From positions 11,098,001 through 11,162,000 of the forward strand of contig JBHGNT010000005.1 of NCBI GenBank assembly GCA_043228905.1: DNA of 64,000 nt, read 5' to 3'. This document shows, piece by piece, positions 1-64,000 of the stretch. Position numbers and translations under genes: made by a program. Source of the stretch: Azolla caroliniana (taxonomy: Eukaryota; Plantae; Polypodiophyta). Positions within the stretch are counted from its first letter, which is position 1. The number at the start of each line of letters is the position of its first letter. The notes under the pieces were generated by a model, which did not search any database, was not told the DNA's origin, and worked only from the letters and a program-made list of their open reading frames with translations.

Positions 1-2950
1 CTTTTCGGAATTTTTGCATTTCTCCAAGCATAACCGGAGATAGGCAAGATGTTCTCCTTTCCTGCTGTACACCGCAAAGTCATCCAAGAACACATGCATA
101 AACGCTAGGATAAATTCCCCGAAAATTTCCATGATGATTCGTTGGAACATTGCTAGTGCCTTTCTTTACCGGCCAGATGAACCCAACCCATAGCAACTTG
201 TCGATCTCCTCTTTTACTTTAGCTGCATAATTCGGATTCATCCGGTAATGTCTCTTCGTGACCGGTTTTGCATCATTGCTTAAATGAATCTGGTGTTGAT
301 ATAATTGCGCGTCCAATCCCCGCATGTCTTCATATGACCACACAAATACGTCCCGAAATACTTTCAATAATGTGACGATTGCCGATTTCTCCTCTAGTAG
401 CATTTCTTTGGCCACCTGCACCGATCTTGCTTCTTCGTTGGTTCCCAAATTCACTTCTTCCAATTGTGATGCTTTCACCCATTGTGATACTTCCATCTCC
501 CGCTCTAGGGCCTCTTGTGCTTGTCGCAGTTATTGGATCACGTCCCTATCCGGCTCCTCACTGGCATCCTCCTGTTGCCCAATATATGGGGAGATCGCCT
601 CTACAACGTCCACTTCGAACAGAGGGACTATCCTTGGGTTTTTATCAAGGTAGCGATCTACCTCCTCATTGGCAAGCCCATTCTTGGATTCCAAGAGTAT
701 TGCATGTTCGGAGGCTTATTACGTTTACTCCCGATCTGCCATCGATGATCGTCCCTGGTACTTCCCGTCCTTTGATAATGGTGGTGATTGTGGAACTCCT
801 GGTATCGACCACTGTCAGCCCTTCCGTCGGATTTTAAAAGAATGTCAGAGCCAGTGTGGGGCCTGGTGGGGCCCATGCCGATTTTAAACCATCAGTGAAT
901 CAGAGCACCAATTGCAGTAACCGACCCAGTGGTAGCATGATCTAGCATTCCTGTAATGCCTGCCATGTGGGGTTCTCCTGCTATGTCATCTCTGTAGGTT
1001 CCTCCCATGCGTTCCTTTACTCCTTCAGTTCAGTGACATTCCGTTCATTTGCCTTTTCGATCCATTCCGTTGCTTGTTTGCGGATAGTTTCTTGAGCCTC
1101 CCATTCGGCCATCTTTCCCTTTGATCTAGTGGTGACTTGCTAGATGTCTGCCACTTCCACAACCACTATGTTGACTACAGATCATTTTTCGTTACCCTTT
1201 ACCAGACATTGGTTTCTCTAGTGTCCCTCCTAGCGGCAATAGTAGCAATACACCTTCCATGTATTGCCAGACTCTACTTTTTGCATGTTACCCAATTGAA
1301 ATCCGGATACTACCCGGTTAGGCTGCTCTGCTCTTCTTTGTTTTGTTTGAGCGCTAGTTATGCTTCTGTCCGGCTCTCGTTGGTAATCCTTCACCGGTTC
1401 CCGATGATCCTCTTTCCGAGCATTCCGTTTTTTATTATAGCATCGGTTGTTCCAATATCCAACGAGATTATAGCGTCCGCGCTGGTCTTCATAGTCTCCC
1501 CGTTGATCCTCTCTTCTCTGATTATAGCCGTGGGAGTAATCTTGATTATAACGATCATCGTTATAGTCGCAGCTTCTCTCGCTCTGGTCCTGGTCATACT
1601 CATCCCGTCGGGCACTGTATTGGATGTCTTGTATCGGTCGGTAGCGATCATCTCGCTGAAATCGTTCTTCTTTGTCTTCCCGGTTGTTCTGGGTCTCGAT
1701 GTGCTGGACTGGTGCAGCTTGTTGATTTAGCAGGTTGTACTCGTAGCGGTCCATTGTGTGTGACTGGGAGTGGAATAGCATGCATTGCGATCTCATCGTG
1801 CACTCTATTGTTGAGTACCCGGGGTTAAGGCACGTCGTGCATTGGACCGCCTGGCGAAAGCGCAAGTCCTCTTCGGTAGGGAATGTTCTTTGGAGTGCTC
1901 CCATCGTCAACCATGAACTCGTTTTGTCCATTTCCATGACCCGATCAATGACCTGATCTATTGTGCTTGTCCGAAAATCTATGACCGCACACAATTCGGA
2001 GAGGTTCCTAGAGCGCTGCCCAAAATACCGCTTTTGCTTTTGCTTTTGGCAGTGCTCTGGTGAGTTGACTATGCATTGTTTGGAACCGGATAATGAACTG
2101 CTGAATGGTTTTGAACAGGTCCTGCCATGTCGTATAAAATTGGTCGACAATCTCTCTTTGATCCACCTATCTATGGAAGAAGCGTGGAAATCTAGCATTT
2201 AAATCCTCAAACGTGGCGATAGTGCCGGGGAGGTGCTTGGAGTGCTAATGTGTTGAATTCCGCAAATTTTTATCATTCTACCTCAGTATCGTTCAGTCGT
2301 TGGGAGACATGATTCACCTCCCAAGTTTGGAGAAACACGTATACATGGGCTTCTGCGTCCGGATCATCCCGATACTTTGGATATTCGTAAGGCATTCTGT
2401 TGTCGTCTCCTTGTGTTGTCGGGGCCGGTGTCGGAACTCGTTACTCCTGTTTCGTCGGTGACTCGGGTTGTGGTGTCGGAACTCGCTCCCCCTCTTCGTG
2501 TTCCGCGCTAGTCGTTTTGTCCGGAGCTTCCAGTTTTGTGGTTTCTAGTTATGGTTTTGTTGTCACCGACTCCGGTTTTGTTGCTTCCGGCTTCAGTGTC
2601 GTTATGTGGTCCGATTCGTCATCTTCCGCGTCGTCTAGGGTATCGTGGCTACTACGCTAATTCGATTCGATGTTGTGTTCGCCGTCCGAATCTGATTTGA
2701 TGAAGGAGAACGCTTCCGAACTATCGTCTCTTTCGGCAAGTCTCTGCAAAATGGACTCCGCTTCCTGCAGACTACTCAGACTACCTCCTTCTTCCGGGTG
2801 GTGGTTCTGTTGCAATCAGAGTGACTCCTCCGCGACCCGCCGAATCACTCTGGAAAAAGACCGATCTGACCGGATCTCCTCCACCACCTGCTGGTAAGCC
2901 TCCCACTTTCATAGTCTCTCAGCGAGTCTTCTTGCTCGCTCGGCCACTAG
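1..2950 (-). pseudogene. gag-pol: Degenerate gag-pol (gag, protease, RT start) with frameshifts and stops
   Basis: ORFs 1230-2198 and 80-496 are homologous to the + strand gypsy at 25997-28928. Confidence 0.85.
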
Positions 2951-3008
2951 GTCGTTCATTCGTTTATTCATCCATTCCCCCGCTGTTCACTGCGCTTTTT
3001 GCAAGAAT

Positions 3009-3019
3009 CACGGTCGCCA
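3009..3019 (-). promoter_or_regulatory. Primer-binding site, tRNA-Arg(UCG)-like (TGGCGACCGTG)
   Basis: TGG-starting motif 6 nt inside the LTR; resembles Arg-type PBSs of non-chromoviruses (recalled). Confidence 0.65.
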
Positions 3020-3025
3020 AAACTG

Positions 3026-3464
3026 TGTTGTCACCGGGCTAGACAAGCCACTAACACAGGGTGTCCCTATGGAATACTTCACCAAAGGGGTGGTACCGTA
3101 AGGAATGTGCAGACCATAATACAGAACTGATCCTTCCTGGTTACTATCCGGAATGATTAACTTGATACACTTATATGATAATCATATTAAGTACAGAACA
3201 ATATTAACAAGATAAACAATATGTAATGACACAACACGTCTCTATTAATTATCCATTGCTACTTACATCGTCTCCGGATCCTTTTATAGGTATCCGACTG
3301 GGTAACAAACCGGTGCCAACCAGCAACTGGCTACGAACCGGTTCAGATCCGGATCGGCATACCGATTTCGGGTCCGTCCGTCTGCTCTTATAATTATCAT
3401 AATTTATCTAATTACAACTCCCAAAACCGGCTCTCCTTTCATACTCTAGCCTAACCGTCCAACA
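3026..3464 (-). repeat. 5' LTR (439 bp)
   Basis: TG..CA ends; TATAAAAG on the minus strand near 3285; shares blocks (ctaacacagggtgtc...acttcaccaaagggg) with LTRs 12869-13302 and 16406-16839. Confidence 0.85.
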
Positions 3465-5515
3465 AAATACAACTCATGTGCAGACACCTTTTCTCTTATT
3501 CGATTCTGGATGTAGACCATGGTTCGTACTGGTTAGGCCCAATAGAACTTGGGCATGCTCTTTCTTCGAGTATCGCCCGTGCTGCCTCCACAACCAAATG
3601 ATTCTTCCTTTTGGCTACGTTGTTTTGTTCTGGCATATATCTGCAATTGAATTCGAGCCGAATTCCACTTTGTTGTAGATAAAAGTTGAATTGGTCGGAA
3701 AACTACTCTTTTCCTCCATCTGACCGCAAACACTTGATCTTCCTCTCTGTTTCCCTTTCAACAAGATTTTTCAAGTTTCGGAAACAGTTGAAGACTTCAC
3801 TCCTCCTTTAGATGAGGTAGATCCATGTGTGTCGACTGTAGTCGTCGATGAAGGAGACAAAATATCGACTCCCACCAAGACTTCCGTTCTGTGTCGGTTC
3901 CCATACATCTGAGTGTATCAAGTCGAGCGTATTTCGACTTCGGTTATGCTTGTTTGCGAAAGGAAGTTGGTGTTGCTTCCCTAGCTGGTAGGCTTCACAA
4001 ATTGGAGCCTTATGGCCACTGAACTTCGGCATCCGAACACAGCTTGTTTCGAGTGTAGGTCCTGAAGCCTCTTGTAGTTGACGTGGCCTATCCGCTTATG
4101 CCACAAGTCGATATCGGACTCGACTTTCTGTCCTTTGGTGAACAACACGGTGCCTCGTCATTCGTGTTGAGGATGAACATCCTCCCGTCTCTACGCCCTT
4201 GCGCAATAATTTGGCCCTCATCCTCGATGAAGCACTCCAGATGCGTGAATTGCACTTGCATTCCCTGGTCGACGATCTATCCGACGGACACCATATTCTT
4301 TGTTATTGTCGGGACGTGTAACACGTTCATGAGCTTTCCCTTGTGCCCAACATGGCTGAGGGGGACTTCACCGACATGCTCGATGGTATGTGGGGGGTCG
4401 TCTCCGATTTTGACCACCTCCGGTTGTTCTGGTTTTTCTAGATAACCAAACCACTCCGCATGGCTTGTCATATGGTTTGATGCTCCGGAATCAACATACC
4501 ATACCTCATTCCTGGTCAAGGTGCTTGTTTTCATCGAATTGACCTTGTGTTTCATCACAAAGGCCGGGCCCAATCCATCTCCAGAACTGGATCCTTCTGG
4601 TCCCTTTGCATAGTGCGAGCTTTGCCGGTTTCCCCGACCGGTCTCGCCGGATCCGGATTTTTCCGAATCGGCATGCTTCTTCCAGCACTCGCTCTCTCTG
4701 TTGCCCTTCTGGCCACAGTACCAACATTCTGTTGTGGTCTTCTCTTGCCAGCTCCCAACACATCCTTGACTCCCCATGCTTGTGGACAGTCCGGAACTAT
4801 TGTTCGCACCATCATTGTGCCTCCGGTTCTGCTCTTGTCGGCCGCTTACTCCGCGTGCCGACCCACCTTGTCCTCCACACCCATGGGGCCGATCTGCCTT
4901 CGTGTACAACATCCAACTGTCCGATTGAGTGGTCCTTCACCCACTTGTGTGGTTTTCTTCGACCATTAGCATTGATTGCAGGTCAAAGAAGGACAATGGT
5001 TTCTCCCGAGTGCAAATAGTCTTCCGGATAGACCCACACCTTTGCACTAGACCACCAAGGCAAATTTGTACCATTTCGTCTTCATCCACCGTGAGATTGA
5101 TGGACCCTAATGTGTCGCAGATCTCCTTTACCTTCATGGTGTAGTCGGTAACCGACATGTCCCGTTGTCGGATACTATTGAGCTCTTGCTTGAGTTGCAA
5201 CTTCTGAGCCCTGGTACTTGCGGCGAAAATCTTTTTCAAATTTTCATAGGCCTCCTTTAGGGTCTTCACGTCTCTGATGTAGCTAAGCATCTGGTCATGC
5301 ACACAGGACGCGAGACAATACAACACTCTGCTCGCTCCTTGTTCCCACACTGGAAAGTCTTTGTGTGTTGACTACGGTGTTGCTACATTTGCTCCTTCTA
5401 CATAGCTCCAGCAACCATCCCCCAACAAATACCGGTGCATCTTGTACGACTACGATGCATAGTTGCTTCCGTCGAGCTTTTCCATAGGAAGCAAGCTTGT
5501 GATATTTCTGTCCAT
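3465..5515 (-). pseudogene. gag-pol: Copia gag-protease-integrase, disrupted
   Basis: ORFs 4937-5350, 4277-4912 and 3808-4032. Confidence 0.85.
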
Positions 5516-5767
5516 TTTTTTCCTTCTTTTCTTTTACGAAACCGAGAACTTGTCTCTGTCTTGTTCGCTTGCTTTTCTGTTAGCTGCAGAGGAGTCTCAA
5601 CCCTTGCCCTCTGATACCATGTGAAAGTTATGTGTAGAAGCTATACGTACAATAGAATAGTGAGCACAAGGTTTAATGGAAATCTTAGAATGAAAGGAAA
5701 CACAAAGTAAGTGGGAGAGACAGAGAGAGCAAACACACATAAACTTAATTCAAACAATACAATACGC

Positions 5768-6887
5768 TGTCGTGAAGATTTTCGGCAATGGTGTGAAAAT
5801 CGCATAAAACATACGAAATCAAGTATGAATCATATAAAACAATAATAGTGAAAATACTATTTTAAATAAGTTTAATATCTTAGTACAAAAAGATGGAGGT
5901 CTTCAAGAGCTTTCGAATGCACTTTACTACATAAGAAATGGACATCTAAGACTCAAGTTATGTGGGTAAGAAGTTTGCAAAGGAAAAGAGAAAGATAAAA
6001 CTGTGAGATATCCCACATAGACAACACAAATAAGGATCTCACCATATATAAGGCAGAGCAAAAGCTGTTATCTTTGTGTCTATGTGTGGAGTATAGAGAG
6101 TTGAAGATGACTTGAACTAAGCTAATTGGATGAGTGGGTGTGGCCTAGCTACTTGTAAAGGTTTTGGCCAACCAAAACCAGCGGCAACTGGCGACGGAGC
6201 CGGTGATCGGCAAGTAGCAACGAGCGGGTGACTAGCAAGCGACTCGGGATGTAGACTGGGCCAGACCACACAAATGCAAATCAGACGGATCGGTCTGGTT
6301 GGTTGATTGCGGTGCATGGTGTCTTAAAGATATTTGGTCCAAAAGCCTAATAGTATTTTGTGCATAGAAGATGTAAGCAAGACTTGAACTTTGCACCTCC
6401 AAGATAGGAAGCAATAAGCCTACCATTTCTTTAGTGGTTATATTTTTATCATTATAGGTTTACATGTAAATTCTCATATTAGAGCTTGATTGAGTGACAT
6501 GTGATGCATGAACGCCAAATGGCAAACATGCATTCCATGCATTGTATGCATGTCTTGTACCCTCACATGCATCATATGCATGGGAGCATCTATAAAAGGG
6601 TGGATGAAAAAAATCAAAGGGGGGCGATGTATTAATCAAGAAATTAAAAGTAAAAAACTCATTATCCAATGGATGTATCAATCTTGTTCTTCAAATCTAA
6701 AGTCAAGAATTCAATCTTATTCTCTCTCAATCTAAAGTCAAGCGTTCTATCTTATCTCAATCTCTCTCTCTTTCAATCTATCTTAATTCCTTTCTCGCTA
6801 AAGTTAGTGCAAACTTTGAGTCCTTCCGGTCCAGAACCCCGGCGGTTCCCCTTCACGATCCGCACGTAGTGACGGATCTTCACGACA
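5768..6887 (+). mobile_element. Solo-LTR-like insertion (1120 bp) with 4-bp TSD ACGC
   Basis: TGTCGTGAAGAT...ATCTTCACGACA terminal inverted repeat; ACGC at 5764-5767 and 6888-6891; related copy at 47937-49217. Orientation is tentative. Confidence 0.8.
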
Positions 6888-7125
6888 ACGCTCTGTACAA
6901 AGGATGTATTTAGAGAGCAGTTTTATACATGTCCATACGGACTGACCAAAGTACTAATCCATACTTTAATTCTCATCAATGAGCCCCTATACTAACTCCC
7001 AAACTATATTCCTCCGTGGAATATCTATCCAACGGCCTCTTGGTTTATGCACCGATACGGCCTTTAGTTACGCACCCAGTCTACGCATTGGTTTACGCAC
7101 CCAATGTTATGCTTGTATCTCAACA

Positions 7126-8938
7126 AACTCCAACCTGTTGACAATATTTAGTAGAGGGATATGTTTGTGATGGATTATACCCTGAAGATCTAGGACTTGT
7201 GTGGTCACTCGACTCCATCAATATTACAGTTGACGACAACGAGATGATGCAAATTTTCCTTAGTAACCTCACACATAAGTATGGTGCATTTAGAACCACC
7301 ATAAGAATAATGTAGAACCCCTCAAGCCTTTTTGACTTATAATCATTGGAGATGGTTGTAGAGAACCATATAAGGTCAAAAAGTGTGACATCTAATGGCA
7401 AATGACTTATACATAGGAAGATGTTGTCAAGGTCACAATCTTGGAAATCAGGGGAGGAATGGCTGAGGAAGAGGTGGACAACGTCTAGAATAGTTTGATT
7501 TTTGGTAGTAAGAAGATGGAAGCATCTGAGTGGATAGCCGTTCAAGGGAGAGCTTCTATCAATCCACATCCACCCCATAAAATCCACAAATTGAGGGTTG
7601 ACATTGTGGAAAGTCTACCCACTTCGAAGTAGAGTGTTAGAACAAGAAGAATGACACAACAACCTTGCCCCAATAACAAATGAACTATGCTAAAACATTT
7701 GGCTGAGATATAAAAGACCAAATGTTTGGCTTGTGACACTAGGTGAATTGCATAACGAGCACTTCCAACCTAATCATGTTTGGTTCATCGACTTACAAGC
7801 CCCAAATCACATGATGAGCCATTAGCAATGGTTTACAATATAAGGGAACTAAGAGACTAGACATGGTGTTGATTGATGATTATCCCACACACATGATCAA
7901 GCACATTGGGGATTTTCTTCTTTACCAATGACGACAAGAAGACCTATATCAAGGATGTACTACATGTCCTAAGAATCACAAAGGATTTGTTCTCAGTTGG
8001 CCAAATTGTTGATCAAGGAAAGCAAGTATGATTCAACCAGGGAAGTTGCTTTATTGAGTATAACGACTTGGCTTATTGCTTATGTGAGAAGAGATGATCA
8101 CATGTTTATCTTGAATGCAACCAAAGTAAACACCACGATGTACGCAAAGGAACTAGGCCAACTCTGATATTGAGTTGTGGCACAAGAGAGTTAGTTGGCC
8201 ATATAAACCTCGATAAACTCTTATTGATATTGTAAAGAATTGGGTATGATTCTTGTGCAACGGAGAGATATGTGTTATGTGTATGTGTGAAAGGAAAAAG
8301 AGGAGAGAAGAGAAAACACAAGATAGATAGATAGGAACACAATGAATTACTCAAGAAGAAGATGTATATTCACAAGTAGAATAAGAGATACAAAAATGTA
8401 GCATTACAAGGAGTCACAACCGACTTAGTATGAAGTATGAGGAGGGTGCTTTATATATAGTCACCCTCTCTCTTCACTAAGTAACTACAACAACCACTCT
8501 CTCTTGGGGAATGTGAAGACTCATAGTCATGGGGAATATGTAACTCATTAGTTATGTGTCATAGAATATGATTCTATGAGACATATTTAATGTGTAGAGA
8601 GTAGTGGTGTGACTCTTGACCTTTGAGTAATCATAGATTCTCAAAAGGTGTGTTCACATGTTGCACTATGTTGAGCTTGATTCTCAACAGATATTGATAA
8701 AAGGAGTTGTGCAAAAGTTGTTGCAATTTTTTCTAAAAAAATCCAATAATGTATACAAAGTGTGCTAGCTAGGCAAACAACAAAAACAGTCATTCTCGAG
8801 TGAATATGAGTAAATGATTGTTAGATATCATAATTTCACTTGGATTTATGGGGCTAACCTCAAAACAAAAGATTTAGTGGGTATATATACTTTGACAATT
8901 ACCTTCATCGACAATTATTTGCAACATACCTAGATATG
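7126..8938 (+). pseudogene. Highly decayed copia gag-PR-INT fragment (oldest layer)
   Basis: Remnants of DYTLKI, DDNEMMQI, KDLFSVGQIVDQG and ELWHKR. Confidence 0.7.
8231..8689 (-). mobile_element. Copia solo LTR (459 bp)
   Basis: TGTAAAG...tgttgagcttgattctcaaca; TSD GATAT at 8226-8230 and 8690-8694. Confidence 0.9.
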
Positions 8939-9914
8939 TGTAAAAGATTACATGGCGGAAGCAGTATGTGTGAACATAGCCTGCTCAGCCATACATTAGA
9001 GACTAGATAGTTAGGAATACATAGACTAGGAGAGAGAGAGAGAGGGACTAAGTGAGCAGACAGAATTTGTATTATCAAAAGACCTAATACTCAGTACATA
9101 CAATGTGCTTATAGAGCACTTTTTATACAAGCCCTAACAAGTGGCCTAACACAAAGTACTATCACTACTCTTATGCTCATTAACTGAGCCTAACGCTGAT
9201 TAGCCCACAATGGGCCTATTTACTAAAATCAGTCTGTCAGATTCCTTCCTACCTGACCAGCCGATTTGGCCTACCAACCGATTCATCTCATGGGTTATTC
9301 AATCGATTAGGATCTAGTCGATCTTCCTTCGTCCGACCCGTCTCTCAGCTTCTTCAGCCAATTCGGCCCATGTTGAGCTTGTCACTCAACACACTCTCTC
9401 AAGCTCAACTTGAGGTCCCGATGTGTTAGCTCCAACTGGATTTTGCACCTAGCATCTCCTAGCGTATTCACACCTTGTTCACGCTGCTCGTCTAGTCGGG
9501 TCCCATGTCCCACGATCCCTCTGGTCCAACGCTCCTCGACCCGTTCAGATCCTTGCTTCTCGATCCCTACGGTCAACTCGTCTGCTCCTCAGGCCCCCCT
9601 TGTCAACCTGGCCTTCACATGATCCATCTCATCCAGATCACTTTTCATCTAATCACATCCTAGTCTCGGCCTTCATCTTTAGGTTGCCTCTGCCCTTCTT
9701 GGGTCTGCCACCTGCCTTGCCTTTCTCAGCTTTGACCCCCCCTATTCAGTTGGCTCCGACTTTGGCTGTCTCTTTCGACCGCTCCTACTACAACTAGCTA
9801 GTCTTCCCTTGCCTATTCTTCTTCCACTTGTCCTCTCGTCTGATCTCTCATTGGCTTCTTCAGCCAATCCAGACATTCTGTCTTCTTCAGTCGTCCCGAA
9901 ATTGAATTCCACAT

Positions 9915-10210
9915 GGGTGAAAGCATGCGAATGGAAACACTATTATAGCTATTTAGCTGGTAAATTGACCACAGCTAAATAGTTTTTTTATAGCTAATTT
10001 TTAGTAGGAAGATCTTAAAGATACGTATCATTTATGATGGGGATGGAAATATTAGCATTTATGGTCCACCGTTTAGCTAGTCTTTATTTGAGATCAAATT
10101 CTAATCATCCCTAAAATTGCCAAAATATATAGATTACATGTAGCTAATTAGATAGCTAATTAGCTATGTCAAGGACATAGCTAATTGTTCCCATTCCCAT
10201 GCTTTCACCC
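9915..10210. mobile_element. MITE (296 bp), 25-bp TIRs, 4-bp TSD ACAT; Sola-like
   Basis: GGGTGAAAGCATGCGAATGGAAACA at the left end and its inverted copy (2 mismatches) at 10186-10210; ACAT at 9911-9914 and 10211-10214. Confidence 0.85.
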
Positions 10211-10249
10211 ACATCCGTTTCGGCTTTTTGGACTTCATCTCTCTCCATT

Positions 10250-12345
10250 TTGCCTTTGCTTTTGCTACTTCTCCCCTCAAGTTTGGCATGTCGAGGTGTT
10301 GTAGGCCAAGCATACTCAAAAAATGCCGCAACTTGTCTAGGCCGAGAGGTTTGGTGAAGATATCGTCAACTTGTTGATCCGTCGGAACATATACAAGTTT
10401 GACTTCACCGGAGAGAACTCCCTCGCGGACAAAATGAGAATGCACCTCAATGTCCTTCGTGCAAGCATGGAAGATAGGGTTTTTTGGTAGGTGGATGTTG
10501 TTGAGGTTGTCACGATATATCACTGTCGGCTCAAATAACTCCATCTGCAAATCCTTCAAGAGCGTCTTGAGCCATATGGCTTCGCATATCGCGATAGCCG
10601 CTCCTCTATATTCAGCCTCGATGCTTAACTGTGCCACTATCAGTAGCTTTTTGCTTCTCCAAGAAATCTCGACGCTCCCTAGTGAAAACACATATGCCAA
10701 TGTTGATCTACGATCACCAACATTTCCATCCCAATCGACATTCGTGTAGCCGTAGCCGACCAACTGTCTGGCTACACTAGTTTGATACAATGACACCCTA
10801 TCATTAGTGTCGTTGACATATCTCAAGATTCTTTGCGTGCATTGAAGATGCTTGATCGTCGACTGTGACATAAATTGACTAATTAGTCCAACTAGATAGC
10901 CGAGGTCACATATATGAGGCTTCCGATAGTCTGTCAGAACTATGTTGCGTCGCACACCGTTCCCGATCTAGGGCAAAGTTTGACGTTTTTGTCAAGAGGA
11001 CTCAAGACGATTTGCAATCTGTCATTTTGAACTTGAAGAGCATACTCACCACATAATGCCTTTGGCTGATTAGTATGCCTTCTGGGGTGCAGATCACTTC
11101 GATCCCAAGTAATGAAGGTCAATTTCCTCCTAGTCGGCGTCGGTGATGACCATGTCATCCACATGTAACAGAATGCTAACCAGCCCGTTCCGACCTTGTC
11201 GGATGGACAACAATGTGTCCGACTTCAACGACAAAACCCCATCCGTCACAATCTCTACATGATGTTTATGTTCCAAGCACGAGAGGCTTTGCTTTAGTCT
11301 ATGGAGGGACTTCTTTAGTTGGCAGATGATCGATATGTTCAATCTGGACTGAAATCTAGGAGGATGCACCATATACAGATGTTCCTCAAGCTATCCTTGT
11401 AGGAATGCATTCTTTATGTCCATCTAGTGTAGGTACCATCCCTTCATTGCGGCTACTACCAACAACACCCAGATGGCACAAATGTCTTGTTATAGTCAAT
11501 GTCATGTTGTTGTACGTAGCCCTTGGTCACTTGTCGGGCCTTCTACCGGTTGATGGAGCCGTCACTGTTGTACTTTACCTTGTACACCCACCTGCATCCA
11601 ATCGGCTTCACACCCTTGGGGTCATAAACAAGGTCCCAGGTTTCGTTCTCCGCCAATACATGAATCTCTTCCTCCATTGCGTCTTTCTCCACCTCTACAT
11701 AGCTCTCCTGCTCATGCACTGCCGCCACCTTCACCATATACACATAGTGATGCGCCATGTATTCATTGTACCTATAGTGGATTACGGGGTTCTTCGAATG
11801 GATGGATCGGCACAACCTCTGATTTGCTGATTACAAGGAACTCTTGGCCAATTGTGACCTCATTTTTGAAGGTCCATCATTTCTCTTGGCTGCATTGGAT
11901 TTGCTCTGGTTGGATGCGCCAGCCTCTACGCCATTTTCCGGCATCTTCATCTTCCCTTTGTCCTTGCACGCGGGAAACTCAGCCTCATCCTCAGAATTTG
12001 GAATGGAGTAAATGGGGGTCGAAGACGAAGGCAAGTACAACTTGTCGAATATGACATCTTTATTAACTCAAACCTATTTCGTTCAAGGGTTATAACATTT
12101 ATAACCTTTATGTTCATCTGAGTAGAAAACCAAAATGCACTTCTCCGCTTTCGCATCCAACATTCTCCTCTTCTCTTTCGGCACATGCACATATACTATG
12201 CTCCCGAAAACCCTCAAGTATTCGAAGTTTGTTTTCTGCTCGAAATAGAGCTCGTGTGGCGACTCTCCTCCATTTGTAGTTGTCTGATGTTGCACATAAA
12301 CAGTCGTCCTGACCGCTTCGGCTGGCAGTATAACGTTGGTGTATG
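10250..12345 (-). pseudogene. pol: Copia A pol (integrase C-terminus, RT, RNase H), disrupted
   Basis: ORF 10164-10955 (RRST...DIFTKPL), [37 protein letters not shown]. Confidence 0.9.
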
Positions 12346-12868
12346 TGTTGGGAAATTAGTCTCTCCGGATGGGATCCGATGAGGAATAAAGAGGACCCTG
12401 TGAGAACCGGAAAAGAGCTAGTGAGAACAAGAAGAGATCCGGAAACCGGATCGGTGGACCCGGTGAGAACCAAAAGAAAAGACAGACTTGTAAATATGTC
12501 TTGAATAAGCCCATTGAGGCTATATTTGTAAATAGACCTAAGTTCATATAACTATAAATATGACTTAGGACAATCATTTTAATTCGTGTTGTTGTCATGT
12601 TGCTGTAACTATTGTATAGAGAGAGAGAGAGAGAAAGAGATACAAAGTGATACTCTGTTGTAACCGCCACTGTGCGAAGAAACACAGCTCGAGGTCGTGG
12701 CCTCTATGTCTCTGAATGTACCCCCTTTCTCTTCATAGTGATAGTTCAGAGTCTGTGGGCTCCCGTGGTTTTTTCCCTATTAGGGTTTTCCACGTAAGCA
12801 TCCTGTGTCATTTTTCCTTTTGTGTACTCTCCATTTCCCATTTCTGTGTTTGATTCTTAAAGAAGTAT

Positions 12869-13302
12869 TGTTAACTCTTAGGGCCAGACAATGGCCTAAC
12901 ACAGGGTGTCTACGGAAGACACTTCACCAAAGGGGTGTTACGGCAAGAGGATTAGGCTCAACGATTAATCCGACTTAATTAGGTTACTTAGCAAGATCGT
13001 CCTTAATAATCACACGCGTAAGATATAACAATGAATGCAGAACGACAATTAACACACAGAGATAAAAACACTAAGCTTCGTTAATTATCCGATGCTCATT
13101 ACATTGTATCCGGGCCTTTAAATAGGTTTCCGGTTTGTAGTACAAAATGGTGCCATCCGCACCTGTTCGGGATCGGTCCGGATCCGGAATGGCATACCGA
13201 TTCCGGTCCGTCTGTCCACACTAATAGCTTACTTACAACCATTCCTAATAATTAAATAACTCCTTCGTTTCACACTCTGGACTCCTTTGTCGGCTGGTAA
13301 CA
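12869..13302 (-). repeat. 3' LTR
   Basis: Direct repeat of 16406-16839. Confidence 0.95.
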
Positions 13303-13304
13303 CA

Positions 13305-13344
13305 TGGCACGCCCGTGGGACAGTACCTTGTACGTCGAATCCAC
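13305..13344 (-). promoter_or_regulatory. Bipartite tRNA-Arg(UCU)-like sequence at the PPT position (inverted PBS)
   Basis: Element sense: GTGGATTCGA-cgtacaaggtact-GTCCCACGGGCGTGCCA-tg-LTR. Confidence 0.8.
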
Positions 13345-13357
13345 CATCCGACCCTTG

Positions 13358-16340
13358 CTATTTTTCATCCAAAATATCCAGAATGCTTTGTTCGAGAGTC
13401 TCCAATGGTTCATCTAGAATTGGTTGTTGTGGTTGCTGCTGCTGCTGTTGCTGCCCCGTTGATGGCTGCTGCGACTGGTCCGTTGGTGGCTGCTGCGGCT
13501 GCTCCTCCGTTTGTTGCTCTGACACCGGCGTTTCCGTTGTTGCTCCCTCCGTCGTAGTGGTCTCCGGTTGACTGATTCCGGCCTGGCCCTCGGCCGGCGA
13601 CGGTTCCTCATCACTAAGGTTAACCGTTGCCGCTTCCCGTGCTTTTTCTTCCCGAACCCGGGACCGCTCGTAGCTCTCAAACTGGATTTGAGCATCCAGC
13701 CTATCATCGTCTAGCTGAGCTACGAGTTGTCGGACCTGCACCAACTGTTCATCCGCCAGGACTTGGAAGTCTTCAGCTAGCTCGTCCCGTATGGCGGTGA
13801 AGTCCTCGGAACAATCATCTCCTTCCTTCCGCCGGTTTTCCACGCCTTCCTGTAGCAATTGGAGTTCCGCCGTATTTTGTGCCCACTTTGTCCACCATCT
13901 TACGGAGCTTTCGTCAATCAAGTGTTTTGTCTGATTCAACCATGCCCGGAGGATGCACTGAATCCGACCCGTTCCCATCTGCAATTTGATCTCCGCAGCT
14001 TGCCGTTCCTCCTTCAATTGCTTGATGATTATGACGTTGTCTTCCGCCTGCTCCTTGTAATGCGTCAATTGCCCTTGATATGTGCTTTGTAATTTTTGCA
14101 ATACCGTTGACGCTCTCTCCCTTTCTTCCTGCTGCTGCCTCTAGAGCTCCATCCGAACCTTCTCCGCCTCGTCCAACCATCTTGTATTTTCCGCTCGTTC
14201 GTCAGCGAGCACCGTCGCGGCCCGATCAACTTCCTGTTGGAGCTCTGCCATCCGTTCCTTATGCTCCATTTCCAGCCGTTTGTAGTCTCAGTGCAGGTGC
14301 TCAAAATGATCTGTCTTTTGCTTGAGCCGTACGTTGAGCTGTCGACGAGCCCGATCCTCGCGGTCCTTCTGCTGGCGGAGCTCCTCCTTTAGCCGTTCAA
14401 TTTCCGTTTTCGCCGTCTTCCGCAGCTTGTCCTTTTCCTGCAGCACTTTGTCTTTTTCCTCCCTTAACCGGTCATATGCTTGATGGCCTTTCCGGAGGCT
14501 CTCCTCTGCCCGGTGGAGGTTCTCAGCAGTCTTCTTTAATTCTGCTTCGGCCACTGTCTTCAATTCACGTTCACGGCTCCTTAGCGCTTCTTGTGCGGCA
14601 AGTTCATCTCTCAATTCCGCAAGCTCCTGGGCTTGCGCCGCATCTCTCTCTGCAACGGTTTTCGTTGCCGGGGTCTTATTAGTATATACAGGTTGGTTTG
14701 TTTCTTTATTCTGTACACTTACTGGAGTCACCGGTGATTGGATCTGTGTTGCCCTTAAGGCCATTTTGGCCATTTCTGCCGTGACCTGATCCAAGTCTTT
14801 TTCAAGGCACCGGATTCTGGACCGGGCCGTCTCTAGTTGTTCGGTTGTGACGAGCAACCGTTCTCTTTGCGCTCTTTCTTTCGCCTCAATATACCCCACT
14901 GCTCCGGCAATCTGTTCGCCTATCCACCGGAGCCACATGCTACTGGTGCATTGTTGTTGCGCTTGCACGGAGGTTTGACGGATGGGCTCGCTTGTGGGTG
15001 GGTGGTCTCGCCTAATTGTGCCGAGTTGCAATTCCGTTTCTGCCCGTGGACCACCCTGCTGTCCTGGTTCCCCTTGCGCTTCTTCTTGGTTGGCCGAGGG
15101 AGGCTGCATTGACCTTTTCGGCTCTGGCGGAATGGGACTTGCCCGTGCTGCCGGTGGTGCAGCGGCTTCTGATTCTGGTGCCATGCGCACCAGTTCCGGT
15201 TCCTCCCTTGGCGCGGGAGTCTCAATATGGGGAGCCGGTGTTCCCTCCGTCTGAGGGTCCGAACGTTTCCCAGCTGCCTCAACGGTCCTTGCCAACGACC
15301 GTCGCTGGAGGCGCTCCGTAGGCTCCTCCTCTATTTCCTCCTCCTGAGTCCCGACATTGAGTTTCGCCGCCAAGGGGTCCGCTTCTCTATTCACCGGTCG
15401 GTGGAGTGTAATCATTACGGGCCAATACCGGTGGTTCCTCCTGCGCATCCGTTGGCCGCTTCCGGCTGGCGCTCTCCTTTCCCGTCTGTTTTGCGTCCGC
15501 CGTCTTCCCCTTAGTGGCCTTAGAGGCCAACAACTGTTGTCTTTTGGAAGCAGTCTTTGGGGTGCCGTCCGCCACTCTTCCCCGCTTCTTGGGTTGGACG
15601 GGCTGGACGGGTGGCACAAGCAAGGTGAGCCACTGCGTTACTACGTGCCATATCCTCCGTCCGTCTCGGCCTTCTTTGCTGTCTTTTCCTCTGACGATCT
15701 CGATCGCCGCACACAAACCGTCTGCGATCAATACCAGCCAATCCACCTTGATCCCTTCATAGGTGGCGATGATCATCCCTACCCGGTTCTGCGGCATGAC
15801 AGGGGGTCTAGGGTACACATGGCCGTATTCATGGAGCACACGGGCAATCTCACGGAACAACATATCTCCGCCGCCCTGTGTCCGGTAGCCCTTGCTAGCT
15901 AGGGAGTAGTCACCAAAATACTTGATGAGTTGCTCCGAGGTCGGATTGTCAATCGTGAATATGCCTCCCTCCAGAAGGCCTGTTAACGCACAGATCGCCT
16001 CATCCGTTATGACCTCTGTGTCGATTTCTTTGATCACCTTGTCGGCTTCTTTGTGTGGCAGTGCCTCCATAATCGTCAAGAAGCCCTCGAGCCCGTGTTG
16101 CTTTAGCCATTTCTTGGCGGCTTCCGACAGTGTTTGCGGGTCCATGTCTGTGTCGAGGTCGGATTGTGGTGGCGAGGTTGGATGGTGATGAGAGTGAGAG
16201 TGAGAGAGAGAGAGTTCAGAAAGCGGGGGTTGTCTGTGCATAGGTTCTCGTCTGGTGATCTGCCAACACCTTGGTGCTTCTATGCTCCTGGGTTCGCGAA
16301 AGTAGAAGGTCTCCATGCGCTGTGGTTTTTCTTTGTCCAT
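13358..16340 (-). pseudogene. Accessory (extra) ORF of roughly 950 codons, frameshifted: globular N-terminal domain, basic NLS-like PKKRGR, long coiled coil, polyQ linker, ILDIL C-terminus
   Basis: Overlapping ORFs 15387-16439, 14288-15619, 14065-14304 and 13358-14101; homologous to 31236-34070 (e.g. GMIIATYEGIKVDW vs GIIIDTFEGHAVDW). Confidence 0.8.
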
Positions 16341-16388
16341 TCTGGCGCCTTTTTCGAGCATGTGCACGTCGCTGCAAAAACAGGAATC

Positions 16389-16398
16389 GTGGTTGCCA
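16389..16398 (-). promoter_or_regulatory. Short PBS TGGCAACCAC (tRNA-Arg(UCG)-like, one mismatch)
   Basis: 7 nt inside the 5' LTR; same context (cagtttt-TGG...gattc) as 3009-3025. Confidence 0.6.
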
Positions 16399-16405
16399 AA
16401 AACTG

Positions 16406-16839
16406 TGTTAACTCTTAGGGCCGGACAATGGCCTAACACAGGGTGTCTACGGAAGACACTTCACCAAAGGGGTGTTACGGCAAGAGGATTAGGCTCAACG
16501 ATTAATCCGACTTAATTAGGTTACTTAGCAAGATCGTCCTTAATAATCACACGCGTAAGATATAACAATGAATGCAGAACGGCAATTAACACAGAGAGAT
16601 AAAAACACTAAGCTTCATTAATTATCCGCTGCTCATTACATTGTATCCGGGCCTTTAAATAGGTTTCCGGTTTGTAGTACAAAACGGTGCCATCCGCACC
16701 TGTTCGGGATCGGTCCGGATCCGGAACGGCATACCGATTCCGGTCCGTCCGTCCACACTAATAGCTTACTTACAACCATTGCTAATAATTAAATAACTCC
16801 TTCGTTTCACACTCTGGACTCCTTTGCCGGCCTGTAACA
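16406..16839 (-). repeat. 5' LTR
   Basis: TGTTA...TAACA; TATTTAAA on the minus strand near 16655. Confidence 0.95.
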
Positions 16840-16920
16840 AGTATTTTACTACTCAGTTGTGGCCGACCAATATTTCACGCGTTTCTCTACAAACTGGTAT
16901 CAGAGCGAACAACACAGAAA

Positions 16921-19900
16921 ATGGAAGATTCTTTTGGCAGCATGTTCAAGTTCACCGGCTCCAATTACTCAGTGTGGAAGTCGAAGATGAGGGACATGCT
17001 GGTGGTTAAAGATCTTTGGCTGTCGGTTCAGTTTGGGGACAAGAGACCGGATAAAATCGACGCCACGGTGTGGGAGGTGATGCACATGAAGACCATGGCA
17101 TACATACGGTGCTTCATTGACATGAGCCTGTACAACAACTTCAATGAAGAGAGCAAGGCTCATGAACTCTGGGAGAAGATCAGCATCATGTTCCAAAACA
17201 AGAATGTCGTTAATCGGGTTTCGGTATTTCGGAAGCTAGTGAGGCTCCGGTACCAAGACGGCTCCAGTATGGTGGAGTATATGAATGCCTTCCAGGGTCT
17301 GATACACCAACAAACCTTGTTGGAAGTACCTCTCGCAGATGAGGTACTTGCTCTACTCCTGCTTGGTTCCCTCCCGGATAGCTGGGAGACATGAGTTGTC
17401 ACGTTGGGCCGGAAGGAAAACATCTATCCCTAGCAAGGGTCAAGTCGAGCTTGCTAGATGAGGAGGCGTGTCGGAAAGACAAGGAGGTGATCTCCAACGC
17501 CAAAGCCCTCCTTACTGAATCGGAACGCGGAAGACAAAGGAATCAGAGTCCCCAGAACTGGGAAAAGTCGGGGACACGGTCAAAGTCAAGGGGGAGGCCC
17601 ACTTGCTTCTATTGTGGCAAGCCGGGGCACTTCCAGAAGAACTGTTGGCATCTCCGGAAGGACAAGGGAACCGACAGTACCAATTCGAAGAAGTTACCGG
17701 ACCGAAGTGGTTCGGATTGGCAAGGCCCGGACTGGAAGGGAACGACGGCGATCACGGCAAGTGAAGAAGAACTCATGCTTATCACCGAGGAGAGTGAATT
17801 GAACATTGTCGTTGACGAGATAACGTGGGTTGTCAATTCCGAAGCGTTGTTCCATCTTACCCCGGACCGGAAATGCTTCTCATCGTACACAGCCGATGAG
17901 CACGGCTATGTCCGGATGGGGAATGAAGGCACATGCCGAATTATTGGCATAGGAGATGTGCTATTGACAACATCAACCGGATGTAAGTTGCTGCTGAAGG
18001 ATGTACGACATGTTCTGGAGGTTCGACTGAACTTGATATCAGCTGGTCAACTAGATGATGAAGGCTACACAGGTAGCATTCGGAACGGTGTCATGAAGTT
18101 CTGCAAAGGGAGCTTAATAGTGGCTCGAGCCCGGAAGGTCAACACGTTGTACTTGATGAATGCTCGGATATGCCGGGAAGAAGTGAACACCAAACTTGGC
18201 ATGTGCGAGCATGCTCGGATATGCCGACACTGCCGGTGAGTTGTGCCACAAGAGACTGTGTCACATGAGTGAGAAGGGGATGAAGAAGCTTGCTGAAGAC
18301 AACCTTATTTTGATGAAGGAAGTGCAACTTGTGAAGTGCACCGACTGCCTGGCCGACAAGCAAAACTGCACCTCCTTCCGGTCAAGACGACCGATGAGAC
18401 GGAATGCACCACTGGAGCTAGTGCATACCGATGTGTGTCAAGTAGACACGAAGTCACATGCTGGATCGCAGTACTTCGTGACATTCATAGATGACCATAG
18501 CCAGAAATTGTGGGTCTCACCATTGAAAACGAAGAATCAAGTGTTATCCGTCTTCAAGGAGCTCCAAGCGAGAGTGGAAAGAGAAACCGGTCGGAAGCTG
18601 AAGGCGGTTTGAGCAGATAACGGAGGAGAATACCGAGGGCAGTTCGAGGAGTATTGTCGGTTGAAGGCAATCCGGCTCGAATTCACCGTGTTGAAGACGC
18701 CAGAACTAAACGGGCTGGCCGAAAGGATGAACCAGACCATAATGGAGAGAGTCTGGAGCATGCTCGCACATGCCAAGTTACCCATGACGTTTTGGGCTGA
18801 GGCGTTGACGACGGTGACCTATATGATAAACAGATCACCTTCAGTACCCTTGGGAGGAGACTCACCCTAGAAAGTATGGATCGGTAAGGATGTGTGTTAC
18901 TGACATCTGAAGGTGTTCAGGTGTCTCACATATGTGCATGTGGCGAAGGACAAGAGAGCAAAGTTGGATCCAAAGTCCCGGCCATGCATATTCCTTGGAT
19001 ACGGCGATAATGAGTTCGGTTACCGAGTGTGGGATCTGGTCGATAGAAAGGTGTTCCAGAGTCGGGACATAGTCTTCATGGAAGACAGGACCATTGCTAA
19101 CTGGGAGTCGAAGAAAAAGGCAACGAACTCCGGGTCATCCATTGAAAACTAGCTTGAGGACAAAAGGATATACCCGGTGAAAACCGGATGCCAGCCAGTA
19201 ATCGGATGACACTCAACGAACTAGTTGAATTCACACAAGAAACCGAACCGATCGAAGAACAAGAAGAACAAGACCAAACCAAACCAAACCGGACAAGATC
19301 CCAAATCGGATTCAGATTCGGAATAGACGGAGGAACCGACAGTTAGAAACCAAGGACGGAGATATCCCCTCCGGAAGAGAAGAGCCCCCCGAAGATTTCC
19401 GGATGCAGAGCATGTGTTGCTAATCAATGAGGGGGAGCCGGAAAATTTTGAAGAAGCAAAGGGGGACACCCACAACTGCAAGTGGTTGAGAGCCATGCAG
19501 GACGAGATGGATTCCCTGCATGAGAACCACACATACGAATTGGTGGAGTTGCCGAAAGGAAAGAGGGCACTTCGGAACAAGTGGGTGTACAAGCTGAAAC
19601 TGGGAGACGCCGGAAATCCACCAAGGTATAAGGCCTGAATTGTGGTGAAGGGATTCCAGTAGAAGAAAGGAGTGGACATCCATCCGGACGGTATTGGGCA
19701 TAGCGGCAAGCATGGACCTTGAGGTAGAGCAATTGGACATCAAAACGGCATTCCTACATGGAGACCTCAAAGAAGATATCTACATGCATCAACCGGAAGG
19801 ATTTGAGAAGAAAGGGAAGGAGCACCTGGTGTGTCGGCTGAAGAAGAGCTTATACGGATTGAAGCAGGCTCCCCGGCAATGGTACCGAAAGTTCGAGTCC

Positions 19901-20894
19901 TTCATGACCGATCAAGGGTACCACAAGACGCAAGCCAATCATTGTGTGTTTGTGAAGAAATTTGATGGAGGAGATTTCCAGATATTGCTCCTGTCAATGA
20001 AAGACTTGGGTCCGGCAAGACAGATACTAGGGATGCACATCATCCAGGACCGATCGAAGAAGCAATTGTGGCTGTCACAGGAATAGTACGTAACAAAGGT
20101 GCTTTAGTGGTTCAACATGTCAAAAGCAAAACTGGTTGGATCAACACTCTTGGCAAACTACAGATTATCAAGTAAGCAAAGCCTGAAGACAAAGGCAGAG
20201 AAGGCGGATATGATGAAGATTCCATATGCCTCTGCGGTTGGGAGCCTGATGTACGCAATGGTGTGTACTTGACCGGATATTCAATACGCAGTTGGAGTGG
20301 TGAGTCGGTTCATGACCAACCCCGAAAAAGAACATTGGAATGCAGTGAAATGGATACTTCGGTACTTGAAGGCCACTTCGAGTATGTGCCTCCGATTCGG
20401 CTTCGGTAAAGCCCTCATGGAAGGATTTACCGATTCAAATATGTCGGCTGATGTAATGACACCAGCCGGTCTACATTCGGATATGTAATGACTTATGCAG
20501 GGGGAGCCGTTTCGTGGCAGTCGAGGCTGCAGAAGACAGTTGTGTTGTCAACCATGGAGGTAGAGTACATGGCAGCCCTGGAGGCCAGCAAGGAAATATT
20601 ATGGATGAAGGTCTTTATCGGAGAGCTAGGGATCTAGCAAGAGGAATACCGGCTCCACTGCGACAGTCAAGGTGCCATCCACCTTGCAAAGAACGCGGCA
20701 TACCATTCTAGAACGAACCACATCCAGCGCAAGTACCATTGGATCTGGGAGTTAGTGGAAGATTGAGAGTTCGTGCTGACGAAGATCCACATGAAGGAAA
20801 ACGGGTCGGATATGCTGACTAAGGTGCTGACACCCGACAAGTTGGACGCATGGCGGAAGCAAATCGGCCTTACAAGACATCCCACACTAGAGTG
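16921..20894 (+). pseudogene. gag-pol: Tork-like gag-pol with many stops, frameshifts and deletions
   Basis: MFKFTGSNYSVWKSKM gag, CFYCGKPGHFQKNC, VHTDVC, LKKSLYGLKQAPRQWY. Confidence 0.92.
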
Positions 20895-20905
20895 AAGGGG
20901 GAGAT

Positions 20906-21491
20906 TGTTGGGAAATCAATCTCTCTGAATGGGATCCGGTGAGGAATAAAGAGGACCCAGTGAGAATCGGAAGAGATCTGAAAACCAGAGGAGAGATGGT
21001 GAGAACCGGAAGAGATCCAGAAACCGGATCGGTGGACCCGGTGAGAGCCGGAAGAGAAGACTGACTTGTAAATATGTCTTGAATAAGCCCATTGAGATTA
21101 TATTTGTAAATAGCCCTAAGTTCATATAACTATAAATATGAGTTAGGGCAATCACTTTAATTCATGTTGTTGTCATGTTGCTGTAATTGTTGTACAGAGA
21201 GGGAGAGAGAGAGAGATACAGAGTGATACTCTGTTGTAACCGCCACTGTGCGAAGAAACAGAGCTCGAGGGCGTTGCCTCTGTGTCTTTGATTGTACCCC
21301 CTTTCTCTTCATAGTGATAGTTCGGAGTCTGTGGGCTCCCATGGTTTTTTCCCTATTAGGGTTTTCCATGTAAACATCTAGTGTCATTTCTCCTTTTGTG
21401 TACTCTCCATTTCCCATTTCTGTGTTTGATTCTTAAAGAAGTATTTTACTCTTCAGTTGTGGCCGAGCGATATTCCGCACGTTTCTCTACA
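20906..21491 (+). repeat. 3' LTR of Tork element 1 (586 bp)
   Basis: Matches 12346-12868 plus 16845-16891. Confidence 0.92.
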
Positions 21492-22790
21492 TTATGCTTC
21501 TCCTCAAGCATTGCCCTGGCCTCTTCCACTATGGTCCGGTTCTTCTGCTCGGCCACGCAGTTTTGCTCCAGCGTGTATCTATAGAAGAATTCGCTTTGAG
21601 TTCCCTCCTTCTACAGATATCTTGAAATTTGGTCGAAAAAGTCCTCTTTTCGGCCATCAGTCCGGAGGCACTTGATCTTTCTTCCACTCTCCTATTTGGC
21701 AAGAATCTTCACCTTAAGAAAAACATGAGAAGACTTCACTTTTCTTCTCGATCGAGATCACCTAGGTGTCCCGATTGTAGTCATCGATGAATGTTACTAA
21801 GTAACGACTCCCACCAATACTCACGTTCTGCGCCGGTGGCCATTCTAACCATTGAATTGTAGCAAGCCGAAAACCAGATGTTTCACTTGCATCTCCTAAA
21901 TCTTGGGGAAGTTGACGTGGCCGACTCGCTTATGCCATAGGTTGATATCTGATTCGACCTTTTGCCCTACGGAAAACATAGTGGTGCCAACATTGTTTGT
22001 TTTGAGGATGAACAATCTCCCTTACCAGTTTCTTTGCGCACTAATTTGGCCTTCTTCTTCAATGAAGCACCCGAGGTGAGTGAACCGAACCTGCATTCCC
22101 TGATTGATGATCTATCCTGTTGACACCAGATGCCTCCATTGCGTGCCGACCCAACTCCTCGTCCACGACCATGGGGGCGATTTGCCTCTATGTACAACAT
22201 CTTGTTGTTGGCGTGCATGCTTGTAGACGCATCCATGTGGTTTTCTTTAACGAGAAGCATCAACTGCAACTTGAAGAAGGAAGACATATTCTCTCTCATG
22301 CAGATCACTGTTCGGAATGATCCCAATCTAGACACTAGCCATTTAATGTAGAATTGCACCATTTCGTCCTCCTCAACAGTCACGTTGAGGAGGCAAGGAA
22401 GTCACAGATCTCCTTGATCCAGGCACTGTAATCGTCCACAAACATATCTTCCTCTCGAACATTGTTGAGCTCCTCTTTGAGCTGCAACTTCCTAGCCATT
22501 CTGATCGTGGGGAAAATCCATTTGAGATTCGTCCATGCTTCTTTTGGCATCTTGGCATCCCGAATGTAGCTCAAAAGTTGGTCACTCACACAAGACACGA
22601 AGCAATACATCACCTTGCCCGTTTCCTTCTTCGTATGTGTCAAATCCGAAGGCTGCCTAATTTGCTCCTTCGACGTAACTGTAGTACCTGTACCCAAGTA
22701 GGTATTGGTGCATCTTGTTCAACCAAGATGCATTGTTGCTCCTGTCAAGGTTTTCTATTGGAAGTGAGCTTCCCATGCCTCTATCCATGT
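21492..22790 (-). pseudogene. gag-pol: Copia A gag and integrase remnants
   Basis: ORFs 21967-22383 and 22380-22697; continues the integrase interrupted at 12345. Confidence 0.85.
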
Positions 22791-24190
22791 TTTGGTCTTT
22801 TCTTCTCCGAGAAATACAGGCTCGTCTCTATGCTAGTTCACATGTCACTTGCAAAAGATTCTTCTAACCCTTTTGCTCTGATGCCATGTAAATTTAGATT
22901 ACATGTGTGGAAGCGTTATGTGCGAACAAAGATGTAAAAGAATACGTGTGCGGAACCGTATGCGAAAGACACAAAGTATACGGTTCGAAAGTACGATAGT
23001 TCAGTAAAACGCAGAAAACAAAACTATATTCAAGATAATTCTATGTATGTTCTCTGTGTGCATACTTTATGCTCTGTGAGCACCTTTTATACAAGCCCTG
23101 ACTATTGGGCTGACACAAGTACTTAGAGTTCTTGACCGCTCATAAATGAGCATCCTACACTTACTCCCAAAATTATTCCTTATGAGGAATAACATTCAAA
23201 TGGCCTCTCGGTTTACACACCGCTACAACCATATTGTGCGTATGGTTTTACGTACCCAGTCTACTCACTGGGTTACGCACCCGTTTACGCACCCAATGTT
23301 GAGCTTGTCTCTCAACACTTGAGATTCGCCCACGCATCCTTTGGCGTCTTAGCATCCCGAATGTAGCTCAAGAGTTGGTCGCTCACACAGGACGCGAAGC
23401 AATAAAAAACTCTACTTACCGCTTGTTCCCAAGCCAAAAAATCTCTATGTGTCGATTCAGGTGTTTTATCATTAGCTCCTTCAACATAACTCTAGTAACC
23501 ATGACCAAGTAGGTACTGGTGCATCTTGTACGACCAAGATGTGTAGTTGCTCATGTAGAACTTCTCAGTTGGTAGCAAGCTTCCCATTCCTCTGTCCATA
23601 TTACTATCTTATCCTTTCCGAAAACAATAACTTAACTCTGTCTTTATCACAAGCTTTTATGTTAGCTACAAAGGAGTCTCAATCCTCACACTTTGACACC
23701 ATGTAAAAGAATACGTGTGCGAAAGACATAGAGTACACGGTTCGGAAGTGTTACCGATTAGGAACACATGCCACCCTCAATCCTTCAGGGTAGCTTACAA
23801 GGTGACTGTGGTGCAAGGGAATAGGAATGCGTATTACGTGATCGATAGGGTGTAAGGAATAGACGGCTACAACCTAACCTTTATAGGGGCGTAGCACCCA
23901 ACGCGTACTTACCTTGTGTTTGCTGCAACACAGTCATATATAGAGAACGAGACACGGAAACAAGAGACCAATAGGCCAATAGACAGAACACCAAGATTAG
24001 AGAAGATAAACTAATATTAAAACGGCACTCTCATAATACGCTAGCCCTTTACAATGGTCTCTCGCCCTTTATATACACAGGGCTTCCAATCGGTTATGCT
24101 CCCTGCATACAACCGTTGCACGTTACTTTAATATAATACTCTATTCTCCATGCGTTATGTCCGGCGGTTACAATTCCGACGAACAACAAC

Positions 24191-24230
24191 TGCCACGCCT
24201 GTGGGACAGTGCCATGGCACGTCGAACCCA
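24191..24230 (-). promoter_or_regulatory. Bipartite tRNA-Arg(UCU)-like sequence at the PPT position
   Basis: Element sense TGGGTTCGA-cgtgccatggcact-GTCCCACAGGCGTGGCA-gt-LTR (CCA reads GCA here). Confidence 0.75.
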
Positions 24231-25996
24231 TCCGCTTCCTATTCGTCGCCCAAAATGTCGAGGATGTTTGGCTCCGTTCGTTCATCATGCACCGGAGGCG
24301 GAGTGATGTCCGTAGGTGCTTCGCTGGTACGCTCGGTTGGTGCATTGGTTTACGTGTTGTCCTCATCACATGGCTTCGTTCGTTTGCCATGCATCGGAGA
24401 TGGCGTGATGTCCGTAGCTGCTTTGTTGTTTGCCTTGGTTGGTGCGTCGGTCTTCGTGTTGACTTCTTCACACGGTCTCGTCGTGGTGGGCTCAGTAGGT
24501 ATGTTGTACGGGACATTTCCTTGTGGCTCTGGCGATGGATCTTCTTGGCGTGGACAGGCGTCTGGGCGCTGCTCCTCTCCGCTCGTAACGACCGCAGGGC
24601 TGCTCGATGTAGTTGTTTCCTCCGGTGCGTCATTTGGGTTAGGCTCGCGCTCATTGTGTTTGGCGGAGTCGTTGTCTGGTACTATTATTGCTTCCACCCC
24701 TTTCAATTCCTCCGCCCTCTGACTCTTGCTGCCGAGCTCCATTAGTAGGTTGAGGATGTCTTCCTAACTTTCCCCAAAATCTTCTAGCAGCTGCGTGAGT
24801 TCTTTAGAGTGTTGATCAACGAGCGTTTGATAATCCTGCGTGAGGTCCTCCCTGTTGGGAAATCAATCCCTCTGGATGGGATATGGTTATGAATGAAGAA
24901 GACCTATTGAGAACCGGAAGGATCCGGAAACCGGATCGGATGGGCCTGATGAGAACCGGAAGAGAAGATATATTTGTAAATATGTCTTGAGTAAGCCTAT
25001 TGAGGCTATATTTGTAAATAGCCCTAAGTTCATATAACTATAAATATGACTTAGGGCAATCACTTAGAAATGTGTTGTTGTCATATTGTTGTATGTGTAT
25101 TACTGTTGTATAGAGAGTAATAGATACAGTGAGAGAGGAGATACAGAGCAGAACTATGTTGTAACCACCACATGGCTGTCGGTTCAGTTCGGGGACAAGA
25201 GACCGTATAAGATCGATGCCACAGTGTGGGAGGTGATGCACATGAAGACGATGACATAGATCCGGTGCTTCATCGACATGAGCCTGTACAACAACTTAAA
25301 TGAAGAGAGCAAGGCTCATGAACTCTGGGAGAAGATCGACATCATGTTCGAGAACAAGAATGTTGTTAATCGGGTTTCGGTATTCCGGATGCTCGTGAGG
25401 CTCCGGTACTAGGACAACTCCAATATGGTGGAGCACATGAATGCATTTTTCTAATAGAATACTATCTTCTCTTATTTCTATGCATATCTGTGGTTTTCTC
25501 TGTTGCGTATTGTTAATCGTAAGGGTGTAGGCGTAAGTGCGGATACTAGTGCACTTCCTAAGGAGTTTAGGTTTTAGTCATCTCCCTTATACGCTACTAG
25601 GATATGAGGGAGTATCCCATTACGATTCATGGTACAACGGTTCTATTCCTTGTAAGACAGTCACCTTGAGGTCTACGTCGAAGGACTGAGCGTAGACAGT
25701 GTTCCTAATCAGTAACACTTTTGGCATGCCTAGGGCTCTGTGATTTCTCACAGACAAACAGCAAGGGATGGATGTCTAGTCATAAACGGCCCAGAGAACT
25801 GACCAGACAAGTCCGAGCACTCACGAGGTCCATCACATGCCAGACAAAGGAGTGTGCAAGGCAGAAACCTCGCCTCAGTGATATTTGTCTAGACCACAAA
25901 GTTGACTCCACGCTCACCCAACACCGCAACGTCAAGCAGGAAGTTCTGTCACCACACAAGTACTGTGATCTTTCCCTGCCCACCATCGCATCCTGA

Positions 25997-28900
25997 ATGG
26001 CCTTCTCCAACCCACGCTTTAATGGCAAAACAGATGCCGCAAGCCACATCCGGCTATTCCTGAATGTTTGGAACGCGAATCATATGGCGCAACGATTTCC
26101 AGAAGAGGAAGCGCACCAGTCAAAAATGACAGAGTTTGGTTTAACTCTAGATGGTAGAGCCGCATTTTGGCATTCATAGATGGATCTACCAGCAATCCAC
26201 ACCTTCGAACACTTGTAGTAAGCATTTTTGCGATTTTTTCATCGGAGGGTACCTCAACGCGAAATCATCGGGCAGTTCTACACAATCAAGCAACTGCCAA
26301 CAGAATTGGTCACGGATTTTAGTTTACACTTCCAAAATCTACGAACGAAATTAGAATGGGCACCGACAAATGACGAGGCTAGAGAGACGTTTTTGGTAGC
26401 CCTGCGGCGGCCTATCAGGACGACGCTCAACAGACGTATTGTGAAAGGGGAAACAGCCGACATGGTCATCGAGCGAGCATTACAGCTTGAGTTGGACGAA
26501 GAGGAGGAAGGATTTTTTCTATCCTTATTACGACAAGTGTTGCCTCAGGATGAGGAATGCCACTTTCGTTAGGCTATTCAGTGCAGGATTTGCCTCAATT
26601 CTGGGCATTCCGCGGTGGAATGCAATATGGGAATTCATTGCCCAATTTGTCACTCAAAGGCTCACACAGTCGAGCAATGTGAGTACAATATGCTGAAGAG
26701 ACCTACGCCCACAGTACGACGTGTAGAACCACAACGACCACCTCGCCGAACTGATCCAGGGCACCAAGAGGAACGACCCCGATATACGGATCGGAATCCA
26801 CGCGATGATCGGCACTACCGTAATCACCGGAATAACAACGATTCCGATGAAGAGGGGCCGAAGGAAGAAGAATATCGGGGCAACCACCGGTATAATAAAG
26901 GAGGGCGTCGTTGCAACAACCACCGTTCAACGAATAAGCGTGGTGGATTCAATGGGCCGCACTCACAAGGAAAGCATCGATAGTATAGGAACCAACGGCG
27001 TTACGACGAGAGTTCGGAGGATGACCAGCGCCAGGAGTCACGCAGGGACCAACCGCAAACACCCCAGCATTCCACGAGAATGCAACAAGACCAGGAGGAG
27101 CCAGCGACGCTTGGGGATAGGAATTTGCCACCAGTTGGAGAGAAAGGAGAGTCCTGTGTACATTGTTTCATCTACCAACAACCCGGACATTACGCAACTC
27201 AATGTCCACTACGCAAGGGCAAAGGACAAGCCGTAAATACGATTACAACAGAAGTTCAGTTGGTCACGACATGGCAATAAACAAAGAATGAAGACTGGGT
27301 TGCACAAGATGAGGTATGCAAATCGGCCCAAACATGGGTAGAAAAAGCAAATGTGGCCAATACGACGCGTATGCAGCAAGAGTCCGCAACCAATGTTGGG
27401 CCAATAGAAGACAACATAATATCCTCGGACCCCATATGGCAAGCACTGACAGGCTGCGAAATAACCCACACAATGGAAAAACTCCTTCAACTAGTTCCAC
27501 GATTTCGGCAGGCCGTAGAAGATCGCATAACAAGCAGGCCTGGTATAAACGTCTTAACAAATCTTACCGAAACTAGCACCAGACCAACAATGGTGGATCA
27601 CCACAATCTAGCCATTAAACTAGTACTACACGGGCAAGAAATAACAGGCTGTATAATTGACGGGGGCTTGGGCGTTAATGTGATTAGTGCAAAGACGTGT
27701 GAAAAGTTAGGAATTTCGGAATGGGAAGCTTGCCCCTTTTGTGCTTCGCATGGCGAATACCCGATCTATCAGACCCTTAGTGTTAATCCGGAAACTATGC
27801 ATCACCATTGGCGGTCACCGCTTTGGCATCTCGGCGGTAGTACTCGCACTTGACGCTCCGGGAGCGTACCCAATACTACTTGGCAGACCTTGGCTTCATT
27901 CGGCTAACATCAAACAGAGATGGCAACATAATTGTATTAGTTTCCAACGAGGGCGCAACAAAGTTTGCATACCCACCGAAGAAATGACAACGCAACCCAA
28001 AGGAATGACACCATTATACGTGGGAGACATAAATATGCTAGAAGGAGTGGATGATACAGAGCTGGAAGCATACCTGGATGAGCACCCGCGAATCATCCCA
28101 CTATTTGAAATTGACGTGATAGAAACCACAGCGGAATACGCTACTTTCCCTACACTTCACGAAGAAGCTTATGAAGCGGACCCAGAGTCGATAATGGAAT
28201 TAAACTAAGCACGGGCCTCGTTCGAAAAAGAAATGGAAATTTTACGACGAGTCACTGCCTCAGCGTTGGAAGAAGTTAACGTAGGAACGATGGCGGATCC
28301 CCGATTACTCTCCATGACAAAAGACTTACTACCAAGTCAGAAAGAGGCGATGTTAGCCTTGCTCAAGGAATATAAAGATGTGTTCGCATGATCCCAGGAA
28401 GACATGAAGGGATTAAATCCAAAGATCTACCAACATAAGATCAATTTAGCTACCGACGCGAAACCTGTTCAGCAGCGTCAATACCGAATGAACCCGAATT
28501 ACGTGGCTCTCGTAAAAGAAGAAATTGACAAACTTCTTAAGGTTGGGTTCATTCGACCGGTCAAGCAAGCTACGTGGTTGAGTCCGATGGTCGTAGTTCC
28601 GAAGAAAAATGGAAAAATCCGCGTTTGCATAGATTATCGGAAACTGAACGTCGTAACTATTATAGATGCGTTTCCCTTACATTTCACCGACAACGTACTG
28701 GACGCAGTTGCAGGGCATGACATGTATAGTTTTCTAGACGGCTTTAGTGGATACAATCACGTACGCATGCGTCCTAACGACCAAGAGAAGATGGCGTTTG
28801 TCACCGACTGGGGAGTTTATGTCGTGGTAGTAATGATGTTCGAGTTAAAGACGGCGCTTGCTACATTCCAACGGACAATTACGGATATTTTTCGGGATTA

Positions 28901-31121
28901 CATACCCACCTTCATGCAATCTTTCTAGACGATTTCGCGGTGTATGGGACAATAGCCGACCATCTAAGTCATTTACGACTGTGTCTGGAGCCCTGCCAGG
29001 CTGCATACTTAAGCCTGAATCCAGCCAAATGCGCGTTTGGCGTCACAAGCGGAGCACTCCTCGGCCACATCGTCAGCAAGGAGGGGATAGCGGTGCATCC
29101 TAATAAAATTTCCGCGATCATTCAAGCAAAAACACCGACAACTGCCAAAGCAGTCAGCCGTTTCCTGGGACAAATACGATGCAATAGTTGTATGTTACGA
29201 TATTTGGCGGATTTCACCACGCCGTTCCATGCCGTCGTCCACCGTACACCTTTCAATTGGATGACAACTAAAGAAAAAGCGTACGATGCGCTTAAGATAA
29301 TGCTGACTCAAGCACCAGTCGTACAACCACTAGATTGGGGGAAACCATTTCATGTTTTTGTAGTCGCCTCAGACATAGCAATAGGTAGTGCGTTGATGCA
29401 GCTCACGGAGCTGAATTGGTATAGACCGGTGTATTAGGCCACTCGGAAGCTATCAAAGGCGGACCGTAACTACTCCACAACGGAACGAGAAGCGTTGGGG
29501 ATGATGTACAACATCAATAAATTCTGACAGTATCTACTGGGACGGAAATTTTTGTTTCACGTAGACCATACAGTGTTGCTATACCTGGTGGGGAAGGAGG
29601 CGCTAACAGGAAAATTGGCTAGATGGATGTTGTTGCTCTAGGAGTTCAACTTTGTTATACAGCATTGACCTGGTACGCAACACGCCGTAGCGGATTTCTT
29701 AAGCAGGATAGATAATGGAGAAATGGTGTGGAAAGATGACAACGACTTTCCTGATGCAGACATCTTGCGGATCGCAACTATAATGACACGTACGGAAAAA
29801 TCTTTTCCATATCGTTGGTTGATGGAGATGACATTCTTTCTGACCATAGGTTTACCACCGCCGCAATTAAGGACAGACGAAAAGACACGATTGGCCGTCC
29901 GAAGTTGTAACTTCTCTCTAGTCGACGGGGTCCTATATCACAAAGACAACGACGAATTTGGCAAAGCGGAATACGCCAGGATGAGAAGTGGTTTTACATG
30001 AAGCTCACTGTGGTACGGTAGGAGGACACTACGCAAGCAATGTTGCGGCTCGTAAAGTCTGGCAAGCCGGCCTATGGTGGCCGACTACGCAAAGGGATGC
30101 CTATGAATATTGCAAACAATGTGATTTGTGTTAATGGATGGGTCAGCCCACGGAGGTCACAAGGATGCCACATCAACCAATGTTGCCATTGGATCCATTC
30201 CAAAAATGGGGACTCGATTTTGTGGGGTCGTTTACACCGACGACAACTCAGACTGGCAATAAATATATACTCGTGGCTACTGATTATTGCACCAAGTTGG
30301 TGGAAGCGAAGGCACTACGATAAAATACCGCAGTAGTAACGACAAAATTTCTGTATGAACACATCTAGTGTCATTTTGGCTGCCCCATCGAGCTCATTAG
30401 CGACCAAGGGAGCCACTTTCTAAATTCCGTCATTCGGGAGCTGACATAACACTATGCCGTTGTCCAGAAGAAGAGCATGCCGTATTATCCGTAGGCGAAT
30501 GTTTTAGCAGAGTCCACGAACAAAACGTTACAAACCATACTAAAAAAGATCATCAATGAGAACAGAACAAACTAGGATACCAAATTACATAGTGTGTTAT
30601 GGGCTTACTGGACCAGCTATAAGACCAACATACAATCCATACCTTTTTGGCTAGCGTTCGGGCGGGAGGTCGTAATGTCAGTCGAATTTCAGGTACCTAG
30701 TCTATGGATTCAAGTATGAGACCGGCTGTCAGAAGACAAATCTGAACAAATATGGCTAAACCAACTGCTCGAACTAGGCGAGACACGATTACGAAGCATG
30801 GCCATACTGGAATAAGAGCAGTGTCGGCGTAAAGCATTCATGGACCGGCATCGAAATGCGCGGGAAAAAGATTTTGTTGTCGGCAAAGCAGTCTTAATCT
30901 TTCAAACACGGATGGGGCAAATGCCAGGAAAATTAAGATTCCGTTGGACGGGGCCATACTGGATGGTGGGCACGAAAAACGACACATTTCAACTAGGCAC
31001 CTTGGCCGGAGAAGTGTTACGCCAAAAGGTGAATGGGTTTCAACTAAAACCCTACCTAGGACCGGTGCCTCCAAACCCGTTCCACGTCGTAAACGACATG
31101 ACCGAAGAATCCGCAGATTAA
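25997..31121 (+). pseudogene. gag-pol: gag-pol of element D
   Basis: Three CCHC-like knuckles, IIDGG protease, SFLDGFSGYN and FLDD RT, ASDIAIG RNase [11 protein letters not shown] integrase, RWTGPY. Confidence 0.92.
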
Positions 31122-31235
31122 TTAATAAAAAGGGACCCACCTGTATTATAATGTAACAGTACTATTGTATGTAACCGTTATTAAAAGGACTTGATTCATG
31201 CACAAACTTCTAGAGCAAGAACACGCAACACCACG

Positions 31236-34070
31236 ATGGCTCACAGACCAATGAACCCTAGGCCACAAAAAGAAGAAAATAGAAGGTTTTCTGCATAGTA
31301 CAGAAACCACTCTTCAACCTCTAACCCTCCTCGCTCTCGTCGCTCTCCTCACTCACCTTACTCCCCATCCTACCACAGAACCTACATTCACCATAGCCAG
31401 TAAACCTCACCCACTACCCACGAGTCTCAACCACCTACGATGCCGATCACTATTTCTGTCGCCTTGCGTAGATGGCTCCTTGAAAAGAGCCCGGATAGAT
31501 ACATCAAAGTCGTCGAGGCACTTGCTCAACCTGAAGCCCTGGAAATTGCCAAGAAGCTCAATATAGATACGGTCACCAATGCTACCATCCAGAAGAAGCT
31601 TGACTTATCATCGCTTGGAGAAAAACATTTCGACATCCCTCATGCGGAAACCTTGTAGAGATATTTCAGAGCATATTCAGTGTTTGCCAAAGCATACAGG
31701 ATGAAGGAACTCCCCGCCCCCTTCTTTTGAGAAATAGCCAAGTTCTTGCTGGAGGTAGGATGTGTACATGTAAATGCCTATGGGATCCCAAAGCAGAAGG
31801 CAGGCATCATCATTGATACCTTTGAAGGGCATGCGGTCGATTGGGGGGTAATTATGGGACCAGCATTACAGGAACGCCTGATGATACTATTTCCACCCCG
31901 AGGTCTGCCCGCACCACAACCCAACAAACCCATGCCGCCGCCACGTTACGCGAAACGAAGGTTAGCGGAGTTGGCTACCATGGAATGAGAAGATGAACCA
32001 TAACCTTCCCAGCCCAGCACGCGGACAACATAGGGAGAACGGCCAATGAGCAGGTAGGAAGCTCCACAGGAGCAGGAAGCCGGGCAACGCCAAGAAAGCC
32101 CGAGGCCGAAACGGCATAGGCTGGACATGAAAGATGGACGCGGACTAGTCAAAGACACAACCGTGGACAAAGACACAATCGCGAAAACAGACACGACTGC
32201 CTTGGTTGACAGTTCCGCAACTACGGAACCGAAGACCACTTTCGAAATAATCCGGGAACCACGACCGATCATTACGGCCCAGTCACAGCGAGGGAAAGGC
32301 GTACTCATAGCGGAAAGCAAAGTCCTAAAGTACCTGGACATCCCGGATATAACCCATGAGTTCGGTGCACTACTACAATTTGGAACAACTTACGAACTCA
32401 TGGAATTTTTGGCAACGCAACAAATCAAGGTATCCTAGAGAATGGCGGAGGAGCACGCAAGAAAATAGATGATTGAGCGAGCGCTCACACAAATAACGGA
32501 AAGTGAGGATGAAGGGCCCCTAGTCAAGGTAGGCAGGCAACAAAATGCAGGGATTCAGTGTATGGGCATCGAACTACCTCCATTGAATGCGGCCCTAGTC
32601 GAGGTACATCGGGAATTGGCTAGAGAGTGTATGGGGGCCAAAGATATGGCTAACAAGAATAAAAACGTGTCGAAAATAGTCAAGATGACTCAAGCCCAAT
32701 TATACCATGCCCAAGACGCATTACGGAGCTCGAATAGAGCGTCACTAGGGCGCCGCAAAATCCCGAACCAGCAACGGGTGAGGACCTCTCGGTAACCCTA
32801 CAAGAGGAGATTGCCACACAACAGGCCATCGCTGCTAAAGCAAAAAGGGCTACACAGCTTGCAGAGTCCGAGATTGACCGCCTCCGCTCTGAACTCCGCC
32901 AATCTTCCGATAGAGAAAAGGACATCCGGGCCAAGGGCCCAAAAGCAGTGAAGGCACTCGAAGAGAAACTCGAAGCGGAGACAACAACACACACCAGCAC
33001 GAAAGAAGAAAACACCAAACTACGGGAGGAAGCCCAAAAGTCGAAAGCGGCGATTGTAGGACTCCAGGCATTATTGGAAAAGAGGAAAACATGGTACGAC
33101 GAGCAGCTCGTACGAGAATAGGAGGTGAGGCATCAGGTCGAAATCCGCCTGAACAATGAAATGGGCCGGCTGGAGCAATTACACTCGAAGGAAACTCAGA
33201 TATGGGTAGGAATGAAGAACAATTATGAGGAAGCGGTTGCGGTTAGTAAGCAAGAAATCGAAAACCTCAAAAAAACCCTAGAAGAAGCGCAAAACCGCTG
33301 CCAAGTAATAACCGACAACGTGAGCATACTTCGTCAAACAAATCGGGAGAGGTTTACGGCGCAATTACAAGCAACGCTAGACAAAGGTTGGATGGTGTGG
33401 GCAACACAAGCGGCAGAGTTGCATACCTACTGAGTGGACTGGGAGAACCGTAGGAAAAAAGGCCGAGGAAGGCATTGCGGCAGTACGGGAGGACCTAGCA
33501 TAGGATTATCACACGCTAGCGGACCAACATTCCGAGGAACTCGCGCAGCTACTCCACGATTTCGACGAAAGTCATGAGGATATTTTTCACCGAATCATGG
33601 AAATAGGCAGCACACGGCAAAGTGCGGAACACATCGCGATACCAAAAAGTGATACCGCCGAACAGTAGGAACCTTAGCCCAATTCACCGGAGATTACAAC
33701 TACGGCAAGCAGCACGTGGCAAAGAGTGAAGCCCATCGCGATACCGGAAGGTGATACCGCCGAACAGGAGGAACTTCGGCCCAAATCACTAGAGAGGACA
33801 ACTACGGCCAACAACACTGAGGAAGTTACGAACAGGACAGAGCCTCAGCCTACTGAGAGCCCACAAACACAACAGCTAGCCACAGTAGAACGGAATGAGC
33901 CAGTAGACCTGGGTCCGCCCACGCAGGGAGAAGTTGACGCCATGGAAAACCCCACCGAGCAAGTACAAGACATGCAACCGCGCAACGACGTGCCTACGGG
34001 CACTACACCTTCCCCAGACCGGTACGTAGGAGTGGAGCCAAACATCCGGGATATTTTGGAGGAAGAATAG
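31236..34070 (+). pseudogene. Accessory 3' ORF (sense orientation), disrupted
   Basis: Fragments 31440-31658, 31746-31988, 32127-32438, 32469-32795, 33125-33433 and 33726-34070; homologous to 13358-16340. Confidence 0.8.
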
Positions 34071-34075
34071 AGGGA

Positions 34076-34115
34076 TGGGTTCGACGTGCCATGGCACTGT
34101 CCCACAGGCGTGCCA
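34076..34115 (+). promoter_or_regulatory. Bipartite tRNA-Arg(UCU)-like sequence replacing the PPT
   Basis: TGGGTTCGA-cgtgccatggcact-GTCCCACAGGCGTGCCA-gg-TGTTG(LTR). Confidence 0.82.
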
Positions 34116-34117
34116 GG

Positions 34118-34560
34118 TGTTGTCCGCCGGAATCGTAACCGACAGACAGAAGCGCAGAAACATTATAATATAGTAAAGCATGAAGAAACACATGTAACAG
34201 TTCATGCAGGAAGCGTGAACGCCTAAAAACCCTGTGTATATAAAGGGCAGAAATCCTCTGTAAGAGGTAGCGTGTAATTTTGGGATACAGAGCGTTTTTC
34301 TAATAGAATACTATCATCTCTGATCTCTGTGCATATCTGTGGTTTTCTCTACTGTGTTCTTTGTTTCTCTGTTGCGTACTGTTAATCGTAAGGGTGTAGG
34401 CGTAAGTGCGAATACTAGTGCCATCTCCCTTATACGCTACTAGGATACGAGGGAGTATCCCATTACAATTCACGGTACGAAGGTTCTATTCCTTGTAACA
34501 CAATCACCTTGAGGTCTACGTCGAAGGACTGAGCGTAGACAGTGTTCCTAATCGTTAACA
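34118..34560 (+). repeat. 3' LTR of element D (443 bp)
   Basis: Its 3' part matches 25446-25717; TATATAAAG near 34236. Confidence 0.92.
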
Positions 34561-35928
34561 CCGGGCTAGAAGGAAAGCAGTTTTCCCTAGCAAGGGTAAA
34601 ATCAAGCTTGCTAGATGAAGAAGCTCGCCAGAAGGACCGGGAGTCCAGAACCAATCCGAAGGCCTTGGTCACTGAAGATGACCACAACTAGGGAAGAGGC
34701 TGGTATTGGAATCCCCAAAACTGGGACAAGTCGGGGACGAGGTCAAAGTCAAGGGGGAGACCTACTTGCTTCTAATGTGGGAAGCCGAGGCACTTCCTAA
34801 AGAACTGTCAACATTTCCAGAAAGAGAAAGGAACCGATAGTGCCGACTCGGAGAAGGGTTCGAACCGGAAATGGTCGGATTGGAAGGGAACGTCGGCAAT
34901 ATCGACAAGTAAAGAAGAACTGATGCTCATTACCGAAGAGAATGAGTTAAACCTTGTCGGCGACGAGATAACGTGGGTTGTCGATTCCGGAGGATCGTTT
35001 CACCTTACACCGGATCAGAGATTCTTCTCATCCTACATAGTTGGAGATCACGGTTGTGTCCGGATGGGGAATGAAGGGACATGCCGAATTATCGGCATAA
35101 GAGATGTGTTGTTGACGACATCAACTAGATGCAAGTTGTTGTTGAAGGATCTCCGACACGTTCCGGAGGTTCGACTGAACTTGATATCAACCGAACGGCT
35201 ATATGATGAAGGCTATACAGGTAGCATCCAGAATGGAGTCATGAAGTTTAGCAAAGGTAGGCTAATAGTGGCTCGAGCACGGAAAGTCAACACATTGTAC
35301 TTGATGCCTGCCATCCAACACTGCTGGTGAGTTGTGGCACAAAAGGTTGTGTCACATGAGTGAGAAGGGGATGAAGAGGCTTGCTGAACACAACCTCATT
35401 CCGGTGAGGACGTACATCTTGAGAAGTGCACCGATTGCTTGGCTGGAAAGCAAAACCGAACCTCTTTCCAGTCAGGACCATCGATGAGATGGAATGCACC
35501 ACTAGAGCTGGTGCATACCGATGTGTGTCAAGTGGACACGAAGTCACATGCTGGATCGCAGTACTTCGCGACCTTCATAGATGACCACAGCCGGAAGCTG
35601 TGGGTCTCACCATTTAAGATGAAGGATCAACTGTTATCTGTCTTCAAGGAGCTCCACACGAGAGTGGAAAGAGAAACCGGCCGAAAGCTGAAGGCGATTC
35701 AAGTAGATAATGGAGGAGAATATTGCGGGCAATTTGAGGAGTACCGTCGGTCGAAAGGAATCTAGCTCGAATTTACCCTCCCGAAGATGTCGGAACTAAA
35801 CGGGTCGGCTGAAAGGATGAACCATACCATAATGGAGAGATTCTGGAGCATGCTCACACATGCCAAGTTACCCAATGTCGTGACTTGAGAATAGGAGAGC
35901 GAAAAATAAGATGACAGTAGAAGGTAGA

Positions 35929-35964
<36 letters not shown>

Positions 35965-36340
35965 GAGAGAGAGAAAGAACACTAGAGATGGAAAGAGAGT
36001 TTATATTATAAGAGAGCAAGGATTACAAAGAGTAGGCTAAGGGGATACAAACTGGTGTTGAACCGAATGAGTTGTGATGAATGAATAGACACCTATTTAT
36101 AGGTCCTTATGGAGTATTCTGGAATGTTCTAGAATATTTTAGATATTTATGATATTTAATATAATTATGGAATATCCTAGAATGTTCTAGAATGTTCTAG
36201 AATACTCTAAATGTCTTGTAATAACTAATAATACATTTATTATAACTATACATCATATATGTTACTATAATGGTTAAAGGTCTAACATATAGACCAAGAC
36301 GTCTTGAGCTCGAATCCTTGTAAGGCCAAAATGTATGTCG

Positions 36341-39300
36341 TCATGACATTATCCCCCCTTTTTGACGATGAATTCCACGAGTCGGAAGACAAGATTTCGG
36401 ACTTGGCTTATGAGGATATTTGTTGTGAAATGCAGCAACCATTTCGGAGGCATTAGCAAGATTCTCAAGGGGTTCCCATGTTCGATCATTAGGTGTATAA
36501 CCTAACCAGTCAACCAAATAATACAGTTTGTTGCGAACGATCTTGGAGTCGAGAATGGCAACAACTTCATATTTGGAGCCATCCGAAATTTCGATTGGAG
36601 GTGGGGGAGATGTAAGACGGCCTGGAATAGAGCTGGTTGTGTACGGCTCCAAAAGTGAAACATGGAAGACCGGGTGAAGATGCATATGAGGGGGAAGATC
36701 AAGGCGAAATGCCACATCATTGATCTTACCAGATATCACATATGGGCCAAAATGTTGATAATCCAATTTGCAGCAAGGTCGGGTTGTTTTAATGCGACCT
36801 TGTAAAAGCCATACTCGATCCCCCACTTGAGACGTAGTCGATGAATCACGTCGATGACGGTCGGCAACCTTCTTTTGAGTGTTTTGAGCATCACATAAAT
36901 GGTGCAAAAGGATATCTTGAACTTCTTGGAGTCGGGTGAGCCGATCTTCAGCAGCTGTGTTTGTCGGGAGTTCGGGATGTTCAAGCATAGTCCAACGAGG
37001 ATGGTACCCAATGTTTGCAAAAAATGGGAAATATCCAGTAGAAGAATGTTCTGAGTTGTTGTAAGCAAATTCCGCCAAATGTAATAGATCAACCCAATCA
37101 TCTTGTTGATAGTTGACAAAACAACGAAGATATTGTTCTACTGTTTGGTTGGTGCGCTCACTCTGTCCGTTAGTTTCTGGATGGTAGCTGGAAGAGAGTT
37201 TGCAAGAAGTATGTAAGAGTTTGAACATGTGCCGCCAAAATTTTGAGATGAACTGGGGACCCCGATCACTGATAATATCATCAGGAAGACCATGATGCCG
37301 AAACACCTCTCGCATGAGTAACTCGGCTGTCTCTTGGCTCGTAATGGCCTTTGTGCAGGGAAGAAAATGTGCCATCATGGTAAAACGATCTACTACCATG
37401 AGAATAGAATCAAAACCCTTGGAAGGTGGTAGATCCGTAATGAAGTCCAATGAAATAGATTTCCATGGACTCTCAAGAATAGGCATTGGCTGTAATAAGC
37501 CATATGGATGATGTCGAGGTTTTTTGGATCGGCAACATGTATCACAACTACGAACATAATCCGTAACAAAATGGCGAAGTTGTGGCCACCAATACCTTCG
37601 AGAAATTAACGCCAAAGTCTTGTGGATGCCAAAATGTCCAGCCATTGGTGTATCATGACATTGTTGCAAGACTTGGAGTCGAGAAGGACCATCAGGCACA
37701 TATAAGAGATTTTGTCGAAAAAGTAAACCATCATGCCAATTGAACTGGTTGTAGTCTTGACGAGGATTTTGAGATTGTGAACAAGAAGCACGATCTGGGA
37801 TAATATGGCTCAGAATATCTTGGGCGAATTCATCAGTCTCAATATGCTCCCGAATGGAGTTTAGAAGACTTGAATCCTCGGGTGTGTCTATAGCATGAAA
37901 AGTCATTAGTCGTAGACGGTCAGGACCCAAGAGGATTTGCTTCTGACTTTCAAATGCAGCCTCTCCTGGTTGAAGTTCCATATATGAACGCTGAGATAAA
38001 GCATCTGCTTTGCCTTGTTGCCTCCCAGGGCGATATAGAATTACGAAATCAAAACGAGTTAAAAATTGCGCCCAACGAGCTTGTCGACGACTCAAGACTC
38101 GAGCACTTTGGAAGTACGTTAGATTTTTGTGATCATTATAGACAATTATTTGTTGAGAGAAACCCTCCAAAAAATGACACCATTGTTGAAAAGAATCCAC
38201 AATGGCAAGAAGCTCTTTGTCATGAATCTCATAGTTGATTTCTGCAGCTTCGAATTTCCGTGAATGAAAAGCCACAGGGTGCAGTTGGCCATCATTGCTA
38301 ATCTGGGATAATACGCTTCCTAGTGCGAAGTCAGATGCATCAGCTTCCAGTATAAAGCGCTTCAATGGATCAACATGCATCAAAATTGGTGCGGATGTAA
38401 ATGCTTGCTTTAATCCTTCAAATGCAGAGTTTGCATTTATACTCCACACAAATGGTTGATTCTTTTGTGTCACTTGAGTGAGGGGCAATACGATCTTTGA
38501 ATAATCTTTGATGAACTTGTGATAAAAGTTTGCGAACCCTAAAAAACATTGTACATCTCGCACAGACTGTGGTGTTTGCCAATCCAAAACTGTTTGAACC
38601 TTTGCTGGATCCATAGAGATGCCATGTGAAGAGACTATGTACCCCAAAAATTCCACTTGACGCTGGTCAAAGCTGCACTTCTCCAATTTTGCATAGAGAC
38701 CATATTCACGCAACCGTTGCAAAGCTTGTCGAACGTGTATATCATGATCCTCTTGAGTTTTTGAGTAGATCAAGATATCATCTAGGTAAATTATGACGAA
38801 AATATCGAGGAAATCTCGAAAAATATCATTCTCCATATGTTGGAAAACTGTTGGTGCATTCGTGAGACCAAATGGCATCACTGTATACTCAAAATGGCCA
38901 TAGCGAGTACGAAAAGCAGTCTTCCATTCATTCCCAGGACAAATTCGAACAAGATTGTAAGCACCTCGAAGATCTAACTTTGTGAAATACTTAGCTCCAT
39001 TGAGGCGTTCCAGAAGGCTCGAAATCAATGGTAGAGCATATCGGTTTCGAATAGTTACTTTATTCAATCCTCGATAATCCACGACCAGACGAAGCGAACC
39101 ATCTTTCTTCTTAACGAAAAATATGGGTGCACCGGCAGGAGATCTTGAATGCTGGATAAACCCATTCGCCAAGTTCTCATCAATATATTCCCGAAGAACC
39201 TCTAACTCTGTGGGTGAAAGGTTATAAATTGGCCCCCATGGAGGCTCTTTTCCGGGCTGCAAATCAATCGGGCAATCATATGGTCGATGCTCTGGTAGTC

Positions 39301-39985
39301 TATTTGCCTTCACCTTATCAAAAACATCGGAGAATTCTATATATTTCTTCGGTAGTTGGACCCCCGATTCTTGTGAGCTCGATGTGGGAGTTGCTAAAAC
39401 TGCGAACACCAACATGTCTTCCTTTCGTCCTTCCTCACGTAATTGATGTATAGAGATTGTCGAAATCTTTTGGAATGTCATATCCTTTGTTGGAGTTTTA
39501 AGAGGCTCAGAATGTATTGTGACTTCTTCAATGGTTCTTTTTCTCCAATCAATAGTTGGGTTATGTAGCTCAAACCATGGAAGATCAAGAACTAGGGAGT
39601 GCTCTGGACTACTAATGATGTTGAATGAGATGACACTAGCCAAATTGCCTAGGACTACATGAATTGGTTCAGACTCTTCAACTATATCACCTGATGCTAT
39701 GGGGCGTCCATCAATGACTTTGACTGACACTGGGCTTGGGAGCTTATGCAACTGAATTTTATGCATTACAGCAAACTCACGATCCATGAAACAAGAGTTG
39801 GCTCCAGAGTCTAAGAGGGCAGAAGCTGGGACTTGATGGCACCTAGATGTGTTAAGCTCAACTTGTGCAGAGAAAAATCGACTAACTTGACCGGATGAAA
39901 TGGAACCACAACTAGGGATGGACGTTACATGCCTAGGGTTGTCCAACCAAATGGCTCTGATTTTGGCCGGACTTACTCGTTTAAC
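36341..39985 (-). CDS. pol: Pol polyprotein (protease, RT, RNase H, integrase, chromodomain), open reading frame; reached by -1 frameshift
   Basis: LLDSGA, YLDD, EADASD, HHCC and DDE integrase motifs, GPY, YEVVAILDSK...YLVDWLGY...TWEP chromodomain; stop codon lies inside the 3' LTR. Confidence 0.95.
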   Translation of the reverse strand, partial: VKRVSPAKIRAIWLDNPRHVTSIPSCGSISSGQVSRFFSAQVELNTSRCHQVPASALLDSGANSCFMDREFAVMHKIQLHKLPSPVSVKVIDGRPIASGDIVEESEPIHVVLGNLASVISFNIISSPEHSLVLDLPWFELHNPTIDWRKRTIEEVTIHSEPLKTPTKDMTFQKISTISIHQLREEGRKEDMLVFAVLATPTSSSQESGVQLPKKYIEFSDVFDKVKANRLPEHRPYDCPIDLQPGKEPPWGPIYNLSPTELEVLREYIDENLANGFIQHSRSPAGAPIFFVKKKDGSLRLVVDYRGLNKVTIRNRYALPLISSLLERLNGAKYFTKLDLRGAYNLVRICPGNEWKTAFRTRYGHFEYTVMPFGLTNAPTVFQHMENDIFRDFLDIFVIIYLDDILIYSKTQEDHDIHVRQALQRLREYGLYAKLEKCSFDQRQVEFLGYIVSSHGISMDPAKVQTVLDWQTPQSVRDVQCFLGFANFYHKFIKDYSKIVLPLTQVTQKNQPFVWSINANSAFEGLKQAFTSAPILMHVDPLKRFILEADASDFALGSVLSQISNDGQLHPVAFHSRKFEAAEINYEIHDKELLAIVDSFQQWCHFLEGFSQQIIVYNDHKNLTYFQSARVLSRRQARWAQFLTRFDFVILYRPGRQQGKADALSQRSYMELQPGEAAFESQKQILLGPDRLRLMTFHAIDTPEDSSLLNSIREHIETDEFAQDILSHIIPDRASCSQSQNPRQDYNQFNWHDGLLFRQNLLYVPDGPSRLQVLQQCHDTPMAGHFGIHKTLALISRRYWWPQLRHFVTDYVRSCDTCCRSKKPRHHPYGLLQPMPILESPWKSISLDFITDLPPSKGFDSILMVVDRFTMMAHFLPCTKAITSQETAELLMREVFRHHGLPDDIISDRGPQFISKFWRHMFKLLHTSCKLSSSYHPETNGQSERTNQTVEQYLRCFVNYQQDDWVDLLHLAEFAYNNSEHSSTGYFPFFANIGYHPRWTMLEHPELPTNTAAEDRLTRLQEVQDILLHHLCDAQNTQKKVADRHRRDSSTTSQVGDRVWLLQGRIKTTRPCCKLDYQHFGPYVISGKINDVAFRLDLPPHMHLHPVFHVSLLEPYTTSSIPGRLTSPPPPIEISDGSKYEVVAILDSKIVRNKLYYLVDWLGYTPNDRTWEPLENLANASEMVAAFHNKYPHKPSPKSCLPTRGIHRQKGGIMS
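39941..39985 (-). promoter_or_regulatory. Programmed -1 ribosomal frameshift signal
   Basis: G_TTA_AAC in the gag frame, 6-nt spacer, 11-bp stem GTCCGGCCAAA/TTTGGTTGGAC; the -1 frame is the pol ORF. Confidence 0.8.
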
Positions 39986-41091
39986 ACATCATCTAATTGG
40001 CTCAAGACATCAAATGTATTTTTATGACAGGGACTACCAGGCCTACTTGGGTTACGAGAAGGCGGGGCAGAAATTGAGATGGGATTGTCCTGAGCACTTA
40101 CTTGGTTAACTTGTCGTCGTGGTTTATGTGGACAATTCACAGCAATATGCCCTAGACCACCACAATAGAGGCATAGATGATTCGCTCGCCGTCATTGCTT
40201 TTCAGCATCCGATAATGGTCCTCGACGTTGTGTTGTCTCGATTTCCATTGTAGTAGGCCCTTCCACCACACTTGACTTTGATACTTGGGGTGGAGTTGCA
40301 ACCACCGAAGCATATGTTTCTGTTGGTCGAAAACGTAACATTTGTTGGTGCTCAGAACGCCGCTCAAATAAGCGATTGTCACATCGCACGGCCCGACTTA
40401 CTGCTTCAGTAAGAGATTTTGGATCATCATGGAAGGTAAAAAGTAAATCCTTCACATCATTGCGCAGACCTTGACGAAATTGGTCCATTAATGTTGCCTC
40501 GTCCCATGGAATATCACATGCTAGAAGGCGAAAATCTGCAGCATAAGCGAAAGTAGGATGATCTCCTTGTCGTAATCGCCGAATTTTGTTTATTGCAGTC
40601 CTCATACTATCAGTGTCTCCAAAGTTGGCTTGGAACTCATTAATAAACCCTTCAAAATCTTCTAATAATGGTGAGTGCTTCTCTAGGAGTGGTGCAAACC
40701 ACGCTAATGCGGTACTCGTTAACAAGGTACTAACTAGACCCACATGAGCAACATCAGTTGGGTAACGGCTAGGATGCAATTTAATCACAAGCCGTACCTG
40801 ATTTAAAAATCCACGAAACTGAGACCTTGTACCATCAAACTTGGCCGGCAGACTAACCTTGGGTTCCTTCGTCGAGGTTTGAACTTCCGCCGCTTGTCGT
40901 TGCAATAGAGTAGTCTCCAATTGATGCACCCGTTGAGATAATTCATCATATTGTTGTACTTTTTCAGCACTTACTTGTTGTAGGTCTCCCAACAATCTTT
41001 GATTTTCATGATCTAGTGCCACGAATTTGGTTGTTAGCATTTCGAGCTCGGAGAGAACATGCATATATTCTTGCTTGCTGACGGACTCCAT
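39973..41091 (-). pseudogene. gag: Chromovirus Gag with a single premature stop at 40192-40194
   Basis: PAKFDGTRSQFRGFLNQ capsid domain; the frame continues past TGA through CLYCGGLGHIAVNC to TAA at 39973-39975. Confidence 0.9.
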
Positions 41092-41171
41092 AGTTGCAAT
41101 AGAAAATTGCTAGATTTGGTTGAATAAGGTTAAGATAAGAAGAAGAAGTTGGAGAAGAAGAAAAGAGATAG

Positions 41172-41182
41172 ATTCGGTTCAA
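41172..41182 (-). promoter_or_regulatory. Self-priming PBS (TTGAACCGAAT)
   Basis: Complementary to an 11-mer in the LTR (36058-36068; 41351-41361 with one mismatch) about 33 nt downstream of the start of TATAAATA. Confidence 0.85.
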
Positions 41183-41235
41183 ACTGTCATGACTTGAGAA
41201 TAGGAGAGAGAAAAATAAGATGACAGTAGAAGGTA

Positions 41236-41271
<36 letters not shown>

Positions 41272-42025
41272 ACACTAGAGATGGAAAGAGAGTTTATATT
41301 ATAAGAGAGCAAGGATTACAAAGAGTAGGCTAAGGGGATACAAACTGGTGTTGAACTGAATGAGTTGTGATGAATGAATAGACACCTATTTATAGGTCCT
41401 TATGGAGTATTCTGGAATGTTCTAGAATGTTCTAGAATACTCTAAATGTCTTGTAATAACTAATAATACATTTATTATAACTATACATCATATATGTTAG
41501 TATAATGGTTAAAGGTCTAACATATAGACCAAGACGTCTTGAGGTCGAATCCTTGTAAGGCCAAAATGTATGTCGTCATGACACCCAAGAAGTTTTGAGC
41601 TGAGGCGTTGATGACGGCGACCTATGTGATAAACAGATCTTCCTTAGTACCCTTGGGAGGAGACTCACCTCAGAAAGTATATGGATAGGTAAAGATGTAT
41701 CTTACTGGTATCTAAAGGTGTTCACGTGTCTCACATACGTGCATGTGGCGAAGGAAAAGAGAGCAAAGCTGGATCCAAAGTCCCGGCCATTCATATTGTA
41801 AAAGAATATGTGTGCGGAAGCGTATGCAAACACAGAGTACACAGTTCGGAGAATGACAGTTTGGTAAAACAGGGAAAACGCAAAGATGGAGATGGAGAGG
41901 GAGAGAGAGAGAGAGAGAGAGACAACTCAGTTCTATTTCAAAATAATGACACTCTGTACATACTTTGTGCTCAGTGAGCCCTTTTATACAAGCCCTGACT
42001 ATCGGGCTAACACAAGTTTTACTTA

Positions 42026-42364
42026 CCGGCCGGTTTCCGGTTTTGCTTGCCGGCCCGATTCCGGATTGCTTGCCAGCTGGTTCCAGATTGCTTGTCGGCC
42101 GGTTTCTGGTTTTTGGGAACTTAGCCACCATCATCCATCAAGACAAAGTGGCCAAAGTGCTCTTAGCACAAATGAAAATGAGGGTCTCAAGGTGCTTATA
42201 TAGCCAGGGCCTTAAGTTTCCTATCTATGTGGGATAAATAATAGTTCTATTTTCCCTATCTTCTATAACATGCCATTAAGCTAATATAAAGTACTTATTT
42301 TATTTTATTTATTATTTTTATTTTTATTTTTATTTTTACATAGTGTGAGAAGATTCACACGACA
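42026..42364 (-). mobile_element. Fragment of a third member of the TGTCGTG (4-bp TSD) family
   Basis: Begins TGTCGTGTGAATC on the minus strand and contains TATCCCACATAGA, shared with ~6010 and ~48130. Confidence 0.65.
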
Positions 42365-43858
42365 ACGGTGCCCACATTGTTGGTTTCGAGCATAAACATC
42401 CTCCCTTCACAGCGCCCTTGCGCGATTACTTTGCCCTCCTCTTCTATGAAGCACCCTAGATGCGTGAATCAAACTTGCATCCATTGGTCGATGATCTGTC
42501 CGACCGACACCAGGTTCTTCGTTATTGTTGGGATGTGTAGCACGTTCAAGAGTTTCCCTTTCTGCCTAACATGGCCGAGGGGAACTTCACCAACATGTTT
42601 GATGGTATGCGGGGTGTCATCTCCCGTTTCAACTACCCCTTGCTTTTCTGACTTCTCCAAGTACGAGAACCATTCCTCGTGACTCGTCATATGATTTGAC
42701 GGTCCACAATCAACATACCACATCTCGCTCGATTTTGAGGTGTTCACAGCCATTGAATTGGCCTTGTGTTTCATTACGAAGGCAGGGCCCGATCCATTTC
42801 CTCATCGTAGTGCGATTTTTGACGCCTTCCTGCGTCTCTCCCGTTTGGTCCGGCTTTGTCTGAATCGGCTTGTTTCTTCAAGCACTCGCTCTCCCTGTGG
42901 CCTTTCTTCCCATAGTTCCAGCATTCCGTTGCGGCCTTATCTTGCCGGCTTCCAACGCCGCCATGACTCCCCCTGGTTCAGGAGGGTTCGGAATTGTTCT
43001 TGACATTTTGATTATGCCGTCCATTCAGCTCTTTTCGGCCGCCTCCATTATGCGTTGATCCGCCTTGTTCACCACAACCACGGGGCCTATCTACCTCCGT
43101 GTACAACATCTTGTCATCGGCGTGCATACTCGTCGATGCACCTGCGTGATTTTCCTCCACGAGCAACATTGACTGAAGCTCAAAGAACGTACGCGTATTC
43201 TCCCTCGTACAGACCGCCGTTCGGAACGATCCGAACTTTGATGCTAACCCACCAAGACAAACCTGCACCATCTCATCTTCCTCGACGCTAATCAGCCACC
43301 GACATATCTCGTTGTCGAACATTGCTCAACTCCTGCTTGAGTTGAAGCTTCCTAGCTATAGTGCTAGCGGCGAAAATCTTCTTGAGATTCGCCCATGCAT
43401 CCTTTGGCGTCTTGGCATCCCGAATATGGCTCAATAGTTGGTCGCTCACACAAGACGCAAAGCAGTAGAGAACTCTGCTTGCTGTTTGTTCTCAAGACCA
43501 AAAATCGTTGTGTGTCGATTCGGGTGATGTGTCATTATCTCCTTCGACATAACTCCAATAGCCATGACCAAGCAGGTATTGGTGCATCTTGTACGACCAA
43601 GATTTGTAGTTGCTCCTGTCGAGCTTCTCAGTCGGTAGCGAGCTTCCCATTCCTCTGTCCATTTTGTTGTCTTATCTTTTCCGAAAGTCAAGAATAACAA
43701 CTCAACTATGTCTATGTCGCAAGCTTTTCTGTCGGCTGGAGAGGACTTCAACCCTCGCACTCTGATACCATGTAAAAGAATACGTGTGCGGAAGCGTATA
43801 CGAAACACAGAGTACACAGTTCGGAGAACGACAGTTTCGTAAAACACAAAAAATGCAG

Positions 43859-43859
<1 letters not shown>

Positions 43860-43894
<35 letters not shown>

Positions 43895-44250
43895 TATATT
43901 ATCATCTTCGGAGGTCAAATATAACCTATGAGACCAAAAGTATTACATTTCACGTGATACATGTGAAAGTGAGTAGTGACTCTCGATGTTCAAAAACTTT
44001 ACCAATGAATGTTGCAATCGAGAGTGCACATTGTGGTTGTGAGAGGAATTCATGCAAAGATTGGGCTTGGTCGAAGAGATGTGGAAAGCATGGTTGAATA
44101 TGATCAAAGGCAGACCATTGTATCAAAGTGTGATACTCAGACTCGCGAACTTGTGTAGGGCAAAGTGTGCATAGCCGACCACTCTCATCACTTGTGCCCC
44201 AACGCCTTGTTTCACATCGCAGTGCATGTGAGGCAAGTTGCATGGAAGCA
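43860..44250 (-). mobile_element. 5'-truncated non-LTR retrotransposon (RTEX/L2-Crack-type ORF2 C-terminus) with (ATCT)n tail
   Basis: LASHALRCETRRW...RLCTLC...ESEYH zinc-finger end, stop at 43950, short 3' UTR, about 8 tetranucleotide repeats; absent from the partner LTR near 41885. Confidence 0.8.
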
Positions 44251-44967
44251 ATGGTGATGGAGAGAGAGAGACAACTCAGTTCTATTTTAAAATAATGACA
44301 CTCTGTACATACTTCGTGCTCAATGAGCACGTTTTATACAAGCCCTGACTATCGGGCTGACACAAGTACTGACAGTACTAGACTTCTCCTAAATGAGCCT
44401 ACTACACTAACTCTCAAAATTATTCCTTACGAGGAATACCATACTAACGGCCTTTCAGTTTACGCACTGATACAACCACATTGTGCGTACTATTTTATGC
44501 ACCCAGTCTATGTACTGGGTTACGCATCGTGTTACGCACCCAATGTTGAGCTTGTCACTCAACACATATTCCTTGGATACGGTGATGAGTTCGGTTACCG
44601 GGTGTGAGATCTGGTCGACAGGAAGGTGTTCTAGAGTTGGGACATAGTTTTCATGGAAGACAGGACCATTGCTGATTGGGAGTCGGAAAAGAAGATGATC
44701 AACTCCGGATCATCCAATGAAAACTGGTTTGAGGACACAAGGACCTACCCGGTTGAAAACCGGATGTTGGCCGGTAACTAGAGGACACTCGACGAACCAA
44801 CCAGATACAAACAAGAAACCGAACCGACTAAAGAAGAAGAAGAAGAAGACATCGGAACTGGACAAGATCCTGACTCGGATTCGGATTCGGAACAAACAGA
44901 GGAACCAGCAGTCAAAAACCAAGGACGGAGATATCCTCTCCGAGAGAGAAGAGCCTCCCAGAGATTT

Positions 44968-45307
44968 TGTTACCCGTAAGAATATACTAGGAGGCAGAAG
45001 GGTATGCGTAACGATGTGGTTGATGTGTATGTCTAAAGTAAATGAGTGTGTGAGGATGAGTATGTGTATGGACACATGCACAATTATGTGCATGTGTACA
45101 AGAATGTGTAACGGTCTTATTTATAACGGTCATGTAACCGTTACATTGGATGTATTATATAAACGCCCTGGTATGTAATGAAATATACATTTTTCCCTCT
45201 CATTTTGTGTCATTTCCTATTTGTCTTTTTATTTAGCTCTCTCTTTATCGTAACCCCCTTGGGAGGGGGGTGAAGCCATTCTAGGCCACCCCCCCACCCC
45301 ATTAACA
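44968..45307 (+). mobile_element. Solo LTR (340 bp)
   Basis: TGTTA...TAACA, TSD GATTT, TATATAAA near 45156. Confidence 0.88.
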
Positions 45308-47936
45308 GATTTCCGGATGCAGAGCATGTTTTGCTAACCAATAATGAGGGGGAGCCGGAAAGCTTCGAAGAAGCAAAGAGAGACACCCACAACCGCAAGT
45401 GGTTGAGTGCCATGAAGGATGAGATGGATTCCCTACATGAGAACCACACATATGAACTGACGGAGTTGCCGAAAGGGAAGAGAGCACTCCAGAACAAGTG
45501 GGTGTACAAGCTGAAATCAGGAGATGCTGGAAATCCACCAAGGTATAAGGCCTGAATTGTGGTGAAGGGCTTCCAGCAGAAGAAATGAGTGGATTTCAAC
45601 AAGATCTTTGCCCCGATAGTAAAGATGACATCCATCCGGACGGTATTGAGCATAGCGGCAAGCATGGACCTCGAGGTAGAGCAACTGGACATAAAGACGA
45701 CATTCCTATATGGCGACCTCGATGAAGAGATCTACATGCATCAACCGGAAGGATTCTAGATGCATAAACCGGGAGGACCTGGTGTGTCGGCTGAAAAAGA
45801 GCTTATATGGATTGAAGCAAGCCCCCCGACAATGGTACCGGAAGTTCGACTCCTTCATGACCGACCAAGGGTACCACAAAACGCAAGCCAGTCATTGCGT
45901 GTTTGTGAAGAAATTTGACAGAGGAGATTTCCTGATACTCCTCCTATATGTGGATGATATGTTGATTGTCGGATGAGACCAAGTTAAGATAAGGATGTTG
46001 AAGAAGGCTCTAAACCGGACCGGTCGAAGAAGTTGTTGCAGTTATCACAGGAGAAGTACGTGACAAAGGTGCTTCAATGGTTCAACATGTCGGAGGTAAA
46101 GCCGATTGGATCAATACTTCTGGCAAACTGCAAGTTATCCGGAAAACAAAGTTAGAGGAAAAGGGAGGAGAAGACGGATATGATGAAGATACCATATGCC
46201 TCTCGTCGTCAGAAGCTTCATGTATGCAATGGTATGTACCCGGCCGGATATCAAATATGCAGTCGGAGTGGTAAGCCGGTTCATGAGAAATCACCGAAAA
46301 GAGCACTAGAATGTGGTCAAGTGGATACTCTCATATATGAAAGGCACCTCAGTTATGTGCCTCTGGTTCGGCTCCACTAATCCCCAACTTGATAGATTCA
46401 CAGAATCAGATATATTGGCTAATGCGGATAAAAGCCGGTCTACATTCGGATATGTCATGACTTATCCAGGGGGAGTTGTTTCATGGCAGTCGAGGCTGCA
46501 GAAGACGGTTGCATTGTCAAGCACCGAGGCAGAGTACATGGCAGCTATAGAAGCCTACAAGCAGATAATCTGAATGAAGGACTTCTTCGAAGATCTAGGA
46601 ATCCAACAGGAGGAATACTGGCTCTACTGCGACATTCAAAGTGTCACCCAGCTTGCAAAGAATGCGGCCTACCATTCCCGGAGGAAACATATACAACAAA
46701 GGTACCACTAGATCCGGGAGAGAGTAGAAGATCAAGAGTTCGTGCTGACGAAGATCCACACGAAGGAGAATGGGTTGGACATGCTGACCAAGGTGTTCAC
46801 AACTGACAAGCTGGACGCATGCCGAAAGCGGATTGGGCTGGCGAGACATCCCCTGTTGTAGTGAAGGGGGAGATTGTTGGGAAATCGGTCCCTCCGGATG
46901 GGATCCGGTTATGAATGAAGGAGACCCAATGAGAACAGGAAGAGATCCAGAAACCGGATCGGATGGACCTGGTGAGAACCGGAAGAGAAGACATATTTGT
47001 AAATATGTCTTGAGTAAGCCTATTGAGGTTATATCTATAAATAGCCCTAAGGTCATATAAGTATAAATATGACTTAGGGAAATCACTTAGAAATGTGTTG
47101 TTGTCATATTGTTGTATGTGTATTACTGTTGTATAGAGAATAATAGATAGAGCGAGAGAGGAGATACAGAGCGGAACTCTATTGTAACTGCCGCTTGGCG
47201 AAGAAACAGAGCTCGAGGTTGTTGCCTCCAAATCTCTAATTGTACCTTTCTCTTATAGTGATAGTTTGGAGTTTGTGGGCTCCCATGGTTTTTCCCTATT
47301 AGGGTTTTCCACATAAACATCCTATGTACTCTCTTTTTGGTGTACAAGTATTCCTCTCTACTTCCCATTCCTCTGTTTCATTCTCATCGAAGTGATTCAA
47401 GACTCGGTTATGGCTGAGCAATATTCCGTGCTATTCTCCACACTCCCATAATGCCGCAATGCTCTCCTCATTTAGTTTATGGAAAACTCTGTCCTCTTTG
47501 TGGCGGTTCTCCCAGTCCTCCCAGTAGGTGTGCAATTCCATTGCTTGCATAGTCCACACCGCCAAATACCATCCCTGCCTTTATGGTAGAGTACACCTTC
47601 GACTAGACAGAAATTACGACTCTGGACTGCCAGTCATTTCTTTTCTTCCGTCCATAGCTATGGTGGTGGCAGCCCCGTGGTCAAAAAGTATCTCCATGAG
47701 CCAACGATCCGGAAAATTATTTTCTTCTCGTGACACCGTGGTCACAACCCGCAGAATATCAGCGTCGGGAAAGTAATCATCTTGTCACAACGTGTTATCA
47801 CCGTTATCTATTTTGCTTAAGAATTAAGCTACGACATGTTGTGTACCCAGCCGATGTTGAATCACGAAGTCGAACTCTTGGAGCAGCAACATCCATCTAG
47901 CGAGCTTCCCTGTCAACATATGCTTCTCGACCACGT

Positions 47937-49217
47937 TGTCGTGTGGTTTTTCACACACAATATGAAAACTAGTAAAATAATTATTTAAGATTAGCTTAAT
48001 GTATTCATATAGATAGGTGTCTTCAAAAGTTTTATAGCGTATTTTACTACGCATGAAACGGATAAACAAATATCAAGCTATGTGAGTGTGAAGTTTGAAG
48101 AAGAAGAAAGAAAAGACAAAACTGTGCGATATCCCACATAGATAGGACAACAATGGAACCCAAGATATATAAGGGAAACCAAAACATATTTGTTCTATCA
48201 ATGTGTGGAACACAGAATGTTCAAGGTGACTTGGGCTACATTGTCTGGTGTGCACGCTTCGGGTGTACGCGTGAGTGCATGGCCGCATGGACGTCTTCGG
48301 ATGTACGCGCGTGTGCAAGTTTCGGGCGTACGCGTAGACGTTTCGGATGGACGCGTATGTGCGGATGAGCGCGCGGATGCGTGGATGCGTACACTACGGC
48401 GCCGTCGAGACTTTTGCGCACGGATGCGTACACGGTGCGGGTTGGACGCGCGCGCGCGTGGATGCGTACACTACGGCGCGGTCGGGACGCGCGCATGCGT
48501 GGATGCGTACACTACTACGCAGTCGGGACTTTTGCACGTGGACCCGTCTACGGTTTGGTTGCGACGCACGTACGGATTGCGCACGGGCTAAACTTTATGG
48601 ATGATTGTGTCACTTGACCGAATTATACGGACAATCGCATGCAACCAAAAGCCAAGGCCATGCAACGAAAAGTAAAAGGCATGCATCTAAAAATGGAAGC
48701 ATGCAACTAAAAGCATAGACCATGCAACTAAAAATAGAGGCCATCCAATTAAAAGTGAGCATGCAAAGTAACATTGGGGAGGAGGATCAACGAGGAGCTC
48801 GATATATGTCCCATTTTTTCCCTCTTAGTTTTTTTTTTTTTTTTTCCCTTCTTTCTTCTTCCCTCTCGGATTCGAGAAGAAAATTATCTCACATATTGAT
48901 ATCAAACTCCTAGCTTTGTGGACTTGATCTTTCTTGTCAAAAATTATCTTTGGTATTCATATCGGACCACTCCTTGCAGGGTTGTTGGCTCCTTTCTTTG
49001 AAAAACTAATCTCCCATTTCCATACCCAACCCATTGTAACACGATTCTGAAATTATAAAGAATTGATTTTCTTTTGCAATAAACTAATGATTTGTCTCTC
49101 CCACTTGTCTTATGCTTAAAACTTGCTTGTGTTGTATGTGTTGCACTAAATCCTTCTAGTCCAGAACCCCGGCGGTTCCGTCTCACGATCCGCACATAGT
49201 GACGGATTTTCACGACA
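47937..49217 (+). mobile_element. Solo-LTR-like insertion (1281 bp) with 4-bp TSD ACGT
   Basis: TGTCGTG...TTCACGACA; ACGT at 47933-47936 and 49218-49221; the last ~58 bp are nearly identical to 6830-6887. Confidence 0.85.
48250..48590. repeat. CpG-dense degenerate tandem repeat (GCGTGGATGCGTACACTAC core, three copies)
   Basis: Copies near 48379, 48456 and 48497 within a CG-rich tract. Confidence 0.8.
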
Positions 49218-52200
49218 ACGTAGAGTAATGCCGCCACGTAGATGTTGTAGATCATACCCAAGGCCTCATGTTCGGTCGTGGAGTAGTTCTGTTCGACATC
49301 CGATAATTTACGACTGACGTAATAAACCGGTCGGTACCAATTAGGCTCTGTGAGCTGCATCAATGCACTACCTATTATGATATCGGAGGCATCTACAAAT
49401 ACGTGAAAAGGTGTCATCCAATCTGGTGGTTGTATGACTAGTTCTTGGGTTAGCATCATCTTCAATGCCTCATATGCTTTGCCTTCTACTGTCGTCCACT
49501 TGAAAGGAGTACGATGTACGACGACGTGTAATGGAATCGCGAAATCTGCCAAGTATCGTAACATACGGCTATGCCAACGTATTTGCCGTAAGAAGCGGCT
49601 AAGGGCTTTGGCATTAGTCAGGATCTTCACTTCAATGATTGCCGTGATTTTGTTACGTTCTACTACTATCCCCTCCTTGCTTACTATATGTCTGAGGAAT
49701 GCTCCGCTGGTGACACCAAATGCACATTTCACTAGCTTAATACTGAGGCGTAACGTATGACAGCGTTCCAAACAAAGTCATAGATGCCCCAAATGTTCAT
49801 CTAGTGTTCCATACACCACAAAGTCGTCGAGAAAAACTTGCATAAATGGAAGTACGTATTCTCCAAAAATCTACACAATTGTTCGCTGGAAAGTGGCGAA
49901 CGCCGTTTTCAAACCCAACATCATTACTACAGCAACGAACACGCCCCAATTCGTGACAAACACGGTCTTCTCTTGGTCGTCAGGTCATCCAAAAAACTAT
50001 ACATGTCATGGCCCGCGACGGGGTCTAATAGGCTATCTATAAAAGGGAAGGGAAACACATCTATAATTGTTACGACGTTTAGCTCGTGGTAATCCACACA
50101 AACGTGTATTTTCCCATTCTTCTTCAGCACCACGACTATTGGACTCAACCACGTGGCTTGTTTGACCGGCCGAATGAACCGTGATTTCAACAGTTTTTCT
50201 TCATTTCTTCTTTTACTCGAGACGCGTAATTCGGGTTCATTCGATAGTGTCGTTGCTGCACAGGTTTCGTGTCGGTGGACAAGTTTATCTTGTGCTGATA
50301 AAATTTTGGATCCAACCCTTTCACGTCCTCTTGTGACCATGCGAAAACATCCCTATATTCCCAGACCAGTTCTGTCATTGCCCTCTTCTCACCTGAGGTC
50401 AGGTCCCTAGCAATTGAGAGTAGTCGTGGCACCTCTGTCGTTCCGATGTTGACTTCTTCTAATGCAGAAGTGGTGACGCGATGCGAGATTCCAATTTCCT
50501 TTTCACACGCTTCTCATGCCCTACTTAACTCTATTATCGACTCAGGATCAGGCTCGTACTCCTCTTCTTGAAGCGTACTGGTTGGGGCGTACTCCGCAAC
50601 GGTTTCCATTACGTCAATTTTGAATAATGGCAGGATCTGTGGGTTTTCATCGAGGTATGCCTCAAGGTCAGTATCATCCAATCCTTCCAGCATATTAATA
50701 TCTTTGACGTATAATGGCGTTATGCCCTTGGTTGGAGCCGTTGTTTCCTGCATAGGTACATGGACTTTGTTGCGGCCTCTCCTATTGCCTTCTTTTCCGC
50801 TTGGCCCTCGGTTGATTCAGTGTATCTAAATCAAACATATGAACCGACTCGGCTTCCTCCGATTGGTTTTCACTCTCGTCCGAGTTGGTTGTCTCCAACT
50901 GTTCTTCGGTCTTCAGGCCCTTGATGGCTTCGTCTCCCCCATGCTTGGTTGGCTTCGGCTCTTTCTTTCGGTTGCTCCCCTTATGTCCGCTTTTGGACTC
51001 TTCCGCGGATCCGTCCTCGTCTTCTTCAGCCGATCCGAAATCGAAATCGTCATCCGACTCGGCGTCACGGTCTTCTCTCCCCCTTCCGTGATCATTCGGG
51101 ACAACTACATCTCTCCCCCTCAAGTTCGGCACGTCGAGATGACGCAACCCAAGCGCACCCAAGAATTGCCGCAACTTGTCGAGACCAAGAGGCTTGGTGA
51201 AGATGTCGGCGGTCTGCCGATCCGTCGGAACATACTGAAGTTCGACTTGACTGGAGAGAACACGCTCATGGACGAAATGGTAGTGCACCTGAATGTACTT
51301 AGTTCGGGCGTGGAAAACGGGGTTCCTCGCGAGTTGGATGCTGCTGAGGTTGTCGCAGTAGATCATCGTCGGATCTGACACCTCCTCGTGCAGGTCCTTA
51401 AGTAGCCGCTTCAACCATATGGCTTCGCATGTCGCGACAGCCGCTCCTCGGTACTCAGCTTCGGTGCTCGACAGTGCAATTGTCGGCTACTTCTTACTGC
51501 TCCAGGTGATCGCGGCTCTCCCGAGAGAGAATGCAAAACCGGACATGGATCGGCGATCGGCGACATTGCCGGCCCAGTCGGCATGGGTGTAGCCGACAAA
51601 CTGCAGGGCTGTATCGGACCAATATAGCAGTCCCCGGTCCTTAGTGCCGCTTACGTACCGCAGTACGCGTTGTGCACACTGAAGGTGCTCCTCGGTAGGT
51701 CGTGCCCTGAACTGACTGATCACCCCGACCGGATAACTGAGATTGGGTAGGGTGATTGTCAAGTAGATAAGGCTTCCGAAAATTTGTCGGGACCTCGTCG
51801 GGTCGTAGACCTTTCCAGAATTGGGACGAAGCTTCACGGTTCTATCCAAAGGAATCAAGACGGACTTACAATCTGCCATCACGAATTTGAAGAGCATATT
51901 CAGCGCATAATGATGTTGGCTTATCAGTATGCCTTCAGGGGTGTGGATCACTTCGATCCCGAGGAAGTAATGAAGGTCCCCTAGATCCTTCATGTCGAAC
52001 GATGCCGCAAGCTGGAGCTTCACGCGGTCAATTTCACCTAGGTCGGCGCCGGTGATGACCAAGTCATCAACATATAGTAAAATATTAATCGGACCAAGTG
52101 GATCTTTATGGATGAGCAGGGAAGAGTCTGATTTTGACGTTGCAAAGCCCATCCGACACAGTTGCTGTGTGATCTTTGTTGAGAAGCAAGCTCAACATGG

Positions 52201-52220
52201 TATGTGATGCTTATGAGAAA

Positions 52221-52371
52221 TAAGCTATAGTAGCTATTTAGCTACTAGTGAACAAAAAGGTAAAACAGCTATTTAGCTAGTGACAGCTAATTAGCTAGTG
52301 AACAGCTATTTAGCTAGTGAACAGCTATTTAGCGACTGACAGCTAATTAGCTACTGGCAGCTAATTAGCTG
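52221..52371. repeat. Tandem AGCTA(A/T)TTAGC array in LTR U3
   Basis: Units of about 18-19 bp; the 3' LTR has one unit fewer. Confidence 0.85.
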
Positions 52372-52806
52372 CATGTGTAATAACTTATGACTTAGGTAAA
52401 AGTAAGTGTGAGTGAATAGGAAGAAAGTAGTAAGAAAAAACAGAGAATAGTGAGTAGAGAACTCTGAGAGAGTGAGAGACCAGAAGACTGACGAGAGCAA
52501 GTTGAGCTCTACATGTAATAGAAGAAAACCATTTTGCTACTACAGAGGTAAGTCCCCTTTCCTTTCTCTGTCTGTTTAGAGCACGCTAACGATCCAGCAC
52601 ACTACGATCCGCCGCGCATACAAAAGAAGAGCCCGAGTGCTTTCTTCACGTTTTCTTAACATGGTATCAGAGCAGAGTAGCTCGTAAGGAAGAGTATAGC
52701 AGTGCCTTAATCTGAGACAGTTATTTCTCTGGTTGCTGATCAGAAATCAGAAAGTTACTTGTTGAAGTAACTAAAGCAAAACCCTGGTTTTTTGGAAGAA
52801 AAAAAA

Positions 52807-55800
52807 ATGGCTGCAGAGAATGTAGGCCAAATGGTCACAGAGAAATTAGATAAAAACAATTTCCCGGCGTGGAAATTCAGAATGACAAACTTTCTGATGG
52901 GGAAAGGATACTGGGATTACATTGAAGGAGACCTAGAAGAGGCTCCAGAGATCCCAGAAGAGAATGCAACAGCTGCACATATTAAGGCATTTAAAGATTG
53001 GAATCAAGGGGCAAGGAAAGTAATGCATTGGCTATCACTCAGCATCTCAGATTCAATGCTTGGGCATATACAAGATGCTATGCTCCCAAAAGAAGCTTGG
53101 GACAACTTGGTAAAACTGTTTGCTGTGAACACAAAGGCTAGAAAGCTCCAGTTAAAGACTGAGCTAAATACCTTGGAGAAAGGTAAGATGTCAATAAATG
53201 AATATGCCCTAAAAATCAAGAGTATATGTGAATCACTTGCTTCTATCAATGTGAAGATAGAAGATGATGACAAAGTGGAAATATGCTTAAGAGGCTTCGG
53301 ACCTCAATACAAGAGTTTTAAAACTTCTATGCTCACAAGGGATAGTATCCCAAGTTTTTCAGATCTGGTCTCAATGCTTGTGGTAGAGGAAAGGAATCAG
53401 ATGGATGATGCAAATAAAGGAAACTCAGAGAACGAGGGGCAAGCCCTCTATAATAATGCCGGAAGAGGCCGAGGAAGAGGCCATGGAAGATTTGGCTCAA
53501 GAAGAACCAATAATAATGGCTTTCAAGGAAGAGGACAACAAGCTCATAGAGGAGGAAACAACAACAGAGGCAGGGGGAGCAACCGATGTAGAGGTAAGCA
53601 AACTTATGTAAATGATGATGGCTGCTGGTATTGTGGTAAACCAGGCCATACACAGGCTGAATGTTACAAGAAACAAAATGATGAGAAAAGAGGAAAAGGA
53701 CAACAGAGTAACTATGCCTCTACTAGTGAAGATTGTGAAAAGGATGGTGTTTTTGTAGTGCAACATGAGATAGCAGCAGTGGCTGAAAGCTCACAGAAAT
53801 GTAATGAAGAGTTTACGTGGTATGTAGACTCGGGGGCATCTAACCATATGACTGGACATGCAAATTGGTTTGAGAGTTTAAGAGAACCAGAGGTTCCTGG
53901 TTATGTACAAACAGGTGATGACACAACTCACCAAATAAAACATGTTGGAGATATCCCATTGTGGGAAGAAAGAGGAAAAACCAAGTATATGTTGAATGTG
54001 ATGCATGTTCCAAACCTTGCTAAGAATCTGATTTCTGTTGGACAGATTGTAGAGCAAGGTATGCAAGTGAAGTTTAAGCAAAGTGGATGCTATATAGAAA
54101 AGAATGGGAAGCTCATTGCAAAAGGGAAGAGACAAGGAAGAATGTTTATCTTGGATGTAGAAATGCCCAAACAGTTTTCAACCATGTTTGCAAATGGAAC
54201 GAGTGTAATCTCAGATGTGGAAATGTGGCATAAAAGGATTGGCCATATAAGTATGCAAACATTAAAGAATATGTTGAGAAAAGATGCAGTGGCTGGACTG
54301 CCAAACTTGAAAAAGTGTGAAATGGGAAAAGTATGTGAAGCATGTCAATATGGTAAGCAAAACAGGTTGCCATTCCCTCATGAGAGACATGTAAGCAAAA
54401 ATCTGTTGGATTTGGTACATACAGATGTATGGGGATCAACAAAGAATGCATCTTCGTAAGTTTAAATGCATGGTAGAAAAGCAGGCTGGTACAAGGATAA
54501 AATGTTTGAGATCTGATGGAGGAGGAGAGTATTTCTCCAATGAATTTTCTGATTTTTTGTGTAATCAGGGAATAAGAAGACAGTTCACATGCCGATATAC
54601 TCCACAGCAAAATGGAGTTGCTGAGAGGAAAAACAGAACTTTGGTGAACATAGCAAGGGCAATGATGACTGAGAAGAACATGCCATTATACTATTGGGCA
54701 GAAGCTGTAAATACAGCAAATTACATTTTAAATAGATGTATTACATCAGGAGTACATGAGGCAACTCCTGAAGAGTGTTTTTATGGCAGGAAGCCTAGCT
54801 TACAACACTTGAAAGTGTTTGGATGCCTTGCATATGTACATGTGCCTGCAGAAGTAAGAAGTAAGTTGGATCCAAAAGCAGAAAAATGTATCTTTGTTGG
54901 ATATTCAGAAGAACAAAAAGGGTACAGATGTTATAACCCTGTGACTAAAAAGATTGTGACAAGTCGAGATGTGATATTTGATGAGTTGGCTAGTTGGTAC
55001 AGCCCAAAACAGAATCTAGAGACTGATGAAGACTGTCAAAATGAAGACAAAGACAGATCAGAAAATGTAGAAGACTGTCACAGAGATGGAGACAAGGTTG
55101 GACAGCAAAGTCCAACATCAACAGAATGTTCTGGACCATCAAAAAGCTCAGATGGTAAATCTGATTCAAATTCATGGAGTGGAAAAACTGGACAGAAAAA
55201 ATCTGATGACAAAAAAGGAAAACAGAAAATGCCAGAGTATGAAATCCCGGATGACCTATCAAAAAACATGGAAGATGAAGATTCAGATATGTCTTTGGAT
55301 GATTTCCTTGGAATACAGGAAATGAAAATCCCTGGTATGGAAAAGGCAATAAAGAATGCAAATCAGAAACTGAGAAGATCAGATAGAGAGAAAAAGACTG
55401 TGGAAAGATTTGGGTATGATACATATATGGCTATGCACTATGCATATATGTCTAAGGTGGTACAGATCCCTGACCCAAACAGCTTTGAAGAAGCAAAATC
55501 TGAGAAGAAATGGATGGATGCAATGCAAGAAGAGATTGATGCATTGGCTGAGAACAAAACATGGGATTTAGTGAAGTTACCAAAAGAGAAAAATGTGGTA
55601 GGCTGCAAATGGGTCTACAAGACAAAGCATGACTCCAATGGGAATGTAAGTAGACATAAAGCAAGATTGGTTGCAAAAGGATATGCTCAGATGCAAGGGA
55701 TTGATTATGATGAGACTTTTGCACCGGTTGCAAAGATGGCAACCTTGAGAACACTACTTGCTGTAGGAGCAGCCAGAAAATGGATTTTGCATCACATGGA

Positions 55801-57034
55801 TGTAAAAAATGTTTTTTTACATGGTAACTTGGAAGAAGAAGTGTATATGAGTCAACCACCAGGTTTTGAAGATAAGAAACATCCTGATTATGTATGTAAG
55901 CTGAAAAAAGCTCTCTATGGACTGAAACAGGCACCAAGAGCATGGCACAGAGAACTTTCAGATTCTCTGAAAAATCTTGGTTTCAAAATGTCAAAAGCTG
56001 ATCCTTCTTTGTATGTAAAAAGTGAAAATGATTGCATTGTTATTATTCTGATTTATGTAGATGATTTGATTATTGGAGGAGATTCCGTGGATGAAATAAG
56101 AAAGTTGGAAAAAAATCTGGAAATGCAGTTTCATATGAAAGATTTGGGAGATCTGAGATATTTTCTTGGTATTGAAATCATCAGATCTGAAAGTGGTATA
56201 TGTATGTTGCAAAAACAGTATGCAACAACTATGTTGAAAAAGTATGGTATGCTTGGATGCAAACCTATTGCTGTACCACTTGATAAAAACTGCAAGTTGA
56301 GGGTTGATTTGGGAGCCAAGATAGAAGATGTAAACATGTACAGGTCTATGGTGGGCAGCCTTATTTATTTGACTATAACAAGACCTGATTTGAGCTATGT
56401 TGTTGGATTAGTCAGCCAGTTTATGCAACAGCCAACAAAGCCACATTTGGACTGCATCAGAAGGATTCTGAGGTATGTAAAAGCAACTCAAAACTTTGGA
56501 CTATTTTACAGGGCTGATCTAGACATAAATCTGGAAGGATATACAGATGTTGATTGGGCTGGAAGCCAAACAGACAGGAGATCCACAAGTGGATACATGT
56601 TTACCTTGGGAAGTGCAGGAATTTCATGGAGTAGCAAGAAACAGGCTACTGTTGCATTGTCCAGTACAGAAGCTGAGTATAGAGGGGCTGCAATAGCCAC
56701 ATGTGAAGAAGTATGGATCAGGAGACTGCTTGCTGATCTGGGAGTATATATAGATGGTGCTGTCACAATCTGGTGTGACAATATGAGCAGCATTCAGCTT
56801 GCAAAGAACCCAATGTTCCATGCAAGAACAAAGCACATTGAGGTGCATTATCACTTTGTTAGAGAAAAAGTGATGGAAGGTGAAGTTGATCTGGTGTATG
56901 TGAATACAAATCAGCAGGTTGCTGATATCCTTACGAAGGGATTGAGTGTGGAAAAACATACACAGTTTCGGAACATGATGGGAGTTGTAAACATTGATGA
57001 GATGGCTAAAAAGCAAAATGGAAAAGAAGATTGA
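52807..57034 (+). pseudogene. gag-pol: Copia gag-pol polyprotein split by one frameshifting deletion in the integrase (~54455)
   Basis: ORFs 52792-54459 and 54425-57034; CWYCGKPGHTQAEC, VDSGAS, HTDVWG, RSDGGGEY, YVDD, ADILTK; the conserved FIDD segment is missing at the junction. Confidence 0.92.
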
Positions 57035-60000
57035 AGAGAACCTCAAGCAAGAATAAGTTGAGCTTGAGGGGGAGTGTTGAGAAGCAAGCTCAACATGGTA
57101 TGTGATGCTTATGAGAAATAAGCTATAGTAGCTATTTAGCTACTAGTGAACAAAAAGGTAAAACAACTATTTAGCTAGTGACAGCTAATTAGCTAGTGAA
57201 CAGCTATTTAGCGACTGACAGCTAATTAGCTACTGGCAGCTAATTAGCTGCATGTGTAATAACTTATGACTTAGGTAAAAGTAAGTGTGAGTGAATAGGA
57301 AGAAAGTAGTAAGAAAAAACAGAGAATAGGGAGTAGAGAACTCTAAGAGAGTGAGAGACCAGAAGACTGACGAGAGCAAGTTGAGCTCTACATGTAATAG
57401 AAGAAAACCATTTTGCTACTACAGAGGTAAGTCCCCTTTCCTTTCTCTGTCTGTTTAGAGCACGCTAACGATCCAGCACACTACGATCCGCCGCGCATAC
57501 AAAAGAAGCGCCCGAGTGCTTTCTTCACGTTTTCTTAACAATCTTCGTGTTCCAGGCACGCGGGGCTTGCTTCAGTTCGTAAAGGGACTTCTTCAATCGG
57601 CACACTGCCCACGTGTTCATTCCGGAGTGAAATCCGGGGGGCTGTACCATGTACACCTATTCCTCAAGCTCACCTTGCAGGAACGCATTCTTTACATCCA
57701 TCTGATGTAAGTGCCACCCCTTTGCCGCAGCTACCACGAGCAAAACACGGACGGTCGTCATCTTCGCGACCGGTGCAAACGTCTTATCGTAGTCGATGCC
57801 GTGTTTCTGCACGTAGCCTTTTGCCACTAACCGGGCCTTGTATCGGTTGACGAAGCCGTCGGTGTTGTACTTGACCTTGTACACCCACCTACATCCGATC
57901 GCCTTCACACCCTTCGGTGCGTCAACCAGGTCCCAGGTCTCGTTTTCCGCCAATGCATGCATCTCTTCCTCCATCACGGCGCGCCAATTTGTGTCCTTAG
58001 CCGCTTCTTCGTAGCTCTCCGGCTCATGCACAACCGGGTTCTTCTGGCAGGTAGATCGGCGTAATTGCTCATCAGTCACTATTGAGGCTTTCTTGGCCAA
58101 CGCAGACTTCGGTCTCGAAGACCCGTCGTCACTTCCCTCGGAGTCAGATTCGCGTCGATCCAACTTGTTTCTATTGGTGTCGTAATCCGACACCTTCTTC
58201 TTCCCTTTTTCTTTGCGCATAAGCCGTCTCCTCGGCTTCCTACGCGGGGAATGCACTGCCGAGTCTCCGCTACTCGCCGGCTCTTCATCAGACTGGTCGA
58301 ACCAACTCAGTCGTCCATTCAGTCCACTTAACCGAAATGAAATCGAACTTTGTTCGCGGGTCCCGATTTCAGGCTCATCTAGAGGCATCTCGGCCTCATT
58401 GATCTCATCATCAAAACTCAGATTGGAGGCGAGGTCCGGAGTCCGAGGCAAGTACCAGGACACGGACTCATCAAACACAACGCCGTGGCTCACGCGCACT
58501 TGTTTGGTGCACAAGTTATAACACTTAAAACCTTCTACTCATCCGAGTAACCAACCAGGATACATTTCTCGGTCTTTGCATCCAGCTTCCTCCGTTTCTC
58601 CTTTGGCACATGCACATACACAACGCTACTGAAAACTCGTAAGTGTCGCAAGTTCGGCTTCGTTCCGAAATATAGCTCGTGTGTCGACACTTTTTCTCCG
58701 ATTCAGTTTTGGATGTATACCGCAGTCCTTATCGCCTCGGCCCAGTAGAACTTGGGCAGGCTCTTCTCCTCCAGCATTGCCCATGCCGCTTCCACAACCG
58801 ACCGATTTTTCCTCTCGGCCACGCCGTTTTGCTCCGGCGTGTATCTATAACTGAATTCGCGTCGAATTCCATCTGTTGTAGATAACCGTTGAATTGACTG
58901 GAAAAGTATTCTTTTCCGCCATCCGACTGCAGACACCTGATCTTTCTTCATGTTTCCGTTTCCACGAACCCTTTGAGGTCCCGGAAGCAGTCGAAGACTT
59001 CGCTCTTCCTCTCAATGAGGTAAATCCACTTGTGTCACGTGTAGTCGTCGATGAAGGAGACGAAATATCGGCTCCCACCAAGACTAACATTTTTTGTCGG
59101 CCCCCACACATCGGAGTGTATCAAGTCGAGCTTGTTCCGGCTTCGGTTATGCTCGTTGGGGAAGGGAAGTCGGTGTTGCTTCCCAAGCTGGTAGGCTTCA
59201 CAAATTTGTGCCTTCTGGCCACTAAATTTGGGCAATCTGAACACCACCTATTTCGATTGCAGGTCCTGAAGCCGCTGGTAGTTGACGTGGCCTATCCGCT
59301 TGTGCCATAAGTCGATGTCCGACTCGACTTTTTGTCCCTTCGCGAACATTGCGGTGCCACCGTCTGTAGAGTCGAGGATGAACATCCTCCCGTCTTTGCG
59401 CCCTTGCGCAATGACACGGCCTTCTTCCTCAATGAAGCACCCGAGGTGTGTAAACCGGACCTCCATCCCTTGGTCGATGATCTGTCCGACCGACACCAAG
59501 TTCTTCGTAATTGTCGGAATGTGTAACACATTCATAAGTTTCCCTTTCTGCCCAACATGGCCCAAGGGAACTTCACCGACATTCGCGATCGGATGCGGAG
59601 TGTCGTCTCCGGTTGCGACTACTGATGGTTGCATTGGTTTTTCTAGGTACGAGAACCACTCCTTATGGCTCGTCATGTGATTTGACACGCTGGAGTTGAC
59701 GTACCACACCACGTCCGATTTCGGGGTGGTCTTCTTCATTGAGTTTGCTTCATGTCTCGTCACGAAGACTGACCCTTTTTCGGCTTCTCTGGATCCTTCG
59801 GCGTAGTGCGATTGTTGCCGATTTCCTTTGTTGGTCTATCCGGAACCTATTCCGCGGCCGGTTCTCTCTGAGTCGGCGCACTTTTTCCAGCACTCGCTCT
59901 CCCTGTGGCCTTTCTTGCCACAATACCAGCATTCCGCGGCGAATCTCCCTTGCCGGTTCTCGTCGCCTCGACTCCCCCTATTTCCGGAGGGTTCAGAATT

Positions 60001-61739
60001 GCTGTCGGCATCACTTCGGTGCCTTCTTCCTTGATCCTATCGGTTGCCTCCATTGCGTACCAACTCGCCTTGTCCGCCACGACCATGGGGCCTGTCTCCC
60101 TCCGTGTACAACATCTTGTTGTCGGCATGCGTGCTTGTCGACGCACCCACGTGGTTCTCCTCTATAAGGAGCATCGACTGTAAGTCGAAAAACGACGGCG
60201 TATTCTCCCGTGTACACATAGCAGTTCGGAACGCTCCGAACATTGACGCCAAACCCCCGAGACAAACCTGGACCATCTCACTTTCCTCGATGTTCACATC
60301 AATGGAAGCTAAGGAGTCGCATATGTCCTTGATCTTCGAGGTATAGTCAGCCACCGACAAATCGCGTTGTCGTAGGTTGCTCAACTCCTGTCGGAGTTGT
60401 AGCTTCCTGGCAATGGTGCTCGCGGCGAATATCTTCTTCAGATTTTCCCGTGCACCCTTCGGCATTTTTGCATCCCGAATGTAGCTTAATAGTTGTTCGC
60501 CCACGCAAGACACGAAGCAGTACAATACTCTGCTCGCCGACTGTTCCCATACCAGGAAATCTTTGTGTGTCGATTCGGGTGCTGTGTCATGTGCTCCGTC
60601 AACATAGCTCCAATAACCGTGCTCGAGCAGGTACTTGGGCATCTTGTAGGACCAAGATGCGTAGTTGTTTCTGTCGAGCTTCTCCGTCAGAAGCGAGCTA
60701 GCCATGCCTTTATCCGTCAGTTTTACCTGTTCTTCTCGGTTGGTTCTTCTTTTCAAGCTATGTCGGCTGCAGAGATTCTCAACCCTCGATCTTTGATACC
60801 ATGTAAAAGATTATGTGCGGAAGCAATAGAAAACCAAACACAAAGAAAATACGCAAGTTCAATGGAAAGCTTAGGTTTGCACAAAGCGCACGGGAGAGAT
60901 AGAGAGAGAGTAACACAAGAACTTAATTCAATAATAATACTCAATCTGTACATAGGTTGTGCTCATTTAGCACTTTTATACAAGCCCTGACAATCGGGCT
61001 AACACAAGTACTGGCAGTACTTGACTTCTCATAAATGAGCCTCGACACTCACTCCCAAAATTATTCCTTACGAGGAATATTTCCCTAACGGCCTTTCGGT
61101 TTACGCACCGATATGCGTACCATTTACGCATCCGTTTTACGCACCGATATGGCCATGTTATGCGTACCGATTTACGCATCGGTCCGGCCTAACCGATCGG
61201 TCCCAACCGATCCGGTTCTCGGCTTTCTCAGCCGATCCGGCCGATGTTGAGCTTGTCTCTCAACAAGCACCTTTTATACAAGCCCTGACAATTGGGCTAA
61301 TACAAGTACTTAGAGTACTTGACTACTCATAAATGAGCATCCTACACTTACTCCCAAAATTATTCCTTACGAGGAATAACATTGTAACGGCCTCTCGGTT
61401 TACACACCACTACGGCCATGTTGTGTGTACGGTTTTACGCACCCAGTGTACAAACTGGGTCACGCACTCGTTTACGCACCCAATGTTGAGCTTGTCTCTC
61501 AACAATAGCCGGCTCGACCGGACGACAAAGAATAGATAGTTATAGAGAGAGACTAAGTGAGCAAACACAACTTTTATTATCAAAAGACTTAGTACTCAGT
61601 ACATACAATGTGCTCATAGAGCACTTTTTATACAAGCCTTAACAAGTGGGATGTCACAAGTACTATTAGTACTTTAATGCTCATTAACTAAGCCTGACAC
61701 TAATTAGCCTACAATGGGCCTATTTTTTACTAAAATAGG

Positions 61740-61962
61740 CAACTAGGCTTCCTAGTGTCGAATACGGGTGTCTAATGGCCTTATTGACATTGTCTCTTTG
61801 ACAGACTAGGTTTAGGACAATTCTGTAAATATCTCAAATGGTAGTTGTCCTAGCCCAGTTAGTATATAATTGGCTTTGTAACCTAGCCCAAAGGGGTTGT
61901 TTCCTTCATTGATTGTAACTTTGAGTTCAAATAATACAGTTACATATTGTGTGTTATTATCG

Positions 61963-62011
<49 letters not shown>

Positions 62012-63560
62012 TGATCTTGCTCTATCATGCTAACTTGGTGACATTCTAAGCATAGATGTTGTTCTTGTTTCCGCACCGACGGTATCAGATTCTAACATCT
62101 GGTATCACCGAACAACCAATGTGCTCTTCCGTGCAAATGGGTCTATCGACTCAAAGAGACGTCAGATTCTACATGTCCCAAGTATAAGGCCAAATTAGTC
62201 ACGAAGGGTTTCCGACTGCAATATGGCATTGACTTCGAGGAGGTTTTTTCACCAGCGGTGAAAATGACCATTTCTACTCAGCGTAGCGGCACCTGAGGAC
62301 TTGGAGCTTATATAGTTAGATGTGAAGAAAACCTTCCTCCATGTCGACGTAGAGGATGAAATTTACATAGAGCAACTGAAAGGCTTCGTTGCAGTTGGCC
62401 AAGAGCATCTAGTCTGTCGACTCAAGAAGAGTCTTTATGGCCTAAAGCAGGCACCCCGATAGTGTTATAAGAAGTTCAATGATTTTATCAAATCGGTCGG
62501 CTTCTCAAAAAGAGATGAAGACCACTACCTTTTCAGAAAAAAAAATCAAGTTGGGTCTCCCATCATTCTCAACTTATACGTGGATGACATGCTACTCTCT
62601 GGCTGCCATGCATGAGAGCTTGTCGATCTTGTTCGGTAACAATGGTTGAAGTTCACCATGAAGGACCTAGGTCTTGCCCAACACATTCTTGGAATGAAAA
62701 TTAGTCGACTCCAAAATCAACGACAATTGTTTTTGTCTCAAGTCAAGTACATCAAACGTGTCCTAGAGTGCTTCAACATGCATTCGGCCTAATTTTCTTC
62801 GACCCCGCTCCCCATTAATCTTCAGCTATCTCAGCGAGACTACCCTACATCTAGTCTAGAGGGGGAAGATATGAAGCCAGTATTGTATGCACCGGCATTT
62901 GGCTCCTTGATGTATGCGATGGTCGCAACACTACATGACATTGCTCACACCGTAGGAGTTGTCAACAAATTCATACACAACCCAGGTGGATCGCATTGGA
63001 CCGTAGTCAAGCATGTATTCAAGTATTTGGTGGGCACACAAGACCTTGGCATCCTCTTCGCTCCAAACAAGAACCCAAGTGTAGTCAGTTACACCGACTC
63101 GAACTTTGCCGGTTGTATGGACAGTCAAAAGTCAACAACCGGATATTGCACTTCAAATTCGCCAATGGAGCAATTTCATGGAAATCGAAACTTCAGGAGT
63201 GCATGACTACTTCAACGACCGAGACTGAGTATGTAGCCACGTCCGTCCCATGTGGCAAAACAGGCTCTAGGGCTTAGTCGGATGGCATGTACATTTCAAC
63301 AAGCCGACCTGAATCCGGCTCCCGTTGTTTAACAATGATAGTCAGGGTGTTGTTGCTTTGTCAAAAAACCTGGTTCATCAAAACACCTCTAAACATATCA
63401 ACGTTCGGTATCACTTTGTTTGGGACTGTGTGACTTCAGGAAAGCTCTACTTCGAGAAGATCTCCACAACCAACAACATTTTAGACGAGATGACCAAGTG
63501 TCTCATAGTTGACCGATTCTGGTCACTTCGGCACTAGATGGGATTAAGGAGTAGTAACTC
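61740..63560 (+). mobile_element. Decayed copia fragment: LTR part ending 62097, truncated PBS TGGTATCA, then RT-RNase H remnant
   Basis: (CT)n tract in the LTR; LKKSLYGLKQAP, YVDDM, GSLMYAMV and HINVRYHFV remnants; gag-INT deleted. Confidence 0.75.
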
Positions 63561-63630
63561 TGATTGAGTCGAACAACAGAGATAGCTTTGAGCACTCGAA
63601 CCTGCCGATTCAACCTCTATTCCTCTCGAC

Positions 63631-64000
63631 TATGAAGTATGAGGAGGGTGCTTTATATATAGTCACCCTCTCTCTTCACTATCTAACTACAACAACCACT
63701 CTCTCTTGAGGAATGTGAAGACTCATAGTCATGGGGAATATGAGTTGACTCGTACTTTAATCCTCATCAATGAGCCCCTACACTAACTCCCAAAATATAT
63801 TCCTTCGCGGAATATCTACCCAACCGCCTCCTGGTTTACGAACCAATGTTAAGCTTGTATCTCAACAAACTCCAACCTGGAGTTGAACACTATTTAGTAG
63901 AGGGATATGTTTGTGATGGATTATACCCTCAAGATCAAGGACTTGTGTGGTCACTTGGCTCCATCAATATTACAGTCGACGACGACGAGATGATGCAAAT
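63631..64000 (+). repeat. Rearranged duplicate of 8429-8540 and 6962-7254
   Basis: Direct sequence match, including the same LTR/flank junction ctcaaca|aactccaacctg. Confidence 0.8.

What the first reader, a model, noticed from the sequence alone, without database searches (positions are those of the whole stretch)
13303..13344. Compensatory base change in the hairpin that splits the tRNA-like site
In this divergent subfamily the insert is c-GTAC-aag-GTAC-t, versus c-GTGC-catg-GCAC-t in elements C and D. An A-T pair has become G-C with pairing preserved and the loop changed. Both tRNA-matching arms and the 2-nt spacer are conserved, although the neighbouring LTRs and ORF linker are barely alignable. 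This suggests selection on structure, such as a three-way junction with tRNA analogous to retroviral primer-activation signals, rather than an accidentally captured tRNA fragment. It rests on one covarying pair.
Basis: partly seen in the sequence, partly recalled or inferred. Interest (0 to 1): 0.8.

Follow-up and report, generated by a model that had tools for sequence, protein, structure and literature searches.

The report
Hairpin-split tRNA site replaces polypurine tract
A group of plant jumping genes lacks the purine-rich signal that normally starts the second DNA strand and carries in its place a copy of an arginine tRNA's 3' end, split by a small hairpin whose base pairs are kept through repeated two-sided changes, so a host tRNA likely starts the second strand as well as the first.

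Summary
The 13-nt insert at 13322-13334 is a 4-bp hairpin. In 52 sites from 13 flank families it is always 13-14 nt. Three of its four pairs show two-sided changes, at least four events by parsimony, and the two middle pairs hold in 31 and 32 of 32 distinct rows. The hairpin sits between the matches to tRNA-Arg(UCU) nt 59-76 and nt 49-58, two bases before the 3' LTR. This is where other LTR elements carry the polypurine tract (PPT), and none of 45 related loci has one there. The elements form a non-chromovirus Ty3/gypsy clade outside the seed-plant Athila and Tat rows sampled. Best reading (0.55): a host tRNA anneals to minus-strand DNA as a three-way junction and primes the plus strand. Main rival (0.25): the element's own tRNA-shaped RNA is the primer. 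Which strand folds is unresolved, and priming is untested. The scan has already reported this system on other pieces of the same genome; new here is the covariation test. Eight literature searches found no description.

The parts
13303..13304 (+). 2-nt spacer between the CCA match and the LTR terminus
   Evidence: LTR boundary from the twin LTR and the target-site duplication; NN+TGT in 50 of 52 sites, with eight different dinucleotides
13305..13321 (+). Arm 1: complement of tRNA-Arg(UCU) nt 76-59, lacking one of the two G opposite nt 65/66; lies on the element's minus strand
   Evidence: Compared with the captured tRNA copy in L002; no deletion at that place in host tRNA contigs at 2%
13322..13334 (+). 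13-nt insert: 4-bp hairpin (13323-13326 with 13330-13333), placed between the matches to tRNA nt 59 and 58
   Evidence: Covariation; folding
13335..13344 (+). Arm 2: complement of tRNA nt 58-49 (T-loop and 5' T-stem), with one T-G wobble at 13340
12869..13302 (-). 3' LTR of non-autonomous element B (434 nt; 12 differences from the 5' LTR)
16406..16839 (-). 5' LTR of element B; 5-bp target-site duplication at 12864-12868 and 16840-16844
16387..16398 (-). Ordinary 5' primer site of B, 7 nt behind the 5' LTR; shares only its first 5 nt with arm 1; tRNA not identified by a tool
13358..16145 (-). Extra ORF of B (one frame change, two internal stops), homologous to the sense extra ORF behind pol in D and L044; no Pfam or PDB match
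24189..24231 (+). Same site in truncated element C (spacer, arm 1, 14-nt insert, arm 2)
34075..34117 (-). Same site in element D, directly before its 3' LTR (34118-34560), downstream of gag-pol and the extra ORF, which lie on the + strand
25722..25731 (+). Ordinary 5' primer site of D, 4 nt behind the 5' LTR end; 10-nt tRNA-Arg(UCU)-type match

Best explanation
The hairpin is a conserved structural part of a signal that stands where the polypurine tract should be, and it likely lets a host tRNA-Arg anneal to the new minus-strand DNA in two segments, as a predicted three-way junction, and prime the plus strand. SHOWN: the site lies two bases before the 3' LTR in gag-pol orientation; it matches host tRNA-Arg(UCU) nt 49-76 apart from one missing base and the insert; there is no PPT; the stem covaries. 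INFERRED: after RNase H clears the RNA, arm 1 pairs with tRNA nt 76-59 (one base bulged) and arm 2 with nt 58-49 or further; the hairpin takes up the 13-14 nt between them; RT extends the CCA end across the 2-nt spacer into the LTR; RNase H removes the tRNA and integrase trims the two spare bases. The insert falls beside A58, which is recalled (no call) to be methylated and unable to pair normally, so the junction may accommodate that base.
For: Position and orientation: in autonomous relatives L036 and L044, RT-RH-INT, the extra ORF, the site and the LTR are colinear. The duplication abutting B's LTRs fixes the plus-strand start close to the CCA. At most 6-7 purines in any 11 nt of the 30 nt before the LTR in 45 of 45 loci, against 9 of 11 for a copia control and a clear purine run for the chromovirus control. 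Spacer length is fixed and its sequence free. All 4 substitutions listed inside the two arms in read data (C13314T, A13338G, T13340C, C13344T) keep pairing with the tRNA, and the mirror G-to-A changes at the same CpGs are not listed. Arm 2 pairs for 12 nt or more, into tRNA nt 48-47, in 22 of 52 sites, beyond the 8 nt searched for. Both arms are bound in the predicted complex for 16 of 19 inserts, with the hairpin formed in 15. A full tRNA-Arg(UCU) copy with CCA at the 5' primer position of L002, and similar joins in 10-13 contigs in each of three runs, indicate that this tRNA is available to the RT.
Against: No priming product was seen. The outer stem pair is A-C on the minus strand (G-U on sense RNA) in 3 of 19 distinct inserts, from 3-4 lineages, and G-T in only 1. 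In B's large family an extra T in arm 2 bulges against tRNA but adds a pair to an intramolecular stem. The T opposite A58 is invariant although a methylated A58 should not need it; it was part of the search pattern. The hairpin adds at most about 4 kcal/mol, and only 6 of 19 inserts had 5 or fewer of 100 shuffles folding as well. The energies use RNA parameters for an RNA-DNA hybrid and ignore modifications. The T opposite tRNA nt 67 may match another tRNA gene copy rather than wobble (loose-end consensus). No tRNA copy joined to an LTR start appears in the rows shown (206 rows not shown).
Confidence: 0.55

Rival explanations
1. Self-primer: the element's own sense RNA folds into a T-arm-like stem carrying the hairpin, escapes RNase H, stays paired to minus DNA by its last 10 nt and primes the plus strand as a tRNA-shaped substitute for the PPT.
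For: The outer pair favours G-U on the sense strand 3 to 1. The extra base in B's family extends the sense stem. The ordinary 5' primer sites are also about 10 nt. It needs no second tRNA. A T-loop tolerates insertions after nt 58 (recalled).
Against: The pair closing the T-loop is broken without compensation on the sense strand in B itself and in L021, but is a T-G wobble with tRNA. The T-stem shrinks to 3-4 bp in several families. The match to nt 48-47 has no role in a mimic. An RNA paired to its own cDNA should tolerate any base in arm 1, yet only a tRNA-compatible change was listed there. The B site folds no better than its shuffles on either strand (z 0.19 and 0.43).
Confidence: 0.25
2. 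The site pairs with the 5' primer site of the same RNA (circularisation or self-priming of the minus strand), and the hairpin is a protein handle.
For: In D and in the L027 family the 5' primer site and arm 1 agree at 9 and 10 of the first 10 positions, and position 10 is T at both ends of D and C at both ends of L027.
Against: In B's family the 5' primer site shares only 4-5 nt with arm 1, yet the site is unchanged. The captured tRNA shows that host tRNA occupies the 5' site. This reading leaves the plus strand without a primer.
Confidence: 0.07
3. The site is kept for another job (packaging, RT or Gag binding, small-RNA decoy) or is a relic, and the plus strand starts by some unseen route.
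For: No functional data. The families are related, so part of the conservation is shared descent. Sites were collected by exact match to both arms.
Against: Depth peaks about 10-fold or more over the 45-nt site while both flanks diverge. There are at least four two-sided stem changes. The CCA ends exactly 2 nt from the LTR. A family with no hit to gag, pol or the extra ORF keeps the site.
Confidence: 0.09
4. The antisense transcript is the true genomic RNA and the site is its ordinary primer site with a Ty1-like extension.
For: On that strand the site is a longer tRNA match than the 5' site and follows an LTR end.
Against: TATA-like boxes in the LTRs point in the gag-pol direction. Whole-tRNA captures lie inside the element at the sense 5' site. 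The other end still has no PPT.
Confidence: 0.04

Closest known systems
PBS + PPT replication of Ty3 and retroviruses (PMC5371799, passages; PMC10886601, passages)
   Same: LTRs with TG...CA ends, 5-bp target duplication, 5' tRNA primer site, gag-PR-RT-RH-INT order
   Different: No PPT; a tRNA-identical, hairpin-split 42-nt segment ends 2 nt before the 3' LTR
Ty1 extended primer site (10-nt PBS plus Box 0/Box 1; PMC3592414, passages; PMC5371799, passages)
   Same: tRNA predicted to be bound in colinear segments separated by a small looped-out part, opening the T-arm
   Different: The Ty1 site is on genomic RNA at the 5' end and primes the minus strand; this one is complementary to tRNA only on the minus strand, at the plus-strand start
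Bipartite primer sites of Ty3 and Drosophila gypsy (PMC5371799, passages; PMC1635307, abstract and section 19)
   Same: A second tRNA-related sequence near the 3' end of the genome
   Different: Theirs is complementary to an internal part of the tRNA on the RNA strand and serves minus-strand priming; here the RNA strand is identical to the tRNA, including CCA
Retroviral primer-activation interactions (HIV-1, Rous sarcoma virus; one passage in PMC3592414, otherwise search listing and recall)
   Same: Predicted pairing to the 5' side of the T-arm in addition to the 18-nt site
   Different: Those act on RNA at minus-strand initiation and, as recalled, lie upstream of the PBS
Plant non-chromovirus lineages Athila, Tat, Phygy, Selgy (PMC6317226, passages and supplementary table 5)
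   Same: No chromodomain; like Athila, no extra RNase H and an extra ORF behind pol; like TatIII, Ogre and some Retand, a tRNA-Arg primer
   Different: A separate RT-RH clade (support 100) outside the sampled seed-plant Athila and Tat rows; 5-bp duplication and tRNA-Arg, unlike Phygy and Selgy; no such 3' site in the parts read
Helenus TRIMs (PMC10886601, passages)
   Same: A tRNA-derived sequence inside an LTR element
   Different: Helenus carries it within the LTR as a likely Pol III promoter and keeps a PBS and a PPT

Membership tests
Ty3/gypsy LTR retrotransposon | LTRs, target duplication, gag-PR-RT-RH-INT order | tested here: met
Ty3/gypsy LTR retrotransposon | tRNA primer site behind the 5' LTR | tested here: met
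   B-family tRNA identity not established by a tool
Canonical PPT-primed LTR elements | Polypurine tract directly before the 3' LTR | tested here: not met
   0 of 45 loci exceed 7 purines in 11 nt; two window controls show a purine tract
Athila | RT-RH groups with Athila | tested here: not met
   About 40-44% identity; separate starred clade in a quick tree whose Athila rows were labelled by Pfam and similarity; no fern or gymnosperm Athila reference included
Athila | Dominant primer tRNA-Asp or Asn | tested here: not met
   tRNA-Arg(UCU) match in D, L002 and L027
Athila | No extra RNase H; extra ORF behind pol | tested here: met
Tat (TatI-III, Ogre, Retand) | Additional archaeal-type RNase H domain | tested here: not met
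   None in L044 pol, P0001 or P0006
Phygy / Selgy | 4-bp duplication, tRNA-Trp or Ala primer, no extra ORF | tested here: not met
   5-bp duplication (one element), tRNA-Arg, extra ORF present
Phygy / Selgy | RT placement with REXdb references | not testable with these tools
   The REXdb element table and FASTA supplement were too large to read
Chromovirus | Chromodomain on integrase | tested here: not met
   present in the window's control element
Extended tRNA-primer signals (Ty1 Box 0, retroviral PAS) | Complementarity to the tRNA T-arm beyond the 18-nt site | tested here: met
   8 nt or more in 51 of 52 sites, the first 8 nt selected by the search; 12 nt or more in 22
Extended tRNA-primer signals (Ty1 Box 0, retroviral PAS) | Located on genomic RNA at minus-strand initiation | tested here: not met
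   Complementary strand is the minus strand, at the 3' end
Extended tRNA-primer signals (Ty1 Box 0, retroviral PAS) | Physical annealing and effect on priming | not testable with these tools
   Only predicted

The most novel reading that the evidence does not exclude
A whole clade of plant Ty3/gypsy elements has abandoned the polypurine tract and starts both DNA strands on host tRNAs, the second through a DNA-tRNA three-way junction built around A58; non-coding and extra-ORF-only derivatives use the same signal.
Probability: 0.55. Interest if true: 0.92.

Novelty: new variant of a known kind. Interest (0 to 1): 0.8.

Why it matters
The reviews read here describe plus-strand priming by a PPT as the rule for retroviruses and LTR retrotransposons; the alternatives they list (self-priming, half-tRNA, split sites) concern the minus strand. 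A high-copy, recently mobile clade with no PPT shows that the rule can be broken. Under either leading model the RT/RNase H must recognise a tRNA 3' end twice. The covarying hairpin gives a compact 42-nt handle for disrupt-and-restore tests of how RT selects and removes a primer. It also marks elements that PPT-dependent annotation would miss or orient backwards.

Tried and rejected
No whole genome is held for this window. Viral contigs gave 0 pattern matches and no confirmed protein relatives. Rfam and ARAGORN find nothing at the site itself. No RNA holder was listed, which says nothing about expression.

An alternative fold pairing the insert with the start of arm 1 shows no covariation (0 two-sided changes; 500 of 500 shuffles as high), although it is the minimum-energy fold for several sense sequences; rejected. 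The outer helix tested was set one column off and is not used. In one search the arm-2 comparison was corrected at the wrong tRNA index; one search replaces it.

A direct-repeat reading of GTAC...GTAC is rejected, because other families have inverted arms. A hidden PPT further upstream (D has a purine-rich stretch about 45 nt before the LTR) is rejected, because the site would then be part of the LTR, and B's 5' LTR abuts the target duplication without it.

The covariance model found no further full-length site, and none with a shortened insert, in 201 kb. One search lists no hairpin variants although the loci show them, so its variant table under-reports divergent families. The extra ORF has no Pfam or PDB match. 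R-scape was not available.

Full report
OBSERVATION. The window is a nest of plant LTR retrotransposons. At 13305-13344 the + strand reads as a 17-nt arm, a 13-nt insert and a 10-nt arm. On the opposite strand the insert is c-GTAC-aag-GTAC-t, and the two other copies in the window (24191, 34115) give c-GTGC-catg-GCAC-t. Three matches to the arm against 0.14 expected is not chance.

ANATOMY. The site belongs to element B (12869-16839): two 434-nt LTRs with 12 differences, a 5-bp target duplication, and one long broken ORF on the minus strand. That ORF is homologous to the extra ORF that follows gag-pol in sense in element D (tblastx 33% over 142 codons). So B runs on the minus strand and the site lies at its 3' end. 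The metagenome loci confirm this. In L036 and L044, RT, RNase H, integrase, extra ORF, site and LTR follow one another, and across the LTR come an ordinary primer site and gag. All gag, pol and extra-ORF hits on the internal side of the site were in that orientation, except one chromovirus hit in L042, probably an unrelated insertion. In the 30 sense nt before the LTR no 11-nt window has more than 7 purines in 45 of 45 loci, whereas the window's copia (9 of 11) and chromovirus controls show a PPT. The CCA match is followed by two free bases and TGT in 50 of 52 sites. Because the target duplication abuts B's LTRs, the plus strand must start within a few bases of the CCA. This last step is inferred from the standard integration model.

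THE tRNA. Locus L002 holds a full 76-nt tRNA-Arg(UCU) copy with CCA (ARAGORN; Rfam 54.5 bits) directly behind an LTR end, whose boundary is fixed by comparison with L016. Contigs of four runs cover it, correct one position (91-99% of depth) and show no deletion at nt 65/66 at 2%. Against this copy, arm 1 is the complement of nt 76-59 with one base missing, arm 2 is the complement of nt 58 downwards, and the insert falls exactly between 59 and 58. Loose ends in three of the four runs show 10-13 contigs each in which the tRNA copy follows a sequence like D's LTR end, so captures at the 5' site recur.

COVARIATION. A metagenome scan with both arms fixed and 8-20 free bases between them gave 46 matches in 45 loci. 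With 3 looser copies and the 3 window sites there are 52, in 13 families by flank similarity; 46 inserts are 13 nt and 6 are 14 nt. On the alignment (32 distinct rows) 89.1% of stem cells pair against 72.5 +/- 2.3 shuffled, 21 cells show two-sided change against 6.9 +/- 1.9, and the covariation score is 0.473 against 0.194; each 0 of 500. Slid controls reach at most 57.8% and 0.23. Two measures did not exceed the shuffles: number of pairs with a two-sided change (3; 317 of 500) and number of further pair types (5; 372 of 500). These shuffles ignore relatedness. Per pair, from outer to inner: 23, 31, 32 and 28 of 32 rows pair. Among 14 distinct stem haplotypes the middle pairs are Watson-Crick in 27 of 28 cells, reached by 0 of 100,000 permutations, again without tree correction. 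A tree of the extra-ORF C-terminal part could be built for 24 of the 52 sites: 26 had a hit, and C and L022 were left out as out-of-frame pieces. GTGC/GCAC is spread over the deep branches, B's GTAC type falls in one supported clade (96/88), and the GGGC types sit in one weaker group (85/91). Parsimony thus needs at least four two-sided changes: G-C to A-T at the third pair, T-A to G-C and T-A to A-T at the second, and G-C to A-T at the outer pair. The hairpin alone is weak (-1.0 to -2.7 kcal/mol as DNA, -1.7 to -4.5 as RNA), which fits a helix that matters inside a larger complex.

NO FREE LOSS. The scan could not return insert-less copies by design. Independent of that pattern, contigs of four runs (three organism labels, three studies) laid on 13220-13420 peak over 13297-13345 (X1 about 920,000 against 50,000-90,000 in most flank bins; X3 426,000 against 6,000-15,000), with loose ends at 13296-13299 and 13342-13344. 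No deletion of the insert at 3% and no joint were listed. A covariance model found no further full site in 201 kb; the only insert-less tRNA-length match is the capture in L002. A roughly 2.3-2.5-kb family with no hit to gag, pol or the extra ORF keeps the site (L001, L011, L027).

WHICH STRAND. For pairing of tRNA to minus DNA: the four listed substitutions in the arms all keep pairing with tRNA, while G-to-A at the same CpGs is not listed; arm 2 reaches nt 47 in 22 of 52 sites; B and L021 break the T-loop-closing pair on the sense strand but form a T-G wobble with tRNA; co-folding with RNA parameters binds both arms in 16 of 19 inserts, forms the hairpin in 15, and gives -14 to -25 kcal/mol. 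For a fold on the sense RNA: the outer pair is A-C on minus DNA in 3 inserts and G-T in 1, and B's family has an extra base that bulges against tRNA. Both outer positions are in methylatable contexts (read from the sequence), so this count is confounded. The question stays open at about 2 to 1.

LINEAGE. The RT-RH of L044 and of D groups with two unnamed proteins (86% and 78% identity; support 100), then with other unnamed ones, apart from seed-plant Athila-like rows (about 40-44%) and Tat rows (quick tree, long-branch warnings, two outgroup rows misplaced). There is no chromodomain and no extra RNase H. The host is a plant, likely non-seed; this is inferred and was not tested.

LITERATURE. 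Read: PMC6317226 (passages, supplementary table 5; the element table and FASTA were too large and may bear on whether this clade is in REXdb), PMC5371799, PMC3592414, PMC10886601 and PMC11358816 (passages), PMC1635307 (abstract, section 19), 10.64898/2026.03.20.713144 (abstract, section 5; figures and supplements not seen). Eight searches listed nothing that, by title and abstract start, describes tRNA-primed plus strands or a tRNA copy in place of the PPT. The library lacks most subscription journals. A58 methylation, T-loop tolerance of insertions and the upstream position of the HIV primer-activation signal are recalled.

EARLIER NOTES. My reading was recorded before the first look-up. Searches show the same system reported many times on other pieces of this genome. 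These are unreviewed AI notes, not independent support. This report adds the multi-family covariation test, the direction of change, and the strand evidence on both sides.

VERDICT. The hairpin is real and under structural selection. It is part of a PPT-replacing tRNA signal in an unnamed non-chromovirus gypsy clade. Plus-strand priming by host tRNA is the most likely function (0.55), a tRNA-shaped self-primer the next (0.25); either would be a priming route not found in the papers searched. Interest 0.8.

Noticed in passing
L002 2079-2154 (-); also loose ends at L002 2077 in runs X1, X3, X4: A full-length mature tRNA-Arg(UCU) copy with CCA sits at the 5' primer position behind an LTR, followed by an integrase fragment. 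Similar joins recur, so this RT seems to read through the whole primer tRNA at times.
   Followed up: partly
window 16387-16398 (-); L004, L012, L014, L023, L032, L034, L036, L038, L039, L044: B's family uses a different 5' primer site from D and the L027 family while keeping the same 3' site, so it would need two different tRNAs. The second is recalled as another tRNA-Arg type, untested.
   Followed up: partly
L001, L011 (sites at 64 and 2587), L027, L030, L040: A 2.3-2.5-kb non-autonomous family with about 330-nt LTRs, no hit to gag, pol or the extra ORF, and tRNA-Arg sites at both ends; contigs show it head to tail (tandem copies or collapsed assembly).
   Followed up: partly
window 13358-16145 (-); 31440-34060 (+); L044 2901-5912: An extra ORF of about 900-1000 aa, with a conserved N-terminal part, a long predicted coiled-coil-like middle and a conserved W-rich C-terminal motif, has no Pfam or PDB match. 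Element B keeps only this ORF.
   Followed up: partly
window 16720-16745 and 13183-13208: B-family LTRs contain palindromic CCGG/GATC-rich blocks upstream of the TATA-like box.
   Followed up: no
window 36341-41109 (-): Chromovirus with an open 1215-aa pol and chromodomain, and an ordinary PPT; used as a control.
   Followed up: partly
window 47561-50779 (-) and 13-165 (-): Further RT-RH fragments of the same non-chromovirus clade (68-75% identity to L044); no copy of the site was found beside them in the window.
   Followed up: no
L002 2035-2175: Runs hold many diverged copies of this tRNA-Arg gene, some apparently repeated within one contig and some with a changed acceptor stem.
   Followed up: no

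Follow-up and report, generated by a model that had tools for sequence, protein, structure and literature searches.

A lineage of Ty3/gypsy LTR retrotransposons present in Azolla caroliniana has no polypurine tract (PPT) at its 3′ LTR and carries in that place a copy, in sense orientation, of the 3′ tail of tRNA-Arg(UCU). This tail copy, hereafter the module, is the sole conserved feature at the place where a plus-strand primer would be expected, and its CCA lies 2 nt from the TG that opens the LTR. It is treated as a universal rule that retroviruses and LTR retrotransposons prime their plus strand from a PPT (PMC5371799, PMC3185511, PMC6317226). Judged from sequence, position and conservation, the module probably replaces the PPT as primer determinant, whether the primer is supplied in trans by a tRNA or in cis by the RNA of the element itself. 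A tRNA tail standing in for a PPT suggests, without proving it, an undescribed way of priming the plus strand.

Three elements, designated A, B and C, carry the module in the stretch of 64,000 nucleotides that was analysed (the window). In element A, the module occupies positions 34076–34115 of the + strand and consists, in order, of TGGGTTCGA, CGTGCCATGGCACT and GTCCCACAGGCGTGCCA. The first part (34076–34084) corresponds to nt 50–58 of tRNA-Arg(UCU) and spans the 5′ strand of the T-stem and the T-loop up to A58. It is followed by a 14-nt hairpin insert between tRNA positions 58 and 59 (34085–34098) and by a core (34099–34115) that corresponds to nt 59–76 without C66, the CCA being included. 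A spacer of 2 nt, GG (34116–34117), separates the CCA from the TG of the 3′ LTR at 34118. On the inner side, the remnant of an accessory ORF (33726–34070, + strand), whose acidic C-terminus reads DILEEE before the stop codon TAG (34068–34070), ends 5 nt ahead of the module. The module of element B (13305–13344, − strand) is composed of GGATTCGA, the hairpin CGTACAAGGTACT and GTCCCACGGGCGTGCCA, with TG as spacer (13304–13303), and that of element C, a truncated copy (24191–24230, − strand), has the core GTCCCACAGGCGTGGCA and the spacer GT (24190–24189). The module ends in CCA in A and B and in GCA in C, each time exactly 2 nt ahead of the TG of the 3′ LTR; the spacer letters themselves differ among copies (GG, GT, TG, CG). 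A preliminary description of this DNA had placed the module at these three sites, and its letters and coordinates proved exact. When the 17-mer core was counted over the whole window, with R allowed at one position and up to three mismatches, three occurrences were found against 0.17 expected by chance (none of 100 shuffles reached three), all of them 2 nt from an LTR start.

The anatomy of the elements leaves no ambiguity about their orientation. Element A (25443–34560, + strand) has a 3′ LTR at 34118–34560 (TGTTG...TTAACA, with a sense TATA box, TATATAAAGGG), a 5′-truncated 5′ LTR at 25443–25717 and, in between, a degenerate gag-PR-RT-RH-INT region (25976–31061) on the strand of the module, RT and RNase H being both found on the + strand. 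This gag-pol region is colinear in tblastn with that of an autonomous relative, L001, and shares 64–67% amino acid identity with its Pol. Element A is an old element, and its 5′ LTR has been shortened by deletion. Its surroundings consist of a long repeat present in two colinear copies (17017–21477 versus 25173–25444 plus 34563–47428), the second of which is broken by element A, by a chromovirus and by a further insertion at 41797–44565. With the first copy as empty-site reference, the deletion at the insertion site of A is seen to have removed part of its 5′ LTR and 117 bp of flank.

Element B (12869–16839, − strand) is bounded by a 3′ LTR (12869–13302) and a 5′ LTR (16406–16839) of 434 bp, which are 97% identical, end in TGTT...AACA and are flanked by a perfect 5-bp target site duplication (TSD), ATACT, at 16844–16840 and 12868–12864. 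No module is present upstream of its 5′ LTR which, together with the TSD, establishes that the U3 edge truly is the TG located 2 nt past the module. The 3′ LTR of element C (23749–24188, − strand) resembles that of A, and the LTRs of A, C and a more distant relative, L126, are similar in form to the TG...CA-type LTRs of B. Element B, which is young and non-autonomous, has three ORFs (350, 443 and 247 aa) at 13358–16439 (− strand), none of which has a Pfam match. The last one (247 aa) is Q/E-rich, is predicted to form a coiled coil and terminates in ILDILDEK before its stop, a C-terminal motif that is kept immediately ahead of the module in A, C, L001–L003 and L006. The accessory ORFs are coiled-coil, acidic and of low complexity, again with no Pfam match.

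L001, a metagenome contig of 7 kb, was assembled through its LTR. In it, the final part of the accessory ORF is succeeded by the module, the TG and the LTR, and past the LTR come CAGTTTT, a primer-binding site (PBS), TGGCGACCACGATTCC, gag with its zf-CCHC, protease, RT, RNase H and integrase (Pfam matches: Retrotrans_gag, zf-CCHC, aspartyl protease, RVT_1, RT_RNaseH, Integrase_H2C2 and rve). By their LTRs and TSD, their gag-pol order and their PBS, these elements are thus Ty3/gypsy LTR retrotransposons from which the PPT alone is missing. Misorientation is ruled out by the direction of gag-pol, the 5′ PBS (11–18 nt), the TATA boxes in the LTRs and the TSD. The preliminary description had likewise held that the element is not mis-oriented and that a TGG-type PBS lies at the opposite end, and gag-PR-RT-RH-INT on the strand of the module, the TSD of B and the PBS itself bear this out.

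No PPT abuts the 3′ LTR in A, B, C or the relatives L001–L003 and L126. That no purine tract adjoins the 3′ LTR had already been noticed from the letters of element A. The last 15 nt ahead of each 3′ LTR are occupied by the tRNA-like core, of which about half are purines. The sole purine-rich stretch, in A at 34058–34080, was considered as an upstream PPT and rejected: it is the coding end of the acidic ORF C-terminus, is not shared by B or L001–L003, and lies about 38 nt from the LTR edge set by the TSD. In the same window, two control elements have classic PPTs abutting the TG, namely a chromovirus (AAAAAGGGGGGATAA) and a copia element (GAGGGGGAG, with an iMet PBS, TGGTATCAGAGC). The chromovirus (35876–41583, − strand) is nearly intact, with a 1201-aa Pol ORF containing a chromodomain, a 299-aa gag and LTRs 92–97% identical, and it is inserted in a sequence whose uninterrupted paralogue is found at 18224–18992. 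The Ty1/copia element (52177–57540, + strand) looks intact as well, with LTRs 95% identical and its PBS directly after the CA. Among relatives compared by Pol, those at 44–46% identity have normal PPTs, as in Cryptomeria (a G14 run) and Riccia (GAGAAAAGGGG), whereas L126, at 54% identity (LTRs 85% identical, approximate TSD), has none. The trait therefore marks a sublineage, the switch from PPT to tRNA tail falling between 46% and 54% Pol identity among the relatives compared.

The identity of the module was established against real tRNA genes. A metagenome collection was scanned with the uninterrupted module (T-arm plus acceptor 3′ strand), which returned 120 loci, in which ARAGORN called 77 tRNA-Arg(TCT) genes. 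The genes belong to the eukaryotic 73-nt type and terminate in ...GATTGTGGGTTCGAGTCCCACCGGGCGTG, with CCAGGCGTG or CTGGGCGTG replacing CCGGGCGTG in variants. Two loci, L116 and L108, have tRNA-Arg(TCT) genes without an encoded CCA on contigs of ENA project ERZ10343xx, which also contains the element family at 76–98% protein identity. The module is tRNA-Arg(UCU) nt 50–58, an insert exactly at A58|G59, and nt 59–76 without C66, CCA included. The end of tRNA-Arg(UCU) had been given in the preliminary description, as had the reading of the module as nt 59–76 minus one C plus nt ~50–58 with a hairpin exactly at the A58 boundary; the 77 genes verify all of this, and some of them come from the project that holds the element family. 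Measured by the usual definition of a PBS in mirror image (at least 10 contiguous nt, including the CCA), the module matches the tRNA-Arg(TCT) genes over GGGCGTGCCA (10 nt) and GTCCCAC (7 nt). It has the sense of the tRNA and is not complementary to it. The module is only a partial tRNA, limited to the T-arm and the acceptor 3′ strand: ARAGORN found no tRNA in the whole window, and an Rfam search (cmscan) of 33950–34250 gave no tRNA match even at E≤10. A tRNA gene, a tRNA-derived SINE and a Pol III TRIM were rejected as explanations, there being no complete cloverleaf and no A/B-box unit.

The module is widespread within the lineage. Besides the window copies, the layout of CCA, 2 nt and TG (GCA in C) is found in L001, L002, L003, L006, L062, L124 and L126. 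Nine instances (A, B, C, L001, L002, L003, L124, L006 and L126) were aligned, and a tenth, L062, follows the same plan. The nine are alignable solely in and around the module, and the invariant columns are concentrated in its last 10 nt and in the opening TGTT of the LTR. The 17-nt core is 94–100% identical when families A, B and L006 are compared, against only 43–62% for the 60-nt flanks on either side, a difference in which selection is visible. The inner edge of the module, at 13344, is exactly where 27 contigs of run X13 diverge, and the family is very abundant, with contigs from four organisms. L126, a single decayed copy, has an uninterrupted, CpG-decayed copy of tRNA nt 54–76 followed by GG|TGTTGG, and lacks both the hairpin and the T-stem partner; this linear copy by itself leaves sequence identity to the tRNA 3′ end as the common denominator of all modules. 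Three further loci are uninformative: L129, whose 5′ LTR is cut by the contig end, L130 (Adiantum), which has no clear LTR pair, and L131, whose contig ends ahead of the 3′ LTR. Two more fragments of the lineage in the window keep no 3′ end, one with gag-PR and a 5′ LTR (281–3464, − strand; PBS TGGCGACCGTGATTC) and one with RT-RH-INT, truncated at 47559 (47559–50783, − strand).

In LTR elements, it is where the plus-strand primer has its 3′ end that determines the U3 edge, and the linear DNA ends about 2 nt outside TG/CA (PMC5371799, PMC3185511). On the minus-strand DNA, the complement of the module has the form of a PBS, and its position is mirror-symmetric to that of a PBS. A mechanism can be proposed on this basis, in which the module would be the plus-strand primer determinant of the lineage in place of a PPT. 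After minus-strand synthesis, the module's complement would serve as a primer-binding site, and either the host tRNA-Arg(UCU) or an 18-nt 3′ fragment of it that ends in CCA would anneal there. Counted from the CCA end, the duplex would comprise 10 bp, one bulged tRNA base (C66) and 7 bp, with 9–10 more bp past the extruded hairpin in most families. Extension from the 3′ OH of the tRNA would cross the 2-nt spacer and continue into U3, which would place the left end of the linear DNA 2 nt outside the TG, as in retroviruses, and RNase H would afterwards remove the tRNA primer. Co-folding of tRNA nt 47–76 with the minus strand gave this bipartite duplex with the hairpin extruded, at −51 to −53 kcal/mol versus −26 to −29 kcal/mol for shuffles, an outcome that was obtained with RNA parameters as a proxy and that follows by construction from the sequence identity.

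Priming of the plus strand in trans by the host tRNA-Arg(UCU) or its 18-nt 3′ fragment is the reading that we tentatively prefer, at somewhat short of an even chance. No retroelement is known to prime its plus strand with a tRNA. Several features count against it. Use of the bipartite site in full would require the T arm to be unwound and pairing to extend across m1A58; the conserved deletion of C66 would break the duplex after 10 bp; elements of the B subfamily would have to package two tRNA species; and the hairpin is left without an explained role. The preliminary description had proposed either a bipartite site for a second tRNA or processing of the tRNA mimic of the RNA itself: the geometry of this proposal is coherent and the conservation fits it, and from these we infer the priming itself. 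Present in the tRNA and not in the module, C66 would be a built-in marker that, in a primer–U3 chimera, tells a primer in trans (CCCACCGGGCG) from a primer in cis (CCCAC-GGGCG).

A primer in cis, a clearly less probable source, would arise if the module of the genomic RNA stayed annealed to the minus-strand DNA and RNase H cut exactly after the CCA. The module would then be a non-purine functional analogue of the PPT, for which the hairpin may serve as a ruler. The same positional evidence applies here as to a tRNA in trans, and the hairpin also speaks for it. Its insert is 13–14 nt long across modules, and its stem (5′ strand/3′ strand) reads GUGC/GCAC in A and C, GUAC/GUAC in B and L001–L003, GGAC/GUCC in L006, GGGC/GCCU in L062 and, with one mismatch, GUAC/GUUC in L124. 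Two of the four pairs have changed on both sides (UA to GC and AU to GC), that is, in a compensatory manner, and 95.8% of cells are paired, a level reached by 5 of 500 shuffles in a small sample of six distinct rows; slid registers give at most 67%. The hairpin thus seems to be under selection, and from its base to the CCA the hybridised stretch measures 17–18 nt. RNase H of reverse transcriptases cuts 17–18 nt from a recessed RNA 5′ end, and in tRNA-primed elements it already cuts at tRNA 3′ ends. A cis primer would in addition need no second packaged tRNA, and the deletion of C66 would be immaterial to it. However, RNase H resistance and precise cutting are known solely for purine-rich hybrids (PMC3185511, PMC5371799), the identity over 17–28 nt to one particular tRNA is left without a reason, and L126, albeit one decayed copy, has no hairpin.

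The comparison of the 3′ module with the 5′ PBS bears both on the preferred reading, a tRNA acting in trans, and on a role of the module at the RNA level. Element A has its PBS, TGGCATGCCTAGGGCTC, at 25722–25738 (+ strand), 4 nt past the LTR; it is probably a CpG-decayed tRNA-Arg(UCU) site. That of element B, TGGCAACCACGATTCC, lies at 16383–16398 (− strand), 7 nt past the LTR, and reads TGGCGACCACG in relatives; B, L001 (1077–1092), L003 and the copy at 281–3464 (3019–3033) share the form TGGC(G/A)ACC(A/G)(C/T)GATTC. L126 (2952–2969) and L129 (528–545) have TGGCGATCCTGCTGGGGA, and in L006, L062 and L120 the PBS is the complement of tRNA-Arg(UCU), 33–76 nt long. A short T run precedes each of these three types. 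The first 11 nt of the L001/L003 PBS (TGGCGACCACG) are those of the published HERV9 PBS (PMC4724089), and no tRNA matching TGGCGACCACG or TGGCGATCCTGCTGGGGA was found among the 286 tRNAs of the fetched loci. The 5′ PBS has thus changed from one tRNA to another at least twice, whereas the 3′ module remained tRNA-Arg(UCU), which argues against a role that needs pairing with the element's own PBS and for a role that depends on the sequence of that particular tRNA. Module and PBS are complementary in L006 and L062, and probably in A, whereas only about 5 bp are possible in B/L001 and L126, for which the module as a plain complement of the own PBS is ruled out. It is possible, with a probability just under one half, that a clade of plant Ty3/gypsy elements primes both strands with tRNAs, the minus strand at the usual PBS and the plus strand with tRNA-Arg(UCU) or its 18-nt 3′ fragment at a second, inward-facing site on the minus-strand DNA that took the place of the PPT. 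Such priming at both ends had been suggested from the window alone; it would take two different tRNA species in B and L001, as the tRNA of their PBS is not that of the module.

The elements in which the PBS is the complement of tRNA-Arg(UCU) form a third family, with LTRs of the form TGTTGTCC...AACACA, and the complement extends over 33 to all 76 nt of the tRNA, CCA included (L006: 1190–1266, − strand; L120: 1–800; L062: 200–236). It looks as if reverse transcriptase had read through the whole primer, which would imply weak or absent blockage at A58. L120 is a tandem LTR-tRNA-LTR array. The arrangement of a sense tRNA, AAT and TGTGTTA in L062 and L120 was set aside, being an ordinary 5′ PBS read on the opposite strand.

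It is distinctly improbable that the module acts only in the RNA, as a mimic of the tRNA top half (T-arm with single-stranded acceptor/CCA) or as a long-range pairing partner, with a cryptic plus-strand primer elsewhere. Possible roles would be to join the 5′ and 3′ ends for minus-strand transfer, to recruit reverse transcriptase or tRNA-binding host factors, or to shield the PBS from 3′ tRNA fragments. Precedents exist in the 5′–3′ bipartite PBS of Ty3, in CYC5/CYC3 of Ty1 and in the tRNA-like U3/R segment of HIV-1. The Arg(UCU)-complement PBS of L006 and L062, and probably of A, could indeed pair with the module; most copies retain the T-loop motif UUCGA and a T-stem of 4–6 bp, and a T-loop fold can accommodate an insertion after position 58. 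Yet the PBS of B/L001 and of L126 belongs to other tRNAs and could form about 5 bp at most with the module, L126 has no T-stem partner, and single-sequence MFE folds are heterogeneous between copies and do not settle the RNA structure. A role in the RNA accounts neither for the absence of a PPT nor for the exact 2-nt spacing.

It is very improbable, and already largely refuted, that the module is an inert, passively inherited fossil of an aberrant reverse transcription that captured primer sequence, or that the elements are mis-oriented or mis-delimited: the A/C-type insert (34085–34098; 24208–24221) does resemble a snap-back product, being a near-palindrome of CGTGCCA and TGGCACT (tRNA nt 70–76 and its inverse) that hints at a birth by snap-back synthesis, and read-through fossils with a whole tRNA complement as PBS occur in the same genome (L006, L120), but the core is conserved across families that can no longer be aligned in their LTRs and flanks, the hairpin covaries, the young element B with its intact TSD has the module, the family abounds in four organisms, and gag-pol, PBS and TATA box fix the orientation.

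Several known systems resemble the arrangement described here without being identical to it. As in a canonical PBS, a site of 10–18 nt is complementary to the 3′ end of a tRNA with its CCA, lies about 2 nt from the LTR edge and faces inward; here, however, the complementary strand is the minus-strand DNA on the U3 side, it would prime the plus strand, and a 1-nt deletion and, in most families, a hairpin at 58|59 break its continuity. With the PPT (PMC3185511, PMC5371799), the module shares a position immediately upstream of U3 and, presumably, the definition of the left end of the linear DNA, but it is not purine-rich and copies a host tRNA tail. The bipartite PBS of Ty3 has a 3′ segment in U3 that complements the T and D arms of the primer tRNA and acts in minus-strand initiation, and Ty3 keeps its PPT (PMC5371799); the module, in contrast, has the sense of the tRNA and lies outside U3, so that it is no Ty3-type segment. 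Helenus TRIMs also have tRNA-derived sequence within an LTR element, although as a Pol III promoter inside the LTR, with both PBS and PPT retained (PMC10886601). The survey of PBS types across plant LTR lineages by Neumann et al. says only that most elements have a PPT (PMC6317226). In the literature covered, which included few subscription journals and does not suffice to prove novelty, no description of a tRNA-sense copy replacing the PPT was found. A tRNA-like segment in U3/R of HIV-1 reportedly pairs with the PBS and aids minus-strand transfer. It, too, is a sense tRNA-like sequence near the 3′ end of a retroelement RNA, but HIV-1 keeps its PPT and the segment matches its own primer tRNA, whereas the present elements have no PPT and in two subfamilies the tRNA of the module is not that of the PBS. 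Finally, the plus-strand primer of hepadnaviruses is a translocated capped RNA oligomer, and Tf1 primes itself. Both set a precedent for non-PPT or non-tRNA primers, but their molecules and positions are different, and a tRNA primes the plus strand in neither.

Collectively, these data describe a successful, recently active and very abundant lineage that lacks a PPT and bears, in exactly its place, a copy of a host tRNA tail. Its elements will be mis-scored by LTR annotation tools that require a PPT. Should the tail copy function as a primer site, the choice of plus-strand primer can be re-invented. The lineage is also a natural system in which to study primer selection by reverse transcriptase and RNase H, and it would link the biology of tRNAs and tRNA fragments to a second step of retrotransposition.
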